Source: an uncultured Planctomycetia bacterium | GTDB lineage: Bacteria > Omnitrophota > Gorgyraeia > 2-01-FULL-45-10 | Assembly: GCA_964352425.1 (NCBI GenBank) | Contig: CAYGRZ010000002.1 | Span: forward strand, 18,240 to 82,239 | Reading direction: 5' to 3' | DNA length: 64,000 nucleotides | Part shown: positions 1-64,000 of the stretch, one piece after another | Position numbering within the stretch: position 1 is the first letter of the stretch | How the letters are laid out: the number at the start of each line of letters is the position of its first letter | Position numbers and translations under genes: made by a program | The notes under the pieces: model-generated | What the model was told of the DNA's origin: nothing | Database searches by the model: none | What the model saw: only the letters and a program-made list of their open reading frames with translations

Positions 1-157
1 CCGAAAAACATTAAAGATAAAACCCTGCGTTCATTAACCCAGGGGATAGAATTTTTGGAATACTACTCAATGCGTTGGGAGTCAATAAGCCGCATACTTT
101 AGTTCAGGTATTCATAAGAGGCGGTAAGAGCAGCTGGGTGCCCTAGATTTTGAGGTA

Positions 158-198
158 TATTTACATAACTATTTGTAATACAATGAGTTATGTAAATT
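158..198. repeat. Near-perfect ~41-bp AT-rich palindrome (ATTTACATAACT-N15-AGTTATGTAAAT, with an inner TTGTAaTACAA core) in a non-coding leader region
   Basis: Inverted repeat read directly from the sequence. Lies in a 660-bp AT-rich non-coding stretch. Confidence 0.5.
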
Positions 199-258
199 AG
201 CACTTAAGATTTCGGACGCGGTTCGAATTGGTACGTACCGTGTCCGCCAGTATATTTC

Positions 259-297
259 AAGGCATTTCCGTTTCACGACGGAAGTGCCTTTTTTCTT
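259..297 (+). terminator. Rho-independent terminator ending a gene that lies upstream of the window
   Basis: 12-bp stem AAGGCATTTCCG/CGGAAGTGCCTT with one G-U pair, 8-nt loop, followed by TTTTCTTTG. Confidence 0.55.
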
Positions 298-464
298 TGA
301 TTTAATCTATATTCTCCGTCGGTGGTTATCCGCAGTAGTCAAACAGCTATCAACAGTCCTCATCAGTCCTTGCCTGCTCATAACATCCGACTTTGGTTGT
401 AAAATAGTTGTCAAACCTTACGGGACGTTTTTAGAACTATACCCGGATCTGTCCCGTTTTCCGT

Positions 465-494
465 CCCAGAACTGTCCCCGGGGGCAGTTCTGGG
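465..494. repeat. GC-rich perfect hairpin CCCAGAACTG-tccccggggg-CAGTTCTGGG
   Basis: Inverted repeat seen directly. No T-run follows, so its function is unknown. Confidence 0.4.
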
Positions 495-700
495 ATAAGA
501 AATAAAACAGCTCTGAGATGGATTCTGAAAACATCCCTACATTGTACCCAGGGCAGATGGCCTGCCTTCCGAAACCCGTCCGACAGGCCGGGCAAAAGTC
601 CTTGAAAAGAACAGGGCGGGGGCGTATAATGAGAACGCTTAATTAGTATTATCTGGTTATAGATATGATCATAGGCCAAAGAATATCGAAGGAGGCCCGT

Positions 701-1087
701 ATGCAAACACTCACGGTCGTTATCACAAAGATCGCTGAAGGCGTGTTCAGCGTATCGCCGAAAGGGTCGATCGACTCGGATACGTATGAGATACTGCAGA
801 AGAAGATGGAGCCCATGATGCGTCCCACGCCCAAGATGATCATATTCGACATGAAAGAGGTCGAATATATCAGCAGTATGGGCCTGAAGGCGATCCTCGA
901 CGCCAGGAACAAGGTTGAATCGAGCGGCGGGGCGCTTCTCCTGGTGAATCTCCAGCCGCAGATAACGAAAGTCTTCGACATCATAAAGGCCATCCCCAGT
1001 AAGAACATCTTCAAGAGCCGCGAAGAGCTCGACCGGTACCTGACCGAGATACAGCGGCAGGAGATAGAGAAGAGAAAGTCCGCCTGA
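701..1087 (+). CDS. STAS-domain anti-sigma factor antagonist (SpoIIAA-like)
   Basis: 128-aa product with a STAS-like pattern (MGLKAILDARNKVESSGGALLLVNL). GGAGG RBS 6 nt upstream of the ATG at 701. The ORF-track start at 665 is probably an upstream in-frame extension. Confidence 0.65.
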   Translation: MQTLTVVITKIAEGVFSVSPKGSIDSDTYEILQKKMEPMMRPTPKMIIFDMKEVEYISSMGLKAILDARNKVESSGGALLLVNLQPQITKVFDIIKAIPSKNIFKSREELDRYLTEIQRQEIEKRKSA

Positions 1088-2037
1088 TGAAGCGTTTTTT
1101 CACGATCGCAGCGGTCGTCATAGCCATCCTCGCCGTACATTCGCTCTCGCCCGTCATCTGGCTCTACCTCAAACAATGCCCGCCTCAGCCGACCAATGAG
1201 CAGGCCGTGGCAAAGCTCAAGGCAAATACGGGCGACCATTTCGCGTTCATCGCGTTCGGCGACAACCATGCCGGCTTTATTTTCGACGACAGCGCGGCCG
1301 TCAAGATGATACGGCTCATGAACAGGGAAGATCGGTTCAAGAAGCTGCCGATAGATTTTGTGGCGAACCTCGGGGATGTCACGTTCTCGAAAGGCCGCGA
1401 GTGGGACTACCGCGTCTACGACAAATTGCGCTCGATGATACGATGGCCGGTCGTGAGCGCCATGGGTAACCACGACTACCAGAAAGGCGGCTGGCGTATG
1501 TTTAAGAGCCGTCTCGGGAGCTGTCAATTCGCCTTCGCGAACCGCAACTCGTATTTCATCGTCCTGGACCTCAAGATAACCGACCCGACCGAGGAACAGT
1601 TCGCGTGGGTGGAGGGCGAGCTGAAAAGATCGGCCGGCTATACGCACAGGTTCATCTTTATGCACAAGCCTCCGATATCGCTGTACCAGCGGTCGTGGTT
1701 CAGGCCGGAGCTCAGCCCGTGGTCGTATCGCCTCATGAAACTCTGCGAAAAATACAGCGTCGACATGGTGATGGCCGGCCACGAGCACATGTTCAAGGAG
1801 CGTCTCTTCGGCGGCGTGCGCTACATCATCTCGGGCGGCGGCGGCATGCTGCCGCAGATACCGGAGTCCGATGGCGGCTTCCTGCATTATGTGATGGTCA
1901 GGGTGTACGGCGATTACGTCGATTACGAGGTGCGCAGGGTCTTCCCGCCGCTCTGGGAATTCCTGACGTATTATATGTGGAAAGAGGCATTTTACGGCCT
2001 CAAGCACGTCTTCTTTAAAGACGGCATCTTACTGTGA
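1087..2037 (+). CDS. Membrane-anchored metallophosphoesterase (calcineurin-like phosphoesterase)
   Basis: Motifs GDNHAG, GNHDY and GHEHMF are typical of the metallophosphatase fold. N-terminal TM helix. Start overlaps the previous stop (ATGA). Confidence 0.75.
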   Translation: MKRFFTIAAVVIAILAVHSLSPVIWLYLKQCPPQPTNEQAVAKLKANTGDHFAFIAFGDNHAGFIFDDSAAVKMIRLMNREDRFKKLPIDFVANLGDVTFSKGREWDYRVYDKLRSMIRWPVVSAMGNHDYQKGGWRMFKSRLGSCQFAFANRNSYFIVLDLKITDPTEEQFAWVEGELKRSAGYTHRFIFMHKPPISLYQRSWFRPELSPWSYRLMKLCEKYSVDMVMAGHEHMFKERLFGGVRYIISGGGGMLPQIPESDGGFLHYVMVRVYGDYVDYEVRRVFPPLWEFLTYYMWKEAFYGLKHVFFKDGILL

Positions 2038-2046
2038 CAGGGGACG

Positions 2047-3141
2047 ATGAAAATACTCAGGGATTACATATTAAAAGAGTTCTTCCATTCGTTCTCGCTC
2101 TCGATAATCGTCTTCACGTTCGTCCTCTTAGTCGGTAACATCATACGGCTTGCCGACCTCGTCATCAATAAGGGCGTCGATATAGTCTCCGTCTTCAAAC
2201 TCTTTTTCTATCTCGTGCCGTGGCTGCTGAGTTTCACGCTGCCGATCGCGGGGCTTACCGCGGTCATCCTGACCTTCGGCAGGTTCTCGAGCGACGGGGA
2301 GCTCGTCGCGATGAAGGCGAGCGGGATCTCGCTCTACCGGGTCGCGTCGCCGATCCTGATGATCGGTGTGATCCTGAGTTTCGTCGCGTTCCTGCTGAAC
2401 GACCAGATATCGTCGAACGCTTCATTCGCCTCGCGCCAGGTGATCAAGGAGATAGGGATAAAGAGCCCGGCGGCGTATCTCGAGGAAGGCACCTTCATAC
2501 GGGGGTTTGAGAACTATGTCATCTTCATCTACGAGATACGAGGCAACAAGCTGAAGAACATAAGGATATACCAGCCGCAGGAGGGTAAGGCGACCCGCAC
2601 GATCGTGGCGGAGCAGGGCGAGATAAATTCCATTCCCTCAAAAAACATCATAGAGCTGAAGCTCTTCAACGGGACGAGCGAGGAGCCGTCCCCGACCGAC
2701 CCGGAGAGTTTCTACAAGTTGAATTTCAAGACGTACTTCATGTCGCTCGACCTGACGAAGGTCTTCAAGAAGGAGAAGATCCAGAAGAAGACCAGAGAGA
2801 TGACCGTAAGCGAGCTGCATGAGCAGATAGCCGACTATGCCGCGCAGAAGATAGACACGACGCCGCTGTATGTGGAGATCTACAAGAAGATAAACATGTC
2901 GGCCTCCGGGATCGTCCTCGTCCTGCTCGGGATACCGCTGGGCATACGGGCGCACAGGAGCGAGAAGTCGATAGGGTTCGGGATAAGCTTGCTCCTTTTT
3001 GCCGTCTACTGGGGGGCGTTTTTGGGAGGAGTGGCGCTCGCGCTGAAGGGCGCCGTGCCGCCCGCTATAGGTGTTTCCCTGCCGAATGTCGCGTTTTTCA
3101 TGTTGGGAACAGTGCTGTTCATACATACCGCAAGGAGGTAG
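2047..3141 (+). CDS. LptF/LptG family LPS export permease (YjgP/YjgQ)
   Basis: 364 aa. N-terminus MKILRDYILKEFF plus multiple TM segments and a periplasmic beta-jellyroll region typical of LptF/G. Confidence 0.75.
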   Translation: MKILRDYILKEFFHSFSLSIIVFTFVLLVGNIIRLADLVINKGVDIVSVFKLFFYLVPWLLSFTLPIAGLTAVILTFGRFSSDGELVAMKASGISLYRVASPILMIGVILSFVAFLLNDQISSNASFASRQVIKEIGIKSPAAYLEEGTFIRGFENYVIFIYEIRGNKLKNIRIYQPQEGKATRTIVAEQGEINSIPSKNIIELKLFNGTSEEPSPTDPESFYKLNFKTYFMSLDLTKVFKKEKIQKKTREMTVSELHEQIADYAAQKIDTTPLYVEIYKKINMSASGIVLVLLGIPLGIRAHRSEKSIGFGISLLLFAVYWGAFLGGVALALKGAVPPAIGVSLPNVAFFMLGTVLFIHTARR

Positions 3142-3290
3142 CAAATATGGGACAGAAAAGCCAGTACCAGATCGAGAATAAACAGAGGCAAAAGAGGAAA
3201 AAGGCGAGGCAGAAACTCACCAAGAAGGGCGAGAACCTGTCTGAATTTTATTACGGGAAGTTCTACATAAAGCAGGGCTAGGCGGGCGGC

Positions 3291-4232
3291 ATGTACGACA
3301 TAGCGATACTGGGCGGCGGGCCCGCGGGCCTGACCGCGGGGCTCTACGGGAGCCGCGCGAGGATGAAGACCGTGCTGATCGAGCGCGCGGCGTGCGGCGG
3401 CCAGATCCTCATCACCGATACGATAGAGAATTTCCCGGGTTTTCCGGAAGGGATCAAAGGGCCCGACCTTGCTGACTGGATGGCCAAACAGGCCGCTCAC
3501 TTCGGCCTGGAGGTCACGCTCGCCGAGGCCAAGTCGGTGGCTTTGGGTGAGGACGGGGGAGGGCCTTTTTCGGTCGAGCTTTCCGACGGCGCGAAGGTGC
3601 GGGCGCTCGCGCTCATACTGTCGACGGGAGCGAGATGGAACGAGCTGGGGATCCCCGGCGAAAAGGAGCTCGCGGGCAGGGGCGTGTCTTATTGCGCCAC
3701 CTGCGACGGCCCGCTCTTCAGGAATAAAGAGGTCGTGGTGGTCGGCGGCGGCGATACCGCGCTCGAGGACGCGCTCTTCCTGGCGAAGTTCGCCGGCAAG
3801 GTGACGGTGGTCCACCGCCGCGAACGCTTACGGGCGACGAAGATACTGCAGGAGCGCGCGCTCGCGAATAAGAAGGTGGAGTTCTGCCTGAATTCGGTCG
3901 CGGTGAGGATAACCGGCGGCGCGAAGTGTGAGGCACTCGAAGTGAAGGATGTCACTACCGGCAGCACGAAAGCCATGAGGGCGGATGGCGTGTTTGTCCT
4001 GATAGGGATGGCGCCAAACTCAGGTTTAGTAAAGGGCATCGTGAAGCTTGATGAGAAGGGCTACGTGCTGTGCGATGACGATATGAAGACCTCGGTAGGC
4101 GGGATATTCGCCTGCGGGGATGTCCGTAAGAAGCTCCTGCGGCAGGTCGTGACCGCCGCAGGCGACGGAGCGACCGCGGCCTTCAGCGCCCAGCATTACG
4201 TCGAGCGCCTGAAAGGCGTCGAGTACAAATAG
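3291..4232 (+). CDS. trxB: Thioredoxin-disulfide reductase
   Basis: GGGPAG FAD motif, CATC redox-active dithiol, second GGGDTA NADPH motif. 313 aa. Confidence 0.9.
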   Translation: MYDIAILGGGPAGLTAGLYGSRARMKTVLIERAACGGQILITDTIENFPGFPEGIKGPDLADWMAKQAAHFGLEVTLAEAKSVALGEDGGGPFSVELSDGAKVRALALILSTGARWNELGIPGEKELAGRGVSYCATCDGPLFRNKEVVVVGGGDTALEDALFLAKFAGKVTVVHRRERLRATKILQERALANKKVEFCLNSVAVRITGGAKCEALEVKDVTTGSTKAMRADGVFVLIGMAPNSGLVKGIVKLDEKGYVLCDDDMKTSVGGIFACGDVRKKLLRQVVTAAGDGATAAFSAQHYVERLKGVEYK

Positions 4233-4339
4233 TATTGACTACGCATAGGGTTCGTGTTAATTTAATCGTGCATATTTTTCCGATTGATGTGCCGAGATCC
4301 TTCGCTTCGCTCAGGATCGGCCGATAAGAAGACCATGAT

Positions 4340-4414
4340 GCCGAGGTAGCTCACTGGTAGAGCGCTGCCCTGAAAAGGCAGGCGTTGCGTGTTCGATTCA
4401 CGCCCTCGGCACCA
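4340..4414 (+). tRNA. tRNA-Phe (anticodon GAA) with encoded CCA
   Basis: Cloverleaf read manually: acceptor GCCGAGG/CCTCGGC, D-arm GCTC/GAGC, anticodon stem CTGCC/GGCAG with loop CTGAAAA, T-arm GCGTG-TTCGATT-CACGC, discriminator A then CCA. Confidence 0.85.
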
Positions 4415-4481
4415 TTCTTCGGATTCACTGCGGCCACCTATCACACTGGTTGGTAGGCCTTGTGAATCCTCAGAATTCCAA

Positions 4482-4507
4482 GGGGGAAAACGGGGTTTTC
4501 CCCCTTT
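4482..4507 (+). terminator. Hairpin GGGGGAAAAC-ggg-GTTTTCCCCC followed by TTTGG, a possible terminator after the tRNA
   Basis: Perfect 10-bp stem seen directly, with a short T-run. Confidence 0.45.
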
Positions 4508-4592
4508 GGCGTTCGCTCACCAGTAATCATTCCAGGTTCGCTCACTGAACCCCCTTTCCTTAAAGGAGTCTCAATCAATCTCGGGCCTACTT

Positions 4593-4631
4593 TATACAAG
4601 AGAAGGAAAAATATTTTCCTTCTCTTGTATA
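4593..4631. terminator. 39-bp perfect palindrome (18-bp arms), candidate bidirectional terminator
   Basis: TATACAAGAGAAGGAAAA-ata-TTTTCCTTCTCTTGTATA, AT-rich on both sides. Confidence 0.45.
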
Positions 4632-4729
4632 TCTTATCCTTTTAAAAAGGAAATAATAGCCTCAATTACATTGACCACATTATAGGCGAGTGGTATTATA
4701 ATTCTACAGTCGAAAAAGAGGAGGCGCTT

Positions 4730-5158
4730 ATGACGAAGAAGGTAATTTTGTTGATTTTAGTTTTATTCACCGCCGCTTTCGTCGCGCAGCTTGCCTTCGC
4801 GCAGCCGGCTAATCAGGACAGCACCAGCGAGCGCATTGCCGCGGAGAGGAGGGCCCAGGATCTGCTCGAGAGGGGTATCGCCCCGCACGATCGCATCAGG
4901 GCGACGACAACCGAGGAGCGCAAGTACGATAAGAGCGTGGACGGCTGGCTGCAGCCATCGGAGGCAAAAAAGATGTTGGAGGACAGGGCCTCGCCAAAAT
5001 TCGGTACGTATAAGACAAAAGCCGATAAGGAGCCGAAAGAAAAGTATGATCCCTACGGCACCGACGAGGCCGATGAGGGATCCGCGACAAAATACGACCG
5101 ATACGGAAACGAGGTAACCGGCGCTGACGAGCCGCCGGCGCCCGATGAGAGCTTATAG
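4730..5158 (+). CDS. Hypothetical secreted protein with charged KYD-x-YG repeats
   Basis: Signal peptide MTKKVILLILVLFTAAFVAQLAFA. Candidate TTGACC-17-TATTAT promoter and AGGAGG RBS upstream. No recognisable domain. Confidence 0.5.
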   Translation: MTKKVILLILVLFTAAFVAQLAFAQPANQDSTSERIAAERRAQDLLERGIAPHDRIRATTTEERKYDKSVDGWLQPSEAKKMLEDRASPKFGTYKTKADKEPKEKYDPYGTDEADEGSATKYDRYGNEVTGADEPPAPDESL

Positions 5159-5717
5159 CAAGAAGAGAGCGATGCGAAACATAAGGAACGTCTTCAGGGG
5201 CAGGCTGCTTAAGGTGATGGTGAAGCAGCAGCGCCTGCCCAGCGGCTATCTCGCCATCTTCGAGATGATCGAGCACCCCGGCGCCAGCCTTGTGGTGCCA
5301 TTCCTGGGCAGGGACAGGATAATAATGCTGAGGCAACTCAGGCCGGTCATCGGGTCCCACATATATGAACTTCCTGCCGGCACGCTCGATAGGAATGAGA
5401 CGCCGCTGGCATGCGCCCGACGGGAGATCGTAGAAGAGACGGGGTACTCCGCCAGGCGTTTTACTCTTTTGGGAAAGATATATCCGGTCCCCGGCTACTC
5501 GACGGAGAGGATATACCTATATAAAGCCACAGGATTGAAGAAAGTAATACACGATTGTAGGGCACGCTTAAGTGTGCCCTACCAGCGCCATGGAGAAGAG
5601 GATGAGGTCATAGAATCTTTCGTTGTCACAAAGTCTGCAATAAGAAAGCTCTTCAGGAGCGGAAAGATCACCGACGCAAAGACCATAGCCGCCCTCGCCT
5701 TCTGCGGATGGCTCTGA
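5145..5717 (+). CDS. NUDIX hydrolase (ADP-ribose pyrophosphatase-like) carrying an in-frame palindromic insertion
   Basis: NUDIX box GTLDRNETPLACARREIVEETGY. Start uncertain (Met codons at 5145 and 5172). Residues IHDCRARLSVPYQRH are encoded by a REP-like palindrome. Confidence 0.7.
   Translation: MRAYSKKRAMRNIRNVFRGRLLKVMVKQQRLPSGYLAIFEMIEHPGASLVVPFLGRDRIIMLRQLRPVIGSHIYELPAGTLDRNETPLACARREIVEETGYSARRFTLLGKIYPVPGYSTERIYLYKATGLKKVIHDCRARLSVPYQRHGEEDEVIESFVVTKSAIRKLFRSGKITDAKTIAALAFCGWL
5554..5582. repeat. REP-like palindromic element copy (ATTGTAGGGCACG-CTTAAG-TGTGCCCTAC) inside the NUDIX CDS
   Basis: Matches the perfect palindrome at 36655-36686 at 28 of 29 aligned positions. Confidence 0.6.
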
Positions 5718-5739
5718 CCAGATCGGAAAGATCAAGACC

Positions 5740-6930
5740 ATGGAAAATAAGACGATACGATTGAGGAGCGGCCGCCAGGGCAGGTATCAAAGCGGCCACC
5801 CGTGGATATACAGGAGCCAGCTCTTAAAGGCGGATCTTTCGATAAAGCCGGGCAGCGTCGTCACCGTGCAGGCATCGGACGGCGCGTTTATCGGCAAAGG
5901 CTATTTCAACCCGCGGTCGGAGATAGCCGCGCGGATCCTCACCTTTCAGGACGAGCCGGTAGATGCCGCGTTCTTTGACGCGAGAATACGCTCGGCATTC
6001 GGGAAGCGGGAGCATCTGGCAGCGAAGACGAACGCCTGCCGTGAGGTCTTCAGCGAGGCCGACGGCCTTCCCGGGCTCATCATCGACATGTATGCCGATA
6101 CCGCCGTTATGCAGATCATGACGCTCGGCATGGATATGTTCAGGGACGAGATCCTGCAAGCCATCCGGGCGATAGTGAAACCAAAATATATATACGAGAA
6201 GAGCGACTCGCCGTTCCGGAAACCGGAAGGCCTGAAGATGAGAGAGGAGTGGCATGGCCAGCCCGGGCCCTCGACGATAGAGATATCCGAAGGAAAAGCG
6301 CGGTTTATCGTCGATATCGGGCGCGGCCACAAGACGGGCTTCTATCTCGACCAGAGGCCTTCGCGGATGGCGATGCATACGGTCTCGAAGGGTAGGCTCG
6401 TGCTCGACCTCTTCTGTTACACGGGCGCGTTCGCGGTCCATGCCGCGCTCTCGGGCGCGCGCGATGTGCTCGCGGTCGATATCAAGGAAGACTGGCTCGA
6501 ACTCGGCCGTCGGAACGCCGATCTGAACGGCGTTGCCGGCAGGGTCACGTTCGCAAAAGGCGATTCGCTCGTCTTCCTCAGGCATATACAGCGCTCCGGC
6601 AGGACTTTTGATATGATAATAATCGACCCGCCGTCGTTCATAAAGGCGAAGGATTCACTTGCCGCGGCGTCGAAGGGGTACAAGGACCTGAACCGGACGG
6701 CGATGAGATGCCTGAATCAATCAGGCGTTCTGGCGACGTTCTCGTGCTCCCATTACATGCCGAACGACATATTCTCGCGCCTGCTGAAAGAGGCGGCCTC
6801 CGAGGCGGGTAAGTCGATCTCGATAGTGAAACGGTGCCATCAGGCGGAAGACCACCCTATCGTACAAGGCATCCCCGAGACCGAGTACCTGAAGGGGTAT
6901 TTTCTTAACGTAGAGAGCGTGGTAAAATAA
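5740..6930 (+). CDS. rlmI: Class I SAM-dependent 23S rRNA (m5C1962) methyltransferase, RlmI family (PUA plus methyltransferase domains)
   Basis: N-terminal GHPWIY motif, DLFCYTGAF SAM-binding motif, 396 aa. Confidence 0.75.
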   Translation: MENKTIRLRSGRQGRYQSGHPWIYRSQLLKADLSIKPGSVVTVQASDGAFIGKGYFNPRSEIAARILTFQDEPVDAAFFDARIRSAFGKREHLAAKTNACREVFSEADGLPGLIIDMYADTAVMQIMTLGMDMFRDEILQAIRAIVKPKYIYEKSDSPFRKPEGLKMREEWHGQPGPSTIEISEGKARFIVDIGRGHKTGFYLDQRPSRMAMHTVSKGRLVLDLFCYTGAFAVHAALSGARDVLAVDIKEDWLELGRRNADLNGVAGRVTFAKGDSLVFLRHIQRSGRTFDMIIIDPPSFIKAKDSLAAASKGYKDLNRTAMRCLNQSGVLATFSCSHYMPNDIFSRLLKEAASEAGKSISIVKRCHQAEDHPIVQGIPETEYLKGYFLNVESVVK

Positions 6931-6933
6931 ACT

Positions 6934-7782
6934 ATGTGCGCCAAAGTAAGCCAGGTAGTATCGCGGCTCGTTCCTGACGGGCCCGTAAAGGAAGCCTGTA
7001 CGAGTTTCTACTATAGCCTCTACTATAACCGCAGGCATTTCAGGGAGAACGGGTTCCGCGTCAACTACAAAAAAGGCCATTTCACGTACGGCTTCGACGA
7101 CGGCGTCTCGTTCTCCTCCTATGAAAACATGGCCGATGAGCTCAAGCGTTCGCTGAAAGGGTATCTCGCGAAGTATGCGCTGAGGAAGGGCGATACGGTG
7201 GTTGATTGCGGTGCGTATATCGGCGAGTTCGCGCTGTGCGCGGCGAGCGCCGTCGGGCCTTCGGGCGCGGTGATAGCGTTCGAGCCGGACCCGGCGATAT
7301 TCGGGAAGCTGAAGGCGAATGTGATGCTGAACGGGTTCGAAAATGTCGTGATGGTCAATAAGGGCGCGTGGAGCGCCGACGGCGTGCTGCAGTTCGTCGG
7401 GGATAACGTGCGGGGCTATTCCTTCATGTTCGCGGATAAGGGTCACGGCGCCATCGATATTCCCGTCGCAAGCCTCGACAACGAACTCGGGCGGCTCGGC
7501 GTGAAGAAGGTGAATTTTATCAAGATAGACGTCGAGGGCGCGGAGCTGGAGCTTATCAGGGGCGCGGAGAAGACCTTAAAGGGAAATGATGTGAAGGCGG
7601 CGATCGCCTCGTATCACGTCGTCGATGGTAAGAAGACCTGCGCCGAGGTGGAGAGGATGTTCAGGTCTCTCGGGTATAACGCTGCGACCGCGCATCCGCA
7701 GCACCTGACGACGTATGCATGGAAGGATTCGGCGAGATGTGGTAGACGTGATGTAACGGAAAATAATCGGGGGGTGTTATGA
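6934..7782 (+). CDS. FkbM family methyltransferase
   Basis: [11 protein letters not shown] motif and overall FkbM-like layout. 282 aa. Confidence 0.65.
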
Positions 7783-7933
7783 GAATATTCGGGATCGGTA
7801 TACAGGAGCTTCTGGTCGTCCTGCTTATCTGCCTTCTCGTCTTCGGCGCCGCGAAGCTGCCGGAGATAGGGCGCGCACTGGGCAAGACCATAAGCGAGTT
7901 CAAGAAGTCCCTTAAAGAAGAAGAAAAACCGTA
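7779..7933 (+). CDS. tatA: Twin-arginine translocase subunit TatA/E
   Basis: 51-aa [54 protein letters not shown] (TM helix plus amphipathic helix, FGxxKLP motif). Absent from the ORF track because it is under 60 aa. Confidence 0.8.
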
Positions 7934-7943
7934 AGCGTTTCCG

Positions 7944-8684
7944 ATGGATGAACGGCGACTGACCGTTATCGGGCATCTCGAAGAACTGAGAAAGATGGTC
8001 ATCGTATCGCTGGTCGCGCTGGCCCTCGCTGCGATAGCGTGCGCGCCGTTTGTCTCCGCCATCCTGAAGCTCTTGAAGCTCCCCGCCGCAGGCCTGATCG
8101 AAAAACTCGTCTACTTCAGCCCCGAGGAATCGTTCCTCATCTACATGAAGGTAAGCATCCTGGCGGGGCTCTGCCTGGCGTTTCCCGTTATCGCGTACCA
8201 GTTCTGGAAATTCATCGCCCCTGCCCTCGACGCGCCCTTCACGAAGTTCGCGGCCGCGTTCACCGCCGCCGCAACGCTGGCGTTTGCCGGCGGCTGCCTC
8301 TTCGCCTACCGCGTGCTGCTGCCCACGGCGCTGCGGTTCCTCCTCACGATCGGTAAGGGCGACCTCGAGCCTGTCATATCCGCCACGAAATATATCTCTT
8401 TTGTCGTCGGTTTCATGGCCGCCTGCGGCGCGGTCTTTGAGATGCCGGTCGTGTGCTACTTCCTGGCACGGGTCGGCCTGCTGGACGCGCGCGCGATGCG
8501 GTCAAAGTTCAAATATGCGTTCGTGGTCATCTGTATTGCCGCCGCGGTCATTACCCCGACGGGGGATGCGTTTAACATGGCGATGCTCGCCCTGCCGATG
8601 CTCGCGCTCTACGAGGTCAGCATATGGGTGGTCTTCGTCAGCCGGAAGAGGAAGGCCCGCGATGCTGCAGAAATTGTTCGGTAG
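7944..8684 (+). CDS. tatC: Twin-arginine translocase subunit TatC
   Basis: 246 aa, six TM segments, TatC-typical N-terminus (LTVIGHLEELRKMVIVSL). Confidence 0.85.
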   Translation: MDERRLTVIGHLEELRKMVIVSLVALALAAIACAPFVSAILKLLKLPAAGLIEKLVYFSPEESFLIYMKVSILAGLCLAFPVIAYQFWKFIAPALDAPFTKFAAAFTAAATLAFAGGCLFAYRVLLPTALRFLLTIGKGDLEPVISATKYISFVVGFMAACGAVFEMPVVCYFLARVGLLDARAMRSKFKYAFVVICIAAAVITPTGDAFNMAMLALPMLALYEVSIWVVFVSRKRKARDAAEIVR

Positions 8685-9624
8685 GACGCTATCGAGGCGC
8701 CAGTTCCTGAAATTGTTTTTTTCGATGCTCGCGCTGCTGCCGCTATCCGGGCTGGCCGGGCGGAAGGCGGACGCCATTGGTGCCGGATTTAACGGGAGGC
8801 CCAAGTCGGACATCCGCGGCGACTATGACCTCGTCATCGCGAAAGGCGAAGATCCGTACGCGCTCACCGTGAAGGCAGTGGAGTCGATGGGAGGCATGGA
8901 GCGGTTCGTCAAGAAAGGATCCGTCGTCCTGATCAAGCCGAACATCGGGTGGGACCGCACTCCCGAGCAGGCGGGGAACACCAACCCGCGCGTCGTCGCG
9001 GCCCTTGCCGACCTCTCGTTCAAGGCGGGCGCGAAACGCGTTAACGTATTCGACATAACCTGTAACGACGCCCGGCGCTGCCACGCCTCGAGCGGTATCG
9101 AAGCGGAGGCGAAAGCATCGGGTGCGAGCGTCTATTTTCCCGACGATTGGGATGTGGTCAAGGCCCGGTTCGGCCGCGCGAGCGCGATGGAGGACTGGCC
9201 GATCCTGCGCGATGCGATCGAGTGCGATACCTTTATCAATGTCCCGGTGCTGAAACATCACGGCCTGACGCGGCTGACGCTCTCCATGAAGAATCTGATG
9301 GGCGTCTGCGGCGGTGACAGGGGAGAGATCCATCGCGATATCGGGCCGAAACTTGTCGATCTGGCCGGTTTCATTAATCCGGATCTCACCGTCATCGATG
9401 CCTACCGCGTTCTGGTGAGGAACGGCCCTACCGGCGGCAGCCTCGCCGACGTCGAGACGCTGAAGACGATCATCGTCACCACCGACCCCACGCTTGCGGA
9501 TACCTATGCCGCAAAGCTCATGAACGTCGATCCTATGGCGGTACCGTATATAAAGGTGGCCGCCGAGCAGCATTTCGGCAGCACGGATATTGAAGCCGCG
9601 AAGACCATTACTGTAGAGGCCTAA
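8662..9624 (+). CDS. Tat-signal DUF362 domain protein (putative periplasmic redox or metal-cofactor protein)
   Basis: N-terminal twin-arginine motif SRRQFLK followed by a hydrophobic segment. DUF362-like core (VLIKPNIGWDRTP). ATG at 8662. The track ORF starting at 8284 is an out-of-frame overlap with tatC. Confidence 0.65.
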   Translation: MLQKLFGRTLSRRQFLKLFFSMLALLPLSGLAGRKADAIGAGFNGRPKSDIRGDYDLVIAKGEDPYALTVKAVESMGGMERFVKKGSVVLIKPNIGWDRTPEQAGNTNPRVVAALADLSFKAGAKRVNVFDITCNDARRCHASSGIEAEAKASGASVYFPDDWDVVKARFGRASAMEDWPILRDAIECDTFINVPVLKHHGLTRLTLSMKNLMGVCGGDRGEIHRDIGPKLVDLAGFINPDLTVIDAYRVLVRNGPTGGSLADVETLKTIIVTTDPTLADTYAAKLMNVDPMAVPYIKVAAEQHFGSTDIEAAKTITVEA

Positions 9625-9628
9625 AGCC

Positions 9629-11179
9629 GTGAAGAAGCTCGTCGTTGTGCGGCGCATTTCGCAGGGGCTCTTTCTGGCGCTCTTCATCCATATCCTGTGG
9701 TCAACCACGTATCCGCTCACAGGGTTCTTTCCGCCGTCCACGTTCTTTGTCACGGATCCTCTCCTCATCATCATGACGAGCGTTGCCGAGCGCATCGTTT
9801 TGCCGGGGCTCGTTTTTGCGCTGGGAATGACCGGCCTTGCGCTGGTCCTCGGCAGGGTCTTCTGCGGGTGGGCCTGCCCGCTGGGGACATCGATCGATAT
9901 CGCGGGCGCTTGTCGCCGCCGGCGGCCCGGAACGGAGCCGACCGATATGCAAAATAGGGCGGTCCGGCGGATAAAATTTATCCTGCTCGCCTTGATAACC
10001 GCCGCTGCTTTCGCCGGAAAGCAGGTGGCCTGGATATTCGATCCGATCGTGCTCGCCGCGCGGTTCGTCTCGCTGAACCTCATACCGGCGGCCACCGCGG
10101 CGATAAAAGCTGTTTTCGTGATCGGCCTACGCGACCTCAAGCTCGGCGGGAGCGTGCGCGACTTTTACCACGCGCTGAAACCGACCGTCCTCGGCGTGAA
10201 GACGATGTACTTTCCGCATGCGGGCCTCATCCTGGCGTATTTTCTCGTCGTGGTGCTCGCCTCGCTCTTTATTAGCCGCCTCTGGTGCCGCGGCCTGTGC
10301 CCACTCGGCGCGTTCTACTCACTTGTCGGGCGCTGTGCGCCGCTCCACCGGACGGTGGATGTATGCACGCAGTGCGGCAGGTGCAGGGCTGCCTGCCGCA
10401 CCGGCGCGATTCGGGATGACCTGACCTACGCGAAGGGCGAATGCGTGCTGTGCATGGACTGCGTGTATGCGTGCCCTCCGCACGGGACCCGGTTCACGTT
10501 CGAGCGGACGGCATCTCGGGCAGTGCGGGCCCCGCAGGTCAGGCCGTCAAAAGACTCAGGCGGCGGCGTTACGCGCACACAATTCCTGATGCTTATGTTC
10601 TCCTCGCTTGCCCTTCTCGGCTTTAAGCGCAGGCAGCTCGAGCCCGTCACCGACAGCGGCAGCGCCGGTAGCACGGTCATACGGCCGCCCGCGGCGCTCG
10701 AAGAAAAAGATTTCATCGGCCGGTGCGTGCGGTGCGGCAACTGCATGAAGGTCTGCATTACTAACGGCCTCCAGCCGGCGATGTTCGAAGCGGGATACGA
10801 CGGGATCTGGACGCCGCGCCTGGTCCCCGAGATAGGGTACTGCGAGTACCGCTGCACGCTCTGCGGCACTACCTGCCCGACAGGAGCGATACCGAAGATC
10901 ACCCTTGAGCAGAAGATGCTGACCCCCCTCGGCGTGGCCGAGGTCGACCGTAGCTTGTGCATACCGTGGGCGGAGGGCAAGGAATGCATCGTCTGCCAGG
11001 AGCACTGCCCGGTCCCGGAGAAGGCGATCATGCTGGACCGCGAGGGCGGCGGCGTGCAGAAGCCGCGCGTTTCGGAAGAGCTCTGCGTGGGCTGCGGCAT
11101 CTGCCAGTATAAATGTCCGATACGGCCGGCGCGCGCGATACGGGTTGTGCCCAGGAACAGCTACAGAACAAAAATATAA
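9629..11179 (+). CDS. Membrane-bound polyferredoxin (NapH/MauN family 4Fe-4S binding protein)
   Basis: N-terminal TM region with a CGWACPLG motif and a second LWCRGLCPLG motif, plus about six CxxCxxCxxxCP ferredoxin motifs. GTG start. Confidence 0.75.
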   Translation: MKKLVVVRRISQGLFLALFIHILWSTTYPLTGFFPPSTFFVTDPLLIIMTSVAERIVLPGLVFALGMTGLALVLGRVFCGWACPLGTSIDIAGACRRRRPGTEPTDMQNRAVRRIKFILLALITAAAFAGKQVAWIFDPIVLAARFVSLNLIPAATAAIKAVFVIGLRDLKLGGSVRDFYHALKPTVLGVKTMYFPHAGLILAYFLVVVLASLFISRLWCRGLCPLGAFYSLVGRCAPLHRTVDVCTQCGRCRAACRTGAIRDDLTYAKGECVLCMDCVYACPPHGTRFTFERTASRAVRAPQVRPSKDSGGGVTRTQFLMLMFSSLALLGFKRRQLEPVTDSGSAGSTVIRPPAALEEKDFIGRCVRCGNCMKVCITNGLQPAMFEAGYDGIWTPRLVPEIGYCEYRCTLCGTTCPTGAIPKITLEQKMLTPLGVAEVDRSLCIPWAEGKECIVCQEHCPVPEKAIMLDREGGGVQKPRVSEELCVGCGICQYKCPIRPARAIRVVPRNSYRTKI

Positions 11180-11187
11180 TCTTCCTC

Positions 11188-11215
11188 TTGCTTTTTTTGA
11201 TTGGTAATGTATAAT
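11188..11215 (+). promoter_or_regulatory. Candidate sigma70 promoter TTGCTT-16-TATAAT for the Cys-rich mini-protein gene
   Basis: Hexamers read directly. AAGGAGG RBS follows at 11228-11234. Confidence 0.45.
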
Positions 11216-11241
11216 ATACAGATAAAGAAGGAGGTCGTAGT

Positions 11242-11547
11242 ATGAAGAAAATGGTTGTGTTAGCGGTTGTGGTGGCGTTCGCCCTCAGCGCAATGCCCCT
11301 CTTTGCCGCAGAGAGCACTTGCGCGAAGTGCGGACAGAGCGTAGCGTGCGAGAAATGCCCGAGGAGCCCGTTCCAGGCTATAGCGGATACCGTAAATTGC
11401 ATGAAACCGCCCCCGCGCGGCTGCGGACAGGTGCCGAAGCTGATCCCGGTCCCGTGCAAAGACGTATCGATCTTCAATGATACGGCCTGCGCGTTGCAGA
11501 AAACCGGCAAGTGCGGCTGCCCGGCTTGCAAGAGTAACTGCAAATAG
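11242..11547 (+). CDS. Secreted cysteine-rich small protein (12 Cys in a ~79-aa mature region)
   Basis: Signal peptide MKKMVVLAVVVAFALSAMPLFA. Mature part contains CAKC, CEKC, KCGCPACKSNC and other Cys. Own promoter, strong RBS and terminator. Confidence 0.6.
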   Translation: MKKMVVLAVVVAFALSAMPLFAAESTCAKCGQSVACEKCPRSPFQAIADTVNCMKPPPRGCGQVPKLIPVPCKDVSIFNDTACALQKTGKCGCPACKSNCK

Positions 11548-11571
11548 TCATCATAAGTTCTTAGTTGTTTA

Positions 11572-11615
11572 AAGACACTACCGGTCTTTGCGGCCGGTGG
11601 TGTCTTTATGCTTTA
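11572..11615 (+). terminator. Rho-independent terminator after the Cys-rich protein gene
   Basis: Stem AAGACACTACCGG/CCGGTGGTGTCTT followed by TTTATGCTTT. Confidence 0.55.
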
Positions 11616-11698
11616 AGGGGTTCTACGCCTGGCGACTTTACCCTTGTCGCTGCACCCGCCTTCTGATATAATTGTTCCAAAATAATCATAAGGAAGCG

Positions 11699-12694
11699 AT
11701 GTCCGAACTCCGCTATAATCTCTTAACCCGCGATTGGGTCATCATCGCCAGCGAACGCGCCAAACGGCCCAGCGACTTCAGGAAGCCGAAGGCCGAAAAA
11801 GCGCCGCTCCCCAAATTCAGGAAAGACTGCCCGTTCTGCCCCGGTAATGAAGGTGATCGCAGCGACGAGACGTTCCGCCTCGGTGACACAACCGCCTGGC
11901 GCACGCGCGTCATGTACAATAAATTCCCGGCTCTGGTGCCCACTGTCAAAAAGGAACGCGAAACAAGCCGGTCCTACAAGCGCATCAGCGGTTTCGGCGT
12001 CCACGAAGTCATCGTCGAGCATCCCGACCACAATACCTGCATTCCCCTCATGAAGGAGAGCGCGGTCGAGGACATCATCCGCACGTACCGCAGCCGGTAT
12101 GTCGACATCCAGAAGATAGACGGCATAGAAGCGATCACGATCTTCAAGAACCACGGCGTGGCCGCGGGGACATCGCAGGAGCACCCCCATTCCCAGCTCG
12201 TCGCCACACCCGTCGTCCCGCACCACATACGGAACATCCTCGAGAACACCCTTGCGTGCTACGACGTGACGGGGCAGTGCATGCTCTGCCAGATGCTCGA
12301 GGAAGAGCTTGCCGGAAAGAAGAGGATCGTCCTCGAGACGGAGCATTTCGTGTCGTTCCTGCCGTACGCGGGCGCCGCACCGCTGGCCATGTCGATCTAC
12401 CCGCGCCGCCACGCCGCCGCCTTTGACGACATCACCGACGCGGAGATACGGGACCTCGCCGCAAACCTCAAGGCGACGCTCGCCAAGCTCTACATCGGCC
12501 TTGACGATCCCGATTACAACTTCACGGTCCGCTCGGCGCCTGTGCGCGAGAAATGGCGCGAATCGTTCCACTGGTATCTATCCATCATCCCGCGGCTTAC
12601 CAACCCGGCGGGGTTCGAGCTCGGCTCTGGCATGTTCATCAACGCGTCGATCCCGGAGGAGAGCGCGGAGTTCCTGCGGCAGGTCAAGATATGA
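11699..12694 (+). CDS. GalT-like HIT-family nucleotidyltransferase (galactose-1-phosphate uridylyltransferase-like)
   Basis: CPFCPGNE zinc motif and HPHSQ catalytic His-x-His-x-Gln motif. ATG at 11699 follows an AAGGAAG RBS. A TATAAT at 11664-11672 argues against the upstream ATG at 11672. Confidence 0.7.
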   Translation: MSELRYNLLTRDWVIIASERAKRPSDFRKPKAEKAPLPKFRKDCPFCPGNEGDRSDETFRLGDTTAWRTRVMYNKFPALVPTVKKERETSRSYKRISGFGVHEVIVEHPDHNTCIPLMKESAVEDIIRTYRSRYVDIQKIDGIEAITIFKNHGVAAGTSQEHPHSQLVATPVVPHHIRNILENTLACYDVTGQCMLCQMLEEELAGKKRIVLETEHFVSFLPYAGAAPLAMSIYPRRHAAAFDDITDAEIRDLAANLKATLAKLYIGLDDPDYNFTVRSAPVREKWRESFHWYLSIIPRLTNPAGFELGSGMFINASIPEESAEFLRQVKI

Positions 12695-14082
12695 ATACAT
12701 CCGGATCCGCTGCTATAGGCATCATTCTTTTCGCGGTTCTCGCTAACCCTTTCTGCGCGACGTGCGGGGAGATCGGCGAATACGGCGTGGTCGGCCAGGC
12801 CAATGAGGTCGGCGAAGCCGGCGGCAGGGTTCTCGCGATACAAGACGCGATAAGCGTCGCCTTCATAAATAATAAATCGATCCAGATACAGGAACAGGAG
12901 ATAGAGTATGCCAGGGCCGGTATCATGTACGCCAGGAGCAGTTTCCTGCCGCAGGTGAGCGCCGAGTACTCGTACACTTTTAACAGCTCCGTATTCTATT
13001 CTGATTCCTGGCCCGGCCACAGGACCGACACCAGGATATATTCCGGTTTTAAGAACGACAACGCCGCAGGCCTGTCGGCGCAGCAAATAGTGTATAACGG
13101 CGGCGCCAACATAGCGGAGCTCCAGCAGGCGAAGGTGCAGCTGAAGATCCAGAACGAGACGCTGCGCGCCACGAAACTCGACGTCGAGTTTGATGTCAAG
13201 AGGCTCTTCTACGGCCTCCTCCTGGCGTACGAAACGCTGCGGATAGCGGGGGACCTCGTCGACCAGGCCCAGGCTCATTATGACGAAACGAGCCTGATGT
13301 ACGGCCAGGGGACCGCCTCGAAATTCGACGTCCTGCAGTCGAAGACGCAGGTTGCGATCCTCATCCCGCAGCTCGTGAAGGCCCAGAACGCCATCGACCA
13401 GATAATGCCGGAATTCAAGAAGTCACTCGGCGCGAACATGAAGGATCCCATCCGGGTCAAGGGAGAGCTTGCGCACACCGAGATACCGATACAGGAAGAA
13501 GAATTCCTGCAGGAGGCATACAGGAACAACCCGCAGATGATACTGAAGTTGCTCGGGGTCGACCTGAACAAGTGGGCGATAGAGCTCGCGCGGGCCGGCT
13601 GGCTTCCCCAGGTGAACGCCAGCGGGAATTACATGTACCGGACCGACAACGTGAACGACATGGTCAATCCGCGCCACAATCTCTGGTCCGTCGGCATTAC
13701 GGCATCGGTCGCGGTCTTCGACGGGTTCGCCACAAAGGCGAAGGTAGACGAAGCGAAGGCGAAGTACGCGCAGGCCGGCCTGCGGAAAGAGGATATCATG
13801 GACCAGCTGGTAGTCGATATCAAGAGTGCCTGCGTCGGCCTGAAGCAGGCGAAGGCGATCATAGATTCGCAGAAGGACAGCATCGCGGAAGCGGAAGAGG
13901 CCCTGAGGCTTTCCAGGGTAAGATACGAAAACGGCGTCGGCATCAATCTCGATATCTTCGACGCCGAGGTGTCGCTTGCACAGATCCAGCAGAATCTGGC
14001 GCAAGGCGTATATGACTATATAATGGCAAAGGCCCAACTGGACAAGACGGTCGGGCGGCAGTTTTCCGAAAGGGGTAATTAA
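12691..14082 (+). CDS. TolC family outer-membrane efflux protein
   Basis: Signal peptide, then repeated helical and beta-barrel segments typical of OMF proteins. Start overlaps the GalT-like stop (ATGA). Confidence 0.75.
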   Translation: MNTSGSAAIGIILFAVLANPFCATCGEIGEYGVVGQANEVGEAGGRVLAIQDAISVAFINNKSIQIQEQEIEYARAGIMYARSSFLPQVSAEYSYTFNSSVFYSDSWPGHRTDTRIYSGFKNDNAAGLSAQQIVYNGGANIAELQQAKVQLKIQNETLRATKLDVEFDVKRLFYGLLLAYETLRIAGDLVDQAQAHYDETSLMYGQGTASKFDVLQSKTQVAILIPQLVKAQNAIDQIMPEFKKSLGANMKDPIRVKGELAHTEIPIQEEEFLQEAYRNNPQMILKLLGVDLNKWAIELARAGWLPQVNASGNYMYRTDNVNDMVNPRHNLWSVGITASVAVFDGFATKAKVDEAKAKYAQAGLRKEDIMDQLVVDIKSACVGLKQAKAIIDSQKDSIAEAEEALRLSRVRYENGVGINLDIFDAEVSLAQIQQNLAQGVYDYIMAKAQLDKTVGRQFSERGN

Positions 14083-14972
14083 TGGCATTAAATGTAAAAG
14101 AAGCGTTGAAAGATAAAAGCCCGGAGGCGGTCAAGAAGCGCAGGAAAAGAGCGCTCGGCGTGCTTCTCCTGGCCGTCATCGTGATAACTGCCGCGTCATT
14201 CGGCATGGCGACGTTCAGGAAAATAGAGGCCGGCAGAGTCATCAAGGTCTCAGGCAACATCGAGGGTAACGAAGTGCGCATCTCGTTCAGGGTCGCCGGG
14301 CAGATCACGGAGCTCCAGGCCGATGAAGGTTCGGTACTGAAGGTCGGAGACATCGTAGCCAATCTCGACAAGTCTCCGCTTATCAAACAGAGGGATGAGG
14401 CCGCGGCCGCGCTGAGGCTCGCCAGGTCCCAATACGAGCTCGACCAGCTCGACTACGTGCGCGCCGAGAACCTCTTCAGGGAAGGTGCCATCTCCGCCCA
14501 GCAGCGCGACGCGGCTAAGACGAAGGCGGATAATGACAGCGCCGATATTGAGCGGCTCATGGCAGCGTTGGAGCTGGCGGAACTGAACCTCGCCTGGGCG
14601 GACCTATCCTCGCCGCTGAACGGCTACATAACGGTCAAGAGCGCGCTTGCCGGCGAAAACGTGCAGGTGGGCGCGCCGGTCTTCACGGCGATAGACTTAA
14701 ACGACGTCTGGGTGAGCGCTTATGTCGACGAGAGGGACCTCGGCCGCGTGAAGCTGAACCAGAAAGCGGAGGTGAAGATAGACGGTTTCCCGTTCAAGAA
14801 ATATAAGGGCCGGATATCCTTCATATCGCAGCAGACGGAATTTACCCCGAAATATATCCAGACGACCAAGGAGAGGGTAAAGTACGTGTACCGTATAAAG
14901 GTGAAGTGCGACAACTCGAGCCTTGATCTGAAGCCGGGGATGCCCGCCGACGCGTATATCATGCTCGAGTAA
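14082..14972 (+). CDS. HlyD-family membrane fusion protein (efflux adaptor subunit)
   Basis: N-terminal TM anchor, coiled coil and beta-barrel/lipoyl regions. Overlaps the TolC stop by 1 nt. Confidence 0.8.
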   Translation: MALNVKEALKDKSPEAVKKRRKRALGVLLLAVIVITAASFGMATFRKIEAGRVIKVSGNIEGNEVRISFRVAGQITELQADEGSVLKVGDIVANLDKSPLIKQRDEAAAALRLARSQYELDQLDYVRAENLFREGAISAQQRDAAKTKADNDSADIERLMAALELAELNLAWADLSSPLNGYITVKSALAGENVQVGAPVFTAIDLNDVWVSAYVDERDLGRVKLNQKAEVKIDGFPFKKYKGRISFISQQTEFTPKYIQTTKERVKYVYRIKVKCDNSSLDLKPGMPADAYIMLE

Positions 14973-14973
14973 T

Positions 14974-15720
14974 ATGTCCGTCATAAAAGCGGTCAATCTC
15001 ACCCGGAAGTTCAGCAATCTCACCGCAGTCAATGAGCTTAACCTCGACATCCCCGAAGGCGAGATCTTCGGCCTCGTCGGGCCCGACGGCGCCGGCAAGA
15101 CGACGACGATGCGCCTTCTCACCGGCATCCTCGATCCCACATCAGGCGAAGGCTGGGTCTACGGTAAACATATCGTCAAAGACGCCGAGGTCCTGAAAGA
15201 CAATATCGCCTACATGTCCCAGCGGTTCGGCCTTTACGAAGACCTGACCGTCATGGAGAACGTCAATTTCTACGCCGATCTCTTCGGCGTATCAGGGCCG
15301 GAGCGGCCGAAAAAAATAGAAGAGCTCCTGGGTTTCAGCAACCTGACGCCGTTCAAGGAGAGATTGGCCGGCAAGCTCTCCGGCGGCATGAAACAGAAAC
15401 TCGGCCTTGCCTGCGCGCTCATACACACGCCGCGCGTCCTCTTCCTGGACGAGCCGACGAATGGCGTCGACCCCGTCTCGAGGCGCGACTTCTGGCGCAT
15501 CCTTCACCAGCTCCTTAAAGAAAAAGTGACTATACTCTATTCGACTTCGTACCTCGACGAGGCCGAGCGGTGCAAAAGGGTGGGGCTCCTCCATAAGGGA
15601 CAGCTCCTCAGGTGCGATACGCCCGATGCAATAAAGAAAGAGAAGAACGCCAGGTCGCTCGAGGAGGCGTTCATAGCGATCGTCAACGAATATGAGTCCG
15701 AGCATGGATCAAAAACCTGA
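14974..15720 (+). CDS. ABC transporter ATP-binding protein (ABC-2 type efflux)
   Basis: Walker A GPDGAGKTT, signature LSGGMKQKL, Walker B LFLDEPT. Confidence 0.85.
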   Translation: MSVIKAVNLTRKFSNLTAVNELNLDIPEGEIFGLVGPDGAGKTTTMRLLTGILDPTSGEGWVYGKHIVKDAEVLKDNIAYMSQRFGLYEDLTVMENVNFYADLFGVSGPERPKKIEELLGFSNLTPFKERLAGKLSGGMKQKLGLACALIHTPRVLFLDEPTNGVDPVSRRDFWRILHQLLKEKVTILYSTSYLDEAERCKRVGLLHKGQLLRCDTPDAIKKEKNARSLEEAFIAIVNEYESEHGSKT

Positions 15721-16660
15721 AGTTGCGGTCAGCGTCGATAAGCTGGAGAAGCGGTTCGGCAGTTTCACCGCCGTCAACAAGATAAGCTTCGATGTCAAGC
15801 GCGGTGAGATCTTCGGCTTTCTCGGCCCGAACGGCGCCGGAAAATCGACGACCATCAGAATGCTCTGCGGCATACTCACGCCGACCTCCGGGGCGGGCAC
15901 GGTCAGCGGGTTCGACATCATGCGCCAGCAGGAAGAGATCAAGCAGCACATAGGATACATGTCCCAGAAGTTCTCGCTCTACGATGACCTCACCGTCGAA
16001 GAGAACGTCGATTTCTACAGCGGCATCTACAAGGTCCCGAGGCCTGAGCGCGAAAAGCGCAAGGCTGATATCATCAGGATGGCCGGTATCACCGAGTTTA
16101 AGCAGAATCTCACCAGGACGCTCTCCGGCGGCTGGAAACAGCGCCTGGCTCTTGGGTGCGCCATCATACACCAGCCGGGTATAATATTCCTCGATGAGCC
16201 GACGTCAGGCGTCGACCCTATTACGCGCGCGAACTTCTGGGCGATCATCAAGGACATGGCAAGCCGCGGCATCACCGTCTTCGTCACGACCCATTACATG
16301 GACGAGGCCGAGAACTGCAACCGCATGACGCTCATCTACAAGGGCACCATGATCGCCATCGGCACGCCGCAGGAGATGAAGACCAGGGTCATGAAAGACG
16401 AGGTGCTGGAGATTATCATGCCGTCGGCGGAGGACTGGGTTGACAGGGTGGCGAAGGCCAGGGGCGTCAAGGAAGCCGCCCTCTTCAGCACGAAGCTCCA
16501 CGCGGTGGCCGAAGACTCAATGGTCGCGATACCGGCGCTGAAAGAGATGTTCGATGCAGCAGGGGTAACGGGGTATGATATACGGAAGATCCTGCCGTCG
16601 CTCGAAGACGTCTTCGTCTCGTCGATAGAGAATTACGATAAGGAGCATCCGCAAAAGTGA
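15692..16660 (+). CDS. Second ABC transporter ATP-binding protein (ABC-2 type efflux)
   Basis: Walker A GPNGAGKST, signature LSGGWKQRL, Walker B IFLDEPT. Start may be the ATG at 15704. Confidence 0.8.
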   Translation: MSPSMDQKPEVAVSVDKLEKRFGSFTAVNKISFDVKRGEIFGFLGPNGAGKSTTIRMLCGILTPTSGAGTVSGFDIMRQQEEIKQHIGYMSQKFSLYDDLTVEENVDFYSGIYKVPRPEREKRKADIIRMAGITEFKQNLTRTLSGGWKQRLALGCAIIHQPGIIFLDEPTSGVDPITRANFWAIIKDMASRGITVFVTTHYMDEAENCNRMTLIYKGTMIAIGTPQEMKTRVMKDEVLEIIMPSAEDWVDRVAKARGVKEAALFSTKLHAVAEDSMVAIPALKEMFDAAGVTGYDIRKILPSLEDVFVSSIENYDKEHPQK

Positions 16661-17787
16661 ACCTCGTGCGCGTTAATGCGGTGGCGAAGAAAGAGTTCAT
16701 CCAGATATGGCGGGATCCGCGAAGCCTGAGCCTGGGGCTCGCCATCCCGATGATCCTTATCGTGCTCTTCGGCTATGCCCTCTCGCTCGATATCGACCAC
16801 GTGCCGATGGTCGTCTGGAACCAGGATAAATCAAAGGCGTCGGTCGATTTTCTGCTCAATTTCAAAAACTCACGATATTTCAGCATAAACGCGTACTATG
16901 ACAATTACCGGGACCTCGAGAGGGATATTAATTTCGGCCGTGCCATGATGGCGATGGTCATACCGAAGGATTTTTCGCGTTACCTCCACTCGAACCGGAA
17001 GGCCCCTGTCCAGCTTATCCTCGATGGCAGCGACTCCAATACCGCTACCGTCGCGCTCGGCTACGCGCAGTCGGTCGTCTATGGCTACAACGTGAAGATC
17101 ATCCAGACGGCGGTCCAGGCGGCGGGCGCGCCGCCGGTGAAAGGCGTGGACTTCCGGCCGCGTGTCTGGTTCAACCAGGACTTTGAATCGAAGAATTTCA
17201 TTGTGCCGGGACTCATCGCCATCATCATGATGATCATCGCCGCGCTCCTTACGTCACTTACGATCGCCAGGGAGTGGGAACGCGGCACGATGGAGCAGCT
17301 CATATCAACGCCGGTACGCTCCGCGGAACTCATTGTGGGCAAGTTCATCCCGTATTTTGTGATCGGGCTCATCGACCTCGTGATGTCTGTTCTCATGGGA
17401 AGGTTCGTCTTCGACGTCCCGCTGCGGGGGAATCTGGTCCTGCTCTTTATCACAAGCTCGCTCTTCCTGACGGGGGCGCTCGCCCTCGGGATCTACATCT
17501 CTACGGTCGCGAAAAACCAGCTCATGGCGAGCCAGATGGCGCTCCTGGTATCGTTCCTGCCGACGTTTTTACTCTCGGGCTTCACCTACGAGATATTCAA
17601 TATGCCGAAGGCCGTGCAGGCGTTCACGTATTTTATCCCGGCGCGCTATTTCATCACGATATTGCGGGGCATCTACCTGAAGGATGTCGGGCTGGGTGAC
17701 CTCTGGTTTGAGACGCTGTGCCTGATCATCTTCACGATCCTTGCCGCGGGAGCGGCGATCAGGAAGTTTAAGAAGAAGATAGCGTAA
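16657..17787 (+). CDS. ABC-2 family transporter permease
   Basis: 376 aa, N-terminal TM helix, large periplasmic loop, five C-terminal TM helices. GTG start overlaps the previous stop. Confidence 0.8.
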   Translation: MNLVRVNAVAKKEFIQIWRDPRSLSLGLAIPMILIVLFGYALSLDIDHVPMVVWNQDKSKASVDFLLNFKNSRYFSINAYYDNYRDLERDINFGRAMMAMVIPKDFSRYLHSNRKAPVQLILDGSDSNTATVALGYAQSVVYGYNVKIIQTAVQAAGAPPVKGVDFRPRVWFNQDFESKNFIVPGLIAIIMMIIAALLTSLTIAREWERGTMEQLISTPVRSAELIVGKFIPYFVIGLIDLVMSVLMGRFVFDVPLRGNLVLLFITSSLFLTGALALGIYISTVAKNQLMASQMALLVSFLPTFLLSGFTYEIFNMPKAVQAFTYFIPARYFITILRGIYLKDVGLGDLWFETLCLIIFTILAAGAAIRKFKKKIA

Positions 17788-17799
17788 GAAAGCGATACT

Positions 17800-18930
17800 A
17801 TGTTCGACAGGATACAGGCGCTTCTGGTAAAGGAATTTCTCCAGGTCTTCCGCGACCCGCGGATGAGGATGGTGATATTCATCTCGCCTCTGGTGCAGGT
17901 CCTCATCTTCGGGTACGCCGCGACGATGGACATCACGCACGCGCCGATCGCCGTCTATGACATGGACAACACCAAGCAGTCGCGCGAGATCATCCGCGAC
18001 TTCGATTACACCCCGTATTTTGACATTAAGCACTATGTCTACAACCGCGAGCAGGGCAACACCCTTATCGACGAGTCGAAGGTGCTGGGGCTTCTCAGGT
18101 TCAACCGGGGATTCGCAAAGGACCTCGTCGGGAACCGGTCCGCCGAAGTGCAGATGATCGTCGACGGCACAGATTCGAACGCCGCCTCCATCATATTGGG
18201 ATACGCGAACCAGATCATCATGAGTTATAACTATGACCTGCTGCTGGACCGCGCCGCCGCGCATCTGGCCAGGTACGAGATCAGCCCCCTTGTGGACCTG
18301 CGCGACAGGCGGTGGTTCAACGAGAACCTCGAGTCGCGCAACTACTACCTGCCGGGCGTCATCGTGCTGATCGTGACGATAATGTCGCTCCTCCTGTCGG
18401 CGATGGCGATCGTGCGGGAGAAGGAGATAGGCACGATGGAGCAGCTCATCGTCAGCCCCATACGGCCGGCGGAGCTCATCATCGGCAAGATCGTCCCGTT
18501 CGGCGTGATAGCGCTGGTGCAGGTCATGCTCATCACCACCGTCGGCGTGCTCTGGTTCGGCATCCCGCTCAGGGGGTCGATCCCGCTCCTCCTCATCTGC
18601 ACGATGCTCTATCTTGTGACGACGCTCGGCGCGGGGCTGTTTATCTCAACCATGTGCTCGACACAGCAGGAGGCGATGATGTCGGTCTTCCTCTTCAACT
18701 TCCCGATGACGCTGTTGTCGGGGTTCGCGTACCCGATCGCGAACATGCCGCAGGTCATCCAGTACCTTACGTATCTGAATCCCCAGCGGTATTACCTGAC
18801 GATCGTACGGTATATATTCCTCAAAGGCGTCGGCGTCGAGGTCCTCTGGGACGAGATGCTCGCCCTCCTCATCTTCGGCATCGTCGTCATCACGATGAGC
18901 TCGCTCCGCTTCCAGAAGCGCCTCGGCTGA
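17800..18930 (+). CDS. ABC-2 family transporter permease (paralog)
   Basis: 376 aa with the same architecture as the preceding gene. Confidence 0.8.
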   Translation: MFDRIQALLVKEFLQVFRDPRMRMVIFISPLVQVLIFGYAATMDITHAPIAVYDMDNTKQSREIIRDFDYTPYFDIKHYVYNREQGNTLIDESKVLGLLRFNRGFAKDLVGNRSAEVQMIVDGTDSNAASIILGYANQIIMSYNYDLLLDRAAAHLARYEISPLVDLRDRRWFNENLESRNYYLPGVIVLIVTIMSLLLSAMAIVREKEIGTMEQLIVSPIRPAELIIGKIVPFGVIALVQVMLITTVGVLWFGIPLRGSIPLLLICTMLYLVTTLGAGLFISTMCSTQQEAMMSVFLFNFPMTLLSGFAYPIANMPQVIQYLTYLNPQRYYLTIVRYIFLKGVGVEVLWDEMLALLIFGIVVITMSSLRFQKRLG

Positions 18931-19023
18931 GGCCGGGCGGGGCCCTCTCCTGTTAACATCGTCCCTTGCAAAAGTTAGATTTTGTGCTACACTTGATTTA
19001 AATTTGAAAGGCATAGCCCGACG

Positions 19024-20187
19024 TTGATAGTTTCCAGGCGCCATAAAAAGCTGGCGCTCAAGACAAGGGTCATCAGAAAGATAGAAGAGGTGTCCCGCGA
19101 CGCCTGGTGCAGTGTATTTCCCGATGTCCTTGAGAGCTACGATTTCTTCAGGACCCTCGACGAATCCGGCCTCGAACAGTTCCCTCTGTATTATATCCTC
19201 GTCTGCGATCGTAAAACATTAGTCGGCGCGACGGCGTGTTTCCTGGTGAACTATTCGCTCGATACGAGCATCAGCGGCCCGCTACGGCGCCTCTCCAATT
19301 CGATAAAGAAGATCAATCCCAATATCTTCAGCCTGAAAGCGCTCGTCTGCGGCATGCCGATAGGGCAGGGGAGGATCGGCATCGCCCGTGACGGCGATAA
19401 GGTCCTGAAGGTCATCCTGCGGCGCATGGAACAGATCGCAAAGAAAGAAAAATGCGCTATTCTGGCCTTTAAGGACTTCCAGGACTCGTACGCCCTGCTC
19501 CTCGACCCTCTCCGGAAAGAAGGCTTCTCAAAGTTCGACAGCCTGCCGACGACCGAAATGAACGTCACGTTCAAGAGTTTTGAGGAATATCTCGGGACTT
19601 TGAGCGCGGCATCCAGGTACGACCTGCGCAGGAAGTTCAGGAGGGTGGACGGCCACGTCAAGCTCGACATGCGCATCACCGATACGCTCGACGACCATAC
19701 CCTTCGCGAGGTGTACAAGCTCTATCTCGATATCGTCGACATGCACGATATGGGATTCGAGCTCCTGCCCATGGCCTTCTTCAGAAATTTGTCGAAGAAC
19801 ATGCCCGACCGCGTCAGGTACTTCCTCTGGAGATCCGAAGGAAAGCTCGTCGCGTTCCTCCTGTGCCTGGTCTCGAAAGACATGCTCATAGATTATTACG
19901 TGGGGATGGACTATGCTGTCGCCCACAAATATCATCTTTACTTCCTGAAGTTCCGCGATGTCCTGAACTGGTGCATCAAGCACGGCATAAAGACATACGA
20001 GATGGGCATCACCGGGTACGAGCCGAAGAGAAGGCTGAACTTTCAGTTCATACCCCTCTATCTCTATGTCCGGCTGCGCAACAGGGCGCTCAGGCCCGTC
20101 TTTAATTTCATTTGCCAGTTCCTGAAGTTCGAGAACTTCGATCCGTCGCTCAAAGAAGCGAAAAAAGCCATGAAGGAGGCGAAATGA
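19024..20187 (+). CDS. GNAT-fold acyltransferase, FemAB-like / Acetyltransf_6 (BioF2-like) family
   Basis: About 390 aa with a pattern recalling FemAB-type N-acyltransferases (FLWRSEGKLVAFLLCL, GIKTYEMG). Family assignment is tentative and the start is uncertain. Confidence 0.45.
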   Translation: MIVSRRHKKLALKTRVIRKIEEVSRDAWCSVFPDVLESYDFFRTLDESGLEQFPLYYILVCDRKTLVGATACFLVNYSLDTSISGPLRRLSNSIKKINPNIFSLKALVCGMPIGQGRIGIARDGDKVLKVILRRMEQIAKKEKCAILAFKDFQDSYALLLDPLRKEGFSKFDSLPTTEMNVTFKSFEEYLGTLSAASRYDLRRKFRRVDGHVKLDMRITDTLDDHTLREVYKLYLDIVDMHDMGFELLPMAFFRNLSKNMPDRVRYFLWRSEGKLVAFLLCLVSKDMLIDYYVGMDYAVAHKYHLYFLKFRDVLNWCIKHGIKTYEMGITGYEPKRRLNFQFIPLYLYVRLRNRALRPVFNFICQFLKFENFDPSLKEAKKAMKEAK

Positions 20188-21551
20188 AAAAACCGCATTT
20201 AAGCATCTGGCAGATATGGAACATGAGTTTCGGGTTTTTCGGCATCCAGTTCGGCTGGGGACTGCAGATGGCGAACATGTCCGCCATCTATGAATTCCTG
20301 GGGGCGAAGTCCGATCAGATACCTATCCTGTGGCTTGCCGCGCCGCTTACGGGGCTTCTCGTCCAGCCGATCGTCGGCCACATGAGCGACCGGACGTGGT
20401 GCGCTCTCGGCCGCAGGAGGCCGTTCTTCCTCACCGGCGCGATATTCGCTTCGCTGGCGCTTCTCCTGATGCCGCACTCCCCGAGCGTGCTGATAGCCGC
20501 GTTCCTCTTGTGGGTGCTCGACTTCTCGGTCAACATAAGCATGGAGCCGTTCCGCGCGTTCGTCGGGGACATGCTTCCCGATGAGCAGCGCGCCCAGGGG
20601 TTCGCGATGCAGAGCCTCCTCATCGGCTTCGGCGCGGTCCTTGCTTCGTCGCTGCCATGGATGATGACGAACTGGTGTGGAGTGTCTTCCGCGCCTCTTG
20701 CAAAAGAGGCGGTCGATACGGTCCGCGAGACGCTCACTGTCACGCTCTCAAGCCTGACCGGCAATGCCGCTATCCCCGCGACCGTGCGCTATTCATTCGC
20801 CGTCGGGGCGGCCGTCTTCTTCTGCGCGGTCCTCTGGACCATCTTCTCGACCAAGGAATATCCGCCCGAGGACATGGAGGCGTTCCGTACAATGAAGGCG
20901 AAGTCTGCCGGGTTTGGCGCCCACGTGAAAGAGCTTGGCCGGGCGTTCGCCGAAATGCCGCGGACGATGAAGCAGCTGGCGTGGGTGCAGCTTTTCACGT
21001 GGTTCGGGCTCTTCTGCATGTGGATATATTTCTCGGTAGCCGTCGCCCATTACATATTCGGCGCCTCGGACCACACGTCAAAGCTTTTCTCTGACGGTAT
21101 CCAATGGGGAGGTATCTGCTTCTCCGTCTATAACGGGGTCTGTTTCGCCTTCTCATTCATATTGATATGGCTTTCGCGCCGGGTGAGCCCAAAAATGATC
21201 CACCTTGTCTGCCTGCTTTGCGGAGGCCTGGGGCTCCTGTCGATCAGCTTCATACACGATAAACAGCTCCTGCTCCTGCCGATGATAGGCGTCGGCGTGG
21301 CGTGGGCGAGTATCGTCTCGATGCCGTACGCGATGCTCTCGGGCGCGCTCCCCTCCGATAAGATGGGTGTCTACATGGGGATATTCAATTTCTTTATCGT
21401 GATACCGCAGATCGCAGCGTCGCTCGGCCTCGGATGGGTGATGAGGAGTTTTCTGCATGACAATTCGATGCTCGCTGTCATGATGGGGGGTGCCAGCATG
21501 ATCATCGCCGCGCTCCTGGTCCCGCGCGTCGAAGTGAAAGAGACAGCGTGA
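20184..21551 (+). CDS. MFS transporter, SLC45/sucrose-H+ symporter-like (GPH family)
   Basis: 12 TM segments. GHMSDRTWCALGRRRPF motif typical of sucrose/oligosaccharide:H+ symporters. ATG at 20184 with a GGAGG RBS, overlapping the previous stop. Confidence 0.75.
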   Translation: MKKPHLSIWQIWNMSFGFFGIQFGWGLQMANMSAIYEFLGAKSDQIPILWLAAPLTGLLVQPIVGHMSDRTWCALGRRRPFFLTGAIFASLALLLMPHSPSVLIAAFLLWVLDFSVNISMEPFRAFVGDMLPDEQRAQGFAMQSLLIGFGAVLASSLPWMMTNWCGVSSAPLAKEAVDTVRETLTVTLSSLTGNAAIPATVRYSFAVGAAVFFCAVLWTIFSTKEYPPEDMEAFRTMKAKSAGFGAHVKELGRAFAEMPRTMKQLAWVQLFTWFGLFCMWIYFSVAVAHYIFGASDHTSKLFSDGIQWGGICFSVYNGVCFAFSFILIWLSRRVSPKMIHLVCLLCGGLGLLSISFIHDKQLLLLPMIGVGVAWASIVSMPYAMLSGALPSDKMGVYMGIFNFFIVIPQIAASLGLGWVMRSFLHDNSMLAVMMGGASMIIAALLVPRVEVKETA

Positions 21552-21558
21552 CATTTCT

Positions 21559-24306
21559 ATGAAGATACAGTTCGATATCAATTATCCTACCCAGTGGGGC
21601 CAGGAGCTGTGCGTGGCCGGCTCGTCCGCCGAGCTTGGAGAGTGGAGCCCCGACAGGTTCGTCGCGATGACGTACCATGACGGCGACGAATGGAAGGCAG
21701 AGATAGACCTTGCCGACTCGAGCGCCGCGTTCGAATACAAGTATGTGCTGAAAGACGCAAACTCCGGCCTCGTCTGGGAATGGGGCGCCAACCGCAGCGT
21801 CTCGATCGACGACAGGAAGGCGGTGACGTTGCGCGACACGTGGCGGTCGGCGGCCGACCAGGATAGCCTCTTCCTCGCCTCGGCATTCACCGCCGCAATA
21901 TTCAACAGGCCGAAGAAGAAGGCGCCCGCGCCCGATCCGAATGCGACGGTCCGCATCCAGGTCAGGGCCGCGCGCATCGAGCCCGGCCACGCGCTCTCGG
22001 TCACCGGCAGCATCCCCGCCCTCGGGAAGTGGTCTCAAACCAAGGCGGCCCCGATGGACCCGGCGGACTTTCCTCTCTGGACGCTCGACCTGCCTCTGGC
22101 CGAGGCAGACATACCGTTCGATTACAAGTACGTCATCAAGGATAAAAAAGGCGCCGTCGTATATGAAGAACACCGTTCCAGGAATTTCGGCGGAGGCACA
22201 TATACACATAGGAGAAAGGCGCACGCTCCGCGGCAGCGCGCGCCGAAGAGCGATGCGGCGGATATGTTTTCCATTATCACCGACGACGCCGTACGCTATA
22301 AGGACAACTGGCGCGGCGCCGGTATCGCTATTCCCGTATTTTCCCTTCGCACGAAAAAAAGCCTCGGGGTCGGCGAATTTCTCGACCTCAAACTCCTGGC
22401 CGACTGGGCGTCGGACTGCGGCTGCAGGCTCATACAGCTCTTGCCCGTGAACGACACCTCGGCTACGATGACGTGGTGGGATTCATACCCGTACGCGAAC
22501 ATCTCCGTCTTCGCGCTCCATCCGCTCTACCTGAATCTCGAGGCTATCGGGACGCTGCCTGAGGCAGAAGCCAAAGAGCTCGAGGCGCAGAAGAAGGTGC
22601 TGAACGCCCACGACCATGTCCATTATGAAGAGGTGATGGCCCTTAAATATCGCCTGGCGCGCGCGCTCTTCCAGGCGGCGAAGGCGAAATTCCTGGCGTC
22701 CGCGGAGTTTGAAATGTTCTTTGAAGAGAACGCTTTCTGGCTGCAGCCGTACGCCGCGTTCTCGGCCCTGCGCGACGCATATACGACGAGCGACTTCTCG
22801 AAGTGGGAGCGCTATGCGCGAGTCACCGAGGCCGATGTCCACAGCATCACCGCGGCCGGTTCGGCACACTACGACAGCGTCGCGTTCTATTATTTCCTGC
22901 AATACCATCTCCACGTCCAGCTCCTCGAGGCAGCCGCGTACGCCGCCTCGAGGAGGATCGCCCTGAAAGGCGATATTCCGATAGGCATCCACAAGCGCTC
23001 CGATTCCTGCTGGCTCCAGCCGGAGCTCTTCAATATGGACGCCGCAGCGGGCGCGCCGCCCGACCCGTTCTCGGAGGCGGGGCAGAACTGGGGATTTCCG
23101 ACGTACAATTGGGACGCGATGGCCGAGGACGGCTACTGGTGGTGGCGCAGGCGCCTCCGGAAGATGTCGGAGTATTTCGGCATGATCAGGCTCGACCACG
23201 TCCTCGGGTTCTTCCGGATATGGGAGATACCCGACGACATGCTCTCCGGCCTCATGGGCCGGTTCAACCCGGCGATACCGATCTCACAGGAGGAGCTCGA
23301 GCGCGAGGGTATCCGGGACTTTAACCGGATGATCGAGCCGTACATACCGCGGTGGCTGGCCAGGATCATCTTCGGCCAGGAGACGAATAGCATCCTCGCG
23401 CTTTACATGGAGGAGGCCTCGCCCGGAATCTATCGCCTGAAGAGCGGCTTCAATACCCAGGCAAAGGTCGAGAAAAATATCACCGCTGCCGCCGACGCGC
23501 CGCAGGAGGCGAAACAAAAGCTCGAGATCATCAAGCGGGGGCTTTCATACCTGATATCGAACGTTATCCTTTTCAGGGACTCCGAGCAGGCCGGCTTCCA
23601 CCCGCGCATCAACTGCATGGATACCCCTTCTTTCGACTGCCTCGATACATGGATGAAGGAGAAGCTCATATATCTCTATAACGATTATTTTTACCGCCGG
23701 CAGGACGGTTTCTGGCGCGGCCAGGCTATGACGAAACTGCCCGTCCTCAAATCCGCGTCCGACATGCTCATCTGCGGAGAGGACCTCGGCATGATACCCG
23801 AGTGCGTCGCGCCGGTCATGGAAGAGCTCTGCATTCTCGGCCTGCGTATCCAGCGGATGCCTAAAGACCCCGGCGCCGAGTTCGGAAAGCCCGCCTCTTA
23901 CCCGTACATGACCGTTTGCACGACTTCCAGCCATGATATGTCGACCATCCGCGGCTGGTGGGGCGAGGACTATGCCAGGGCCCAGCGGTACTGGAAGACG
24001 ATACTGAAGAAGAAAGGCGACGCGCCGTCTGCGTGCGAGAGCGCCGTCGCCGAAGAGATAGTGGGACAGCATCTCGATTCTGGGTCGATGTGGGCGATAT
24101 TCCCGGTCCAGGATATTCTCGCTATGAGCGAAGAGCTGCGCCGGCCTGGTGACCCGCGCGAGGAACAGATCAACGATCCGGCGAACCCGCACCATTACTG
24201 GAAATTCCGTCTGCATATCCAGTTGGAGAAGCTGGTCGCAGATAAAGATTTCAGCGGCAAGGTCATGAAGATGGTGGCCGATTCGGGCCGGTATACTACA
24301 TACTAA
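21559..24306 (+). CDS. malQ: DPE2-type 4-alpha-glucanotransferase (GH77 amylomaltase) with two N-terminal CBM20 starch-binding modules
   Basis: Two CBM20-like repeats (GQELCVAGSSAELGEWS, GHALSVTGSIPALGKWS) followed by a GH77 core (LGVGEFLDLKLLADWASDCGCRLIQLLPVNDT). 915 aa. Confidence 0.85.
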   Translation: MKIQFDINYPTQWGQELCVAGSSAELGEWSPDRFVAMTYHDGDEWKAEIDLADSSAAFEYKYVLKDANSGLVWEWGANRSVSIDDRKAVTLRDTWRSAADQDSLFLASAFTAAIFNRPKKKAPAPDPNATVRIQVRAARIEPGHALSVTGSIPALGKWSQTKAAPMDPADFPLWTLDLPLAEADIPFDYKYVIKDKKGAVVYEEHRSRNFGGGTYTHRRKAHAPRQRAPKSDAADMFSIITDDAVRYKDNWRGAGIAIPVFSLRTKKSLGVGEFLDLKLLADWASDCGCRLIQLLPVNDTSATMTWWDSYPYANISVFALHPLYLNLEAIGTLPEAEAKELEAQKKVLNAHDHVHYEEVMALKYRLARALFQAAKAKFLASAEFEMFFEENAFWLQPYAAFSALRDAYTTSDFSKWERYARVTEADVHSITAAGSAHYDSVAFYYFLQYHLHVQLLEAAAYAASRRIALKGDIPIGIHKRSDSCWLQPELFNMDAAAGAPPDPFSEAGQNWGFPTYNWDAMAEDGYWWWRRRLRKMSEYFGMIRLDHVLGFFRIWEIPDDMLSGLMGRFNPAIPISQEELEREGIRDFNRMIEPYIPRWLARIIFGQETNSILALYMEEASPGIYRLKSGFNTQAKVEKNITAAADAPQEAKQKLEIIKRGLSYLISNVILFRDSEQAGFHPRINCMDTPSFDCLDTWMKEKLIYLYNDYFYRRQDGFWRGQAMTKLPVLKSASDMLICGEDLGMIPECVAPVMEELCILGLRIQRMPKDPGAEFGKPASYPYMTVCTTSSHDMSTIRGWWGEDYARAQRYWKTILKKKGDAPSACESAVAEEIVGQHLDSGSMWAIFPVQDILAMSEELRRPGDPREEQINDPANPHHYWKFRLHIQLEKLVADKDFSGKVMKMVADSGRYTTY

Positions 24307-24318
24307 ACGGGGGGAAAG

Positions 24319-25884
24319 ATGAAAAGAAAAGCCTTTGTGGCTGTGGTGTGTGCGTGTGCTGCCTTGCTTTCAGGCAGTCCGGTTTTCGCGCAAAGCGCGC
24401 CGGAGGGCGATGTCGCGGCGATGAAGAAAGAGATCGAAACACTGAAGAACCGCATGGTGGCGCTCGAAAAGATCATCGTCAAGCAGCGGATCATCCCGGA
24501 AGAAGAGGCGAAAGAGCGCTATCCGGCCCTCCAGGAAGAGGTGGCCGGCCAGGCCGAGCACGTAACAGCACCCGAAGCCGAGAAGATATCGGCGCAGACG
24601 ACCGTCGATCTGCTGAAGAAATACAGCACTCAGGTCGCCGAGGAATCGAAGAACATCCTCTTCAAGCAGCCCGACTACCTGCCCAACTATATTACGAGAG
24701 GCCTCGAATTCCACGGGTATTTCCGCTCCGGCTATGGCGTCAACTCCAAGGGCGGACATATGCAGGCGTTCCAGGCTCCCGACGCGCTGGCCAAGTACAG
24801 GCTGGGCAATGAACAGGAGACATATATAGAGACCGTCTTCCTGAACCGGAACTGGAACCCCGACCCGCAGGGCGTGACGCTCGAGACGCAGATCCGCGTC
24901 GCGTACCAGACGCAGCAGAACCAGACATGGGACCTCACCAACCAGGTCGTCCTGCGCGAGATGTACGCCAGGATGGGCCAGTTCCTCGATTGGGACAAAG
25001 ACGTAAAGGTATGGGCGGGCCAGCGGTTTTGCAGGCTGCCCGAACTCGATATTATCGACTTCTGGTGGTATGACATGTCCGGCTATGGCGGCGGGTTCGA
25101 GGATATCAATTGCGGGATCGGCAAACTCGATATCACATTTATCGGCTACGCCAACAATGACATTACCCTCTCGACGAACCGCGGCCGGCTCTCGAAGGAA
25201 AATCTCAATATCAAGCTGAACGATGTCGATGTGCCGTTCGGCAAGGGCATGTTCTGGGCCAACGGCGGCTTCATCAAAGGCGGTACGTGGACCGAGGACA
25301 CGACGATCAAGTATCCCGACATGGGCGGCGTCGATATCGGTTTCATGCACTATATGCCGGGCGAACTCAATAACAACCAGTTCGGCGCCCAGTTCGGCTG
25401 CGGGGCATGCACATCGCTCTCGGCAGGCGGCAATATCCCGACGGAAAGCGACGACCGGAATTCCTGGAGGGTGCGTATCACCGATATGTGGAACCGCCAG
25501 ATCACGGAGAAGCTGAGCGTGCAGGCCGTCGGCGTCTATCAGTATACCTATGACGGCGAAGCGACGAAGAACAACGAGACTTGGGTAAGCGTCGGCTTCA
25601 GGCCCATCTATATGCTTACGAAGCATTTTGGCGTTGAAGTCGAACCGGGAATGGATTATATTAATAATCCGAGGGATGATTACGATACATGCCTGTTCAA
25701 GCTGACGGGCGGCATACGCATTACGCCGGGCACGATATTCAATTCGAGGCCTGCGTTCAGGTTCTTCGCGACATACGCGCGCTGGGGCGACGGTTTCAAG
25801 GGCAATACGCTTCTTGGCGGCGATGCATTCGTGTCCCAGCGGGAAGGTATGAACTACGGTATCCAGTGCGAGAACTGGTGGTAA
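24319..25884 (+). CDS. LamB-like carbohydrate porin (maltoporin family) with an N-terminal coiled-coil extension
   Basis: Signal peptide. C-terminal FRFFATYARWGDGF...GIQCENWW closely parallels the E. coli LamB C-terminus (IRVFATYAKWDE...EIWW). About 60 N-terminal residues are coiled-coil-like (EIETLKNRMVALEKIIVKQ). Confidence 0.7.
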   Translation: MKRKAFVAVVCACAALLSGSPVFAQSAPEGDVAAMKKEIETLKNRMVALEKIIVKQRIIPEEEAKERYPALQEEVAGQAEHVTAPEAEKISAQTTVDLLKKYSTQVAEESKNILFKQPDYLPNYITRGLEFHGYFRSGYGVNSKGGHMQAFQAPDALAKYRLGNEQETYIETVFLNRNWNPDPQGVTLETQIRVAYQTQQNQTWDLTNQVVLREMYARMGQFLDWDKDVKVWAGQRFCRLPELDIIDFWWYDMSGYGGGFEDINCGIGKLDITFIGYANNDITLSTNRGRLSKENLNIKLNDVDVPFGKGMFWANGGFIKGGTWTEDTTIKYPDMGGVDIGFMHYMPGELNNNQFGAQFGCGACTSLSAGGNIPTESDDRNSWRVRITDMWNRQITEKLSVQAVGVYQYTYDGEATKNNETWVSVGFRPIYMLTKHFGVEVEPGMDYINNPRDDYDTCLFKLTGGIRITPGTIFNSRPAFRFFATYARWGDGFKGNTLLGGDAFVSQREGMNYGIQCENWW

Positions 25885-25885
25885 C

Positions 25886-25931
25886 GGGACTGTCCCCGGC
25901 TATGTGTCTTCTTGGAAGTGGGGACTGTCCC
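25886..25931. promoter_or_regulatory. Two copies of the palindromic 11-mer GGGACTGTCCC spaced 35 bp centre to centre; candidate operator pair upstream of the sugar ABC operon
   Basis: Exact repeats at 25886-25896 and 25921-25931. They flank a TTGGAA -35-like hexamer. Confidence 0.35.
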
Positions 25932-25962
25932 TATGTTAGTAATATAAGATAGGGGGTAGTCT

Positions 25963-26988
25963 ATGAAGAAGTACTTGATCGGTTTTGCAGCGTTTCTGGC
26001 CGCGATAGCGATCGCAATGCCGGTGTATGCTGCTCCGGCGAAGGCGAAGCCCGGCAAGAAGATAAAGATCGGCGTGAGCCTCCCGACGCAGCGCGACGAG
26101 CGCTGGGTGCGCGACGCGCAGAAGATGAAGGACGTTGCCAAAGAAGAGGGCGTCGACCTGCGCATGCAGATATGCGATAACGACGCGTCAAAGCAGATGT
26201 CGCAATGCGAGAACCTGCTCGCCCAGGGCATCGATATCCTCGTTTTGGCCCCGCATGACGCAACGAGTGCCGCGGCGATCGTCGACAACGCCAGGGCCGC
26301 CGGCCTTGAAGTAATCTCGTACGACCGGCTCGTCCTCGACGCCGATGTTGACCTCTACGTTTCGTATGATAATTTCGAAGTGGGCCGCCTGATGGGCGAA
26401 TATCTCGTCAACAAGGTCCCCAAGGGCAGTTACGCCGTCTTTGCCGGCGCGCCGACCGATAATAATGCCAAACTTTACCGCGACGGTGCTCTTTCAATGA
26501 TAAAGCCGTTGGCAGACAAAGGCGACATCAAGATCGTGATGGACCAGTGGATAACCGACTGGCAGCCGACGATCGCGATGAACCTGATGCAGAACGCGCT
26601 CACCGCCAATAAGAACAAGATCGACGCGGTTGTGGCACCCAACGACAATACCGCGGGCGGCATTATACAGGCGCTCTCCGGCGTCGGCCTGGCAGGCAAG
26701 GTCCCGGTCACGGGCCAGGACGCCGAGGACACGGCAGCCCAGCGCATCATCCAGGGCACGCAGGCGATGACCGTCTTCAAGGACACCAAGCAGCAGGCCG
26801 CCGACGCGATACATGCGGCGATAAAGATGGTGGGCGGCCAGGACCCCGGCGCCACGTCCAAAGTCAATAACCGCAAGAAAGACGTCCCGTCGATACTCCT
26901 GAAGCCGGTCGTGGTGGACCGCTCCAATATCGACGACGTGCTCATCAAGAGCGGGTATATAACGCGGGAAGAAGCGTACAAGAAATAG
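25963..26988 (+). CDS. Sugar ABC transporter substrate-binding protein (XylF/RbsB-like periplasmic binding protein)
   Basis: Signal peptide. Long colinear similarity to D-xylose-binding XylF (KIGVSLPTQRDERW, QGIDILVLAPHD, VISYDRLVLDADVDLYVSYDNFEVG, AGAPTDNNAKLYRDG). Confidence 0.85.
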   Translation: MKKYLIGFAAFLAAIAIAMPVYAAPAKAKPGKKIKIGVSLPTQRDERWVRDAQKMKDVAKEEGVDLRMQICDNDASKQMSQCENLLAQGIDILVLAPHDATSAAAIVDNARAAGLEVISYDRLVLDADVDLYVSYDNFEVGRLMGEYLVNKVPKGSYAVFAGAPTDNNAKLYRDGALSMIKPLADKGDIKIVMDQWITDWQPTIAMNLMQNALTANKNKIDAVVAPNDNTAGGIIQALSGVGLAGKVPVTGQDAEDTAAQRIIQGTQAMTVFKDTKQQAADAIHAAIKMVGGQDPGATSKVNNRKKDVPSILLKPVVVDRSNIDDVLIKSGYITREEAYKK

Positions 26989-27003
26989 AGAACGACCGGT
27001 TTT

Positions 27004-27029
27004 GACCTACGAGGTCGACCTCGTAGGTC
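27004..27029 (+). promoter_or_regulatory. Perfect 26-bp palindrome GACCTACGAGGTC|GACCTCGTAGGTC between the binding-protein and ATPase genes (intra-operon stem-loop)
   Basis: Seen directly. No T-run follows. This is the typical position for a stabilising hairpin after the solute-binding-protein gene in ABC operons. Confidence 0.5.
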
Positions 27030-27049
27030 GATTCGGTTAAAGGAACGCT

Positions 27050-28561
27050 ATGAGCGGCTATATGCTCGAGATGAAGGCCATCTCGAAAGACTTCCCCGGC
27101 GTCAAGGCGCTCGACGATGTCACGTTCAGCGTGAAGAAGGGCGAGATCCACGCGCTCGTCGGCGAGAACGGCGCGGGCAAATCGACGCTGATGAAGATCT
27201 TAAGCGGCGTCTATCCGGCAGGCGATTATGACGGCGATATCGTCATCGACGGTGCCACGAAACGCTTCAAGGATACCGGGGAATCCGAGCGCGCAGGCAT
27301 AGCCATCATCTACCAGGAGCTTGCCCTCGTAAAACAGCTCTCGATAGCCGAGAATATCTGCCTGGGCGGCGAGATCTCCAGAGGCGGCGTCATCGACTGG
27401 AACGCCTCCTACAAAAAAGCAGAAAGTGCGCTTAAGGCTGTTGGCCTGACCGTAAATCCGACATTCCCGGTCTCGTATCTCGGCGTGGGCGAGCAGCAGC
27501 TCGTCGCCATCGCCAAGGCCCTTTCGAAGAATGCGCGCATCCTCGTTCTCGACGAGCCGACTGCCGCCCTCTCCGAGGGGGAATCGACGCGGCTCCTGGG
27601 CATCTTGAAAGAGCTTCAGGGCCGCGGTGTGACCTGTATCTATATCTCTCACCGCCTGAAAGAAGTCTTCGAGATCGCGGACCGCATCACGGTCCTGCGC
27701 GACGGCAAGACGATCGCCACGCACGACAGGGCGCGCTTAGACGAGAATAAGCTGATAGCGCTCATGGTCGGGCGCGAGGTAACGAATATCTATCCCCGGA
27801 AAGCGCGCACGGCCGGCGAGGTCGTCCTCGAAGTAAAGAACTGGTCCGTCTACGATCCCGATATCAATAAGACTATCGCCGACGTCAGCTTCAAACTGCG
27901 CAAGGGCGAGATCCTCGGCATGGCCGGCCTCATCGGCGCAGGCCGCACCGAGCTCGTCATGAGCTTTTTCCATTTTTGGGGCCGCAAGGTGTCGGGGCAG
28001 GTATTCCTCGAAGGAAAAGAACTCGACCTCGCAAGTGCCGGCGAAACCATTGCCGCGGGAATAAGCCTCGCCTCCGAGGATCGCAAAAGATACGGCCTGG
28101 TGCTGGACGACGACATCTGCAAGAATATCTCGCTTGCCAGCCTCGAACGCATTTCGAAATTCAGGGTCGTCAATATGATGGAGGAGATCACGGCAGCCGA
28201 GAAGTACACCAGGGATCTCAGGATAAAGACGCCGTCGATCGAGCAGAAGGCCGGCAATCTTTCGGGCGGCAACCAGCAGAAGGTCGTCCTCGGCAAATGG
28301 CTCATGACGATGCCCAAAGTCCTCATCCTCGACGAGCCCACACGCGGCATAGACGTCGGCGCGAAGGTCGAGATATACAATATCATAAATGAACTGGTCG
28401 ACCGCGGCGTCGCGGTCATCGTAATATCGTCCGATCTTGCGGAGATCCTCGGAGTATCGGACCGCATCCTCATCATGCACGAAGGCCGCTTCACCGGAGA
28501 GCTTACCGGTAAAGAGGCCACACAGGAAAAGATAATGCATTACGCCACGGGAGGTACGTGA
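27050..28561 (+). CDS. Sugar ABC transporter ATP-binding protein with duplicated ABC domains (XylG/RbsA-like)
   Basis: Two ABC cassettes (GENGAGKST, LSVGEQQL, LVLDEPT; then GLIGAGRTE, LSGGNQQKV, LILDEPT). 503 aa. Confidence 0.85.
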   Translation: MSGYMLEMKAISKDFPGVKALDDVTFSVKKGEIHALVGENGAGKSTLMKILSGVYPAGDYDGDIVIDGATKRFKDTGESERAGIAIIYQELALVKQLSIAENICLGGEISRGGVIDWNASYKKAESALKAVGLTVNPTFPVSYLGVGEQQLVAIAKALSKNARILVLDEPTAALSEGESTRLLGILKELQGRGVTCIYISHRLKEVFEIADRITVLRDGKTIATHDRARLDENKLIALMVGREVTNIYPRKARTAGEVVLEVKNWSVYDPDINKTIADVSFKLRKGEILGMAGLIGAGRTELVMSFFHFWGRKVSGQVFLEGKELDLASAGETIAAGISLASEDRKRYGLVLDDDICKNISLASLERISKFRVVNMMEEITAAEKYTRDLRIKTPSIEQKAGNLSGGNQQKVVLGKWLMTMPKVLILDEPTRGIDVGAKVEIYNIINELVDRGVAVIVISSDLAEILGVSDRILIMHEGRFTGELTGKEATQEKIMHYATGGT

Positions 28562-29691
28562 TGAAACAAAGCAGTTTCGTTCAGAATATCAGGCAGTACA
28601 CGATGCTGATCGCTCTTGTCGGGATATGGCTCATATTCTCGATACTGACGCAGGGCGTCTTCATATCTCCCCGCAATCTTTCGAACCTCTTCCTGCAGAC
28701 GGCGGCGGTAGCGGTCATCACCATAGGGATGACGCTCGTCATCGTGACGCGCAATATAGACCTCTCCGTCGGATCCGTCGCCGCATTCACCGGCGCGATC
28801 GCCGCCTTTATAAACGTCAAGATGGGATTGCCGGCCCATACCGCGCTCTTCCTGGCGTGCGGCGCCGGGCTTCTCATCGGCGTCTGGCACGGGTTCTGGA
28901 TCGCCTACCGGATGGTACCCGCGTTTATCGTCACACTCGCAAGCATGATGATATTCCGCGGAGCGGTCCTCGGCATTACGCAGGGCGCGACTATCGCGCC
29001 GCTTTCGCCGGGCTTCAAGGGCTTAGGCCAGAACTACATCGCGCCCCATATAAGCGTATGGATCGGCGTCGCCGCGATCTCGCTCTACATAATCCTCGGA
29101 TTTTACAAAAGATTCAAACGAGCGAAGTTCGGCTTCACGGTCAGCCCTTTCATTAAAGAAGCGGCAAAGATGATCCTCGTCTCCGCGGCCATGGCGGCAT
29201 TCTTTTTCATCCTCGTCAAGAACAGGGGAGTGCCCTACTCGGTATTCCTGGTCCTCCTCCTGGCGGTTGCGTTCAATTTCATGTCGCGCCAGACGGTCTT
29301 CGGCCGCCAGCTCTACGCCATCGGCGGTAATCCCGATGCGGCGTCGCTGTCCGGCATCAATATCCAGCGGCGCGTCATGATGCTCTACGCCCTCTTCGGC
29401 GTCCTCACCGCGGTCGGCGGGCTCGTCCTCACGGCGCGCTTGAACGCCGCGACGACATCTGCCGGCCAGGGCATGGAACTCGACGTCATCGCCGCCTCCG
29501 TCATCGGCGGCACATCGCTCATGGGCGGCGAGGGCACGATCTGGGGCTCGGTCATCGGCGCGCTCATCATGGCATCGCTCGACAACGGTATGAGCCTGAT
29601 GGACATGAACATCACGTACCAGTACATCATCAAGGGCATGATCCTGCTCCTCGCGGTCTGGGTCGATATCGCGACGCGCAAGCGCACGTAG
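28558..29691 (+). CDS. Sugar ABC transporter permease (XylH/RbsC-like)
   Basis: 377 aa polytopic membrane protein with the family pattern (LSVGSVAAFTGAIAA, GGTSLMGGEGTIWGSVIGALI). Overlaps the ATPase stop. Confidence 0.85.
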   Translation: MMKQSSFVQNIRQYTMLIALVGIWLIFSILTQGVFISPRNLSNLFLQTAAVAVITIGMTLVIVTRNIDLSVGSVAAFTGAIAAFINVKMGLPAHTALFLACGAGLLIGVWHGFWIAYRMVPAFIVTLASMMIFRGAVLGITQGATIAPLSPGFKGLGQNYIAPHISVWIGVAAISLYIILGFYKRFKRAKFGFTVSPFIKEAAKMILVSAAMAAFFFILVKNRGVPYSVFLVLLLAVAFNFMSRQTVFGRQLYAIGGNPDAASLSGINIQRRVMMLYALFGVLTAVGGLVLTARLNAATTSAGQGMELDVIAASVIGGTSLMGGEGTIWGSVIGALIMASLDNGMSLMDMNITYQYIIKGMILLLAVWVDIATRKRT

Positions 29692-29696
29692 CCGCG

Positions 29697-30470
29697 ATGC
29701 CCAAAAAACCAAAAGACAACATCTTCTTCATATTGGCGCTGCTTTTTGGTACGATCGTTCTGGCCTCCGCGTTAACAGCTGCCGGGGCCAACCCGTTTTT
29801 GTTGCTCGGTTCGGCGGCGCTCGTTATTGTCGCGCTGGCCAGGGTATCGAAGGTCGCGCGCAAGGATATCCTCGAGTATCTGAACGGGCCGAAAAGATTT
29901 TGTAAAGGCCGCGGCATCGAGATCGGCAGCGGCGCGAACCGGATGCTGAAGGATTCGCTCCTCGTCGATGTCGTGGACGATTTCTCGAGCGCGCACGCCT
30001 ATGAGGTCGACTACAGGGCCGACGCGCATGATCTGGCCGAGATACCGGACGGCTCGCTCGATTACGTGTGCGCCAGCCACGTGCTTGAACACCTGACCAA
30101 CCCGGTCAAGGCGATCCTCGAATTGCTGAGAGTGCTTAAGGCAGGCGGGACGATCTGGCTCAGGATCCCGGATAAGCGCACAACGTTCGACCGGCCGAGG
30201 CAGAGGACGGCGCTGGGACACCTGATCGAGGACTACAGGAAGAACGTTCCCCCCGACGACCCCACCCATATCGACGATAACAACGCCACTACCGACCCCC
30301 CGCGGCAGCAGGCCCACCCGTATGTCCATAACCACGTCTGGATCCCGGAAGATATAACGGAGCTCTTTGGCTACATCAATGCCGGGCACGTGCCCCTCAG
30401 TGTGGTGCGCTGCGGGGAAAACACCTGCAGGCATGCGCAGGACTTCTGGGTTGTTATAAAGAAGATATAA
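29697..30470 (+). CDS. Class I SAM-dependent methyltransferase (Methyltransf_11-like) with an N-terminal TM helix
   Basis: VCASHVLEHLTNP and LKAGGTIWL motifs. Confidence 0.65.
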   Translation: MPKKPKDNIFFILALLFGTIVLASALTAAGANPFLLLGSAALVIVALARVSKVARKDILEYLNGPKRFCKGRGIEIGSGANRMLKDSLLVDVVDDFSSAHAYEVDYRADAHDLAEIPDGSLDYVCASHVLEHLTNPVKAILELLRVLKAGGTIWLRIPDKRTTFDRPRQRTALGHLIEDYRKNVPPDDPTHIDDNNATTDPPRQQAHPYVHNHVWIPEDITELFGYINAGHVPLSVVRCGENTCRHAQDFWVVIKKI

Positions 30471-30504
30471 TTGTATAATATCATCACCTATATAAGGAAA
30501 ACCG

Positions 30505-31965
30505 ATGTTCTTCAGGTCTATCCGCTTCAAGATGATGCTGTGGTACATGCTGCTCCTGACGCTGACGCTCCTGGCGTTCAGCGTCGTCGTCTACGGCAGT
30601 TTCTCGAAGACGCTCTATAACGATCTCGACGACCTCCTGAGTTCGAAGGCCGAGGGCGTCGTCAACTCGATCAACACCTTCTGGAGCGCGAAAGCGGCCG
30701 CTGCCGCCCAGGGCAGGGGCGGGGAGGATACGTTCGTGAAGAGCGCCGGCGACTGGGTCGAGACGAAGCTGAAGGATCCGGAGCTGATGAGCCTGTTTGT
30801 CCAGATACTCGACTCGAAGGGCGCGCGCATCGTCGCCTCGAAGAACATGCCGCATATCGAAACTCTGTCGAAAGACGTGCTCGAAGACCTGCTGGACGGC
30901 GAGGATGATTTTGACACGCTGAAGGGCGAGACGGCCGAAGGCAAGTCGACGAAATTCAGGACGTATACAAGGCCCGTGATGATCGGCGGCAAGGTCGAGT
31001 ATATCGTGCAGGTCTCGGGTTCGATCGGCCTGCTGGCGCTTGCGACGAAGAACCTCGTGTGGCTCCTGGTCATACTCCTGCCGCTCACCGTCTTCCTGGC
31101 CGGCATGCCGGGCCTGGTCCTGGTCAGGCTCACCCTGAAGCCTGTCGACACAATGATCAAGGCGCTCAGGCAGACGACCGCGGAAAACCTGAAGCTGAAG
31201 ATACACCTTCCCGACACGAAGGACGAGATAAAGCGCCTGGCCGATACCTTCAACGAGATGATCGAGCGGCTCGACCGGTCGTTCTCCTCCCAGCAAAGCT
31301 TCATCCAGGACCTGTCGAGCGAGCTTAAAAACCCGCTTACAGAACTGAAGGAGCAGTATGAGGCGGCTCTCGGTTCATCGGCATCGGCGCAGGAATACGC
31401 CTCGCTCGTGCGCCACGGGCTCGAGGAGATGAAGAAGTTCGGGCAGGCCATAGAGGAGCTGGAGACGCTGGCAAAATTCGACAATAACCGCATGGCACTC
31501 GAGATACGCAAGGTGAACCTGTCGCCTCTCATCGACGAGGCCCTCGGCGCCATCAGGGCACAGGCGTCGGCAAAGGACATCGCCCTCTCGTCGATCCTGA
31601 AGGACACCATGATCATCGACGGTGACGAGCGGCAGCTTAAGGCGCTCTTCGCCAACATCCTCGACAATGCCATCAAGTATACAAACCGGAAAGGAAGCGT
31701 GACGGTAACGGCGCGGAAGAACCACCGCTCGGTCACCGTCAGCATCAGCGATACGGGCATCGGCATAGAGGAGAACGAGCTTCCTTACATATTCGACCGC
31801 TTCTACCAGGTCACGAAATCCCGCAGCGGTAAGGGCGGGTTCGGGCTGGGCCTCTCCATCGCGAAGTCCGTCGCGGAAGTGCACAAGGCGACGATCGCCG
31901 TCGACAGCACTCCCGGCAAAGGCTCGACCTTTACCGTCTCATTGCCGTTATCATATCCGGGGTAG
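30505..31965 (+). CDS. Sensor histidine-kinase-like protein (two TM helices, HAMP, DHp, HATPase_c) with the H-box His replaced by Ser
   Basis: H-box reads DLSSELKNPLTEL (codon AGC) where kinases have SHELRTPL. N, G1 (DTGIGI) and G2 (GGFGLGL) boxes are intact. No response regulator adjacent. Confidence 0.75.
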   Translation: MFFRSIRFKMMLWYMLLLTLTLLAFSVVVYGSFSKTLYNDLDDLLSSKAEGVVNSINTFWSAKAAAAAQGRGGEDTFVKSAGDWVETKLKDPELMSLFVQILDSKGARIVASKNMPHIETLSKDVLEDLLDGEDDFDTLKGETAEGKSTKFRTYTRPVMIGGKVEYIVQVSGSIGLLALATKNLVWLLVILLPLTVFLAGMPGLVLVRLTLKPVDTMIKALRQTTAENLKLKIHLPDTKDEIKRLADTFNEMIERLDRSFSSQQSFIQDLSSELKNPLTELKEQYEAALGSSASAQEYASLVRHGLEEMKKFGQAIEELETLAKFDNNRMALEIRKVNLSPLIDEALGAIRAQASAKDIALSSILKDTMIIDGDERQLKALFANILDNAIKYTNRKGSVTVTARKNHRSVTVSISDTGIGIEENELPYIFDRFYQVTKSRSGKGGFGLGLSIAKSVAEVHKATIAVDSTPGKGSTFTVSLPLSYPG

Positions 31966-31968
31966 ACG

Positions 31969-32865
31969 ATGTCCGTTATATTCACTCTCAGACCGACAAG
32001 AGAAAAGACGGTCGTGCCCGGCTCTTACGACAACGGGTTTGTCCTTGAGGGCGCGAACGGCGCCACTGTTATACTCATCCACGGCCTGACCGGCACGCCG
32101 AACGAGATGCGGTTCCTGGCCAACTACCTCAATAAGAAGGGCTACTCGGTCATATGTCCGCGGCTGGCCAACCACGGCGAGAGCCTGTCGGTCCTCAAAA
32201 AGACGCGCTGGCAGGAATTTTACGCCTCCGTGCGCGACGCGGCCGCGGTCCGGCAGGCCCTGGCCGGCGGCGGGAGCGTTTTCGTCTCCGGCCTTTCGAT
32301 GGGCGCGCTCCTGGCTCTCGTGCTGGCCGACGAGTACAGGGACAGGATCGCCGGCGTGACCTGCCTGGCGCCGACGCTCTTCTACGACGGCTGGAACACG
32401 CCGGGCGCGAGATTCTTCATGCCGCTGGCGTGCACGCCGCTGAAGTACTTCTTCTACTTCAAGGAGGAGCCGCCGTACGGCATACGGAACGAGGCGATAC
32501 AGGCGAGGGTCCATAAATATTACGCGAACGCCAGCCTCGATAACATGGAGAACGTCGCCCAGTACGGCTATCCGTTCTATCCGGTCACGCAGCTCTACCA
32601 GCTCCAGCTTCTCGTGAAATACCTGTCGAAGAGGCTCCGGAACGTGAAGACGCCCGTCCAGCTCATCCAGGCAAAAGACGACGACATGACGAGCATAAAG
32701 AACTCGAAGTACATCTACGACCGCGTCAGGTCCCCGGTCAAGGAGATGGTCTTCCTCTATAACTCGTATCACGTGATCTCGGTCGATCAGGAACGCGACA
32801 TTGTTGCCGAGAAGATGGAAGGATTCTTCAGTCGAGTGCGCCCGGGCCTCAACACCGAGCGATGA
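31969..32865 (+). CDS. Alpha/beta hydrolase (esterase/lipase-like)
   Basis: Catalytic elbow GLSMGA. ILIHGLTGTP oxyanion-hole region. Confidence 0.7.
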   Translation: MSVIFTLRPTREKTVVPGSYDNGFVLEGANGATVILIHGLTGTPNEMRFLANYLNKKGYSVICPRLANHGESLSVLKKTRWQEFYASVRDAAAVRQALAGGGSVFVSGLSMGALLALVLADEYRDRIAGVTCLAPTLFYDGWNTPGARFFMPLACTPLKYFFYFKEEPPYGIRNEAIQARVHKYYANASLDNMENVAQYGYPFYPVTQLYQLQLLVKYLSKRLRNVKTPVQLIQAKDDDMTSIKNSKYIYDRVRSPVKEMVFLYNSYHVISVDQERDIVAEKMEGFFSRVRPGLNTER

Positions 32866-33656
32866 AGAGCTTCCGCCGTATTGTCTACGGCCATTACCGG
32901 AAACACTACCGCCCGATGCCGTGGCGCGACACGCGCGACCCGTACCGCATCCTCATATCCGAGATAATGCTCCAGCAGACTCAAGTATCCCGCGTCCTCG
33001 AAAAGTACGGGCAATTCATCAGGCGCTTCCCGACGATGCGTAGCCTCGCGCTCGCTCCGCTCGGCGATGTTCTCGCGGCGTGGCAGGGGCTCGGCTATAA
33101 CCGCAGGGCGCTCGCCCTGAAGCGTCTCGCCGCCGAAGTGGTGGCGCGCTACGGCGGCAGGCTTCCCGACTGCCGCGAGGCGCTCGAAGCCCTCCCGGGC
33201 ATCGGCGAGGCGACCGCCGGCGCGATCATGGCCTACGCGTTCAATACGCCCGCCGTGTATATCGAGACGAATATCCGCACCGTCTACATCCACCACTTTT
33301 TTAAGGACCGCGCCAATGTGCGCGATGAGGCGCTTATTCCGTATATTGAGAAGACGCTCGACCGCAAAGATCCGCGCGAGTGGTATTACGCGCTCATGGA
33401 TTACGGCGTCTATCTCAAGTCGGTCATGCCCGATCCGGCCCGCAGGAGCAGCCGCTACCGCACGCAGCCGCGCTTCAAAGGCTCTGACCGTCAGCTACGC
33501 GGCAAAGTCCTGAAGCTTCTCACCGCACGGCGCCGCATGACGAGGCGCGCGCTTTACCGGGCCCTGGAAGAGGACGCCAGGCGGCTCGACAGGATCACGG
33601 GGGCACTCGTCAAAGAAGGCCTCATCAGGCAGTCGGGGCAATCCGTTTTCCTGTAA
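32862..33656 (+). CDS. HhH-GPD base-excision DNA glycosylase (MutY/Nth-like N-terminal domain, no Fe-S cluster motif)
   Basis: LISEIMLQQTQV...GLGYNRRA...LPGIGEATAGAIMAYAF parallels the MutY/EndoIII HhH-GPD region. The C-terminus lacks the CX6CX2CX5C cluster. Confidence 0.7.
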   Translation: MKSFRRIVYGHYRKHYRPMPWRDTRDPYRILISEIMLQQTQVSRVLEKYGQFIRRFPTMRSLALAPLGDVLAAWQGLGYNRRALALKRLAAEVVARYGGRLPDCREALEALPGIGEATAGAIMAYAFNTPAVYIETNIRTVYIHHFFKDRANVRDEALIPYIEKTLDRKDPREWYYALMDYGVYLKSVMPDPARRSSRYRTQPRFKGSDRQLRGKVLKLLTARRRMTRRALYRALEEDARRLDRITGALVKEGLIRQSGQSVFL

Positions 33657-33709
33657 TACGCAGAACCCCCGCATGCTATAATATCCATACCAACACAAGG
33701 AGGTGCCTT

Positions 33710-34933
33710 ATGATAAAACAATTCGCCGCAGGAAGCTGCTATTCGTATATCGTAAGTTCTGACGGCGAGGCTGCCGTCGTCGATCCCCACATCAGCCTTT
33801 TCGATGAATACGCCTCGTATCTCAAGAAACATTCTCTCACGCTCAGGGCCATAATAGATACCCATACTCACGCCGATCATTTCTCGCTCACCGCAGTTCT
33901 CAAAAAACACTACAATGTCCCCATCCTCATGCACGAGAAGGCCATCTCGGATATCGCGGACCGGCGCCTGAAGGACGGCGACGAAGTAACCGTAGGCCGG
34001 AGCCGCCTCAAAATCCTCCACGCTCCCGGCCACACCGACGATGCGATAGCCCTGCACGGCGACGGTGCGGTCATGACCGGCGACGTCCTCCTGATAGGCT
34101 CGGTCGGCAGGACCGACTTCCAGAACGGTTCGCCCGAATCGATGTTCGACACGCTCCGGCGCTTCAAAGCACTTCCCGACAGCACCGTCGTCTACCCGGC
34201 GCATGATTACCACGAGGTCCGTTCGTCGACCATCGCGAAAGAGAAGGCGGCCAACCCCTTCATGAAACAGCCCGACAAAGACGCGTTCGTTAAGGAAATG
34301 CGGTCAAAGGTCCTCCAGAAGCCGTTCAACATGGACAATATCATCCGCGTCAACCGCACAGGCGGGGCGACGCGCCTCGAGATGGTCTCCCCGAAAGATG
34401 TCCGCGCGCTTATTGCCGAAGGCGGCCGCTACAAACTCCTGGACGTGCGCAGCCCGCTCGAATATAACGAAGTCCATATCAAGGGAGCTCTCAATGTTCC
34501 CATGGACATGGTCGCCGCCAGGCTGGACGAGCTCGGCAGAACAGGCGACGCTTACGTCGTCGGGTGCCGGACCGGTAACCGCTCTGCCATGGCCGCTGAC
34601 ATGCTCATCCAGTCGGGGATAAAGGACGTCAAGGTCTTAGGTGGCGGCATGACCGAATGGCAGAAAGAGCGCCTCCCGGTCGAAAAAGGCGCCGGAGGCA
34701 TATCTATCGAACGCCAGGTAAGGATCGGCGCCGGCACGCTCGTCCTGGCCGGCATCGCTCTGGCCGCGCTCGTCCATCCGGCGTTCATCGGCATATCCGT
34801 CTTCGTCGCCTGCGGCCTCATCTACGCAGGCGCCACCGACAACTGCCTGATGGGCATGCTCCTCATGAAACTCCCCTATAACAGGAAGCTCTACAGGACA
34901 AAGTCGGGTGGCGGCACCTGCGCGATGGGCTAA
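33710..34933 (+). CDS. Persulfide dioxygenase-like MBL-fold hydrolase fused to a rhodanese domain and a C-terminal DUF2892-like membrane segment
   Basis: HTHADH metal motif. Rhodanese region YKLLDVRSPLEYNEVHIKGALNVP with active-site CRTGNRS. Hydrophobic C-terminus. Confidence 0.75.
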   Translation: MIKQFAAGSCYSYIVSSDGEAAVVDPHISLFDEYASYLKKHSLTLRAIIDTHTHADHFSLTAVLKKHYNVPILMHEKAISDIADRRLKDGDEVTVGRSRLKILHAPGHTDDAIALHGDGAVMTGDVLLIGSVGRTDFQNGSPESMFDTLRRFKALPDSTVVYPAHDYHEVRSSTIAKEKAANPFMKQPDKDAFVKEMRSKVLQKPFNMDNIIRVNRTGGATRLEMVSPKDVRALIAEGGRYKLLDVRSPLEYNEVHIKGALNVPMDMVAARLDELGRTGDAYVVGCRTGNRSAMAADMLIQSGIKDVKVLGGGMTEWQKERLPVEKGAGGISIERQVRIGAGTLVLAGIALAALVHPAFIGISVFVACGLIYAGATDNCLMGMLLMKLPYNRKLYRTKSGGGTCAMG

Positions 34934-34988
34934 AGGCGCGGGAACTTTTTGAGCCCCCACACTGTCTAATGTAATAGAGGCCAGGGAC

Positions 34989-35534
34989 ATGTCCGACATA
35001 TCGAGCGAACTAATACTCAAGGCGGCCGATGGCGACATGGCAGCCTTTGAAGCAATATACAAGGCCTCGTCCGGCTTCGTCTACAATATTGCTCTCAGGA
35101 TAACCAATAACCGCGACGACGCCGATGAGGTCACGCAGGACGTATTCGTAAAGATCTTTAACAGCCTAAAGAGTTTCGGGTCCCGGTCGTCCTTCAAGAC
35201 GTGGATCTACCGGATCGCGGCCAACACAGCCATCAACCATGCCAAGAGCGCTTCCCGCCATAGGCGGAGCAAGGTCGAATACGATCCGGCGATCCATGAT
35301 GTACAGGCCCCGGACGCCGCGAAACTCGAGCCGGATACGGACGAGGCTCGAGACACGGCCGCGCGGCTTCTGGATGCGCTCGATCCGGACCAGAGGGCGG
35401 TGCTGGCGCTTCGCGAGATAGAAGAGCTCGATTACAGGGCGATAGCGGATACGCTGAAAATAAATATCAATACGGTGCGGTCGAGGTTGAGGAGGGCGCG
35501 GGAGAAGCTGATCGCGCTGGCAAGAAAGAGGTGA
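34989..35534 (+). CDS. ECF-subfamily RNA polymerase sigma-70 factor
   Basis: Region 2 (FEAIYKASSGFVYNIALRITNNRDDADEVTQDVFVKIF) and region 4 (LREIEELDYRAIADTLKININTVRSRL). Confidence 0.8.
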   Translation: MSDISSELILKAADGDMAAFEAIYKASSGFVYNIALRITNNRDDADEVTQDVFVKIFNSLKSFGSRSSFKTWIYRIAANTAINHAKSASRHRRSKVEYDPAIHDVQAPDAAKLEPDTDEARDTAARLLDALDPDQRAVLALREIEELDYRAIADTLKININTVRSRLRRAREKLIALARKR

Positions 35535-35539
35535 GCGCC

Positions 35540-36028
35540 ATGAAATGCGAACGTATACAGGAATTACTGCTTACCGATCATATGGACGGGGAGCTCGGCG
35601 GCGCGCTCAGGCGTGAAGTTGACGAACATCTGCGCTCCTGTCTGGCATGCGGCGAATTTGCCCGGGCTGCTGTCCAGGTCTCGGCACGTCCTCTCAAGGC
35701 TGCCGGCAAAGAGGAGGCGCCTTCCTATATATGGCATCGCGTGAAGGAGCGGATCGCTTCGCAGGAAGGATCGCGCACCGGCGTCATGCAGGATATGGCA
35801 GAGTTTATCAGGGGCGTGCGTGCGCCGTGTGCGAGGATACCCAGGCCGGCCATCGCGTTCGCCGCCGCAGCCATGGTGATACTGGCCGTCCTTGTGGCGC
35901 GGCCCATTATCAGGGATCGCGCGGCCGACGCATACCTGAACGATCAGATGAGTTTTATGGCCGGCCTCGGCACGGAAGAATATAATGGTTCCGATAACGG
36001 GAACTTTTTTGATATGGACGTTGTCTAA
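35540..36028 (+). CDS. Putative zf-HC2 anti-sigma factor
   Basis: Immediately downstream of, and overlapping, the ECF sigma gene. HLRSCLACGEF zinc-finger-like motif. One TM helix. Confidence 0.55.
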   Translation: MKCERIQELLLTDHMDGELGGALRREVDEHLRSCLACGEFARAAVQVSARPLKAAGKEEAPSYIWHRVKERIASQEGSRTGVMQDMAEFIRGVRAPCARIPRPAIAFAAAAMVILAVLVARPIIRDRAADAYLNDQMSFMAGLGTEEYNGSDNGNFFDMDVV

Positions 36029-36050
36029 CATAGTAAAGGAGGGCATTAAC

Positions 36051-36560
36051 ATGAAGACGAATATGAGGAAAGGATTGGCAGTGGCGGTAGTGGTGGCCAT
36101 GGTCTTTGCGGCCTCAAGCGCCTGGGCCGGAGAAGGATGGGCAGGGCATAAAGGGGAAGGCGAGAAGGGTGAGCACTTTGAAAAGATGACCAAAGAGCTC
36201 AATCTCACGCCGCAGCAGAAGGCCGAGCTCGAGAAAGAGCGCTCGGCGACGATGCCGAAGATGAAGGAGCTGAGGGAAAAGATGCGCACCGCGCACGCAG
36301 AGCTCAAGGCCGAGATCGACAAGCCGGCGCCGGACACGGCGCGCCTGGCAGCGATCGTCACGGAGCTTAAGAACCTCACCGGAGAACAGATACAGATGAG
36401 GATCGGCAAGGTCCTGGCGATGAAGAAGATCCTCACGCCTGAGCAATCGGCAAAGATGAAGAGCGTGATGGAGCAAAAGAAGAAGGGGTTCGAGACTAAG
36501 CGCGGCGGAAAAGGCCGCGGCCCCGAAGGACACGGTCCCGAAGGTCCTGAAGAGCGCTAA
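36051..36560 (+). CDS. Spy/CpxP-family periplasmic stress chaperone-like protein (LTxxQ motifs)
   Basis: Signal peptide. Repeated LTPQQKAELEK and LTGEQ motifs. Lys/Glu-rich helical protein. ATG at 36051 with an AGGAGGG RBS. Confidence 0.6.
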   Translation: MKTNMRKGLAVAVVVAMVFAASSAWAGEGWAGHKGEGEKGEHFEKMTKELNLTPQQKAELEKERSATMPKMKELREKMRTAHAELKAEIDKPAPDTARLAAIVTELKNLTGEQIQMRIGKVLAMKKILTPEQSAKMKSVMEQKKKGFETKRGGKGRGPEGHGPEGPEER

Positions 36561-36608
36561 ACAGCGCTTAGCGGAAATCGGTAGTTGTAATTGGTAGCAT
36601 CTCAGCAA

Positions 36609-36642
36609 CGACGTAGGGGAGGTTTAAACCTCCCCTACGTCG
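36609..36642. repeat. Perfect 34-bp palindrome CGACGTAGGGGAGG-TTTAAA-CCTCCCCTACGTCG
   Basis: Seen directly. GTTTAAAC core. Confidence 0.7.
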
Positions 36643-36654
36643 GGAGTTACTGTA

Positions 36655-36686
36655 ATTGTAGGGCACGTTTAAACGTGCCCTACAAT
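36655..36686. repeat. Perfect 32-bp palindrome ATTGTAGGGCACG-TTTAAA-CGTGCCCTACAAT (REP-like element; diverged copy at 5554-5582)
   Basis: Seen directly. Second of two tandem palindromes between the CpxP-like gene and the lexA promoter. Confidence 0.7.
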
Positions 36687-36691
36687 TTTAC

Positions 36692-36720
36692 TTGACAGGT
36701 GAACGGACGTTCACTATACT
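36692..36720 (+). promoter_or_regulatory. lexA promoter: TTGACA-17-TATACT with a LexA (Cheo-type) SOS box GAACGGACGTTC at 36701-36712 inside the spacer
   Basis: Consensus hexamers with exact 17-bp spacing. GAAC-N4-GTTC palindrome overlaps the spacer, consistent with autoregulation. Confidence 0.6.
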
Positions 36721-36732
36721 TGTATACGAGAT

Positions 36733-36780
36733 CACCTCGGAGGTGGTCCCGGAGAAGACTGATACCGCACCTCCGAGGTG
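36733..36780 (+). promoter_or_regulatory. 5'-UTR stem-loop: 13-bp perfect inverted repeat CACCTCGGAGGTG ... CACCTCCGAGGTG beginning ~6 nt after the predicted lexA transcription start
   Basis: The arms are exact reverse complements, separated by 22 nt. Confidence 0.5.
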
Positions 36781-36803
36781 TGGTAACGGTATACCGGGGT
36801 TCT

Positions 36804-37385
36804 ATGGACAAACTCACGCTAAAGACTTACGCCGGGCACCTCGAGCGTTTCTACCAGGACGCCGGCCGCATGCCGTCCTACTCGGAGATGCTCGGGCTCT
36901 TCGGCCTGAAGTCGAAGAACGCCGTATTTAAACGCATCGCAAAATTGGTCGACGCCGGCCTCGTCCGCAAAGACTCCCGCGGATGTATCCTGCCGGCTCA
37001 CCTTAGGCGCCCGGCACGGCTTCTGGGCTTCGTCCAGGCCGGATTCCCCAGCCCGGCGGAGGAGGAGACGCAGGACCTCGTAAGTCTCGACGAATATCTC
37101 ATATCCAATCCCGAATCTACATTCCTTCTCAAGGTCGAGGGCGATTCGATGGTCGGCGCAGGGATCAACCCGGGAGATCTCGTCCTCGTCCAGCGCGACC
37201 TGAACCCGCGGCCGGGCGATATCGTCATCGCGCGCATCGATAACGAGTGGACGCTCAAATATTTCGACACGTCGAAGGGCAAAGTCACCTTAAGGGCCGC
37301 CAACGACAAATACCCCGTCCTTGCGCCGCGCCAGGAACTCGTGATAGGCGGCGTCGTCATAGCCAATGTCCGCAAATATCGCTGA
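36804..37385 (+). CDS. lexA: LexA repressor (S24 peptidase)
   Basis: N-terminal wHTH. Cleavage-site region and Ser/Lys dyad region (GDSMVGAGINPGDLVLVQ ... TLKYFD ... GGVVIAN). 193 aa from the ATG at 36804. Confidence 0.85.
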   Translation: MDKLTLKTYAGHLERFYQDAGRMPSYSEMLGLFGLKSKNAVFKRIAKLVDAGLVRKDSRGCILPAHLRRPARLLGFVQAGFPSPAEEETQDLVSLDEYLISNPESTFLLKVEGDSMVGAGINPGDLVLVQRDLNPRPGDIVIARIDNEWTLKYFDTSKGKVTLRAANDKYPVLAPRQELVIGGVVIANVRKYR

Positions 37386-38697
37386 TCGGCCCGACGGCGC
37401 CGGATTCATTACCCTCTCATCGTACCCGCAGGCAATAGCCCATGTGGACTGCGACGCCTTCTTCACCTCCTGTGAGGCCGCGCGTGACCCTGCCCTGAAA
37501 GGAAGGCCTGTCGCGACGGGAAAAGAGCGCGGCATCGTCTCCTGTCCGAGCTACGAGGCGAAGGCCGCAGGCGTGGTGCGCGGCATGCGTCTCGGCGATG
37601 CGAAGAAGGCGTGCCCTGGCCTCATAATTCTCCCGAGCGACTACGAGCTCTATTCGATCTACTCGACGCGGATGTTCGCGATCCTGCGCCGCTTTACGCC
37701 GCAGGTCGAGGAATACTCGATAGATGAGGCCTTCTGCGATCTGGCGGGACTCAGGCGTTTCTACAGGACCTCCTATCCAAATATCGGCCGCGGGATAAAA
37801 GAGGCCGTCACCAAAGATCTCGGCATCACGGTCTCCGTAGGCGTGAGCCTGTCCAGGATACTCGCCAAGCTCTGCTCAAAGCATCAGAAGCCCGACGGCT
37901 TCACTGCCGTCCCGGGCCGTAAGCTTCACGAATTCTTAAAAGACATGCCTCTCGAACGCGTCTGCGGCTTCGGCCCGAACACCGTCGCGCTCCTTAATAA
38001 ATGCGGCGTCGGCACCGTCCTCGACTATGTCAGGCAGCCCGAAAATTTCGCGGCAAAACTCCTCGGCAAGATCGGCGTCGAGCTTTGGCGGGAACTCAGG
38101 GGGCAGCAGGTCTACGAGGTCTCGACCGAGCCGAAGGAGCGGTACCTGTCCATCAGCAAGACGAAGACCTTCTCGCCGGCGTCGGCCGAGCGTGACTTCG
38201 TGAAAGGCAGGCTCATGCGCAATATGGAATCGGCCTGCATCAGGCTGCGCCGCCACGGCCTCTCAGCCCGCTGCCTGGCCGTGTACCTGCGCCGCGCGGA
38301 TTTCAGCCACGCCGGCTGCGAGGCGCGCCTGACGCGCCACTCGTCATCGACGCTCGACTTTGCCGCCTCCTGCGCCGCGCTCTTCGACGCCATCTTCAAG
38401 GAACGCACGCCCTACCGGGCCACCGGCGTCATCCTTTCGGAGATAGTAGAAGGCGAAGGGGAAGGCCCCGACCTTTTTGACGACCCGGTCAAGATCGAGC
38501 GGACCAGGAGGCTCGGCCACGTGATAGACGAGATAAACGCCTCGTACGGAAAGCACGCGATACACCTGGCGTGCACGGACATCATCGGCAGCAAGGCGCC
38601 TCATCCGCGAAACGAAAGCGCCTGGCGCACAACTGCGCTCCTGAAAGGCGAGACCTCCCGCAAGCGCCTGGCCATCCCGCTCCTCAAGCTCAAATAA
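37366..38697 (+). CDS. Y-family (error-prone) DNA polymerase, DinB/UmuC-like
   Basis: IAHVDCDAFFTSCE and YSIDEAFCDL catalytic motifs. Overlaps the lexA stop, forming an SOS operon. Confidence 0.85.
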   Translation: MSANIADRPDGAGFITLSSYPQAIAHVDCDAFFTSCEAARDPALKGRPVATGKERGIVSCPSYEAKAAGVVRGMRLGDAKKACPGLIILPSDYELYSIYSTRMFAILRRFTPQVEEYSIDEAFCDLAGLRRFYRTSYPNIGRGIKEAVTKDLGITVSVGVSLSRILAKLCSKHQKPDGFTAVPGRKLHEFLKDMPLERVCGFGPNTVALLNKCGVGTVLDYVRQPENFAAKLLGKIGVELWRELRGQQVYEVSTEPKERYLSISKTKTFSPASAERDFVKGRLMRNMESACIRLRRHGLSARCLAVYLRRADFSHAGCEARLTRHSSSTLDFAASCAALFDAIFKERTPYRATGVILSEIVEGEGEGPDLFDDPVKIERTRRLGHVIDEINASYGKHAIHLACTDIIGSKAPHPRNESAWRTTALLKGETSRKRLAIPLLKLK

Positions 38698-38794
38698 TCG
38701 CTTCATCAGGTATCCGTCCTCCTACTATATATGATGCAAAAAGGCGCAAAATTGTTGCAAACTATTTTAAAATTTCTGTGATATAATATCAGCC

Positions 38795-39190
38795 ATGCCG
38801 CATACCGACGATTCGCATATACTCGAAGAAGACCTCGATTTTGAGATATCCTTCTACGAGGACATACTGAAGACGAAGCCCGACCTTGTCGACGCCCTCA
38901 TCGTCCTCGGCGACGCCTATACGCAGAAGGGCCTCTATGGGCAGGGCCTCGGCGTGGACCTCAGGCTCTCGCGGCTCAGGCCGAAGGACGCGACCGTCCA
39001 TTATAATCTCGCCTGCGACTATTCTCTTCTGAAAAGAACGGACGAGGCCGTCGCAACGCTCGAAAAGGCGGTAAGGCTCGGCTACAGGGCGTTCGACTAC
39101 ATGTCGAAGGATCCCGACCTGGGCCATATCAGGAACGACGTGCGGTATACCGCACTGGTCGCGAAATATAAGAAGAAGAGGGGAGCATAG
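38795..39190 (+). CDS. Tetratricopeptide-repeat-like protein
   Basis: Helical repeats (ALIVLGDAYTQKGLYGQ, HYNLACDYSLLKRTDEAVATLEKAV). Extended -10 promoter TTGCAA...TGaTATAAT upstream. Confidence 0.45.
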   Translation: MPHTDDSHILEEDLDFEISFYEDILKTKPDLVDALIVLGDAYTQKGLYGQGLGVDLRLSRLRPKDATVHYNLACDYSLLKRTDEAVATLEKAVRLGYRAFDYMSKDPDLGHIRNDVRYTALVAKYKKKRGA

Positions 39191-40005
39191 TGAGCGATCT
39201 CATACTATGCAAAAAATGCGCCAAAGAGACGAACAAGTACTCGCCATATTGCGAGCATTGCCATGAGCCTTTGGCGCGGGAAGAGCCGGCACCATCACCA
39301 GCCTCCGAGGCCGCGGGGCAGCCCACACACCCCGGCGCCCGGACCATAGCCGAACAGGGCAAGGCCCTGGGCGAAGCGCTGGCAAAACATTCCGGCCGTT
39401 TTATGAAAAAATGCCCGTTTTGCGCCGAGGAGATACGCCCCGATGCGATCAAATGCCGGTATTGCGGGGAGCATATAGCCAAACCCGCCGATCACGCGGG
39501 CAGAAAGATGGCGATCTTTCTGCCATTGTTGGCCGCCGTGGGGATATCGGCCGCTTTCATATTGTTCTATACCGGCGTCATCCGTCTTCCCGCCATCGGA
39601 TTCGTCGGTGGTATCTGCAAAGACAAGACGGGCCTCTTAAGCGATGAATTAAAGAGCGATCCGGCTAAGGCCGAGTACGTAAAAAATTATATCACTCTGA
39701 AAGAAATCGGAACGCTCGACGAAGCGGATTCGAAATACGGCACGGTAAAAAAATACGTGTACGGGACTCTCAGGAATTCCGGCAATAAGCTGGTCATTAA
39801 ATTAAAAGTTACCGTCTACTATCTGGATAAGAGCGGCGCCTGCATAGCGGAGGGCTCGATCTGGCCCGTGTTAGGCACTAAGGCCAAACATGATCAGTTC
39901 AAACCGGATAGCCTGAAAGACTTCCAGATCGAGATCATAAATGCTAATCCTGCATGGTCCCGCACCATTAAAGCGAAGGTTTCCGATATAGAGTTTTCAG
40001 AATAG
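39190..40005 (+). CDS. Double zinc-ribbon membrane protein with a C-terminal extracytoplasmic domain
   Basis: CxxC...CxxC pairs (CKKC..CEHC; CPFC..CRYC), one TM helix, no recognised domain afterwards. GTG start. Confidence 0.5.
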   Translation: MSDLILCKKCAKETNKYSPYCEHCHEPLAREEPAPSPASEAAGQPTHPGARTIAEQGKALGEALAKHSGRFMKKCPFCAEEIRPDAIKCRYCGEHIAKPADHAGRKMAIFLPLLAAVGISAAFILFYTGVIRLPAIGFVGGICKDKTGLLSDELKSDPAKAEYVKNYITLKEIGTLDEADSKYGTVKKYVYGTLRNSGNKLVIKLKVTVYYLDKSGACIAEGSIWPVLGTKAKHDQFKPDSLKDFQIEIINANPAWSRTIKAKVSDIEFSE

Positions 40006-40119
40006 GCCGTGATCCCGGCGGCCGTATAGTGCGATATCGTTTTGATTTACGAAGCCTGCTGGTGTACAATAGTAGGCTGCAGTATAGATAACGTAGGCTT
40101 AAGCACAAAAAGGAGCGAA

Positions 40120-40620
40120 ATGAAGATACGTCAAAAAAGCAAAAGTTCTCCGGTCACGCCGCAGGCCGGGCCGGATGTAGCGGCCACGATCGACAGGATA
40201 CAGCAGCAGCTGGTATTTTTAGAGAAGAAGATAGATACGCTGATCAGCCAGTCTTCGGCGAGGCCTCCGGAGGCGCGGCATTTTTCAAAACCCTTCCAGC
40301 GCTTTGACCACGCCCCCCGCCACGGCGAAGGAAGACAGGAGGGCGGTTTTAAGGAAAGGACCCTGCATAAGGCGATCTGCGCGGACTGCAATAAAGAATG
40401 CGAAGTCCCTTTCCGGCCCAGCGGCGAGCGTCCGGTGTACTGCAGGGAGTGCTTTGCGAAACGCAAGACCGGCGAACCGTTCAAAGCCAAACACGAGCAC
40501 AGGCCCAGGGAAGAGAGCTTTTCTCAGGAACGCCACTTTGAGAAGCGGCGCGGCGGCGAAGGCCGGAAGTCCGCCGAAAGAAAGAAGCCGGTTGCCCGGC
40601 ACCGGAAAGGGCGCGCGTAG
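40120..40620 (+). CDS. CxxC-x17-CxxC domain-containing protein (basic, coiled-coil N-terminus)
   Basis: CADC-NKECEVPFRPSGERPVY-CREC matches the CxxC-x17-CxxC family exactly. ATG at 40120 with an AGGAG RBS. A paralog lies at 45214. Confidence 0.6.
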   Translation: MKIRQKSKSSPVTPQAGPDVAATIDRIQQQLVFLEKKIDTLISQSSARPPEARHFSKPFQRFDHAPRHGEGRQEGGFKERTLHKAICADCNKECEVPFRPSGERPVYCRECFAKRKTGEPFKAKHEHRPREESFSQERHFEKRRGGEGRKSAERKKPVARHRKGRA

Positions 40621-40704
40621 ATATTCGGCTTGAGAAGTTTAAGCGGCATGATACAATGTGCGGGTTTCTGTGATGCGGTGCGATCGTACAATAGGGGATC
40701 GATA

Positions 40705-40932
40705 ATGGGAACGTCAAGGTGCTGGCAGGACAATGTCGTTAATGGATTCGGTAAAAGAAACGGCAAGATGAAAGTAGTCGACAGAAAGAAACTCAGGCGG
40801 CTCTTTGTGCGGAAGATGGTCAAAGAGCTGAAGGCCGCCGGTAAACCTGTTGATCTGCAGGCGATCAACCATACGGCGAGGGACACGTACGGCAGGAAGA
40901 GGCAGTCCCAGAAGCCGAAGCACAGGGTGTAG
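40705..40932 (+). CDS. Small basic hypothetical protein (~75 aa)
   Basis: ORF with an AGGGGA RBS. Lys/Arg-rich. No recognisable domain. Confidence 0.3.
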   Translation: MGTSRCWQDNVVNGFGKRNGKMKVVDRKKLRRLFVRKMVKELKAAGKPVDLQAINHTARDTYGRKRQSQKPKHRV

Positions 40933-41025
40933 ACTCTTCGTCCGCCGCCACAGCCGGTTATTGCCCACCTGCCACGCGTAAGCGGCAGGTGGGTTTTCTA
41001 TCGAAAGAGAGAGGAGGCCAACGAG

Positions 41026-41535
41026 ATGGCGTATGAGGACGGGAAAGATTATTATGAAGAAGAGGAATCGTCCCCGGTAGCGCAGGTCGCGGTCCGGGAC
41101 GCGGGCCGATTTGTCGAGGCGATGCTGCGTTTCTTCGCCGGCAAAGGGACCCTGTACGTCTCGTCGTATGATTTCGGTTACTGGGCGGGCCTGCTGTCGT
41201 GCTTCAGGACCGGCGAGAGGGTAAAGCTGAAAACGTCTTTGCCGGACCCGGCATTTTTGGAGAACGGATTCAGCATAACCGAAGAGTTCATCTATGTCTT
41301 TTCGATCGACTGCCTTAAAAATATAGACGCCAGGAACATGTTCAACCAATTCCTGGTCTACCGGGAAGGTTGCGCGCTCGTCCAGTGCTGCAGTAATTTT
41401 GACGATGTGTATGTGAACATCAAAGCGCCGCAGAGCCTTATCAGGACGCTGATCGGCAGCGATATCATCGCATCCTGGGACATGCTCTCCGCGCCGATAA
41501 AAATAGGTTGCAAACGGCTCCGCCAAAAATTATAA
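41026..41535 (+). CDS. Hypothetical protein (acidic N-terminus, no recognised domain)
   Basis: 169-aa ORF with coding-like composition. Confidence 0.4.
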   Translation: MAYEDGKDYYEEEESSPVAQVAVRDAGRFVEAMLRFFAGKGTLYVSSYDFGYWAGLLSCFRTGERVKLKTSLPDPAFLENGFSITEEFIYVFSIDCLKNIDARNMFNQFLVYREGCALVQCCSNFDDVYVNIKAPQSLIRTLIGSDIIASWDMLSAPIKIGCKRLRQKL

Positions 41536-41561
41536 TAGAGCTAAAAGAGGAGCGCCCGCAT

Positions 41562-41948
41562 ATGGATAAACCAGCCGTTGAAGAGAAGCGCGAGTTTCTG
41601 CGTTACCGGTATGACCGCCCCTTAAGCTATACAGTCATCACGTCTTCAGGCGAGCCGGGTGTCCGGTCGAGGGCGCTTGACGCCGTCGCCAGGAACCTGA
41701 GCGCCTGCGGGGTGCTTTTTTCAAGCAAGCACCTCCCGGAGATATCCAGCATCATCGCGCTCGACCTGGATTACCGGACCACCAGGATATGCCAGGAGAT
41801 CGAGGCCAACGCGCTCATCGTCAACAATAAGATCGTCGGGAAGGTCGTCCGCATCGAGGAAGACGCGGACGGGCTGTACGGGGTCGGCGTCGCCTTTATC
41901 AGGAGGCTGGCCCGCCTGCCGAAGGACCTCGAAAAACTTATCACATAG
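41562..41948 (+). CDS. PilZ domain protein (c-di-GMP receptor-like)
   Basis: RxxxR motif (REFLRYR) and D/NxSxxG motif (NLSACG) at canonical spacing. Confidence 0.6.
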   Translation: MDKPAVEEKREFLRYRYDRPLSYTVITSSGEPGVRSRALDAVARNLSACGVLFSSKHLPEISSIIALDLDYRTTRICQEIEANALIVNNKIVGKVVRIEEDADGLYGVGVAFIRRLARLPKDLEKLIT

Positions 41949-41997
41949 CCGGCGGCGGGGCCGTCTCCCCGAAGAAACCCCTCATCGTTGGGATGCT

Positions 41998-42549
41998 ATG
42001 CGATACCCGATCAGATTCCCGGCCCTCATCATCTGCCTGAGCCTCATCGTGTGCGGATGCGCCGCGATGCGCTATCCGGGCGCCTACAAAGTGGAGGGCA
42101 GGGAGTTCAAAGAATTCAAAGACCTCGATGATGAACGCGCGCTGAAGCTGGTCGCCCTCATCTATAATGTCAAGACGCAGTGCTGGGAAGACGGCATAGC
42201 CAGGGGCATCGCGCTCGAAGAGTATCAGGGCCTCCTCGCAAAGAGAAAGTCCCCGTACATAAAAAATTCCGGCATCTTCGACATCAAATATGATAAGGCG
42301 AACATCCCGTCGTGGAAAGACGGGGATCTGGCGCGATTATACGATTGCCTTTATCCGAAGGCCAATGCCTACTACGCCGACTCCGCGCCCGAGCTTTCAG
42401 AAACGCAAAACGCGCGCAGGATCGTATTCCTGACGGCGGTCAATGCCGTCATCAGGGAGCTGAAGAAGCGGGACATCACCCGGAAGGCGGTCATGATCGC
42501 CGGCCAGGTCCTGACCACCGCTCTTACGGTCGCGCTGTCGCTTATATAA
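41998..42549 (+). CDS. Hypothetical lipoprotein
   Basis: Signal peptide with a Cys in a lipobox-like context (LSLIVCGC). Confidence 0.45.
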   Translation: MRYPIRFPALIICLSLIVCGCAAMRYPGAYKVEGREFKEFKDLDDERALKLVALIYNVKTQCWEDGIARGIALEEYQGLLAKRKSPYIKNSGIFDIKYDKANIPSWKDGDLARLYDCLYPKANAYYADSAPELSETQNARRIVFLTAVNAVIRELKKRDITRKAVMIAGQVLTTALTVALSLI

Positions 42550-42563
42550 TACGGGGATCCTGT

Positions 42564-44474
42564 ATGAAAAAAATGATCGTCCTTGTCCTCCTGGCGCTCT
42601 GCGCCATCGGAGCCTATCCTGCCGGGGCCGAAGACGCAAAGGATAAGGAATTTCTCGATACGATCGAAAAGCAGGCTTTCGACTATTTCTGGAAAGAGAC
42701 CAGCGCCGAGACGGGCCTTACCTATAATACATCGGAAGTAAGGGCCCCCGCGACGAATGCCGCGACAGGTTTCATGCTGTCCGCCCTGGTGATCGGCGTG
42801 GAGAGGGGATGGATAACCCGTGATGGGGCGTACGGGCGTGCGCTCGCCGCGCTGAAGTCTGTTGCAAAAATGGAGCGGTTCCACGGGTTCACCTATCATT
42901 ATTTCCACATTGAAGACGGCACGCGCATGTGGTCGAGCGAAGTCAGCTGTATCGATATGGCGCTATTCCTTGCCGGGGCCATCACCGCCGGCGAATATTT
43001 CAAGGGAACGGAGGTCGAGGAGTTGGCCGGCCGGATATTCAGCCAGACGGACTGGCAGTGGTTTTTGGACGGCGAGAATATCCTGCAGATGTCATGGAAA
43101 CCGGAAGGGGGTTTTTCCGCGAGGATCGACAGGTTCTCCGAAGGCATTCTGTGTTATATACTTGCCATGGCCTCGCCGACACATCCGATCGCTGCGTCCT
43201 GCTGGGACGCCTTTTTACGGCCGGTCGGGAAATACGGCGGCCATGAACTCATCTACGTCTCAGACGGCAGCCTGTTCCAGTACCTGTACCCGCTGGCATG
43301 GCTCGACCTGAGGGATAAGCACGACAGGTACGCCGATTACTGGCAGAACGCCATAAGCGCCGTCAAGGCCAACAAGGAATATTGCCTCAACAATGCCTCC
43401 GCCTTCAAGACATTCAGAGAGGGGTTCTGGGGCCTGAGCGCTTCGTTATCGCCCCGCGGCTACAAGGTATTCGGCGCGAAGCCCGGGAGAAACCTGACCG
43501 ACGGCACGGTCACGGCCGATGTCGTCGCCGCGTCGATCCCGCTTGTCCCGGAGTTCGCGATCGATGACTACAGGGCCATGTACCGGAAGGTCCCCGAGGC
43601 CATCGAGCAGTACGGCCTGACCAACGCTTTCAACATCGACCAGGACTGGGCGGCGCGGCATTATATCGCGATCGACAAAGGGCTGATGCTGCTGATGGTG
43701 GAGAACTACCGGACCGGCCTTATCTGGAAGTATTTTATGCGTAACGCCCATGTCCGCAACGGCTTTGCCGCGGCAGGCTTTACCCCGGGAAGCCAGCCCC
43801 TTCCCTCGAAACAGGACATCATCCCCGGGAATCCTCACGATACTGTCGAGGTTAAAAAGATCTCAGCGGCCGTGAGCGTGGATGCCGACCTTTCGGAATG
43901 GAAAGGTGCCGCACCGGTCATTCTGACAAGCAAGGGTAATAGGAACGTCGAGGTCATCCTGGGGTACGTCAGGGACGATGTGGATGCGAGCGGGCAGTTC
44001 TACCTGGCGTGGGACGATGACTACCTGTACATAGCCGGAAGGATACAGGATGACGAGATAGTCTGCGGGAAGGCCGGAGATAAGATATACCAGGATGACT
44101 GCGTCGAGGTCTTTTTCGATGTGGACAAGAACGGGTTTTACTTTAACAGGAACCTCAATGATTATCAGCTTGGGTTAGCGCCGGGAGGGCCCGGCGCTCA
44201 GCCGCAGGCCTGGGCGTGGGGATACCGGAACACCGTCCCTGCGGGCGTGCTCTATGCCGCCAGGCCGGCCCCGGGCGGCTATAATATTGAACTGGCCATC
44301 CCGTTCGCCGAAATAAACAATTTTATGCCGGGCGACGGGAAGAGTGTCCTGTTCTCGATCTCGATCCATGATCGCGATAAGAACGGTAAGGCCAAGAAGC
44401 TCACGTGGTCGGTCGATTCGATGAGCGATCCCGATACAATCATGTTCGGGACGCTTGTCCTGAAAGAGAGATAG
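42564..44474 (+). CDS. Secreted glucoamylase-family (GH144-like beta-glucanase family) protein with a C-terminal CBM9-like sugar-binding domain
   Basis: Signal peptide. N-terminal region FDYFWKETSAETGLTYNTSE and an (alpha/alpha)6-like core reminiscent of Pfam 'Glycoamylase' proteins. C-terminal DDCVEVFFDVDKNGFYFNRNLNDYQLGL resembles CBM9/DOMON-like modules. Family assignment is tentative. Confidence 0.5.
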   Translation: MKKMIVLVLLALCAIGAYPAGAEDAKDKEFLDTIEKQAFDYFWKETSAETGLTYNTSEVRAPATNAATGFMLSALVIGVERGWITRDGAYGRALAALKSVAKMERFHGFTYHYFHIEDGTRMWSSEVSCIDMALFLAGAITAGEYFKGTEVEELAGRIFSQTDWQWFLDGENILQMSWKPEGGFSARIDRFSEGILCYILAMASPTHPIAASCWDAFLRPVGKYGGHELIYVSDGSLFQYLYPLAWLDLRDKHDRYADYWQNAISAVKANKEYCLNNASAFKTFREGFWGLSASLSPRGYKVFGAKPGRNLTDGTVTADVVAASIPLVPEFAIDDYRAMYRKVPEAIEQYGLTNAFNIDQDWAARHYIAIDKGLMLLMVENYRTGLIWKYFMRNAHVRNGFAAAGFTPGSQPLPSKQDIIPGNPHDTVEVKKISAAVSVDADLSEWKGAAPVILTSKGNRNVEVILGYVRDDVDASGQFYLAWDDDYLYIAGRIQDDEIVCGKAGDKIYQDDCVEVFFDVDKNGFYFNRNLNDYQLGLAPGGPGAQPQAWAWGYRNTVPAGVLYAARPAPGGYNIELAIPFAEINNFMPGDGKSVLFSISIHDRDKNGKAKKLTWSVDSMSDPDTIMFGTLVLKER

Positions 44475-44484
44475 GCCGCGCCAT

Positions 44485-44916
44485 ATGCCGGGGAGGTCTG
44501 CGATGGGTACATTCGGCGCAAGTCGCCGGAAAGAAGAAGCCCTGCGGGCCGAGATGGCGCGTTTCGGCGTAAAAGAAATCGACCTGGCCGAGCATTTCAT
44601 ACGTTCGACCGGCCCGGGCGGCCAGAATGTCAATAAGGTAGCGACCGGCGTCTACCTGAAACACCGGGTCACGGGGATCGAGGTCAAGTGCATGGCCGGG
44701 CGCTCCCAGGCGCTCAATCGTTTCAGGGCGCGGCAGATACTCCTGGCGAAGATAGCCGACGCGGTCCTCGGCAGGGAGTCCGAGGCGCGCAGGACGATAG
44801 AAAAGATACGCCGGCAGAAGAGGAAGCGCTCGAAGAGGGCGAAAGAGAAGATGCTTGCCGCCAAGCGCGCGCATGGCCGGCAGAAGACATTGCGCAGGCC
44901 GGTGGAGATGGAATAA
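44485..44916 (+). CDS. arfB: Alternative ribosome-rescue factor ArfB (peptidyl-tRNA hydrolase, class I release-factor domain)
   Basis: GGQ motif (STGPGGQNVNKVATGV) and basic C-terminal tail. 143 aa. Confidence 0.75.
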   Translation: MPGRSAMGTFGASRRKEEALRAEMARFGVKEIDLAEHFIRSTGPGGQNVNKVATGVYLKHRVTGIEVKCMAGRSQALNRFRARQILLAKIADAVLGRESEARRTIEKIRRQKRKRSKRAKEKMLAAKRAHGRQKTLRRPVEME

Positions 44917-45015
44917 GCGGCAATTTTTTTTATGTATTTATTAGGTTATTTTTGCCTTTTGGTGTATAATACGCATGTCCCGTGCGGGATGGCCCCACGA
45001 TAAAAGGAGGGCAGG

Positions 45016-45201
45016 TTGGCAAGAGACAATTACTCGTATCGAAAGTATCAGAGGGAATTGACAAAGAAAAAGAAGAAAGAGGCAAAGCTGCAGCGTAAAC
45101 TGGATAAGAAGAACGTACCGTCAGCGGGGGATCCAGGGCAGGTTCCAGGCGGAGATGTAGCGGTAAACCCGGAAGCCCAAAACAGTAACCAAAGCTCATA
45201 A
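45016..45201 (+). CDS. Small lysine-rich hypothetical protein (61 aa, TTG start)
   Basis: AAGGAGG RBS 5 nt upstream of the TTG. Extended -10 (TGtATAAT) upstream. Confidence 0.35.
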   Translation: MARDNYSYRKYQRELTKKKKKEAKLQRKLDKKNVPSAGDPGQVPGGDVAVNPEAQNSNQSS

Positions 45202-45213
45202 AAGGGAGGAAAC

Positions 45214-45383
45214 ATGGGATATCAAGGCGGTGGTGGCGGCGGATACGGCGGAATGCCGAGAGAAATGCACAAAGCGGTGTGCGCTGAGTGTAAGAAGGAA
45301 TGCGAAGTGCCCTTTAAGCCGAGAGAGGACCGTCCGGTATATTGCAAGGACTGTTTCTCGAAGCGCAAAGATAGCGGCCGTTA
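45214..45383 (+). CDS. CxxC-x17-CxxC domain mini-protein (56 aa, Gly-rich N-terminus)
   Basis: CAEC-KKECEVPFKPREDRPVY-CKDC, a paralog of the 40120 protein. GGGAGG RBS. Not in the ORF track (under 60 aa). Confidence 0.55.
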
Positions 45384-45408
45384 AGTAGAGTCGCGGATCC
45401 GCATTAAA

Positions 45409-45443
45409 AAGGCCCGTCATTTTCACGGCGGGTCTTTTTTTTG
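45409..45443. terminator. Bidirectional rho-independent terminator between convergent genes
   Basis: Stem AGGCCCGTC/GGCGGGTCT (two G-U pairs) with a T8 run downstream and an A-run upstream. Confidence 0.6.
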
Positions 45444-45471
45444 TTCACCCTGCCGCCATCCTTCGACAGGC

Positions 45472-47211
45472 TCAGGATGGCGGTCCGAGCCTGTCGAAGG
45501 CCGCCATCCGCGAAACGGCATCCCGCCGTATCTTTTTCGTGGCCGTTTTCGGCAGCTCCTCATACGATACGCCGAAACTCACTATCCTTTTATACGGGGC
45601 GAGGCCTTTACCAAGCCGCGCGATCTCTGACGATATCGCGGATGTGACCGCATCCGGCGCGGTGATCCCGCTCTGCCCGAAGTGCTCCATATCGGGCACG
45701 ATGACGGCGTAGACCTCTTCGTGCCCTTTGCGTAAGCCCCGGCCGGCGGTCCTGGCCATCACGCATATCTCTTGTATATACGGGCTCTTCCCGACGACCA
45801 TCTCAACCTCTTCAGGGAATACCTTCTTGCCGCTGCCCAGGACGATCATGTTCCGCTTCCTGCCCGTTACGAACAGGAAGGCGTCCTTATCAAAATATCC
45901 GAGGTCGCCCGTATAGAACCATCCGTCCCTGATAACCTGGGCGGTCTTTTCGGGATTCCCGAAATAGCCTTTCATCACGTGGGGCCCGCGCGTCAGGATC
46001 TGGCCCTCGGCATCGGTGTCTCGCTCTTTCAGTATCTTCACCTCGACCCCGGGCAGCGGTTTTCCGACCGAGCCGAACCTGTTCTGTTCGAATGTATTGA
46101 CCGATATGACCGGAGCCGTTTCGGTCAGGCCGTATCCCTGCAGGACGCGGAAGCCGAGCGCGTTCATGTCGATCTCGACATCGGCGTCGAGCGGCGCGCC
46201 CCCGCTGATAAACGTATGCAGCCGGCCGCCGAATTCACGGTGGATCGAGCCGAAGAATACGCGTCCGGCCCGTATATTATATGTGACAAGCGCTCTCGAC
46301 GCGGACAGGGCCCGCCCGAAGAGCCATCGCCTGAACGGGGAGAGCCTGGCGGCCTTCTTCATGATGCCGGAGTGGATCAGCTTCAGGACGAGCGGTACGC
46401 AGATGATCGCGGTAGTCCCGGTCTGGCGCATCAGCGGCAGGAGCGTGCTCGTCTTCAGGGCGTCGCAGTAGGTCACACACGAGCCGGCATAAAGCGGCGC
46501 GATCAGGCCGCCGGTTATCTCGAGCATGTGGCTTAAGGGGAGCACGGAGAGGAGCCGCTCTTTCGGCGTGCAACGGATGATCTGGCTGAACTCGAGCACC
46601 TGGAAGAGGAGGCTCCTGCAGCTTATCTCGACGCCTTTGGCGACGCCGGTCGTGCCCGAGGTGTAGATGATGATCGCCGTGTCTTCCGGATAGATGTCAC
46701 GGAGGCGTTCCTTGCCCCTGTGGGGGCGCAGCTTGTGGAGCTGGATGACGTCCGTGCGCTCGCTCCTGTCGAGCAGTATGATGTTCGCCAGATACGGCAG
46801 GACGTTACGCAGGCGGTCTATGGCCGGAAGATACTTCGCGCTGACGAATATGCACTTTGCCCGGCTGTCGTTTAAGATAAACTCGACTTCCGGGTCAGAG
46901 AGCTTGACGTCGAGCGGGAGGATGGCGCCGCCGCAGGATATGATGCCGAAGTATGCCGCGGCCCACTCGGGCCTGTTCTCGGAGAATATCGCGACCCGGT
47001 CGCCCTTCTGCACGCCGAGGTTTATAAGGACCGAGGAGATGCTGACGACGCGCGCGCCCAGCTTGACGAAGGAGATCTCCTTGAAGGAGCCGTCCTCGTT
47101 CTTTATCCGCAGCGCCGTCTTGTTGCCGTATTTCTTATTGATCGCCTCCAGTATCTGGCTGATCGTGACGCCCTGCAGGACGTTCCTGACCATCGAGTCG
47201 ATCATACGCAC
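45472..47211 (-). CDS. AMP-dependent synthetase/ligase (long-chain fatty acid-CoA ligase-like)
   Basis: AMP-binding motif YTSGTTGVAKGV. 579 aa. Confidence 0.8.
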   Translation of the reverse strand: MRMIDSMVRNVLQGVTISQILEAINKKYGNKTALRIKNEDGSFKEISFVKLGARVVSISSVLINLGVQKGDRVAIFSENRPEWAAAYFGIISCGGAILPLDVKLSDPEVEFILNDSRAKCIFVSAKYLPAIDRLRNVLPYLANIILLDRSERTDVIQLHKLRPHRGKERLRDIYPEDTAIIIYTSGTTGVAKGVEISCRSLLFQVLEFSQIIRCTPKERLLSVLPLSHMLEITGGLIAPLYAGSCVTYCDALKTSTLLPLMRQTGTTAIICVPLVLKLIHSGIMKKAARLSPFRRWLFGRALSASRALVTYNIRAGRVFFGSIHREFGGRLHTFISGGAPLDADVEIDMNALGFRVLQGYGLTETAPVISVNTFEQNRFGSVGKPLPGVEVKILKERDTDAEGQILTRGPHVMKGYFGNPEKTAQVIRDGWFYTGDLGYFDKDAFLFVTGRKRNMIVLGSGKKVFPEEVEMVVGKSPYIQEICVMARTAGRGLRKGHEEVYAVIVPDMEHFGQSGITAPDAVTSAISSEIARLGKGLAPYKRIVSFGVSYEELPKTATKKIRRDAVSRMAAFDRLGPPS

Positions 47212-47227
47212 TCTCCGCGCCGGTTAC

Positions 47228-48037
47228 CTAGATACGTTTTTCAACCCATTTCAGGAGGTCGCCGAATACCTTCTCCCTGCCGAGCTCCATGGTCAGCGAG
47301 TGGCGCATCTCCGGGTACTCGATTATATGCTTATGCTCGAACTTTATTCCGTTAAAGATCTTCCTGCTCGTCTCGGAATTGACGAAGGTATCGGCGCCGG
47401 CGAGGAGAAAGAGGGTGTCGGTCCTGACCTTGTGTTTCCATAGATTACTGGACAGCTGCCCGAGCAGGATGCTCTGCAGGAGCCGCGGCGTCGCCCATCT
47501 GTGTTCAAGCGTATCGCTATTCATGATCTTCAGGCATTCAGGGTCGCGCGAGCACATCTCGTTCGTGAAAGGCATGTGGAACTGCTTCCGCTGGTTATAG
47601 AAACGCGCCGTGACCATCCTGAAATAATCCATCAGAGAGAACTTCAGCCTGCTCTTGAAGCCGGGGGATATGCATATGAGCCCCCTGAAGATCCGCGGCT
47701 TCTTGATGACGGTGAGGAAACCGATGAGGCCTCCCATGCTCTCGCCGGCGATAAAGACGGGCTTGTGCCTGTGGTCTTTCTTGATTATAGTGTAAAGGCG
47801 GCGGACGTCCTTGATATAGGTATCCAGGGAATCTATGTGCCCCTTCGTCCCTTCGGTCTGGCCGAAGCCTTTCAGCTCGATAGAGTAGCAGGAGATGCCG
47901 TGTTCGACAAGGAAGCGCGCGACAAACTCCCAGTTATTGCTGTGGCCGCCGAGCCCGTGGACCATCAGCATGGCCGCCCTGGGTGAAGAGCAGCCCCACT
48001 GCCGGTACAGGATATTTCTCTTTTCGCATCGTTTCAT
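47228..48037 (-). CDS. Alpha/beta hydrolase (lysophospholipase/monoacylglycerol lipase-like)
   Basis: HGLGGHS oxyanion region and GESMGG nucleophile elbow. Confidence 0.75.
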   Translation of the reverse strand: MKRCEKRNILYRQWGCSSPRAAMLMVHGLGGHSNNWEFVARFLVEHGISCYSIELKGFGQTEGTKGHIDSLDTYIKDVRRLYTIIKKDHRHKPVFIAGESMGGLIGFLTVIKKPRIFRGLICISPGFKSRLKFSLMDYFRMVTARFYNQRKQFHMPFTNEMCSRDPECLKIMNSDTLEHRWATPRLLQSILLGQLSSNLWKHKVRTDTLFLLAGADTFVNSETSRKIFNGIKFEHKHIIEYPEMRHSLTMELGREKVFGDLLKWVEKRI

Positions 48038-48120
48038 GGTACTAGTATATCACATTTCGCCGCAAAGCATATTTTCTTGCCGCGCCTTGTATTTTTCACG
48101 ATAGGTGCTATACTCTAGGC

Positions 48121-48198
48121 AGGACGCTTATGAGCGTCGTGAGTGGTTTTGCCCACCTACCGGACACAGCCCAAAGCTAAACGATAGGTGGGCTTTTT
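48121..48198 (+). ncRNA. Candidate small transcript (~75 nt) ending in an intrinsic terminator, with a possible 16-codon leader ORF MSVVSGFAHLPDTAQS
   Basis: Possible TTGTAT-16-TATACT promoter at 48087-48114. Stem GCCCACCTACCG/CGATAGGTGGGC followed by T6 at 48150-48198. Speculative. Confidence 0.25.
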
Positions 48199-48357
48199 TA
48201 TCCGCCTTCGCAGAAAACCACCGGTGTTAACCCGTGGGTGAATGCGGCCAGATGCTTCGGCGGATGTCACATCCGACGTGTAGGCGGATAAAGAAAGGAA
48301 CCACGGGCGTAAGCCCGTAGGGTTCCATACGGTGCGCGCTTTAAGAGGAAGGGAAAA
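48199..48357 (+). promoter_or_regulatory. Structured leader upstream of der
   Basis: Closing helix TATCCGCC...GGCGGATA, internal hairpins, and a 12-bp helix capped by a GTAA tetraloop (GGAACCACGGGC-GTAA-GCCCGTAGGGTTCC). Confidence 0.35.
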
Positions 48358-49656
48358 ATGGCAGGCACCATGCATCCCAAAATAGCGATCGTCGGCAGGC
48401 CCAATGTCGGCAAGTCGTCTCTTTTCAACAGGATCGTCGGCTCGCGGAAAGCCATCGTCGAATCCACCTGCGGCACTACGCGCGACAGGCTCTACGCCGA
48501 TATCGCCTGGAAGGGCAAGTCCTTCACGATCGTCGATACGGGCGGTTTTGAGCCGGCCGGGCGCGATGATATCACCCGGCTCGTCTTCAAGCAGCTTCAC
48601 ACCGCGATCGAAGAGGCGGATATCATCTTCCTTGTCACGGACGTTACCGCCGGCGTAGCGCACCTCGACAGGGAACTTGCCGAGACCCTCAGGAAGACGT
48701 CGAAGCGCATCTATTGTATCGTGAACAAGGCCGATGACCACTCGAGGGCTGCCCAGGCGGCGGAATTCTATGAGCTTGGCCTCGGCGAGCCGCAGGTCGT
48801 ATCGGCGACGAACGGCACGGGCATCGAGCGGCTGCTCGATGAGGTGGCCAGGGGCATTGAAAAGAGCATGCCTGCGGGCACGCCGGCGTCGGTCAAGGTC
48901 GCCATTGTCGGGCGGCCGAACGTCGGCAAGTCGTCGTATCTAAATTCCGTTTTCATGGAAGACAGGGTGATCGTCCATCCGGTCCCCGGGACGACGAGGG
49001 ACGCCGTCGATACCGATTTTGACTACAAAGGCAGGCACTATGTGCTGATCGACACGGCAGGCATACGCCATCACGCGAAGCTAAGCGAGTCAGCCGATTT
49101 CTACGGAAGCGTCCGCTCGAAAGAGGCGATACGGCGCGCCGACGCGGGCCTCGTGATGATCGACGGTTTCGACGGGTTGAGGGAAGACGACCAGCGCATA
49201 ATAAATTTCGTCATCGATGAAGGCAGGGCGCTCGTCATAGCGGTCAATAAATGGGACCTGACGAAAGGCGTCGAGATGTCGAAGTACACCGAGATGCTCA
49301 TCAAGAAGCTGAACATCATAAAAAACTATCCCGTCGTCTTCATTTCCAGCACAACGAGACGCAACGTCCTGGCGTGCCTCGACGCGGTATGGGCGGCGTA
49401 TGAGCGGTCGAAATTGATAATTGCTCCCGCAGAGCTTAAGGAATTCCTGAAGTCGTTAAACGCCGCTCCGGAGGTAATGCGCAAAAGGCTACAGTTCCAT
49501 TACCTGGTCCAGGAGGGAGTCGAGCCTCCCGGTTTTGTCCTGGGCATCAAGCGCGCCGAAGCTTTGACCGAAAGCCTGAAAAGGTATATAGAGAATTTTT
49601 TCAGGGCATCACACGATTATGCCGGCGTGCCGATAAGGATACGGTACAGCAGCTAG
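48358..49656 (+). CDS. der: Ribosome biogenesis GTPase Der (EngA) with tandem GTPase domains
   Basis: Two G-domains (GRPNVGKSS repeated, DTGG/DTAG) and a KH-like C-terminus. 432 aa. Confidence 0.9.
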   Translation: MAGTMHPKIAIVGRPNVGKSSLFNRIVGSRKAIVESTCGTTRDRLYADIAWKGKSFTIVDTGGFEPAGRDDITRLVFKQLHTAIEEADIIFLVTDVTAGVAHLDRELAETLRKTSKRIYCIVNKADDHSRAAQAAEFYELGLGEPQVVSATNGTGIERLLDEVARGIEKSMPAGTPASVKVAIVGRPNVGKSSYLNSVFMEDRVIVHPVPGTTRDAVDTDFDYKGRHYVLIDTAGIRHHAKLSESADFYGSVRSKEAIRRADAGLVMIDGFDGLREDDQRIINFVIDEGRALVIAVNKWDLTKGVEMSKYTEMLIKKLNIIKNYPVVFISSTTRRNVLACLDAVWAAYERSKLIIAPAELKEFLKSLNAAPEVMRKRLQFHYLVQEGVEPPGFVLGIKRAEALTESLKRYIENFFRASHDYAGVPIRIRYSS

Positions 49657-49755
49657 CGTAAAAGATCGGTGCTCACCGCTTCCGGGGAGCGTCTTCGAAC
49701 GTATTTGACTTTCCACAAAAAAAGAGGTACCCTTTAGATCATACAGGGAGGTCGT

Positions 49756-50061
49756 ATGGATAAGAAGAATGGTTTCATCAATGATGCGGTGGTCGTAGCG
49801 GTAGGCCTGGCGGCGCTCGTCTTTATTGCCGTGTGGGTCATCAATGCCAACGCCGAATATTATAAGCAGGCGGTGAGCGCGGCGGAGGCGACAAACGAAA
49901 CGCTGATGCAGCAGCGGGACGTTGTGATAAAAAAACTTATGCGGCTGGCGGATGCCAGGCAGGCGGAGCTGGCCGGCGCCAGGAAGAACGTGGAAATCGC
50001 CAGGGCAGAGCTTGACGCGTCAAAGAAAAAAATAGAAAACATCAAAGCGATCGTGCAATAG
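49756..50061 (+). CDS. Hypothetical membrane-anchored coiled-coil protein
   Basis: One TM helix then a helical segment. GGAGG RBS. Terminator downstream. Confidence 0.45.
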   Translation: MDKKNGFINDAVVVAVGLAALVFIAVWVINANAEYYKQAVSAAEATNETLMQQRDVVIKKLMRLADARQAELAGARKNVEIARAELDASKKKIENIKAIVQ

Positions 50062-50082
50062 CCGCGCCCCGCTCATATAAAC

Positions 50083-50127
50083 CTTCGCCGACCGGAGTTT
50101 TGGTCGGCGGAGGTTTTTTATTTTTTG
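50083..50127 (+). terminator. Rho-independent terminator
   Basis: Stem CCTTCGCCGACC/GGTCGGCGGAGG then TTTTTTATTTTTT. Confidence 0.6.
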
Positions 50128-50165
50128 TCCCTCGGCACGAAGCTCGAAAAAATTTCTAACGGGGC

Positions 50166-50194
50166 TTGGGATTTAGTGTCTTCGGGAGTATAAT
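50166..50194 (+). promoter_or_regulatory. Conserved promoter cassette copy (TTGGGA-17-TATAAT, spacer ending TTCGGGAG); predicted leaderless transcript for the archaemetzincin-like gene
   Basis: GCTTGGGAtttagtgtcTTCGGGAGTATAAT. The ATG at 50202 lies 7-8 nt after the -10. Confidence 0.5.
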
Positions 50195-50201
50195 CTGAAG
50201 T

Positions 50202-50861
50202 ATGAAGATAACGAAGCCGGCATCGATACTTTTATTATTCTCACTGCAGCTGTGTATTCCCGATACGGGCCTGGCGAGGTCGGTCGACGAGCGTGTCTAC
50301 ATTGTCCCGGCGGGGCCGGTTGACCGGAAGATTATCAAGACACTAAAAGAGCGGCTTCCCGGCTGCCTGCCGATGGCCGTCAAAGCAGTGATCGAGCCGC
50401 CCAAAGACCTCCCCCACGCCGCGTACGATGAGGCGCGCAAACAATATAATGCCGAAACGATGCTGGATGTGCTCTCCAAGCGGGTCGTCATAGGTGAGGC
50501 GATGGAGCGGGCGCTTTTTGTCGTCGACGTTGACCTTTATTCGCCCGGCCTGGACTCAGTCTGCGGCCTGGCTGACCCGAAGAAGGGTGTGTGCATCATA
50601 TCGCTGGCACGCCTCAGGAACGAGTTTTACGCCCTGTTGCCCGACAGCAGGCTCTTTATCGACCGGGCGGTGAAAGAAGCGGTCCGCGAGCTGGGCCGCA
50701 CGTACGGTATCGACGGGTGTCCGGATCACCGGTGCGTGATGTTCTCTTCCGGCACTCTTCGGGACAACGATAAGAAGAGGGATACATTCTGTGTCGAGTG
50801 CCGGATAAAATTGCGCAAGCGGTATGGCGGCTCGATCATCGGGCCGGTGCTGCCGAAATAG
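50202..50861 (+). CDS. Archaemetzincin-family homolog with all three zinc-binding His substituted (predicted inactive), C4 zinc-ribbon retained
   Basis: Motif reads AVRELGRTYGIDGCPDHRCVMFSS...FCVECRIKL where archaemetzincins have HExxHxxGxxHCxxxxCxM...CxxC. His1 becomes R, His2 becomes R, His3 becomes D. Confidence 0.6.
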   Translation: MKITKPASILLLFSLQLCIPDTGLARSVDERVYIVPAGPVDRKIIKTLKERLPGCLPMAVKAVIEPPKDLPHAAYDEARKQYNAETMLDVLSKRVVIGEAMERALFVVDVDLYSPGLDSVCGLADPKKGVCIISLARLRNEFYALLPDSRLFIDRAVKEAVRELGRTYGIDGCPDHRCVMFSSGTLRDNDKKRDTFCVECRIKLRKRYGGSIIGPVLPK

Positions 50862-50874
50862 GGATACGTCGTCC

Positions 50875-51948
50875 ATGAAGAAGCGGATACTGTTGTATGT
50901 CCTGTGCGCGCTGCTGGCCTCTCCGGTCGCTGCGAGATGCGATGAGCCGGCGCGCCGCGGCCTCTTTGTCACGGTGCTGCAGGAACCTCAGGTGCTTTCG
51001 AGCCGCGAGGAGATCGGGAAGCTGGTCGATTTCGCGAAAAGGGCCCGTATCAATGTCATCTTCGTGCAGGTCTATTACGCGAACAGGGCGTGGTTTCCTT
51101 CGAAGACCGCGGACCGGAGGCCGTATGAGAGTTGCGTAAAAAAACTGTCAGCCGACCCTCTCCGGCTTCTTATTACACAGGCCCATGGCGCGGGGATAGG
51201 CGTACATGCCTGGATGAATATGTTGAGCCTGGGCGATAATAAGGACGCCCGGCTCCTCAAAAAATACGGGACCGGCATCCTGACGAGGAACCTGAAAAAG
51301 AAGAAGGCGATCGAAGATTATAAGATCGACGGCCAGTATTTTCTCGAGCCCGGCGATACGCGGGTCCGCGAGGAGCTTTTGAACGTGGCCGAGGAGATCG
51401 TCCGCGCCTATCCCGGCCTGGACGGGATCCAGTTCGATTATATCCGTTATCCGGACCAGCATCCGGCGTACGGCTATGCGGATATGAATGTCGAACGTTT
51501 CAAAAAGGCGACCGGCCTTACCGCGATCGATGAGAAAGGCAGGGCCTGGCAGGGCTGGAAACGGGCCCAGGTGACGGGGCTCCTCGAACAGCTTGCCGAA
51601 AGGGTGCGCTCGGTCCGTCCGGGCATCGAGGTATCGGCGACGGGGTGCATGCCGTACTCGCGCGCGTATCTCGAAGCATTCCAGGACTGGCCGTCCTGGC
51701 TCGAGCGCCATCTCGTGGATTTCGTAACGGTGATGGGCTATTCCCCGGATCCCGCGGAACTGAAGCGATGGATCGCGGCCGCAAAAAGCAAGACGGCGGA
51801 CTTCAGGAAAGTGACCATAGGCCTCGGCGCGTATAAACTGGTGCGCTTGCCGGAGGTGTTCGAGCGTGAATTCCGTATCTGCGAGGAAGCCGGCGCCGGA
51901 GGCTACGCTATCTTCCATTACGGCAGCCTGCTTAAGATGAAAAGATGA
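50875..51948 (+). CDS. GHL10 (glycoside hydrolase-like family 10, YngK/YddW-type) protein
   Basis: Signal peptide then a TIM-barrel-like region typical of GHL10 proteins (RGLFVTVLQEP...INVIFVQVYYANRAWFPS). ATG at 50875. Confidence 0.55.
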   Translation: MKKRILLYVLCALLASPVAARCDEPARRGLFVTVLQEPQVLSSREEIGKLVDFAKRARINVIFVQVYYANRAWFPSKTADRRPYESCVKKLSADPLRLLITQAHGAGIGVHAWMNMLSLGDNKDARLLKKYGTGILTRNLKKKKAIEDYKIDGQYFLEPGDTRVREELLNVAEEIVRAYPGLDGIQFDYIRYPDQHPAYGYADMNVERFKKATGLTAIDEKGRAWQGWKRAQVTGLLEQLAERVRSVRPGIEVSATGCMPYSRAYLEAFQDWPSWLERHLVDFVTVMGYSPDPAELKRWIAAAKSKTADFRKVTIGLGAYKLVRLPEVFEREFRICEEAGAGGYAIFHYGSLLKMKR

Positions 51949-51967
51949 CAGCACGCACGCGCCATTA

Positions 51968-52654
51968 ATGACAAAGGCCCGCATGAAGAAGATCGAGATC
52001 GAGAAGATAGTCCGTTCGAAGCGCAGGACCGTCGCGCTCGTTATCACGAGGGATGCGACGCTCGTCGTCCGCGCCGGTTTGCATACGCCCACCACATTCA
52101 TCGAAGACCTGGTGCTAAAGAAGAGCGCCTGGATAACGCGGAAGATCGCCGAAGTGGCCGGACGGCCGAAGCCGTTTCCCAGAAAATTTGCGGATGGCGA
52201 GCACTTCCCGTACCTGGGGAATACCTATCCTCTTGCAATTGTCGATGATACGGAAGCCCCGCTTTCGCTGGCGGACGGATTCATCATGTCGAGGCGCTCG
52301 CTCCCGGCGGCCAGGCAAGTCTTTGTCGGCTGGTACCGGGAGAAGGCGTGTGCGAAGATAAAGGAAAGGCTCGACCTGTATGCTTCCCTCTCCGGTATCA
52401 GGTACGGCAGGTGCACTATAACAGGCGCCCAGAGCCGCTGGGGATCGTGCACGGCAAGGAATACGGTTAATTTCAGCTGGCGCCTGATTCTGGCCCCGCT
52501 CCATGTGGTCGATTATGTCGTCGCACATGAGCTCGCGCATATCGAGCGGAAGGACCATTCGCGGCATTTCTGGAACAGGGTTAATGACATTTTCCCCGGA
52601 TACCGCGAAAGCGAGCAATGGCTGAAAGATCACGGCGATTCGCTGGGGCTGTGA
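51968..52654 (+). CDS. YgjP/DUF45-family metal-dependent hydrolase (annotated as M48-family metallopeptidase in some databases)
   Basis: HELAHIERKDHS zinc motif (HExxH) near the C-terminus. Confidence 0.7.
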   Translation: MTKARMKKIEIEKIVRSKRRTVALVITRDATLVVRAGLHTPTTFIEDLVLKKSAWITRKIAEVAGRPKPFPRKFADGEHFPYLGNTYPLAIVDDTEAPLSLADGFIMSRRSLPAARQVFVGWYREKACAKIKERLDLYASLSGIRYGRCTITGAQSRWGSCTARNTVNFSWRLILAPLHVVDYVVAHELAHIERKDHSRHFWNRVNDIFPGYRESEQWLKDHGDSLGL

Positions 52655-52737
52655 CGGATGAAAGAGGAGTCGGGGGCATTGAACTATTAATTAATAATGG
52701 TAGCTAATGCGGCGCCGTGCGCGGTATAATAATGCCG

Positions 52738-52893
52738 ATGGCGAAGAAGATAAAGACGCACAAGAAACACAGGGTATGCAGGATTCGCGGGTGCGAGCAG
52801 ATATTGAGCATATATAACGCAGACACCTACTGCCATGCCCATCAGATCACCAACGCGAGCCAGGTGCCCGTGCTGGCTAACGCCAGGAATTAA
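52738..52893 (+). CDS. Possible small zinc-finger protein (51 aa)
   Basis: ORF MAKKIKTHKKHRVCRIRGCEQ...YCHAHQ with a CxxxxC...CxH pattern. A TATAAT at 52724-52729 ends 9 nt before the ATG, so a leaderless transcript is possible. Speculative. Confidence 0.25.
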   Translation: MAKKIKTHKKHRVCRIRGCEQILSIYNADTYCHAHQITNASQVPVLANARN

Positions 52894-52942
52894 GCCTGCG
52901 CCACGTACTATGACTTCAGGCATATCCCGAGCATATTTTCGC

Positions 52943-52971
52943 TTGGGATTTTGTATGCGCCGCCCATAGTA
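52943..52971 (+). promoter_or_regulatory. Degenerate copy of the conserved promoter cassette (TTGGGA-17-ATAGTA)
   Basis: CATATTTTCGCTTGGGATTTTGT is nearly identical to the upstream half of the 53313 copy. The -10 is weak. Confidence 0.3.
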
Positions 52972-53088
52972 CTGTGATTTTACCATAGTGGAAAAATGTC
53001 AGAAAAAAGTGGATTTAGCATCTATACAATGGATGAGGCCGGTGTAAAATATACGTGGAGACAAGCTTCTTAAATAGGGGAGGTCAGT

Positions 53089-53271
53089 ATGGCCGGAAAA
53101 ACCAAAGCGATAAACGCAGTGGACGAGTTTCTTTCATTGGCATGGATCTTCCTGTTGAGCGTAGTGGTCGTGAAAGACAACACGGCCTGGGGGGTAATGG
53201 CGTCGGCGGCGATCTTTGTCGCCTGTTATCTGATCTTCTTGGCGGCGCGCTTTATCTTCATGAGAAAATAG
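53089..53271 (+). CDS. Small hydrophobic membrane protein (60 aa)
   Basis: GGGAGG RBS. Two predicted TM helices. Confidence 0.3.
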   Translation: MAGKTKAINAVDEFLSLAWIFLLSVVVVKDNTAWGVMASAAIFVACYLIFLAARFIFMRK

Positions 53272-53312
53272 TCAGGCGAGACTGCACACTGGAAATCCCA
53301 GGCGAATTTTCG

Positions 53313-53341
53313 CTTGGGATTTTGTGTGTTCGGGAGTATAA
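53313..53341 (+). promoter_or_regulatory. Conserved promoter cassette copy (TTGGGA-17-TATAAT) upstream of the PilZ-glgB unit
   Basis: CGCTTGGGAttttgtgtgTTCGGGAGTATAAT. An inverted repeat AAATCCCAGG/CTTGGGATTT overlaps the -35. Confidence 0.5.
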
Positions 53342-53401
53342 TCCTTGACATATGGCCCTGATGGCATATGGAAGCTAACGCGCATTTTTTAGGAGGAGAG
53401 T

Positions 53402-53923
53402 ATGGTTAATTTTAATATTGAGCGGAGAAAGTACCTGCGGTATGACACGGAGATGAAAGTGTATTTTCGTGTCAAGTACGATATCGAGACGAGGGTCAAG
53501 TTCAAGGTCCTGGAAGACGAGACCGAGCACAAATATTCCGGGTTATGCAAGAATGTGAGCGTCGAAGGTCTCTGTTTTGTCTCGAAGAAGAAATTGAATG
53601 TAGGCGACCTGCTGCTGCTCGAGGTCTATGAGCCGATCATCAAGGGCCCCGTCGTCATGGAGGGGCAGGTCAGGTGGAGCAGGAGGCTCCCCGGCGAAGA
53701 CGGCGCGGAAGACGTCTACCACACGGGCGTCAGGCTCGTCCTGGTGAATGGAAAGTCGGTCCCGGATTCCATCCATCTTGATAGTAAATACAAGGTCGCC
53801 TGGAGCATCGTCCTGGACTCTTTGTTCGGCAATTTCGCGGCGATGGTGCGGAAGCTTAAAAAAAGGAAATGGGGCAGGGCCCGCGCGGTATCGCCCCGCA
53901 AGGGCAACAAGCAGGCGAGATAG
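53402..53923 (+). CDS. PilZ domain protein
   Basis: RxxxR (RRKYLRYD) and NxSxxG (NVSVEG) motifs. AGGAGG RBS. Immediately upstream of glgB. Confidence 0.6.
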
Positions 53924-53936
53924 GACGCCTGCATAT

Positions 53937-55871
53937 ATGAGCCAACCGGTAATGCACGGGCCGACGTTATTCAGCGAATTTGACATTCATCTTTTCAGGG
54001 AAGGCAGCCACCACCGCCTCTACGAAAAGCTCGGCTCTCACCTGATGGCCGTGAAGGGGACGCTCGGCGTCTACTTTGCCGTCTGGGCTCCCAACGCCGA
54101 ATATGTTTCGGTCGTCGGAGACTTTAACGGCTGGGATACGCTCTCGCATCCTCTCGCCGTGCGGTGGGACGGTTCGGGCATCTGGGAGGGCTTCATCCCC
54201 GGCATAGGCAAGGGGACGCTCTACAAATATTATCTGCGTTCAAAATTCAACGGTTATACCGTCGAGAAGGGCGACCCGTTCGCGCTGTACTGGGAAGCGC
54301 CCCCGAAGACCGCCTCGGTGGTCTGGGACCTCGAATACAAATGGAATGACCGCGCCTGGCTTGACAAGCGAGCGCAGCGTAACAGCCTCGATTCACCGAT
54401 GTCCGTATATGAAGTCCATCTTGGGTCGTGGAAAAGGATACCCGATGAAGGCAACCGCCGCCTCACGTACCGGGAGCTCGCCCCGCAGCTCGCCGATTAC
54501 GTAAGCCAGATGGGATTCACGCATGTGGAATTGATGCCCGTCATGGAGCATCCGTTCTACGGCTCATGGGGATACCAGATCTGCGGGTATTTCGCGCCGA
54601 GCCACCGCTACGGGACGCCGCAGGATTTCATGTACTTCGTCGACTATCTCCATAAGAAAGGGATAGGCATCATCCTCGACTGGGTGCCGTCGCATTTCCC
54701 CGGCGACGAGCACGGCCTCGCCTATTTTGACGGCACGCACCTCTACGAGCACGCGGACCTGCGCAAGGGTTTCCAACCCGACTGGCACAGCTTCATCTAT
54801 AATTACGGCCGCAACGAGGTGCGCAATTTCCTCATCTCGAACGCGATGTTCTGGTGCGACAAGTACCATGCCGACGCCCTCCGGATCGACGCCGTCGCCT
54901 CGATACTCTATCTCGATTATTCCAGGAAGACGGGCGAGTGGATCCCGAACCAGTTCGGCGGCCGGGAGAATCTCGAGGCGGTGGGCTTCCTCAAAAAACT
55001 GAATGAGAGCGTGTACCACGATTTCCCGTCGGTCCAGATGATCGCGGAGGAGTCGACCGCGTGGCCGATGGTCACCAAGCCCACCTACCTGGGAGGGCTG
55101 GGGTTCGGGATGAAGTGGAATATGGGATGGATGCACGACACGCTCGAGTACATGTCGAAAGACCCCGTCTTCCGCAAGTATCACCACGGCACGTTGACGT
55201 TCAGCCTGCTGTACGCGTTCACGGAGAACTTCATGCTCCCGCTGTCCCACGACGAATGCTCCCACGGCAAAGGGTCGCTCTTAAGCAAGATGCCGGGCGA
55301 CCACTGGCGGAAATGCGCGGGGCTGCGCCTTCTCCTGGGATACATGTGGATGCACCCGGGCAAAAAACTCCTCTTCATGGGCGGGGAATTCGGGCAGGCC
55401 CAGGAGTGGCAGCATGACCAGAGCCTCGACTGGCACCTCCTCCAATATCCCGAGCACGCGGGGATCCGGCGCTGGGTGAGCGACCTTAACAATTTCTATA
55501 AAAATGAGCCGGCGCTCTATGAGGTCGATTTTTCATATGACGGGTTTGAATGGATGGACGTGAATAATTACGAGGAGAGCGTCATCTCGTTCCTCAGGAA
55601 GAGCCGGTCTCATCCGTCAGAGACGGTGCTTGCGGTGTGCAATTTTACGCCGGTGCCGAGGTACAATTACCTTGTCGGCGTCCCGTTCGACGGTTTCTGG
55701 AAAGAGGTATTGAATAGCGACGCGCACGAGTACGGCGCCAGCGGCCAGGGTAATATGGGCGGCCGCGAAGCTGCCCCTACGCCATGCCACGGAAAGCCTT
55801 TCTGCCTGTCGCTGACGCTCCCGCCGCTGGGCATCGTGGTCCTGAAGCGCCAGGCGACGAGGGAGAAATAA
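53937..55871 (+). CDS. glgB: 1,4-alpha-glucan branching enzyme
   Basis: CBM48 N-terminal region ([23 protein letters not shown]) and GH13 catalytic motifs (DWVPSHF, GFDGFRFDAV-like [16 protein letters not shown]). 644 aa from the ATG at 53937. Confidence 0.9.
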
Positions 55872-55925
55872 TTTGACAAAGCGCGCCGGGGGGCATATTG
55901 TAATGAAACCCAACAAGGAGGAACG

Positions 55926-56423
55926 ATGAGATATTTATATGCGGTAGTGATGCTGGCCTCAGGGCTTTTATTCGGTATCACAGAGGCGCTCTCGGCAGAT
56001 GCGGCCATACACAACGGCAGCAAGGTCGCGTTCGCCTACACGCTCACCGTCGACGGCAAGGTCGTCGACACGTCGGAAGGAAGGACGCCGCTTGAGTATA
56101 CCCAGGGTGACGGCAAGATGATCCCGGGACTGGCCAAACAGCTGGAAGGATTGAGGGCCGGCGACGAGAAGAGCGTCGTATTGAAGCCGGAAGAGGCGTA
56201 CGGCAGCCCCAATCCGGCCGCGATCAGAGAGATCCCGCTGTCGCAGCTGCCGTCACAGCCCAAGCCTCAGGTGGGGATGATGCTGCAGGTCCAGAATAAA
56301 CAGGGCCGGGTCTTTCCCGCGCGGATCACCGATATAAAGGATGACAAAGCTCTCATAGACTTAAACCACCCGCTGGCGGGTAAGACGCTGAACTTCAAGG
56401 TCAAGATCGTTTCGGTGACGTAG
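55926..56423 (+). CDS. FKBP-type peptidyl-prolyl cis-trans isomerase (SlyD/FkpA-like, secreted)
   Basis: Signal peptide. FKBP core (VAFAYTLTVDGKVVDTS...GKMIPGLAKQLEGLRAGD...LAGKTLNFKVKIVSV). Confidence 0.75.
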   Translation: MRYLYAVVMLASGLLFGITEALSADAAIHNGSKVAFAYTLTVDGKVVDTSEGRTPLEYTQGDGKMIPGLAKQLEGLRAGDEKSVVLKPEEAYGSPNPAAIREIPLSQLPSQPKPQVGMMLQVQNKQGRVFPARITDIKDDKALIDLNHPLAGKTLNFKVKIVSVT

Positions 56424-56458
56424 AAACCGCCGGCCGTAAAGTCTCAGGCATATTTTGC

Positions 56459-56487
56459 TTGGGACTTTTTGTTTTCGGGAGTATAAT
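56459..56487 (+). promoter_or_regulatory. Conserved promoter cassette copy (TTGGGA-17-TATAAT) upstream of the lipoprotein-nitrilase-MBL-AsmA operon
   Basis: CATATTTTGCTTGGGACtttttgtTTTCGGGAGTATAAT. Confidence 0.5.
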
Positions 56488-56528
56488 TCTGGTAGCACAC
56501 CGGTACCGTTATCAAGAAGGGAGAAAAA

Positions 56529-56957
56529 ATGAGAGCACGTAACTGCAGCGTGATGGTGGTAGTGCTGGCCCTGGCGGCCATGGGCATGGGCGGGTGCGCG
56601 ACCCCCGGTGACTGGGCCAAAGAGATAATCGGTGTTTCGACCAGGCCGATCGAGGACGCAAGGCCGGGCGCCCTCGTCAAGGTGTTCGAGAGCGGCTACA
56701 AGGCCTGCTACGAAAAGACGGAAGCCGTGCTGAAAAAGATGTCGCATGTCTCGATCTATGCGAAGACCGACGTGATGATCGCCGTCTACTGGACGCGCAT
56801 CAACACCACGCCCGTCGGGGTCTTCTTCACGCAGGTGGACGCGTCCCACACGAAGGTCGAGGTGGCGTCCCCGAGCACGACCGGCAAGGAGTGGGTGGCA
56901 CAGAACGTTTTTGCGGGAGAAGCGCTGGCCGAGGCGCCGCTCCAGAAATTCGATTAA
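56529..56957 (+). CDS. Hypothetical lipoprotein
   Basis: Signal peptide with a lipobox-like AAMGMGGC. 142 aa. Confidence 0.45.
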   Translation: MRARNCSVMVVVLALAAMGMGGCATPGDWAKEIIGVSTRPIEDARPGALVKVFESGYKACYEKTEAVLKKMSHVSIYAKTDVMIAVYWTRINTTPVGVFFTQVDASHTKVEVASPSTTGKEWVAQNVFAGEALAEAPLQKFD

Positions 56958-56963
56958 CCGGCT

Positions 56964-57767
56964 ATGAAGCTGACGATATCGGTAGCGCAAGTCAGGGTGG
57001 CGCAGTCGAGGCCCGAAGAGAACCTCCGGAAGGGAGAGTCGCTCATCGCCGAGGCCGCGCGCAGGAAGAGCGGCCTCATCTGCTTCCCCGAGATGTGGAC
57101 GACCGGTTTCAATTGGGCGGAGAACGAGCGCCGCTCGCGCGACCACGAGAAGACGATCGACCGCATCGGCGGGCTGGCGAAGCGTTACGGGATCTGGGTG
57201 AGCGGATCGACGCTTGCCTTAAACGAGCAGGGCACGGTATCGAATACGCATATCCTGTTCGGCGCCGACGGCAACAGGAAGGGCACCTACCGCAAGGCGC
57301 ACCTCTTCAGCATGCTCCATGAGGAGCGGCATGTCACCGCCGGCAACACCCTGTCGGTCGTCGATACGCCGTGGGGCCCGACGGGACTGGCGGTCTGTTA
57401 CGATATCCGCTTTCCCGAGCTCTTCCGCTCCTATGCCCTGATGGGCGCCAGGATCATACTCTCACCGATGGCCATGCCCCACCCGAGGCTGGAGCACTGG
57501 AAGGTGCTCGTGCGCGCCCGCGCGATCGAGGACCAGCTCTATATGGTCGGGGCGAACCAGGTGGGCAGCGAAGACTTCGGCCCCGGCAACACCCTGACCT
57601 ATTTCGGCCACTCATGCATCATCGATCCCTGGGGCGAGACGGCCGCCGAGGCGGGCGAGACGGAAGAGCAGCTCATTACCGCGACCGTCGACCTCGCGCG
57701 CGTCGACGATATCCGCGCGAAGATGCCGGTCCTGAAGGACCGCCGGCCGGAACTGTACGGCTTATGA
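56964..57767 (+). CDS. Carbon-nitrogen hydrolase (nitrilase superfamily, omega-amidase-like)
   Basis: Catalytic E-K-C triad context (CFPEMW, RKAHLF, LAVCYDIRFPE). Confidence 0.8.
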   Translation: MKLTISVAQVRVAQSRPEENLRKGESLIAEAARRKSGLICFPEMWTTGFNWAENERRSRDHEKTIDRIGGLAKRYGIWVSGSTLALNEQGTVSNTHILFGADGNRKGTYRKAHLFSMLHEERHVTAGNTLSVVDTPWGPTGLAVCYDIRFPELFRSYALMGARIILSPMAMPHPRLEHWKVLVRARAIEDQLYMVGANQVGSEDFGPGNTLTYFGHSCIIDPWGETAAEAGETEEQLITATVDLARVDDIRAKMPVLKDRRPELYGL

Positions 57768-58504
57768 AAATAACTTTCCTCGGGACGAACGGATGGTATG
57801 ACACGGAGACGGGGAATACCCCCTGTGTCCTCGCCGAGACCGGCGAGCAGTATATCGTCTTCGACGCCGGCTTCGGGTTCCGCAAGGTAAAAGATATCGT
57901 CATCACCGAAAAACCGGTCCTTCTCTTCATCAGCCACCTCCATCTCGATCATCTGATCGGCCTCCACACGCTGCCGCTCTTCAAGTTCAGGCAGGGCATC
58001 GACATCTACGCGCCGAAAGGCATCATCGGCGGCCTTCGCGGTTTCCTGAAGAGGCCGTTCACGTCGCCGCCGCTCATGCTCCGGACCAAACTGCGCTTCC
58101 ATACCTTAGGCGGCAAGGAGGGCTTGCCGTTCGCGTTCGAGATGAGGAAGCTGCGCCATTCCGTGCCGTGTTACGGCTACCGCCTCGAACTTGAGGAGGG
58201 GACGCTTGCCTACTGCACCGATACCGGCGTGTGCGCCAACTTAAAGCGCTGTGCCGCCGGCGCGGACCTCCTCATCACCGAATGCGCGATGAGGCCGGGA
58301 GATACATCGCCGAACTTTTTCCACCTTACGCCCGAGAGCGCCGCGAGGGCCGCGCGCGAGGCGCCCGCGAGGATGCTTGCACTCTTCCATTTTGATCCGG
58401 GCAAGTATCCGACGTTTGACCGCCGCAGGGAAGCGGAGGCCGCCGCGAGGAAAATCTTCCCGGACACGGTCGCCGCGAACGACGGGACCGTCATCGAGAT
58501 CTAA
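57764..58504 (+). CDS. MBL-fold metallo-hydrolase (RNase Z/BN-like)
   Basis: HLHLDH motif. 246 aa. Start overlaps the previous stop. Confidence 0.7.
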   Translation: MKITFLGTNGWYDTETGNTPCVLAETGEQYIVFDAGFGFRKVKDIVITEKPVLLFISHLHLDHLIGLHTLPLFKFRQGIDIYAPKGIIGGLRGFLKRPFTSPPLMLRTKLRFHTLGGKEGLPFAFEMRKLRHSVPCYGYRLELEEGTLAYCTDTGVCANLKRCAAGADLLITECAMRPGDTSPNFFHLTPESAARAAREAPARMLALFHFDPGKYPTFDRRREAEAAARKIFPDTVAANDGTVIEI

Positions 58505-58505
58505 T

Positions 58506-60290
58506 ATGAAGAAAGCGCTGATAATAGCGGCTATCCTTATCGTCCTGGCCCTGGCGGCGCTGGCGGTATTCATCCTCACATTCGATATCAACAGGTACAA
58601 AGACGCGCTCGCCTCGCAGCTTGAGTCGGTGACGGGTAATCCCGTCGAGATAGGCGCTCTCGCGCTCTCCTGGAAAGGCCAGATCGTCATGGAGGTCGAT
58701 ACCTTCAGGATATGCGACCGCCAGACCCGCGAGACGCTGCTGTCGTTCGAGGCAGCGAACGCCACAGTCCAGCTCATACCTCTTCTCCAGAAACGTTTTG
58801 AGATCTCATCGATATCCCTGACCCGTCCGATGCTCCACATCATCCGGACGAAGGACGGCCGGATAGAGGTGCTCGGCTATACCCCGAAGCCGGAGGCCGC
58901 CGCCGAACAAGGTCCTGCAGCCCGAGCCGCGAAGCAGGCGGTTGTTGCCGGGCCGGCGCTTGCGCTCGATATCGCCGCGTTCGATATACGGCAGGGCACG
59001 CTCAGGTTCCAGGACATGATGATCGATCCTCCGTCGGATGTGACGGTGCAAAGCGCCGACATTTCCGTGAAGAACATCTCTCTTACCCGCCCGGTCAGCT
59101 TCAATGCTGTGATGGCTCTCGCCGGGAAAGCGCAGAACATCTCCGCATCAGGCACTGCCGGCGGGTTCGCGATACGGCAGCCGTACTTAAAGGATTTTAA
59201 CGGCCGCTTCGATCTCGGGACTATCGGATACGACGAACTCATGAAAGCCCTTCCGCAGCTTCGCGCGGCGGGAGTGCGCGAAGGGGTGAGGGGTGTCCTT
59301 ACCCTGAAAGTGCGGGACCTCGCGTTCGCAGATAATAAGATCTCAAAGTTATCCGCCGACGTGACATTCGTCGATGGCCGCCTCGCACTCACGCAACTGC
59401 GCACGCCGCTCGAGAACATGGACCTGACCGCATCGATAGAGGGCGATACGATGACGGTGAAGTCCTTCTCCGGCACTCTTGCGAACGCGGGCATGAAGGG
59501 TTCCGGCAGGATAGACGGGATATCTGCCGCGCCGAGAACGACCCTCCAGACCACGATGGAGATCCGCGGGCTTAAGAAGTTCCTGGCGACGATGGCAGCC
59601 TCCGACCAGACGATCGACGGAAACTTAAAGATCACGTTTGACGGAACGGCGGCGGGATCGGCGTGGGAAGATATCTCGAGGACGCTTGCCGGTACGGGAA
59701 CGCTCACGCTCGATAGGGGCATGATCATCAACAGCAATATGATGCGGCAGGCGCTGGGCTCGCTCACGCTCTTCCCGGGACTTGCCGACGCGGTGCAGTC
59801 TGCCGCGCCCGAACTGCGGCAGCCGATGAACCAGAATTACACGCTCCTGAGATCGTTCAGCCAGTCCTATAGAGTGGAAGGCAGTTACATCATACTGCCG
59901 GAATTATATATCGCGACCGACTTTTTTGACCTGCGCGGCACGGCGAAGGTATCGTTCACCGGCGACCTTTCGGGCAGTGGCCTTATCCGTTTCGCGCCGC
60001 AGATCTCCGGCCGGATGATCGCCATTCTTCCGCAGATGCAGTATCTTGCCGACGGCCAGGGCCTCGTCGGGTTCCCGATAGCCTTCAAGGGGGGTGGTGG
60101 CGGCTTCAAGGTGATACCGGATATGAATTATATCGCGCAGAAGGTCGCTGTCCAGACGGCGCAGGACGCGCTGGCGGATCTCCTGACCAAGTCGGGCGGG
60201 AAGAAAGAAGGAGCCGGGGCCGCTCCTGCCGGGCAGACGAAAGCGCCCAAGATCAAGGATCTGCTGAAGGCGTTGATGAAAGAAGAGTAG
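58506..60290 (+). CDS. AsmA family outer-membrane assembly protein
   Basis: N-terminal TM anchor then a long beta-rich periplasmic domain. C-terminal AsmA-like region. Confidence 0.65.
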   Translation: MKKALIIAAILIVLALAALAVFILTFDINRYKDALASQLESVTGNPVEIGALALSWKGQIVMEVDTFRICDRQTRETLLSFEAANATVQLIPLLQKRFEISSISLTRPMLHIIRTKDGRIEVLGYTPKPEAAAEQGPAARAAKQAVVAGPALALDIAAFDIRQGTLRFQDMMIDPPSDVTVQSADISVKNISLTRPVSFNAVMALAGKAQNISASGTAGGFAIRQPYLKDFNGRFDLGTIGYDELMKALPQLRAAGVREGVRGVLTLKVRDLAFADNKISKLSADVTFVDGRLALTQLRTPLENMDLTASIEGDTMTVKSFSGTLANAGMKGSGRIDGISAAPRTTLQTTMEIRGLKKFLATMAASDQTIDGNLKITFDGTAAGSAWEDISRTLAGTGTLTLDRGMIINSNMMRQALGSLTLFPGLADAVQSAAPELRQPMNQNYTLLRSFSQSYRVEGSYIILPELYIATDFFDLRGTAKVSFTGDLSGSGLIRFAPQISGRMIAILPQMQYLADGQGLVGFPIAFKGGGGGFKVIPDMNYIAQKVAVQTAQDALADLLTKSGGKKEGAGAAPAGQTKAPKIKDLLKALMKEE

Positions 60291-60299
60291 CCGCAGCGG

Positions 60300-62069
60300 C
60301 TACCGGAGCTGGCGGCGCATCCGCCAGATCTTCCTGATCGACTCGAAGAATATGATGACGACGAGCGCGGTCATGATTATGGAGAGTGTGGCGTTCAGGT
60401 TGCCCTGGAAGGTGTGTTTCGGCAGGTAATTTCCCGTCACGTTCTCGACGCCGGCCGCGACGGTCGTCACGAACATGAAGACCGCCGGGACGAACGTGAT
60501 GAGCCCGTAGGCCCGCCGCCGCGAATGTTTCAGGATATACACCGTCCCCACCGATAATGCCAGTGTCGCCAGGAGCTGGTTCGCCACCCCGAACATCGGC
60601 CAGATCGTCGTGATGTCGCCGTTAAAGACCAGGTATCCCCACAGGAAGCTTATCGCCCCGCCGCTTAAGATTATCGCCGGTAGTTTCGTGCTCTTCCACC
60701 TCGGCAGGCCGAGCTTGATCAGCTCGTCGACGATATACCGCGCCACGCGCGTGCCCGTGTCGACGGTGGTGAGGATAAAAAGCGCCTCGAACATGATGGC
60801 GAAATGGTACCAGTAGCCCATGAGGCCCTTCATGCCGGGGATGGATGAGAGTATGAGCGACATGCCCGCCGCAAGCGAGACCGCCCCTCCCGTCCTGCCC
60901 GCGAGCGTCTCGCCCGCCATCCGCTCGAGATCCGCAAGCTGCGTCACATTGAACCCGAGCTTATGGAACACCTCGACGGGAACGTTGATCGCGAAATAAT
61001 CGCCCGGCAGGAGCACCGTCGCGGCAATGAGCGCCATGACCGACACGACCGCCTCGACGAGCATCGCGCCGAACCCGAGCATCCGGATATCCGATTCCTT
61101 GTTGATCATCTTCGGCGTCGTGCCGGAAGCGACGAGTGAGTGAAAGCCGCTTATGGCGCCGCAGGCTATCGTGATGCAGACGAACGGCCAGACCTTGCCC
61201 GGTATGATCGGCCCGCCGCCGTGGATATAGGGCGTCACAGCGGGCATCTTCAGCTGCGGGTTCACGATAAAGATGCTTACCGCAAGGAGCGCGATCGTCC
61301 CGATCTTCATGTATGAGCTTAAGTAATCGCGCGGGCACAGGAGGAGCCACACCGGCAGTACCGACGCGATGAAGCCGTAGACGGGGAGGATGACCGACAG
61401 TGTGGGACGCGAGAAGAGGAAAAAGTGGCCGAGGGAAGATCTCGCCAGCGGTTCGCCCAGGACGACGCCGATGAGAACTATCGCGACGCCGATGATCGAC
61501 GCCTCGACGACCCTGCCCGGCCGAAGGCGGTACATGTATAACGCCATCATTAGTGCCGCCGGTATCGTCATCGCGATGGTGAATGTCGCCCACGCGCTCT
61601 CGCAGAGCGCGTTCACTACGACGAGCGCCAGTCCCGCCAGCGCCGTGACGATGATGAAGAGGATCGCGAACCCCGTTATGACGCCGGCCGTCTTCGACAC
61701 GTTTTTTCTGGCGAGCCTGGTGAGCGACAGGCCCTTCGTCCGCACGGAGGCGAAGAGGATCACCATGTCATGGACCGCGCCCCCGATGACGGCGCCGATC
61801 AGTATCCAGAGGAACCCCGGCAGGAAACCGAACTGCGCGGCCAGCACCGGGCCGACGAGCGGGCCGGCGCCCGATATCGCCGCGAAATGGTGGCCGAAGA
61901 GGACATAGCGGTTCGTGGGGTGGTAGTCCCTGCCGTCCTTGAATGTATGGGCGGGCGTCCGGATCCGGTCATTGGCGACCAGCACCTTCGTGATGATGAA
62001 TTTCGCGTAAAATCGGTACGCCAGCGCGAATACGAGCATGGCGACCACGAGCAATGTCAGGGCGTGCAT
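60300..62069 (-). CDS. cstA: Carbon starvation protein A (peptide/pyruvate transporter family)
   Basis: N-terminus [25 protein letters not shown]...[23 protein letters not shown] is highly characteristic of CstA. 589 aa, polytopic. Confidence 0.9.
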
Positions 62070-62346
62070 AGATGAATAAGGTAATGTAAAACGGGGCCGG
62101 TGTCAAGAATTCTTGCGGTTACTTGCCGCCGGCTAAAGGATCGCGAAAATCTTCCGGGTCCTGCCGCTCGGTCGCCTTTCGGCGCTTGCGCGGGGTTCAC
62201 AATTAACACGCTGACAGGCGGGTGTCTGTACTGCCCCATCCCGCGCTTCGCGCCTCAAGGCTGGACCGAGCGTCACCCGTAAGATTTTCGCTTGCATATG
62301 GTGATAGCCGCAATGCCCAAAAGTTCCGCCGCCCATTCCCCTTAAG

Positions 62347-62635
62347 AAAGATTTTCGGCTTTCGTAGAGTAACGGAACTTTCGGATGCGTGCCGCATCAA
62401 ACCAAGCCCGGAGGCCTGGGTGTTGAGCGGGGCCTAAAAATTGCGAGCGGGCATGGATTTTTAGCCCTTGATACCTATTACATGCTAAAAAGAGCGAGCA
62501 ATTTTTCGGAGTGTGGTTTTCCTCGCAGGGGAAAACCACACGTCCACGCGAGGCACCCAGGCCGCAAGGGCTTGCTCTACTATGTGCAAGGCACCTCCCG
62601 AAAGTAAACGCTCTCAAGAAGCCGAAAATCTTTCC
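62347..62635. repeat. ~290-bp element bounded by perfect 15-bp terminal inverted repeats (AAAGATTTTCGGCTT / AAGCCGAAAATCTTT) with nested internal inverted repeats; candidate structured RNA or MITE-like element
   Basis: Outer IR 62347-62361 / 62621-62635. Nested IR CAAGCCC..GGCCTGGGTG (62402-62422) / CACCCAGGCC..GGGCTTG (62548-62568). Internal 12-bp hairpin GTGTGGTTTTCC-tcgcag-GGGAAAACCACAC at 62511-62541. Confidence 0.5.
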
Positions 62636-62650
62636 CTCCCATGTTTTTGC

Positions 62651-62679
62651 TTGGCGTTTTCGCCTCTGGGGGTTATAAT
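62651..62679 (+). promoter_or_regulatory. Conserved promoter cassette variant (TTGGCG-17-TATAAT) for the Cache sensor gene
   Basis: TTTTTGCTTGGCGttttcgcctctgggggtTATAAT, followed by a GAGGG RBS and the ATG at 62699. Confidence 0.5.
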
Positions 62680-62698
62680 TATTGCACAAAGAGGGCTC

Positions 62699-64000
62699 AT
62701 GAAACGATCAAAAACCGTTCGAACGGTACGCGTGATACTCCTGACGCTGTGCGCGGCAAGTTTTATCCTCGTCGCCGGGCAGGCATGTTTCTACATGACT
62801 TCCTTGAACGAGCTCTCGCGTTCGGCCGACACCATCATGTCGATAGAAGCGACACGGGCCGTCGAGCAGCTCACCGTGCAGCTTCGCAAGGCCGGCCCCG
62901 CGGGCCTCACGCCCGACGCCCTTGCCGATATCTGCGGCTCTTTCAGGTTCGGCGATACCGGCTACGGATATCTCCTGTCCCGCGACGGAAAGTTCCTCTA
63001 CCATCCGATACATGACGCCGTCGAGTCGCAGAGGACGATATTCGAGATCCTCTCGGAGCGCAAAACACCGCAGGCCGAGAAGATCATCGATGTCACCAGG
63101 AAGGCGCTGGCCGGCCACGCCGTCTCGCACGACATCACTAATCCCGAAACAGGCCAGCATTTCAGGCTGCTGTACCGCCCGGTCGCGGATACGGGCTGGG
63201 TGCTCGCCGCGGTCTTTTCGAAAGACGAGATGTCTGCCGACGGCGGGTTCCTGCGCAGGATGAAGATGTGGGCGGCGCTCTGGCTCGTCCTGTTCCTTAC
63301 GCTCTCCATCGCTGTGCTCGTCCGCGTCTATGAGATGGAGCCGTGGAAGCTCTGGCTGATCGCCGCCACGTTCTCCATCATGAGCGCGCTCGGCGCGCTC
63401 TTCATCTGGTACCTGACGCTCTCGGCGCCGCTCATAGAAGAGAAGGACAAGCTCATCTTTAACGACACGGTCTCGCTCAAGGCGTTCGTCAACGACCACT
63501 CGAGGACGATGCTGCGTCTCGGCAAGAGGCCGCCCGCCTACATACCCACCGGCATCTATATACAGTCGCTCGAATTCACCGGCGCCAACGACCTTGATGT
63601 GACGGGCTATGTCTGGCAGCACTACACCGACGGCCTCCATGACGCCGTCACGCGGGGTTTCATAATGCCGGAGGCGCGCGACCTCACCGTAAAGGAAGCC
63701 TACCGGCGCAAGGCAGGCACAACCGAGGTCATAGGCTGGTATTTCGAGGCGGTCATACGCCAGCGGTTCGATTATTCGAGGTATCCGTTCGACAGGCCGA
63801 ACATATGGATATGGCTGCGCCCCTCGGACTTCGCGAATAATGTCGTCCTCGTGCCGGACCTCGCCGCATACAAATTCCTGGCACCCTCCTCGCTGCCGGG
63901 GCTGCAGGAAGAGGTGGCACTCCCCGGCTACACATTTCTCGGAACGTTCTTTGACCGCGAATTCCATCTCAGGCGGACCAATTACGGCATGCAGCTCCGG
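62699..64000 (+). CDS. Cache (dCache-like) domain sensor protein, N-terminal part; partial, runs off the window end
   Basis: Read manually. Signal/TM helix, GYGYLLSRDGKFLYHP Cache motif, second TM (LWLVLFLTLSIAVLV), further periplasmic region. Absent from the ORF track because no stop lies inside the window. The 419-aa minus-strand ORF 62708-63967 is judged a shadow. Confidence 0.6.
   Translation, partial: MKRSKTVRTVRVILLTLCAASFILVAGQACFYMTSLNELSRSADTIMSIEATRAVEQLTVQLRKAGPAGLTPDALADICGSFRFGDTGYGYLLSRDGKFLYHPIHDAVESQRTIFEILSERKTPQAEKIIDVTRKALAGHAVSHDITNPETGQHFRLLYRPVADTGWVLAAVFSKDEMSADGGFLRRMKMWAALWLVLFLTLSIAVLVRVYEMEPWKLWLIAATFSIMSALGALFIWYLTLSAPLIEEKDKLIFNDTVSLKAFVNDHSRTMLRLGKRPPAYIPTGIYIQSLEFTGANDLDVTGYVWQHYTDGLHDAVTRGFIMPEARDLTVKEAYRRKAGTTEVIGWYFEAVIRQRFDYSRYPFDRPNIWIWLRPSDFANNVVLVPDLAAYKFLAPSSLPGLQEEVALPGYTFLGTFFDREFHLRRTNYGMQLR

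Follow-up and report, generated by a model that had tools for sequence, protein, structure and literature searches.

A palindromic element in frame within a NUDIX hydrolase gene, probably a GTAG-type REP of a repeat family spread across Omnitrophota

A palindrome located within a NUDIX hydrolase gene of the window (i.e., the whole 64-kb stretch of DNA analyzed here) is probably, with a probability that we put at about 0.8, a copy of an Omnitrophota GTAG-type REP that is paired with RAYT genes in related genomes and is tolerated, in frame, in a surface loop of the NUDIX protein. The element is present in some lineages only, belongs to a family whose other members recur inside other genes and beside RAYT genes of relatives, and is confined to a single reading frame; its position in a loop comes from a predicted structure.

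The gene that hosts the insertion (5172..5717, + strand; 181 aa, P0001) was identified from its ORF and a Pfam NUDIX match (E 5.8e-13) as encoding an ADP-ribose pyrophosphatase-like NUDIX hydrolase; an alternative upstream ATG at 5145 would give an ORF of 190 aa (5145..5717). The closest solved structures, found in a search for structural relatives, are those of NudF and ADP-ribose pyrophosphatases. The protein has 1391 homologs; those with a name are assigned to Candidatus Omnitrophota, and the close ones are mostly 166 or 169 aa long, compared to 181 aa in the window. The signature of ADP-ribose pyrophosphatases consists of the Nudix box GX5EX7REUXEEXGU and a proline about 16 residues downstream. 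In an alignment of 33 sequences (alignment A1), the Nudix box G70-x5-E76-x7-R84E85-x2-E88E89-x-G91 and P107 were invariant, and both the Nudix box and the conserved residues downstream are intact in the window protein, which carries the ADP-ribose pyrophosphatase signature. The protein is presumably still active with the insertion.

The palindrome that the sequence-only reading had placed at 5554-5582 (ATTGTAGGGCACGCTTAAGTGTGCCCTAC), within the open NUDIX ORF, is real, and the frame does stay open across it as that reading claimed; the symmetric core spans 26 nt (5557..5582, + strand; GTAGGGCACGCTTAAGTGTGCCCTAC) and contains one mismatch. This core, a member of the CTTAAG subfamily of the repeats (covariance model [CM] match of 36.1 bits, E 5.9e-11), forms an 11-bp stem with one G.U pair and a 4-nt loop and is read in frame as (C)RARLSVPY. 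The sole mismatch between the arms, G at 5566 vs. T at 5573, is the G.U pair in sense-strand RNA, and the RNA fold of this copy has an energy of −21.5 kcal/mol (z −3.7). The core is preceded by a decayed 5′ "box" of the inserted unit (5544..5556, + strand; GTAATACACGATT), which encodes V-I-H-D-C and shows 7/10 matches to GTTATCCACA, the family consensus for the box being GTTATCCACA-NNN; box and core together comprise 39 nt, equivalent to 13 codons. At the protein level, the pattern of box and core reads VIHDCRARLSVPY in the window and IIHSSRAHLSVPY in L002, an ortholog with ATTATCCACAGCA at the position of the box.

A codon-aware alignment with four orthologs without the element (L005, L006, L007, and L008) yielded a net insertion of 36 nt, or 12 codons, in the window gene (5547..5582, + strand, with boundaries uncertain by a few nt). 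The sequence-only reading had estimated about 12–14 extra residues; relative to the 166/169-aa orthologs there are 12, all at a single place between GLKKV and (Q)RHGEEDE in the 33-sequence alignment. These 12 residues are absent from about 120 close orthologs, and approximately 30 aligned orthologs, including the closest relatives of the window, lack the insertion, which is therefore lineage-specific; the same residues were not found in orthologs without the repeat family. A CM search of L005–L008 found no copy of the repeat, and no target-site duplication or defined cleavage motif was seen at the NUDIX junctions in the alignment with insertion-less orthologs. In an AlphaFold2 model of the window protein (mean pLDDT of 83), only residues 128–143 had pLDDT values <50; these residues form a predicted loop between strands 114–120 and 147–153, in which the insertion sits. 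The sequence-only reading had described this loop as short in typical ADP-ribose pyrophosphatases; in the alignments of structural relatives listed, the solved NudF (5c7q and 5c7t) and 8zr8 proteins are shorter at this loop, and the aligned spans of the other ADP-ribose pyrophosphatases are likewise shorter.

Three copies of the repeat were found in the 64-kb window, two of which are intergenic. Both intergenic copies belong to a TTTAAA subfamily and are perfect 34-nt palindromes with no strand assigned; one has a GAGG stem (36609..36642; CGACGTAGGGGAGGTTTAAACCTCCCCTACGTCG; CM score of 47.8 bits), and the other has a CACG stem (36654..36687; AATTGTAGGGCACGTTTAAACGTGCCCTACAATT; CM score of 51.3 bits). 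They form a doublet, with a fold of −56 kcal/mol (z −10), located between a Spy/CpxP-like gene and a lexA-like/dinB operon. The sequence-only reading had listed a perfect palindrome at 36655–36686, which was confirmed as perfect although its extent is 34 nt (36654–36687), and had not included the copy at 36609–36642. It had also interpreted the NUDIX palindrome as a diverged copy of the 36655 palindrome; the two belong to the same family, but the NUDIX core falls into the separate CTTAAG subfamily and did not, therefore, arise by decay of the TTTAAA-centre element. The core at 36609–36642 is identical to the commonest Omnitrophota type (67/150 among the matches listed), and the same unit, with similar flanks, is present at a non-orthologous site in L068. 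A covariance model based on 110 family members collected elsewhere, run without filters on the 64 kb, identified exactly these three sites (36–51 bits; E 6e-11 to 7.5e-17) and no further significant match in the window. An Rfam search of the window identified one tRNA only and no known RNA family at the palindrome sites.

The repeats share the design GTAGGG-stem-(TTTAAA or CTTAAG)-stem-CCCTAC and are spread across Omnitrophota. A genome scan with the pattern GTAGGGNNNGTTTAAACNNNCCCTAC (20 fixed nt; one genome per species) matched at least 119 stretches, nearly all of them in Omnitrophota MAGs and with at least 30 copies in MAG JAUYBI01 (by our own estimate, i.e., 596 Gb / 4^20, <1 match is expected by chance); a metagenome scan with the CTTAAG-centre pattern matched at least 120 stretches. 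The element is thus not limited to two sites but is part of a large family dispersed in Omnitrophota genomes. A scan of viral contigs for the palindrome yielded no match, and we therefore rejected a phage origin of the repeats. Among the matches listed, the stems of the TTTAAA-centre copies were GAGG/CCTC (67), CAGG/CCTG (33), TGGG/CCCA (14), and GACG/CGTC (12), and those of the CTTAAG-centre copies were CACC/GGTG (27) and CACA/TGTG (26). A single nucleotide separates the NUDIX core from GTAGGGCACACTTAAGTGTGCCCTAC, one of the two commonest CTTAAG-centre types, with 26 occurrences among the metagenome matches listed; the copy in the ortholog L002 likewise differs from the NUDIX core by 1 nt.

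In an alignment of 110 sequences, the free stem positions were 97–100% paired, with 48–53 double changes each, and the covariation score was 0.43, compared to 0.16 for shuffled alignments (0/500 reached the observed value) and 0.08–0.11 for slid-partner controls. Because the search patterns themselves specified the outer GTAGGG/CCCTAC and the centre, the invariance of these positions in the collected set follows from the way in which this set was built; the presence of GTAGGG/CCCTAC in all three window copies does not arise by construction. The flanks mostly lengthen the palindrome with non-conserved sequence, as 61/142 listed copies had at least three more complementary pairs vs. 2.2 copies expected. 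A single core architecture with few stem and centre subtypes is found across MAGs of the phylum, at loci with 26–69% GC, and recurrent composites reach about 52 bp at most. Approximately 90% of the listed copies in the Omnitrophota relatives lie outside long ORFs. The box, which we take to be the textbook DnaA-box 9-mer TTATCCACA, is often located 2–9 nt ahead of start codons.

A motif screen of the collected loci identified four ORFs with HUH and Tyr motifs beside repeats; the same screen of the 64-kb window found no RAYT-like ORF. Three of these ORFs (L040, L047, and L210) encode 163 aa and have units of box and core on both sides, in the arrangement core-GTTGTGGATAAC-(TAT)-ATG...TAA-GTTATCCACAGA-core, such that the box is flush against the RAYT ORF. 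The L040 ORF scored 111 bits with the NCBIfam model REP_Tyr_transpos (NF047646; cutoff of 80) and 25 bits with the IS200 model, which is below the cutoff of 55. The fourth ORF (L134) represents a second RAYT type (84 bits; cutoff of 80); after it, a related palindrome is repeated in tandem. Pfam Y1_Tnp matched the ORFs of L040, L210, and L134, which were the ORFs scanned. The GTAG head is regarded as a hallmark of RAYT-associated REPs (Di Nocera, De Gregorio and Rocco 2013, BMC Genomics 14:522, PMC3733652). The NUDIX element is a short stem-loop (26-nt core with the 11-bp stem and 4-nt loop) with GTAG at one end and, by symmetry, CCCTAC at the other; as the repeats also directly flank RAYT genes in related genomes, we classify it as a probable GTAG-type REP of a RAYT-associated family, and the earlier label "REP-like" was correct. 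The proposal of a mobile unit able to enter coding sequence likewise gained support from the lineage-specific presence, the dispersed family, the copies flanking RAYT genes, and the in-frame copies in unrelated, Pfam-verified genes, and it was probably a RAYT that moved the NUDIX element.

Of the three frames of the core 26-mer, one is interrupted by TAG and another by TAA, leaving a single open frame; because the sequence is symmetric, this is equally true of the other strand. The open frame, AGG-xxx-xxx-TTA-Axx-xxx-CCC-TAC, encodes R-x-x-L-x-x-P-Y, and the NUDIX copy as well as all intragenic copies use it. About 7–10% of the listed copies are inside verified genes. In the genome set, approximately 9/142 listed copies fall within long ORFs in which Pfam domains either flank the repeat on both sides or extend across it, and all of these read R-[AG]-G-L-N-L-P-Y; their hosts are an LpxL (lipid-A acyltransferase)/Elm1 fusion, a carbamoyltransferase, three glycosyltransferases (two GT1 and one GT2), a MiaB-like radical-SAM enzyme, the dTDP-glucose dehydratase RfbB (two genomes), and PheT. 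In the metagenome set, approximately 10 of the 101 listed copies that could be judged are intragenic, with hosts that include TatD (three contigs), ComEC, and RmlD, and with RAHLSVPY, RAPLRVPY, or similar peptides. Several intragenic copies, such as those in TatD (L166) and L197, also include the box and read (V/I)-I-H-x-x-R-A-x-L-x-V-P-Y. The same TatD loop contains two REP subtypes in different contigs, and in the NUDIX gene of a third lineage, L004 (P0015), the loop of the window insertion is occupied by an unrelated hairpin of 36 nt, which shows that such permissive loops are hit more than once. The L004-type hairpin (CGCCTGCCCG-N16-CGGGCAGGCG), sought in all collected loci, was present as a single copy only.

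Among the NUDIX orthologs, the only other carrier is the P0002 cluster, which is represented by six alleles from several samples and in which a perfect core occupies the same codon boundary and frame as in the window. Outside the loop, the window protein is closest to the insertion-less P0003–P0007 (80–82% amino acid identity) and shows only 73% identity to P0002, and 0/300 bootstraps placed P0002 nearer P0001 than P0003–P0007; a single ancestral insertion common to the window and L002 is thus unsupported by similarity or NJ analysis. This patchy, non-monophyletic distribution implies more than one event, with re-insertion at the same permissive site, precise loss or losses of an ancestral insertion (precise excision being known for the related IS200/IS605 enzymes), and short-tract recombination as the remaining candidates. 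One possibility, which we consider appreciable even though we lean against it, is that the window lineage gained the insertion by short-tract homologous recombination from an L002/P0002-like carrier and not by a transposition of its own. The shared codon boundary and frame and the bootstrap result agree with such a transfer, as does a sliding comparison in which a tract of about 75 nt around the insertion matches L002 at 76–95%, the bases just upstream of the insertion match the closest relatives (L005/L008) at only 33–43%, and L005/L008 are nearer to the window over most of the remaining gene (76–100%); this comparison favours some recombination or shared ancestry of the loop. However, the two carriers disagree at 6–7 of the 13 nt immediately 5′ of the core, an unusual pattern for a recent transfer. 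Many insertion-less orthologs, moreover, likewise have GLKKV and (Q/E)R(H)x-EEDE as their consensus, such that the similarity of the flanks may represent retained ancestry. Repeated independent insertion into a permissive loop does occur, as the L004 hairpin and the two REP subtypes in TatD illustrate. The two carriers share 25/26 core positions, whereas they are 74% identical over the remainder of the gene and 54% identical at third codon positions; either a recent spread or an active upkeep of the hairpin would be compatible with this. The contrast with the silent sites is also the main support for a possible role of the hairpin in the NUDIX mRNA (slowing translation, stabilizing the mRNA, or binding a protein), the alternative raised in the sequence-only reading. 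Such a role, under which the hairpin would be more than a tolerated passenger, would be compatible with a REP origin, but it is not needed to explain the element, and we judge it unlikely. A regulatory role could account for the stability of the hairpin, for the single core difference, which retains G.U pairing in the sense strand but not in the opposite one (one G.U pair being weak evidence), and for the core peptide RAHLSVPY, which is invariant in the six P0002-cluster alleles while both flanks vary; many REPs have, moreover, been argued to act as RNA elements (Di Nocera et al., PMC3733652). Nevertheless, the core is equally conserved at hundreds of unrelated intergenic and genic sites, indicating that this conservation belongs to the family as a whole and is not NUDIX-specific; the closest relatives do without the hairpin, and conservation between the carriers could stem from recent spread by recombination.

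Two further explanations concern the palindromes as such. They could be operators of a dimeric DNA-binding protein, such as LexA at the lexA/dinB pair, with the NUDIX copy as a chance or secondary site, and perfect palindromes are indeed located just upstream of the lexA-like/dinB operon. A LexA operator would be expected to overlap the promoters of SOS genes and to be specific to the SOS regulon. The lexA-like/dinB operon, however, has its own promoter (TTGACA-17-TATACT at 36692–36720) downstream of the REPs, with a separate perfect palindrome, GTGAAC-GGAC-GTTCAC, in the spacer (36699–36714); the latter, of the form GTGAAC-N4-GTTCAC, is of the GAAC-N4-GTTC SOS-box type. Since the REP 26-mer also recurs at hundreds of unrelated loci, as well as within genes and next to transposase genes, a LexA operator at 36.6 kb was ruled out, and because the stem positions covary and are not fixed, a hairpin fits better than a base-specific operator; we consider the operator explanation in general highly improbable. 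An even smaller chance, which we treat as negligible, is given to the possibility that the NUDIX palindrome arose by coincidence within native coding sequence or through faulty assembly. Nothing but the small size of the palindrome speaks for either: GTAGGG-N8-24-CCCTAC occurs three times in the window vs. 0.03 expected (0/100 shuffles reached three), the CM E-value of the NUDIX copy is very low, and the element is absent from orthologs. The window NUDIX allele is also present in an independent Logan assembly (L001) and the related allele occurs in six variants from several samples, so that the palindrome is not an assembly artefact; shuffles, CM, and the independent assembly together led us to rule out a chance or artefactual origin.

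Under the REP explanation, which we favour, a unit composed of the 13-nt box (GTTATCCACA-NNN) and the 26-nt hairpin core would have landed in the NUDIX gene, moved by a RAYT, which is an HUH/Y1 enzyme acting on single-stranded DNA hairpins; alternatively, the same unit of box and core may have been carried in by recombination. The insertion would have survived because its length is a multiple of three and because it is placed in the palindrome's only stop-free frame, and the fold can presumably tolerate the 12 residues because the site, immediately ahead of the conserved E142-x-D144-E145 motif, is a loop at the protein surface that connects two beta-strands. A wider and rather speculative extension, slightly more plausible to us than an mRNA role but still doubtful, is that the repeats and RAYTs represent an ancient system found throughout the phylum, in which a coding-compatible unit (13-nt box and 26-nt hairpin; 13 codons with one stop-free frame) is repeatedly added to permissive loops in housekeeping proteins (NUDIX, TatD, PheT, RmlD, and ComEC) and in which the core is actively kept perfect, even in genes, by RAYT-dependent replacement, arm-to-arm correction, or RNA-level selection. 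Because the box is a DnaA-box 9-mer that often lies shortly before starts, this system might also be tied to replication-initiator binding or gene expression.

For annotation, these results suggest that the 12 extra NUDIX residues should be read as a REP footprint and not as a functional motif, and that R-x-x-L-x-x-P-Y segments (often R-A/G-G-L-N-L-P-Y) in other Omnitrophota proteins are likewise REP footprints. An uncultivated phylum is thereby added to the hosts of REP-RAYT systems, with an unusually uniform family of which about one listed copy in ten is translated and which has repeatedly hit the same loops of orthologous genes; this family may thus provide useful material for studying REP movement, the upkeep of palindromes, and the tolerance of proteins to insertions. 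Our search of the literature on palindromic repeats in Omnitrophota found no description of such repeats, and the phylum, the uniformity of the core across it, the fully symmetric GTAGGG...CCCTAC design, and the attached GTTATCCACA box are all apparently undescribed. The general picture is unchanged because intragenic GTAG REPs are already in the literature.

Among known mobile elements, the IS200/IS605 group, together with its small non-autonomous derivatives, resembles the Omnitrophota repeats in having a Y1/HUH transposase (Pfam Y1_Tnp) and hairpin ends. Insertion of IS200/IS605 elements leaves no target duplication, and their excision can be precise, a behaviour that would fit both the absence of a duplication and the patchy presence of the NUDIX element. 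However, the transposase found here scores as a RAYT (111 bits) and not as an IS200 TnpA (25 bits; cutoff of 55), and the repeats are single short palindromes without distinct left and right ends and with no target tetranucleotide identified. Bacterial MITEs (e.g., Correia/NEMIS, ERIC, RUP, and Nezha) are also small, non-coding, genome-wide repeats that are sometimes located in genes, but MITEs make target-site duplications, unlike the NUDIX element, for which no duplication was seen at the junctions. They are also larger, with lengths of 70–300 bp and terminal inverted repeats of 15–30 bp (PMC3733652), compared to 26–52 bp for the Omnitrophota unit.

A parallel in terms of effect on proteins is provided by the Rickettsia palindromic elements (RPE), reportedly described by Ogata et al. 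in 2000; like these, the Omnitrophota element is a palindromic repeat found in frame in genes that presumably remain functional, where it adds a peptide at the protein surface. RPE-1 is about 100–150 bp long and Rickettsia-specific, and we know of no dedicated transposase for it; in contrast, the Omnitrophota unit has 26–39 nt, is of the GTAG type and RAYT-associated, and differs in sequence, such that it is RPE-like in action but is not an RPE. Some Rickettsia RPEs have themselves been equated with repeats of the REP type (PMC3733652).

The closest match in identity is with the GTAG REPs. GTAG- and CGTC-tagged REPs have been described across bacteria, including the PVC superphylum, and RAYT genes flanked by GTAG REPs have been termed "REPtrons" (PMC3733652). 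Like these, the Omnitrophota repeats are stem-loops with a GTAG head and dispersed, mostly intergenic copies, often as doublets, and RAYT genes are flanked by the repeats in related Omnitrophota contigs. Unlike in the described GTAG REPs, the GTAG head of the Omnitrophota repeats is part of a fully symmetric 26-bp palindrome (GTAGGG...CCCTAC), and many units have a GTTATCCACA box abutting the RAYT ORF on both sides; in addition, one core is found across a whole phylum, unlike the many REP families described as species-specific. REPs located wholly within ORFs have previously been reported for several species, and those of the GTAG type are most numerous in O. terrae (Verrucomicrobia) (PMC3733652); the minority of Omnitrophota copies that are present in real genes as short loop insertions resemble these intragenic GTAG REPs, and the same explanation, insertion into loops where it is neutral, is likely to apply to both.

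Among the matches listed, the box GTTATCCACA was found on 65 repeat sides of approximately 266 copies of the GTAG-type palindromic repeat (REP), located 2–4 nt beyond the REP core and in a constant orientation. Box-bearing examples from Omnitrophota genomes and metagenomes include L033, L069, L098, L123, L138, L152, L174, and L205, among others; a recurrent variant of the box is GTTATTAACA, and a decayed box is present at 5544–5553 of the window, beside the REP copy in the NUDIX gene. Across 0.88 Mb of loci, 29 of 79 occurrences of the 8-mers TTATCCAC and GTGGATAA adjoin a REP core. ORFs encoding REP-associated tyrosine transposases (RAYTs) are flush with the box at both ends, and the box includes a 9-mer, TTATCCACA, identical to the textbook DnaA-box consensus. 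The box is a candidate transposase recognition or cleavage site, or a candidate DnaA-related element.

The segment of the window that contains the first intergenic REP and its flanks (36596–36646) is 90% identical to positions 4495–4545 of L068, from a different Omnitrophota MAG (JBAZKH01), where the REP occupies a site that is not orthologous. The similarity takes in approximately 14 nt to the left of the core (ATCTCAGCAACGAC) and approximately 8 nt to its right (GTCGGGAG), so the moving REP unit can be approximately 50 nt long, exceeding the core.

A long ORF with an ATG 2–11 nt past the box was found for 15 of the 65 box-bearing repeat sides (e.g., in L037, L085:293, L087, L101, L121, L125, L139, L178, and L227). 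Three of these ORFs are RAYTs; some others resemble a tyrosyl-tRNA synthetase, a XerC-like recombinase, and a FabF-like enzyme, as judged from N-terminal sequence. This distance leaves no space for a usual ribosome-binding site. The unit of REP and box may provide 5′ expression signals or take their place.

Similarity along the NUDIX gene is mosaic at approximately 5520–5610, as compared to three orthologs, L002 (which also carries a REP) and L005 and L008 (which lack the insertion). While the window is 76–100% identical to L005 and L008 across most of the gene, identity falls to 33–43% immediately 5′ of the insertion; by comparison, the more distant L002 shows 76–95% identity around the insertion. 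In a separate lineage, ortholog P0015 (L004, 607–642) carries a distinct 36-nt hairpin, CGCCTGCCCG-N16-CGGGCAGGCG (−25.9 kcal/mol), in-frame in the loop where the window has a REP, adding the residues PACPKALLQAGR; no second copy of this type of hairpin was identified across the loci examined. A REP was also found at one shared position, approximately residues 86–98 of the TatD domain, in TatD-family genes of three metagenome contigs (L166:8039, L227:3265, and L242:820). These copies represent two subtypes, RAPLRVPY with the box and RAHLSVPY without it, so either this loop was hit twice or an existing copy of one subtype was exchanged for the other at the site.

The window also contains a perfect 18-nt inverted repeat, TATACAAGAGAAGGAAAA/TTTTCCTTCTCTTGTATA, with a 3-nt spacer (4593–4631), located between a tRNA gene (4340–4411) and an ORF beginning at 4730; its sequence is not related to the REP family, and it may act in transcription termination or as a binding site for a protein. 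A second inverted repeat, at 159–197, is AT-rich and 19 nt long (ATTTACATAACTATTTGTA/TACAATGAGTTATGTAAAT, 89% complementary).

A lexA-like gene (approximately 36804–37385) overlaps a dinB-type polymerase gene (37366–38697); orthologs of both are found in L038 (59% and 58% amino acid identity, respectively), where a REP lies directly 3′ of dinB. The leader of the lexA-like gene contains two near-palindromic 13-mers, CACCTCGGAGGTG (36733–36745) and CACCTCCGAGGTG (36768–36780), which are mutual reverse complements separated by 22 nt, with GGAGG/CCTCC inside; this pair could form a structure sequestering the ribosome-binding site. Upstream, a promoter-like element (36692–36720) consists of TTGACA (36692–36697), a 17-nt spacer, and TATACT (36715–36720). 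The spacer contains a perfect palindrome, GTGAACGGACGTTCAC (36699–36714), of the GAAC-N4-GTTC SOS-box type, and lexA-dinB in Omnitrophota looks like an autoregulated cassette.

Follow-up and report, generated by a model that had tools for sequence, protein, structure and literature searches.

Sec/Tat polyferredoxins are membrane proteins assembled by two translocases: Sec inserts helices one to four, and Tat places helix five and the C-terminal cluster domain in the periplasm (PMC5449189). The Tat-dependent placement was demonstrated experimentally for the protein of the delta proteobacterium MLMS-1 (Q1NSB0; Tooke et al. 2017, eLife, PMC5449189), to which no function was given, in a text that makes no mention of DUF362. 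Judged by its described features, Q1NSB0 has the same architecture as the polyferredoxin (PFD) of the locus analysed here: common to that family and our protein are a NapH-like part of four helices that carries CX3CP motifs, clusters on the cytoplasmic side, a fifth helix of weak hydrophobicity with basic residues after it, and a NapG-like domain with four clusters. The published homologs come from phyla in which the present module is also found (Latescibacteria, Nitrospirae, Caldithrix and Deltaproteobacteria; PMC5449189), and the family has a conserved twin arginine, whereas our PFD has T-R-T-Q-F instead.

The NapGH systems of E. coli and Wolinella are built alike, with a membrane part bearing cytoplasmic clusters (NapH) and a Tat-exported periplasmic four-cluster protein (NapG), and they share with PFD the presumed role of linking quinol to a periplasmic enzyme; here, by contrast, the two parts form one fused chain and the partner is a DUF362 protein rather than a molybdoenzyme. 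MsrPQ and Sco3746-type systems follow the same logic, a Tat-exported periplasmic catalytic domain and a membrane redox protein making up a self-contained unit that uses respiratory-chain electrons, and their fused versions require both Sec and Tat (PMC5449189). They rely on Moco and heme b where our locus would have Fe-S clusters and a LarA-like site, and no sequence relationship links them to it.

Cytoplasmic DUF362-ferredoxin proteins, which we take to be of the COG2768 type, resemble the DUF362 protein of our locus in having a core with H-x9-KN wired to [4Fe-4S] clusters and are likewise uncharacterised, but their clusters are inserted in the same chain and they carry no signal peptide. DUF362 shares Pfam clan CL0471 with DUF2088 and is an outgroup to the LarA superfamily, not a member of it (PMC11770544). 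LarA binds the nickel-pincer nucleotide (NPN) through its N-domain and its substrate through its C-domain (PMC12611868); DUF362 differs in its predicted export by Tat and in its pairing with Fe-S carriers. DUF362, a large family without assigned function, is constantly paired here with a membrane polyferredoxin. By examining the locus, its relatives in other genomes and models of its products, we propose that the two proteins very probably constitute a two-subunit, Tat-assembled redox module.

Organization of the locus

The window (the whole 64-kb stretch of DNA that was analysed, from a probable Omnitrophota genome) contains, on the + strand, all five open reading frames that the original prediction had placed at 7779-11547, followed by a hairpin:

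7779..7934, + strand: tatA, 51 aa (Pfam TatA_B_E, 1.4e-20; TIGR01411, 72.2 bits against a cutoff of 53.9)
7944..8684, + strand: tatC, 246 aa (Pfam TatC, 6e-59; TIGR00945, 176.6 bits against a cutoff of 132.7)
8662..9624, + strand: Tat-signal DUF362 protein, 320 aa, with a predicted LarA-N-domain-like fold; proposed periplasmic catalytic subunit
9629..11179, + strand: polyferredoxin PFD, 516 aa, GTG start, a NapH-like and NapG-like fusion
11242..11547, + strand: orphan secreted 12-Cys protein, 101 aa, adjoining the module
11570..11608, + strand: 17-bp hairpin 3' of the Cys-rich reading frame, likely a terminator (RNA fold -35.3 kcal/mol, z -7.56)

The ATG of tatA overlaps the stop of an upstream FkbM-type methyltransferase gene (ATGA), and that of the DUF362 gene lies within a 23-nt overlap with the end of tatC; the HMM matches and this overlap bear out the expected succession of tatA, tatC and an overlapping DUF362 gene. 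On balance we favour reading tatA-tatC-DUF362-PFD as one operon whose product would be a two-subunit redox module facing the periplasm. Such an operon would encode two likely Tat clients, because PFD falls in a family inserted by Sec and Tat. Housekeeping genes (NUDIX, RlmI, FkbM) surround the module in the window.

The Cys-rich reading frame, with 12 Cys and a hydrophobic N-terminus, is preceded by a TATAAT and by the ribosome-binding site AAGGAGG. Its product has no Pfam or NCBIfam match, no homologs in 80 genome loci, and two real relatives among 1.84 billion (1.84e9) representative proteins, one of which retains just 2 Cys; the cysteines are not conserved. The idea that this mini-protein belongs to the redox module has therefore been dropped, as it is missing from all other loci: it is an orphan, outside the DUF362-PFD module.

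A conserved pair across phyla

The co-occurrence of DUF362 with NapH-like genes, on which the original prediction depended, extends far beyond this lineage. Of 80 genome loci drawn from more than ten phyla (Omnitrophota, Spirochaetota, Acidobacteriota, Aminicenantes, Nitrospirota, Nitrospinota, Desulfobacterota, Latescibacterota, Calditrichota, Glassbacteria and others), 79 have PFD next to DUF362. When PFD served as the query instead, DUF362 turned up no more than 4 kb away on 59 of 80 contigs; another nine break off upstream, and truncation also affects several of the other 12. The two surveys strongly support a strict, almost obligate two-gene module. Among the matches listed by a genome scan, 534 of the first 600 candidate stretches (stretches, not genomes) encode a relative, and they span more than ten phyla, most of them anaerobic. 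A literature search found no paper describing the DUF362-PFD pairing; its recognition as a near-constant neighbourhood is added by the present analysis, and the gene pair is widely conserved but unstudied.

Iron-sulfur wiring is general for the DUF362 family. In the cytoplasmic paralogs a 2x[4Fe-4S] insert stands about 30 residues after H-x9-KN, and such a DUF362-Fer4 paralog is encoded directly after PFD in three loci (L010, L045, L086), nearby in four (L004, L005, L007, L089) and on the same contig in one (L165). The paralog was seen in Omnitrophota-like loci only, and none is encoded within the 64-kb window.

The DUF362 protein and its putative cofactor

PF04015 matches the protein at 6.2e-45 with 154.2 bits, where the cutoff is 24, and the match covers positions 1-199 of the 200 in the profile, so the domain assignment of the original prediction stands. 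Three features are relevant, the first two read from the sequence:

8662..8775, + strand: predicted Tat signal peptide, residues 1-38 (RR in 67/84 locus proteins)
8692-8712, + strand: SRRQFLK motif, residues 11-17
9259..9333, + strand: putative cofactor site, with His200 (9259-9261), Thr206, Lys210-Asn211 (9289-9294) and His224 (9331-9333)

The N-terminus reads MLQKLFGRTLSRRQFLKLFFSMLALLPLSGLAGRKADA/IG, with hydrophobic residues at 18-33 and an ADA (AxA) cleavage motif at residues 36-38. The twin-arginine signal proposed earlier is upheld at the level of its SRRxFLK motif and not by profile, since Pfam TAT_signal (PF10518) gives 14.9 bits against a cutoff of 22.7 and TIGR01409 gives no match to the window protein. 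One ortholog (L038) passes both models, and all 120 non-Omnitrophota orthologs checked have RR; the Omnitrophota-like clade has unusually relaxed Tat motifs, the second Arg often being replaced. The DUF362 protein is thus a likely Tat client, as judged from its signal motif and those of its orthologs.

The original view of DUF362 as a domain with no assigned function proved incomplete, for modelling strongly supports the fold of LarA's NPN-binding N-domain. The AF2 model has a pLDDT of 91.8, Foldseek reached E <= 1e-3 solely with LarA-family entries, and the Pfam DUF362 HMM matches true LarA proteins at 1e-5, over the gathering score. A gapless profile scan (z 4.8) places His200, Thr206, Lys210 and His224 of DUF362 in register with His174, Ser180, Lys184 and His200 of LarA, and colinear secondary structure in two AF2 models gives the same register; in LarA, Lys184 is the tethering Lys, His200 the nickel ligand, and His174 and His108 the two catalytic His. 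The putative site residues are invariant in two DUF362 alignments, and H-x9-KN is kept in all paralogs checked. We infer that these residues are equivalent; the equivalence rests on the local gapless register and the order of secondary structure, because our own alignments of DUF362 orthologs with LarA (HMMER, hhalign and profile alignments) were not significant.

Gene neighbourhoods also point to NPN in some lineages. In one contig (L131), larE, larC and larB, each scoring over its NCBIfam cutoff, immediately precede PFD, which is accompanied by a lipoprotein gene and two DUF362 genes; larE-larC-larB lies upstream of PFD in two more (L143, L146), a partial larC with larB in L163, larB in L137, and larE downstream of PFD in L063 (Glassbacteria). 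None of these six loci contains larA, and the contigs with lar genes come from no more than about two independent lineages. Another locus (L062) has a true LarA homolog 2.7 kb away, so lar genes near the module could serve LarA. Taken with the fold, these neighbours lead us to suggest, tentatively and at rather less than even weight, that the cofactor of DUF362 is of the NPN type. Somewhat more doubtful is that Tat-exported DUF362 represents a novel class of NPN enzymes, which would be the first to act extracytoplasmically and the first linked to the membrane and to an iron-sulfur wire.

The chief competing reading, itself a minority one, keeps the periplasmic two-subunit redox module as real and dispenses with NPN. 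The ligand of the conserved His, Lys, His, Asp and Asn would then be something else, such as a mononuclear metal, a different cofactor derived from a nucleotide, or just the substrate, and the need for Tat would come only from cytoplasmic folding or metal binding. Much in the comparison with the LarA superfamily (PDB 5HUQ, 7S91, 9EIA, 9Q3J) agrees with it. At E <= 0.01 neither Lar_N (PF09861) nor LarA_C (PF21113) matches the window protein, whose length leaves no room for LarA_C; the substrate-binding C-domain is missing; T133/C134/N135, with no His, stand where LarA has His108; and DUF362 is an outgroup to the LarA superfamily (PMC11770544). The 64-kb window and most of the 167 related loci contain no lar genes. 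NPN is a hydride carrier, whereas the PFD partner is a one-electron Fe-S wire, and we know of no precedent for NPN coupled to Fe-S one-electron carriers. Set against this, the residues that tether or ligate NPN in LarA are the very ones that are invariant and in register in DUF362, at least two lineages have larECB clusters, without larA, as immediate neighbours of PFD/DUF362, and the LarA domain that DUF362 resembles is the NPN-binding half.

The polyferredoxin and the proposed route of electrons

The original prediction correctly recognized a NapH-like polyferredoxin but missed its C-terminal NapG-like half and an internal Tat-like signal-anchor:

9629..10498, + strand: NapH-like part, residues 1-290, four transmembrane helices
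10565..10636, + strand: internal Tat-like signal-anchor (TMD5), residues 313-336, GVTRTQFLMLMFSSLALLGFKRRQ
10661..11176, + strand: NapG-like periplasmic domain, residues 345-516, an IRPPAA motif then 16 Cys

PFD has 30 Cys, of which 28 are conserved at about 100% in 70 orthologs. They include the CX3CP motifs FCGWACPLG (C79/C83) and WCRGLCPLG (C220/C224), two cytoplasmic [4Fe-4S] motifs of the form CxxCxxCxxxC (C246-C256 and C272-C282) and 16 further Cys, enough in all for six canonical [4Fe-4S] clusters. A seventh cluster between the two CX3CP motifs is possible. The 16 Cys of the NapG-like domain are invariant and would suffice for four clusters. TMD5 is weakly hydrophobic (Kyte-Doolittle mean 1.67 vs 2.09 for TMD2 and 2.54 for TMD4), is followed directly by KRR, and is preceded in the window protein by GVTRTQFLM, a degenerate twin-arginine motif (R-T) with a single Arg; RR stands at this place in 58 of 72 orthologs. 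Pfam finds Fer4_5 and Fer4_7, and NCBIfam NapG PRK09476 matches residues 315-511 at 2.4e-25. Membership in the NapH-NapG fusion family inserted by Sec and Tat is strongly supported by these sequence features, and by analogy with that family PFD is also a likely Tat client.

PFD was also considered as NapH or NapG proper, and this was rejected: scores were 91.7 bits (NapH/MauN) against 213, 86.3 against 234 and 89.2 (NapG) against 269, the NapH/MauN and NapG scores both under curated NCBIfam cutoffs, and the nap context is lacking, with no napA, napB, napC or other nap genes in the 64-kb window.

For the electron source or sink, analogy makes the quinone pool an evenly balanced call. The other route, which we think rather unlikely, would make PFD a transmembrane conduit and no quinol dehydrogenase: a cytoplasmic donor, perhaps ferredoxin or else the DUF362-ferredoxin paralog, would pass electrons through the cytoplasmic clusters to the periplasmic clusters and on to DUF362. 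NapH-like proteins of the NosR and RdhC types are thought to act as such conduits. PFD retains two invariant cytoplasmic [4Fe-4S] motifs as well as both CX3CP motifs, scores far under the cutoffs of genuine NapH and NapG models, and in three loci is directly followed by the gene of a possible donor, the DUF362-Fer4 paralog; yet that paralog is restricted to Omnitrophota-like loci and has no copy in the window, PFD has no heme or other evident membrane-spanning cofactor, and NapGH, the closest characterised relatives, are a quinol dehydrogenase (PMC5449189).

The adjacent Tat genes

Among the Omnitrophota-like loci that were examined, about half have a Tat substrate encoded beside Tat genes, as originally proposed. 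The order tatA-tatC-DUF362-PFD is found in L001, L002, L016, L083, L084 and L165; in L003, L007, L085 and L089 DUF362 follows a tatC for which no tatA was detected; and tatAC lies about 0.9 kb upstream in L011. The adjacency could be without functional meaning, a general translocase standing upstream by chance in this lineage. In its favour, tatAC adjoins the pair in no more than about half of the Omnitrophota-like loci and in no other phylum, and the window's TatC scores like ordinary TatC. We nevertheless hold that explanation to be improbable: the tatC/DUF362 overlap points to coupled translation, at least eleven separate loci repeat the order with DUF362 proteins that share 50-76% identity with that of the window, the products of both downstream genes are predicted to be Tat clients, and the clade's relaxed Tat motifs hint at co-adaptation with the local translocase.

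NapH-like and NapG-like proteins often have supporting roles (NosR/NosGH for NosZ, MauMN for methylamine dehydrogenase), and this, with the housekeeping surroundings of the module, is what can be said for DUF362 and PFD as accessory or maintenance factors (electron supply, cofactor maturation) for a periplasmic enzyme encoded elsewhere, which we consider very improbable, as no third gene is conserved beside the pair across phyla in 160 loci, the DUF362 residue pattern resembles an active site, and the nearest structural relatives of DUF362 are enzymes.

A proposed mechanism and its implications

In the preferred reading, a two-subunit periplasmic redox module, the adjacent TatAC would export DUF362 and PFD once both had received their cofactors, and mature DUF362 would dock onto the NapG-like four-cluster domain. 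Electrons would move between the membrane and the DUF362 active site, with menaquinol acting at the NapH-like part by analogy with NapGH. The active site would be built around His200, Lys210 and His224 and might carry NPN or a closely related pyridinium cofactor; loading of this cofactor in the cytoplasm would explain the Tat requirement. The enzyme would be a periplasmic reductase or dehydrogenase in which the cofactor takes hydride and the Fe-S chain passes electrons singly. A small carbonyl- or alcohol-type substrate, such as a hydroxy-acid or sugar, is a speculative and unlikely guess.

A concrete hypothesis of cofactor and mechanism emerges when the predicted fold is combined with the conserved His-Lys-His and with the larECB genes that occasionally lie nearby. 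Hundreds of prokaryotes make the nickel-pincer cofactor yet have no LarA (PMC13524815), and if DUF362 uses NPN it would account for part of this surplus of NPN-making genomes. NPN chemistry would then extend to the periplasm and to electron-transfer chains.

The locus is also a natural test case for Tat, with a minimal TatAC beside two predicted clients, one of them expected to need both Sec and Tat. As a side possibility, Omnitrophota may keep a TatAC adapted to the relaxed SRK, SRG and RT motifs for the DUF362-PFD module.

Gene order in the window

Features of the tatAC-DUF362-polyferredoxin region (window coordinates)
7779-7934, +, tatA, 51 aa; Pfam and NCBIfam TatA models, well above curated cutoffs
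7944-8684, +, tatC; Pfam and NCBIfam TatC models, well above curated cutoffs
8662-9624, +, DUF362 protein; Pfam and NCBIfam models, well above curated cutoffs
9629-11179, +, polyferredoxin (PFD), 516 aa, GTG start; Fer4 families, with NapH/MauN and NapG/MauM models below curated cutoffs
11242-11547, +, Cys-rich ORF, 101 aa, 12 Cys; sequence read
3' of the Cys-rich ORF, up to 11608, +, very stable 17-bp hairpin (-35.3 kcal/mol); RNA folding

The operon encodes TatAC and two predicted Tat clients, which form a conserved pair: the DUF362 protein, in which the PF04015 domain of the original prediction was confirmed by Pfam, and PFD. The ATG of the DUF362 gene sits 23 nt inside tatC, the PFD start codon comes 4 nt past the DUF362 stop, and the ATG of tatA overlaps the stop of an FkbM-type methyltransferase gene (ATGA), itself preceded by genes for a NUDIX protein and RlmI. 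The best matches to the DUF362 protein are from Candidatus Omnitrophota MAGs and metagenomes (60-92% identity), so that Omnitrophota is the probable source phylum of the window.

The order NUDIX - RlmI - (FkbM methyltransferase) - tatA - tatC - DUF362 - PFD is kept in related Omnitrophota (syntenic stretches: window 5145-7934; 1477-5267 and 2747-4444 of the collected loci L083 and L081, respectively), and in L081 the block comes after the ATP synthase operon. This synteny, together with the FkbM/tatA overlap, suggests that the genes may belong to one long housekeeping transcript.

DUF362 and the polyferredoxin are constant partners

A search of one genome per species (GTDB) with the DUF362 protein gave at least 534 relative-encoding stretches among the first 600 candidates, of which the best 80 loci were kept; these span Omnitrophota, Spirochaetota, Acidobacteriota, Aminicenantes, Nitrospirota, Nitrospinota, Desulfobacterota, Latescibacterota, Calditrichota, Glassbacteria and others. 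The expected co-occurrence with a NapH-like gene was found in 79 of the 80 best loci by tblastn, where PFD adjoins DUF362 (both halves in 76, one half in 3), and the lone exception, L006, is a contig that stops about 200 bp past DUF362. In the reverse direction, a search with the PFD alignment placed DUF362 within 4 kb of PFD in 59/80 metagenome contigs; nine of the other 21 have no room upstream, and several of the remaining 12 end on the side where Acidobacteria put DUF362. When every ORF of the 80 loci was clustered all-against-all, DUF362 and PFD were the only genes common to several phyla.

No homolog of the Cys-rich mini-protein, which the original prediction had counted as a module member, turned up in the 80 loci. 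Its ORF starts after 62 nt of AT-rich spacer that includes the ribosome-binding site AAGGAGG, and a TATAAT is seen at about 11213-11218; a promoter scan made no sigma-70 call for the gene. The protein has no Pfam or NCBIfam match, an exact-sequence database look-up returned no record, and HMMER, run exhaustively over 1.84 billion representative proteins, yielded only two real relatives, one 70% identical with 9 of the 12 Cys kept and the other 37% identical with 2 kept. With no homologs in the loci, two relatives and Cys that are not conserved, it was rejected as a redox partner: it is, to judge by its sequence, a lineage-restricted, secreted protein that lies downstream by chance.

In Aminicenantes-type loci a gene for an AMIN-domain N-acetylmuramoyl-L-alanine amidase lies directly 5' of DUF362-PFD (8803-9996 in L166 and L167, and also in about 27 Aminicenantes/Acidobacteriota loci); elsewhere among bacteria, enzymes of this amidase class are textbook Tat substrates. 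A single Omnitrophota contig (L164, 9027-9950) has the quinolinate synthase gene nadA in that position, and NadA is an enzyme on the route toward NaAD, the precursor of the nickel-pincer nucleotide (NPN).

The polyferredoxin is a NapH-NapG fusion

The description of PFD as a six-cluster NapH-like protein is correct and yet incomplete, since the protein also has a NapG-like C-terminal half and is itself a predicted Tat client. By NCBIfam, the N-terminal half matches NapH/MauN models and the C-terminal half NapG/MauM models, all under the curated cutoffs. Of its 30 Cys, 28 are conserved at close to 100% in 70 orthologs: two CX3CP motifs (C79/C83 and C220/C224), two CxxCxxCxxxC motifs (from residues 246 and 272), and 16 Cys in the C-terminal part (residues 366-496). 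The halves are joined by GVTRTQFLMLMFSSLALLGFKRRQ (window 10565-10636), a helix of low hydrophobicity (mean Kyte-Doolittle value 1.67; transmembrane helices 2 and 4 have 2.09 and 2.54) followed by basic residues and a conserved (L)IRPPGA motif. Ahead of this fifth helix, 58 of the 72 collected PFDs carry RR; the window protein has R-T and its closest relative, in L001, R-K.

In Q1NSB0, a NapH-NapG fusion of the delta proteobacterium MLMS-1, helices 1-4 are inserted by Sec (Tooke et al. 2017, PMC5449189), after which helix 5 and the four-cluster domain are put into the periplasm by Tat, as established by reporter fusions (MBP, AmiA, Bla) and by RR-to-KK variants (PMC5449189). The window PFD has the same architecture, and its insertion in this way is a prediction from sequence. 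PFD is well supported as a membrane-spanning Fe-S carrier of the NapH-NapG type; the family and its insertion mode are already known, and NapGH-type wiring of periplasmic enzymes is of a known kind.

Twin-arginine signals

The DUF362 N-terminus reads MLQKLFGRTLSRRQFLKLFFSMLALLPLSGLAGRKADA/IG, and thus carries the predicted twin-arginine signal, with a hydrophobic core and an AxA site behind the consensus SRRxFLK. At 14.9 bits it stays under the cutoff of the Pfam TAT_signal HMM (22.7 bits), and an Aminicenantes ortholog is above cutoff in both PF10518 and TIGR01409. Among the other real genes of the window no canonical SRRxF was found, the sole further match being a spurious ORF within the GH77 gene. 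RR is present in 120/120 of the non-Omnitrophota DUF362 orthologs retrieved; of 120 orthologs from the Omnitrophota clade, 61 have SRK, 36 SRR, and the rest SRG, SRA, SRW and similar. The internal PFD motif is equally relaxed (TRTQF in the window, SRKNF in L001, TRGQF in L011). A possible reason for this loosening of the second Arg in Omnitrophota Tat motifs is co-adaptation with the TatAC encoded alongside.

DUF362 resembles the N-domain of LarA

The searchable open literature gives no function for DUF362, and likewise nothing functional on Omnitrophota Tat; DUF362 serves there solely to root the LarA superfamily as its outgroup, through the shared Pfam clan CL0471 (PF04015, DUF2088) (PMC11770544). 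An AlphaFold2 model of the DUF362 protein (121 sequences; pLDDT 91.8, pTM 0.85) reached E <= 1e-3 in Foldseek with LarA-family entries only, and the Pfam DUF362 HMM matches genuine LarA proteins above its gathering score (residues 82-245, E 1e-5, 26 bits). The protein is well supported, as modelled, as a soluble periplasmic protein with the fold of the LarA N-domain. Invariant or near-invariant in alignments of 74 and 121 orthologs are K92, N94, D98, R99, T107, D131, N135, R139, C140, D189, N193, K198, H200, T206, K210, N211, R220, H224, D246 and D263; with a single conserved Cys, the domain is unlikely to hold an Fe-S cluster through cysteine ligands.

In LarA, NPN is bound by the N-domain and the substrate by the C-domain, a lysine tethers NPN via a thioamide bond, a histidine completes nickel coordination, and His108 and His174 form the catalytic pair (PMC12611868). 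In a gapless profile scan, DUF362 183-214 aligned with LarA 157-188 as the top of about 390 windows (z 4.8), the runner-up being far below, and the secondary-structure elements of modelled LarA are colinear with DUF362 at the same +26 offset. This register would equate DUF362 His200 with LarA His174, Thr206 with Ser180 and Lys210 with Lys184, and, with a helix two residues shorter, His224 with His200. Lys184 and His200, which we take to be the tethering lysine and the nickel ligand (numbering of Desguin et al. 2015), are invariant in LarA alignments A3 and A4. DUF362 differs from LarA in having neither a His at the His108 position nor the C-domain. All DUF362 paralogs checked, cytoplasmic ones included, retain the H-x9-KN motif.

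Neither the DUF362 protein nor its ortholog profile drew a meaningful match in a PDB sequence search. Comparing the orthologs with 3 or 123 LarA sequences by hhalign and hmmsearch gave no significant score, and a home-made profile Smith-Waterman comparison with LarA did no better than shuffled controls. Because our own sequence and profile comparisons are not significant, we infer the residue equivalences rather than read them from a superposition, on the strength of the gapless register, the shared order of secondary-structure elements and the match of the Pfam DUF362 HMM to LarA.

The weak match that hhalign and hmmsearch preferred pairs DUF362 55-93 with LarA C-domain 279-317, which includes Gln295 and Lys298. 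This first beta-alpha-beta unit (window 8824-8940) is repeatedly, if weakly (z 3.8), paired with the beginning of the C-domain, and the likeness could reflect ancient duplication or convergence of Rossmann-like units.

Several Omnitrophota-like loci also encode a cytoplasmic DUF362 paralog of about 355 aa without a signal peptide (L010 5716-6786; L045 8488-9561; L086 2265-3329; L165 1197-2264), in which a ferredoxin insert with 2x[4Fe-4S] follows H-x9-KN by about 30 residues; its gene is close to PFD in L004, L005, L007 and L089. The insert suggests that Fe-S wiring of the H-x9-KN site may be general to the DUF362 family.

NPN biosynthesis genes beside the module

While PFD loci seemingly lacking DUF362 were being checked, a cluster encoded on one strand was met in L131.

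Gene cluster of locus L131 (all on the same strand)
761-1717, larE; TIGR00268, 315 bits against a cutoff of 150
1742-3064, larC; LarC1, 200 bits against 90, and LarC2, 142 against 50
3061-3810, larB; NF033503, 294 bits against 175
3977-5638, PFD
between the PFD and DUF362 genes, lipoprotein gene
6204-7205 and 7202-8233, two Tat-type DUF362 genes

The larE-larC-larB-PFD order recurs in L143 (lar 299-3250) and L146 (lar 488-3477); in L163 (9-1600), PFD is preceded by larB and an incomplete larC, with one gene between larB and PFD; L137 (2-346) has larB at the contig end; and in L063, a Glassbacteria MAG, larE (2915-3769; 312 bits) lies about 450 nt 3' of DUF362-PFD. The larE, larC and larB genes beside these clusters score over NCBIfam cutoffs, and none of the six loci has a LarA homolog. 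In the acidobacterial-type lar-linked clusters the lipoprotein gene and a tandem pair of Tat-DUF362 paralogs are present too, and since these contigs are interrelated (LarB 79-90% identical), the lar evidence amounts to about two independent lineages. A Korobacteraceae MAG (L062) carries a true LarA-superfamily gene (9473-10675) on the 3' side of its DUF362 genes, 2.7 kb away; the best model for this gene is the malate racemase LarAH6 (390 bits, below cutoff).

Hundreds of prokaryotes have NPN synthesis genes and lack LarA, and aldo-keto-reductase-type NPN enzymes were recently discovered by the same gene-neighbourhood logic, with DUF362 unmentioned (PMC13524815).

A proposed mechanism and its alternatives

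We hypothesize that DUF362 would acquire its cofactor in the cytoplasm, leave via TatAC and dock on the periplasmic four-cluster domain of PFD, and that electrons would pass between the membrane, where by analogy with NapGH the partner would be menaquinol, and the DUF362 active site. There, an NPN-type cofactor would sit on Lys210 and His224, with His200 as acid/base; LarA-family chemistry hints weakly, by analogy, at a small hydroxy-acid or sugar-type substrate. That the module is a new class of NPN enzyme we offer as a tentative proposal, less likely than not but with a realistic chance. One rival keeps the module and gives it some cofactor that is not NPN. The lar genes flank the module in some lineages, and most loci, the window included, have no lar gene nearby (among 48 ORFs scanned in the window, none is a lar, nap or other respiratory gene). 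Compared with the searchable literature, what is new is DUF362 as the constant partner of this PFD family, its operon linkage to tatAC in Omnitrophota, the apparent retention of LarA NPN-site residues and the flanking lar biosynthesis genes.

The electrons of PFD might instead come from a cytoplasmic donor, which is plausible for some lineages, as the gene for the ferredoxin-bearing DUF362 paralog lies directly 3' of PFD in L010, L045 and L086, but the 64-kb window has no such gene. The adjacency to tatAC might be fortuitous: tatC adjoins the module only in Omnitrophota-like loci (L001, L002, L003, L007, L011, L016, L083, L084, L085, L089 and L165) and not in the Omnitrophota loci L004, L005, L009, L010, L081 and L164; PFD as a predicted Tat client supplies a second reason for the linkage. 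An accessory role of DUF362-PFD for another periplasmic enzyme is weakened by the ORF clustering, which found no conserved third gene beside the pair in the collected loci.

Genes downstream of the module

On its 3' side the module is followed by galT, a TolC/HlyD/ABC-2 efflux set and alpha-glucan utilisation genes. The alpha-glucan/maltodextrin cluster (20112-29691, 42312-44474 and 50824-55871) encodes a GH77 4-alpha-glucanotransferase with CBM20, a LamB porin, a sugar ABC transporter, a glucoamylase-like protein with CBM9, a GHL10 protein and a GH13 branching-type enzyme, and these predicted functions point to a saccharolytic lifestyle.

Follow-up and report, generated by a model that had tools for sequence, protein, structure and literature searches.

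The window analysed here, 64 kb of DNA from a Candidatus Omnitrophota genome, codes for two treble-clef proteins of the CxxC-x17-CxxC family; the features located below by window coordinates all lie on its plus strand. The long form (166 aa; 40120..40620) carries its treble-clef domain at 40357..40467 (HMM region, residues 80-116; cysteine pattern, 40378-40452). Upstream of it is a promoter-like site, TTGATT-17-TACAAT (40042..40070), which agrees with the consensus at 9 of 12 positions and is a pattern match only. Next comes famB, a gene for a very basic protein of 75 aa (net charge +17; 40705..40932). Further along, an ArfB-like gene (44503..44916) lies upstream of famA (61 aa, net charge +7; 45016..45201), which begins with TTG after the sequence AAGGAGG. 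The mini form (56 aa, net charge +4; 45214..45384) consists of a Gly-rich N-terminus and the zinc finger, and has a Shine-Dalgarno sequence of its own. It forms a two-gene operon with the conserved basic famA, which comes first; 12 nt separate the famA stop from the mini start, and a single intrinsic-terminator-like hairpin (45406..45439; a 13-pair stem, then a T-run) closes the pair. A candidate extended -10 element for this operon, TGGTGTATAAT (44960..44970), was read from the sequence and not returned by the promoter scan; TGTATAAT or GGTATAAT stands at a comparable distance 5′ of famA in four other loci (L003, L009, L014, L104). An earlier note on this DNA, made from the sequence alone, had described the two finger genes and the two small basic genes, and all four open reading frames are present where it placed them.

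The earlier note had called the two finger proteins paralogs and proposed an HMM search, which bears it out. Against TIGR04272 the long form scores 63 bits and the mini form 69.5 bits (cutoff 36), and against PF23477 the scores are 63.4 and 70.8 bits (cutoff 27). The two are 64% identical over 39 residues (BLASTP, E = 6e-19). In a six-frame translation of the whole window, the pattern C..C-x17-C..C occurs twice only, in the long and mini genes. All four finger cysteines (C87, C90, C108 and C111 in the long form; C23, C26, C44 and C47 in the mini form) are invariant in an alignment of 77 finger homologues, and an extra fifth cysteine (C94 long, C30 mini) is invariant within the subfamily to which the window's fingers belong. 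AlphaFold2 predicts a treble clef for the mini form, with strands at residues 19-22 and 29-32 making the beta-hairpin of the zinc knuckle and the second CxxC on a helix at 45-55 (block-mean pLDDT 82-89, residues 21-50). A sequence search of solved structures with the mini form gave marginal matches only, to the second half of LIM domains (E >= 0.02). Weak structure matches of the finger include GATA and other DNA-binding treble clefs.

The domain family itself is already catalogued, and its zinc binding is known from Methanosarcina mazei, where expression of homologues was detected by mass spectrometry and zinc binding by two of them by ICP-MS (PMC12704099). Two M. mazei members, A00184 and A01980 (TIGR04272 / PF23477 zf_Tbcl_2), are similar in length to the mini form, are expressed and bind zinc (PMC12704099). 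The window proteins have in common with the TIGR04272/PF23477 family the spacing of the four cysteines and the core VPF(K/R)P...RP(V/I)YC. The window's long form, unlike the M. mazei members, has its finger embedded in a scaffold of coiled coil and disordered sequence, and PMC12704099 makes no mention of famA or famB partners or of the fused and split scaffold-finger arrangements described below. On the function of the family, we found no paper that goes beyond expression and zinc binding in M. mazei (PMC12704099), in keeping with the earlier note's view that the family lacks a characterised function. The family is nonetheless large: the mini protein retrieves 5047 representatives at 50% clustering (E <= 0.001), and its close homologues number 1393 at 90% clustering. 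Across many lineages, mini proteins share 75–98% identity. In more distant members, 2-5 tandem fingers are connected by RGG/RD-rich linkers, and the protein also has a short helix with heptad spacing and a tail rich in Lys and Ala.

Judged from alignment, the long form is a fusion, in which the finger sits mid-way in a scaffold made up of a heptad coiled coil, a KPF motif, disordered sequence rich in Arg, Gly and Phe, and a basic tail at the C-terminus. Its parts run in the order N-terminal heptad helix (approximately residues 19-43), KPFQRFD motif, finger (80-116) and basic tail ending ERKKPVARHRKGRA. The heptad positions V20, I24, I27, L31, L34, I38 and L41 follow a 4-3-4-3 spacing and the net charge is +18, as expected from the earlier description of a very basic protein with a coiled-coil N-terminus. 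In other lineages the scaffold is a separate protein. Six loci labelled Acidobacteriota (L072-L077) and eight of Omnitrophota (L078-L085) have an ORF for a scaffold without a finger immediately 5′ of the mini gene, and the products of these ORFs match the long form end to end, the finger excepted. Since scaffold and finger are fused in the window and split elsewhere, they most likely act as one working unit. This relation, fusion in some lineages and separation in others, was not part of the earlier note.

By the measure of conservation, famA and famB are real genes rather than chance ORFs, as had been supposed, with 77 and 69 homologues, respectively; neither has a match in Pfam or NCBIfam. 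Among the famB homologues, conservation starts at the ATG at 40705 and extends through the entire protein. The gene has its own promoter-like site with a TG-extended -10 (TTGAGA-16-TACAAT; 40630..40657; 10 of 12 consensus matches), and a TGGTAtAAT element followed by a leader of about 60 nt precedes famB in other loci as well. No consensus RNA structure is predicted in the famB leader. The sequence GTGCGGGWT, common to the famA and famB leaders of the window, is not enriched (3 matches vs 1.3 expected), and the sole Rfam match in the window is a tRNA-Phe, the leaders having none. The famB product is predicted to be a helical hairpin with basic tails (AlphaFold2; helices 24-45 and 51-62, block-mean pLDDT > 90 over residues 31-60). 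In the famA product, the first 33 residues (MARDNYSYRKYQRELxKKKKKEEKLQRKLDKKN) are almost invariant among the 77 homologues and the tail is variable. In 11 of 15 loci famA begins with TTG, and because of this start the gene was overlooked by the gene caller, being absent from the calls in L001 and L002. Sequence searches of solved structures returned nothing for famB and, for famA, only uS19 at a marginal E = 0.15; neither protein gave a qualifying match to ribosomal-protein models or solved ribosomal chains. The motif MAR.N..QREL suggested SERF/4F5 as a relative of famA, a candidate we rejected (hhalign probability 5% over 7 columns with SERF sequences; no Pfam match).

How closely are these small genes tied to the fingers? 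Among loci found via famA, a finger gene adjoins famA in 9 of 12 informative cases, in either gene order; among the eight mini-gene lineages found via the mini protein, famA adjoins the mini gene in three (the window, L102 and L104). The order of famA and finger is reversed in L010 and L015, and in L006 famA follows a long form, which indicates that adjacency itself has been kept, and not one inherited arrangement. The long form adjoins famB in 9 of 21 informative loci. The earlier note had made conservation elsewhere a check of the pairing; the pairing recurs but is not obligatory. Each paralog does lie beside a small Lys-rich ORF, as had been noted, but the two pairs are not one design repeated, since famA and famB are unrelated (hhalign probability for a single family, 0.1%).

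It is also possible, although unlikely, that there is no partnership, the small basic ORFs being merely syntenic in one Omnitrophota clade and the fingers acting alone, for example as zinc or thiol sensors or buffers. Consistent with this, famB has no finger neighbour in the remaining 12 of 21 informative loci and has a promoter-like site to itself; a finger gene is missing from the famA loci L003, L004 and L013 and from those in distant phyla (L017-L020); and the mini gene is also found without famA, standing alone in unrelated contexts in L062-L071 and L101. The fifth invariant cysteine (C30/C94) would suit a thiol-based role, as would the oxidised cysteines reported in M. mazei (PMC12704099). 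Against it, the adjacency of famA and finger outlasts both order reversal and exchange of the partner, the famA-mini pair of the window is tightly spaced and shares one terminator, and the fused and split scaffolds imply that the finger works with a partner polypeptide. Moreover, no metal-homeostasis genes recur nearby.

The genes that do recur nearby belong largely to translation and RNA metabolism. The product of 44503..44916 (called as 137 aa in L001) is an ArfB-like, stand-alone GGQ (RF-1 domain) protein (PF00472, 74.6 bits), which carries the motif GPGGQNVNK and a basic C-terminal tail, RRQKRKRSKRAKEKMLAAKRAHGRQK. In its size of ~140 aa, GGQ motif and long basic tail it resembles ArfB (YaeJ)/ICT1; unlike these, it has its stronger match with domain 3 of RF1 and RF2, and proteins of its type form operons with famB and ABC-F in other loci. 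With the ArfB model NF006718 it reaches 44.5 bits, under the cutoff of 100, and only residues 26-62 align. The earlier note had placed arfB 5′ of the second pair; an RF-1/GGQ gene is indeed found there, and the name ArfB is an overcall. Homologues of this gene lie directly 3′ of famB in L031, L033 and L034, in the order famB, ArfB-like gene, 650-aa ABC-F (ABC-F domains individually confirmed for L031 only), and another is found near the famA-mini pair in L011. ABC-F also lies directly upstream of famA in L008, and RsmE directly upstream of famB in L028 and L035 (L029 has an ORF of equal size at the corresponding place). SmpB is present in L046. The neighbours of famA include RRM (3 matches) and Der/EngA (2 matches) genes, and a CSD gene directly follows the mini gene in L086-L091. 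In Patescibacteria, a protein with two fingers is encoded amid genes for BipA, a DEAD/DbpA helicase and an ABC-F-like ATPase. Within 4 kb, CSD or RRM genes are found at 6 of 18 famA loci and 0 of 41 famB loci (Fisher p = 4e-4; p = 0.02 using only famB loci of >= 4 kb). The enrichment of neighbours is modest, and the loci lack phylogenetic independence.

Small genes, two-gene units and a patchy distribution can also be signs of toxin-antitoxin, defence or mobile-element cargo, and a VapBC pair does lie ~2 kb from the mini gene in L072. Such an origin is highly improbable here. PADLOC has no match for any of the five window proteins; in PHROGs, the ArfB-like protein matches RF-1 domain families, and the two finger proteins and the famA and famB products match nothing. 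No integrase, transposase or repeats flank the genes, their neighbours are core translation and RNA genes, and the degree of identity among mini proteins across lineages is typical of housekeeping proteins.

Going by association only, we infer that the window proteins are zinc-dependent RNA- or ribosome-associated accessory proteins, a reading to which we assign a probability of about 0.5. The gene neighbourhoods agree in this respect with the earlier note's guess, drawn from composition, of nucleic-acid or ribosome binding. According to this model, the zinc-stabilised finger would present conserved basic and aromatic residues and, together with the Gly/Arg-rich and Lys-rich segments, would bind RNA, be it mRNA or the rRNA of the ribosome. 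With its coiled coil, presumably through dimerisation, the long form would have a valency of two or more. Such proteins may be abundant RNA-chaperone or ribosome-associated accessory factors, used, perhaps under stress, alongside cold-shock proteins, RRM proteins, the ArfB-like peptidyl-tRNA hydrolase and ABC-F ATPases. Several observations count against this reading: in small genomes, such as those of Patescibacteria, a gene often has translation genes beside it; tails rich in Lys and Ala are just as characteristic of DNA-binding proteins of the histone-H1 type; and many mini genes stand alone in unrelated contexts. No fusion of the finger to a CSD, RRM, KH, S1 or helicase domain is seen in the best 150 of the 5047 representatives or the best 120 of the 1393 close homologues.

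An alternative is a role in transcription or on DNA, with the small zinc fingers binding DNA or RNA polymerase in the manner of nucleoid-associated or DksA/TFIIB-type factors. DksA has the identical CxxC-x17-CxxC spacing and a coiled coil, and in both DksA/TraR and the long form a coiled-coil segment lies N-terminal to the finger. Some sources name the mini homologues P0344 and P0397 'DNA-directed RNA polymerase', members in Patescibacteria end in the histone-H1-like tails mentioned above, and the weak structure matches to GATA and other DNA-binding treble clefs point the same way. Such a role was also suggested for the M. mazei proteins from their TFIIB-like cysteine spacing (PMC12704099). 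Yet we consider this alternative unlikely. The names are automated annotation with no model behind them here, and no RNA polymerase or sigma-factor gene recurs nearby, whereas translation and RNA genes do. There is no Pfam match to zf-dskA_traR (PF01258) or TFIIB at E <= 0.1, and hhalign gives a probability of 0.9% when the mini alignment is compared with E. coli DksA; a DksA/TraR relationship was rejected for the long form. The long form has a single short helix in place of the two-helix hairpin with acidic tip of DksA/TraR, and its sequence does not fit the DksA/TraR PROSITE pattern.

The reading as RNA- or ribosome-associated accessory proteins can be extended, more doubtfully, to all of the partners. 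Finger, scaffold, famA and famB might form a modular ribosome- or RNA-associated set that acts with the ArfB-like GGQ hydrolase and ABC-F in translational stress, such as cold, and is spread over Omnitrophota, Acidobacteriota, Patescibacteria, Thermoplasmatota and Methanosarcina. If so, the set would be undescribed so far, with famA and famB as ribosome-bound proteins particular to certain lineages, and the conserved TTG start of famA would point to translation-initiation control.

The CxxC-x17-CxxC family occurs in archaea as well as bacteria, and proteomes of M. mazei readily show its members. The present analysis provides three leads to its function: a coiled-coil scaffold that is a candidate physical partner, fused to the finger or split from it by lineage; two conserved micro-protein families without a Pfam or NCBIfam model; and a consistent RNA/translation neighbourhood (CSD, RRM, ArfB-like, ABC-F, RsmE). 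If confirmed, the accessory-protein reading would define a new class of small zinc-dependent RNA/ribosome accessory proteins in poorly studied phyla, and M. mazei, with tractable genetics and 8 paralogs, would be a workable organism for testing it.

Finally, the family bears some likeness to eukaryotic RNA-binding proteins in which zinc fingers occur together with RGG regions, such as FUS/EWS/TAF15 (RanBP2-type) and the plant cold-shock-domain/glycine-rich proteins (CCHC knuckles). The window finger, a treble clef with x17 spacing, differs from both the RanBP2-type and CCHC modules, and the resemblance, without sequence homology, is one of design only. In all of these proteins, Gly/Arg-rich segments of low complexity lie on either side of a small zinc module. 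The likeness extends to the tandem fingers with RGG-like linkers seen in relatives of the window proteins, and to the genomic association of the family with cold-shock and RRM genes.

All four ORFs described in the earlier note are present: a long finger protein (40120-40620, 166 aa), a mini form (45214-45384, 56 aa), and two small basic ORFs, which we term famA (45016-45201) and famB (40705-40932). The proposal that the finger proteins are CxxC-x17-CxxC paralogs is borne out. Long and mini forms score 63 and 69.5 bits against TIGR04272 (NCBIfam; cutoff 36), and 63.4 and 70.8 bits against PF23477, the "probable treble clef zinc finger" of Pfam (cutoff 27). Both exhibit every defining feature of these models that is open to testing, and they align with each other over 39 residues (64% identity, E = 6e-19). 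Six-frame translation of the entire 64-kb window reveals no CxxC-x17-CxxC beyond these two genes. The core object is a further member of a domain family already catalogued. That this family has no characterised function, as the earlier note held, agrees with the literature, a single 2025 paper on expression and zinc binding of homologues in M. mazei, which has eight paralogs (PMC12704099). What the present locus adds is a finger and scaffold that can be fused or split, two conserved micro-protein families lacking models, a translation- and RNA-related neighbourhood, and a conserved TTG start in famA.

In the AlphaFold2 model of the mini form, a disordered Gly-rich N-terminus precedes a beta-hairpin bearing the first CxxC; the second CxxC marks the start of a helix. 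Mean pLDDT per 10-residue block is 82-89 over residues 21-50, and the predicted fold is a treble clef. Residues F34, Y43, K35, R40 and K50 of the finger are invariant. DksA/TraR proteins have the same CxxC-x17-CxxC spacing; despite this, Pfam searches and hhalign led us to reject DksA/TraR identity for the finger proteins. Association with DNA or RNA polymerase seems to us unlikely. Searching with the mini protein returned 5047 representatives (50% clustering, E <= 0.001), with named members in the Thermoplasmatota and Patescibacteria. The top-scoring relatives carry 2-5 tandem fingers with RGG/RD-rich linkers between them, and some add a short heptad helix (e.g. EKLDIILELL) and a Lys/Ala-rich tail. 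One patescibacterial homologue, P0433, combines a pair of fingers with a helix and a Lys-rich tail; its neighbours in the region 2587-8492 of L092 encode an ATPase with two ABC domains (ABC-F-like), a DEAD-box helicase carrying a DbpA domain, and BipA/TypA.

The long form, preceded by a promoter-like site at 40042-40070 (pattern scan), comprises from N- to C-terminus a heptad-spaced helix (V20, I24, I27, L31, L34, I38, L41), a KPFQRFD motif, the finger (residues 80-116), an RPRE/F-rich segment and a basic tail. Elsewhere, the coiled-coil and disordered region of this protein, here called the scaffold, is a separate gene, and it is a partner that the earlier note overlooked. In six loci labelled Acidobacteriota (L072-L077), an uncalled ORF directly upstream of the mini gene, overlapped by a called antisense gene, encodes a helix containing MQQQLLFLEKKIDLLISQ, an SKPFRSFD motif and a KKKPFSFKRKDRE tail, with no finger. 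The same scaffold-mini order is seen in Omnitrophota (L078-L085), where the scaffold is 149-171 aa long and contains GFSxDRPREGG repeats. Because these split scaffolds align to the long form over its full length, finger excepted, the long form is, judged from the alignments, a scaffold with a finger inserted. This arrangement, fused here and split elsewhere, constitutes the strongest evidence that the finger works with a partner polypeptide; the heptad helix would oligomerise the scaffold. In L072-L074, the uncalled scaffold ORF occupies 3554-3928 (+) and the called 179-aa gene, which has no Pfam match, 3263-3802 (-); the antisense call is probably a mis-annotation. A basic ORF of 58-62 aa (MAKKVFRKLSTSKVTTFKIRNRRGY...; about 2735-2949, minus strand) is likewise conserved in L078-L085, where it converges on the mini gene; it has no Pfam match.

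How regularly are the fingers paired with the small ORFs? In a genome collection with one genome per species, 12 famA loci were informative, all from Omnitrophota, some labelled "Planctomycetia". A finger gene adjoins famA in 9 of these: the mini gene lies directly downstream in six (L005, L008, L009, L011, L012, L014) and directly upstream in two (L010, L015), and in L006 a 168-aa long form precedes famA. L003, L004 and L013 lack a finger gene. A scan seeded with the mini protein, which carries no bias to any partner, covered eight lineages; upstream of the mini gene there was famA in three (the window, L102/L103, L104-L106) and a finger-less scaffold gene in two, a cold-shock gene lay downstream in one, and none of these adjoined it in two. 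Among metagenomic famB loci (41, of which 21 were informative), the long form adjoins famB in 9 and not in 12. Therefore, the pairing put forward in the earlier note is genuine and recurrent for famA-mini, partial for famB-long, and obligatory for neither. A reading in which the small ORFs are not true partners, and the fingers work by themselves as sensors or buffers based on zinc or thiols, we consider improbable.

The wider neighbourhoods point to translation and RNA. Of 18 famA loci, 6 (L004, L008, L010, L011, L019, L020) have a cold-shock (CSD) or RRM gene no more than 4 kb from famA, as against 0 of 41 famB loci (Fisher p = 4e-4; p = 0.02 with the famB set restricted to loci spanning 4 kb or more). 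Two of the six, L019 (Desulfobulbaceae) and L020 (a spirochaete), contribute distant famA-like ORFs. The gene order in L011 is famA, mini, CSD, RRM, one ORF and an ArfB-like gene (5657-6064), and in L086-L091 a CSD gene directly follows the mini gene. An ArfB-like gene is found upstream of famA in the window (44503-44916), and in other Omnitrophota homologues lie directly downstream of famB, in L031 (4284-4703), L033 (3126-3602) and L034 (4304-4714), each followed by a gene for a 650-aa ABC-F protein (two ABC_tran domains and ABC_tran_Xtn, confirmed individually for L031). The window's gene had been labelled arfB; its product scores higher against domain 3 of RF1/RF2 than against the ArfB model, whose cutoff it misses. 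"ArfB-like stand-alone GGQ protein" is the more fitting name. It may represent a distinct ribosome-rescue factor. In L008, a Uup-like ABC-F gene is directly upstream of famA; RsmE is directly upstream of famB in L028 and L035, with an ORF of equal size and position in L029. Other neighbours include SUI1 (2 matches) and SmpB (1 match) for famB, and RRM (3 matches) and Der/EngA (2 matches) for famA. These associations agree with one another. Their numbers are modest, and the loci lack phylogenetic independence.

The earlier note's guess of nucleic-acid or ribosome binding is reasonable, and we put the probability of an RNA or ribosome role at roughly one half. The finger, through its invariant residues and Gly/Arg-rich or Lys-rich flanks, would bind RNA, and the proteins would serve as accessory RNA-chaperone or ribosome-associated factors. 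That they belong to a widespread modular set of such factors is a more doubtful extension. Nothing suggests a functional link between the finger genes and those encoding a double-zinc-ribbon (DZR) protein (PF12773, 39190-40005), a PilZ-domain protein (41508-41948) or a glycoamylase/CBM9 protein (about 42560-44474). The order DZR, long form, famB, 169-aa unknown protein, PilZ is kept in L021 and rearranged in L022.

The small ORFs are genuine genes, with 77 (famA) and 69 (famB) homologues; those with an organism name are all from Candidatus Omnitrophota. Neither family matches known ribosomal proteins or a model from Pfam, NCBIfam, PHROGs or PADLOC, and a toxin-antitoxin or defence function strikes us as highly improbable. 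Kinship between famA and famB was rejected (hhalign probability 0.1%). famB is conserved from first Met to end, and is predicted by AlphaFold2 to form a helical hairpin (helices 24-45 and 51-62) with basic tails; across residues 31-60, pLDDT averages more than 90 per 10-residue block. Upstream of famB (window 40621-40704; also L021-L037) there is a TGGTAtAAT-type promoter-like site of its own, which in the window has a TG-extended -10 (40630-40657, pattern scan), followed by a leader some 60 nt long with a conserved AGGGGATCnAnAATGGGA at its end; RNAalifold found no consensus RNA structure in these leaders.

In famA, residues 1-33 (MARDNYSYRKYQRELxKKKKKEEKLQRKLDKKN) are nearly invariant and the tail is variable. 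The same locus is carried by near-identical contigs of ERR3804374 and ERR3804373 (L001, L002), on which the gene caller found famB and missed famA. Among 15 famA genes (window 45016-45018, L003-L015, L019, L104), the start codon is TTG in 11, GTG in 3 and ATG in 1, with AAGGAGG 5-7 nt before it in every locus compared. By a rough count, TTG starts 2 of the 32 window genes whose start has Shine-Dalgarno support. Because a weak start codon is conserved behind a perfect Shine-Dalgarno, these sequences suggest that famA is controlled at initiation. famA and the mini gene are compactly paired: a 12-nt gap with a second Shine-Dalgarno separates famA from the mini ATG, and a single strong terminator-like hairpin (45406-45439) lies 3' of the pair.

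About six famA leaders (window 44975-44995, L003, L005, L009, L014, L104) contain a GCGGGA(T) motif 10-25 nt 5' of the Shine-Dalgarno, after a TGTATAAT-like -10 element. The window's famB -10 is followed by a similar GTGCGGGTT; motifs of this type are not enriched in the window (3 matches versus 1.3 expected). Profile comparison rejected famA as a SERF protein. Short famA-like ORFs (e.g. MAKPNYQYEKRQRELAKKKKKEEK), with no finger gene near, occur in loci outside the Omnitrophota labelled Gammaproteobacteria, Deltaproteobacteria, Desulfobulbaceae and Spirochaetaceae (L017-L020) and Planctomycetota (L013), which suggests a wider micro-protein family without a Pfam or NCBIfam match. The famA-like ORF comes after a CSD gene in L019 and after an RRM gene in L020.
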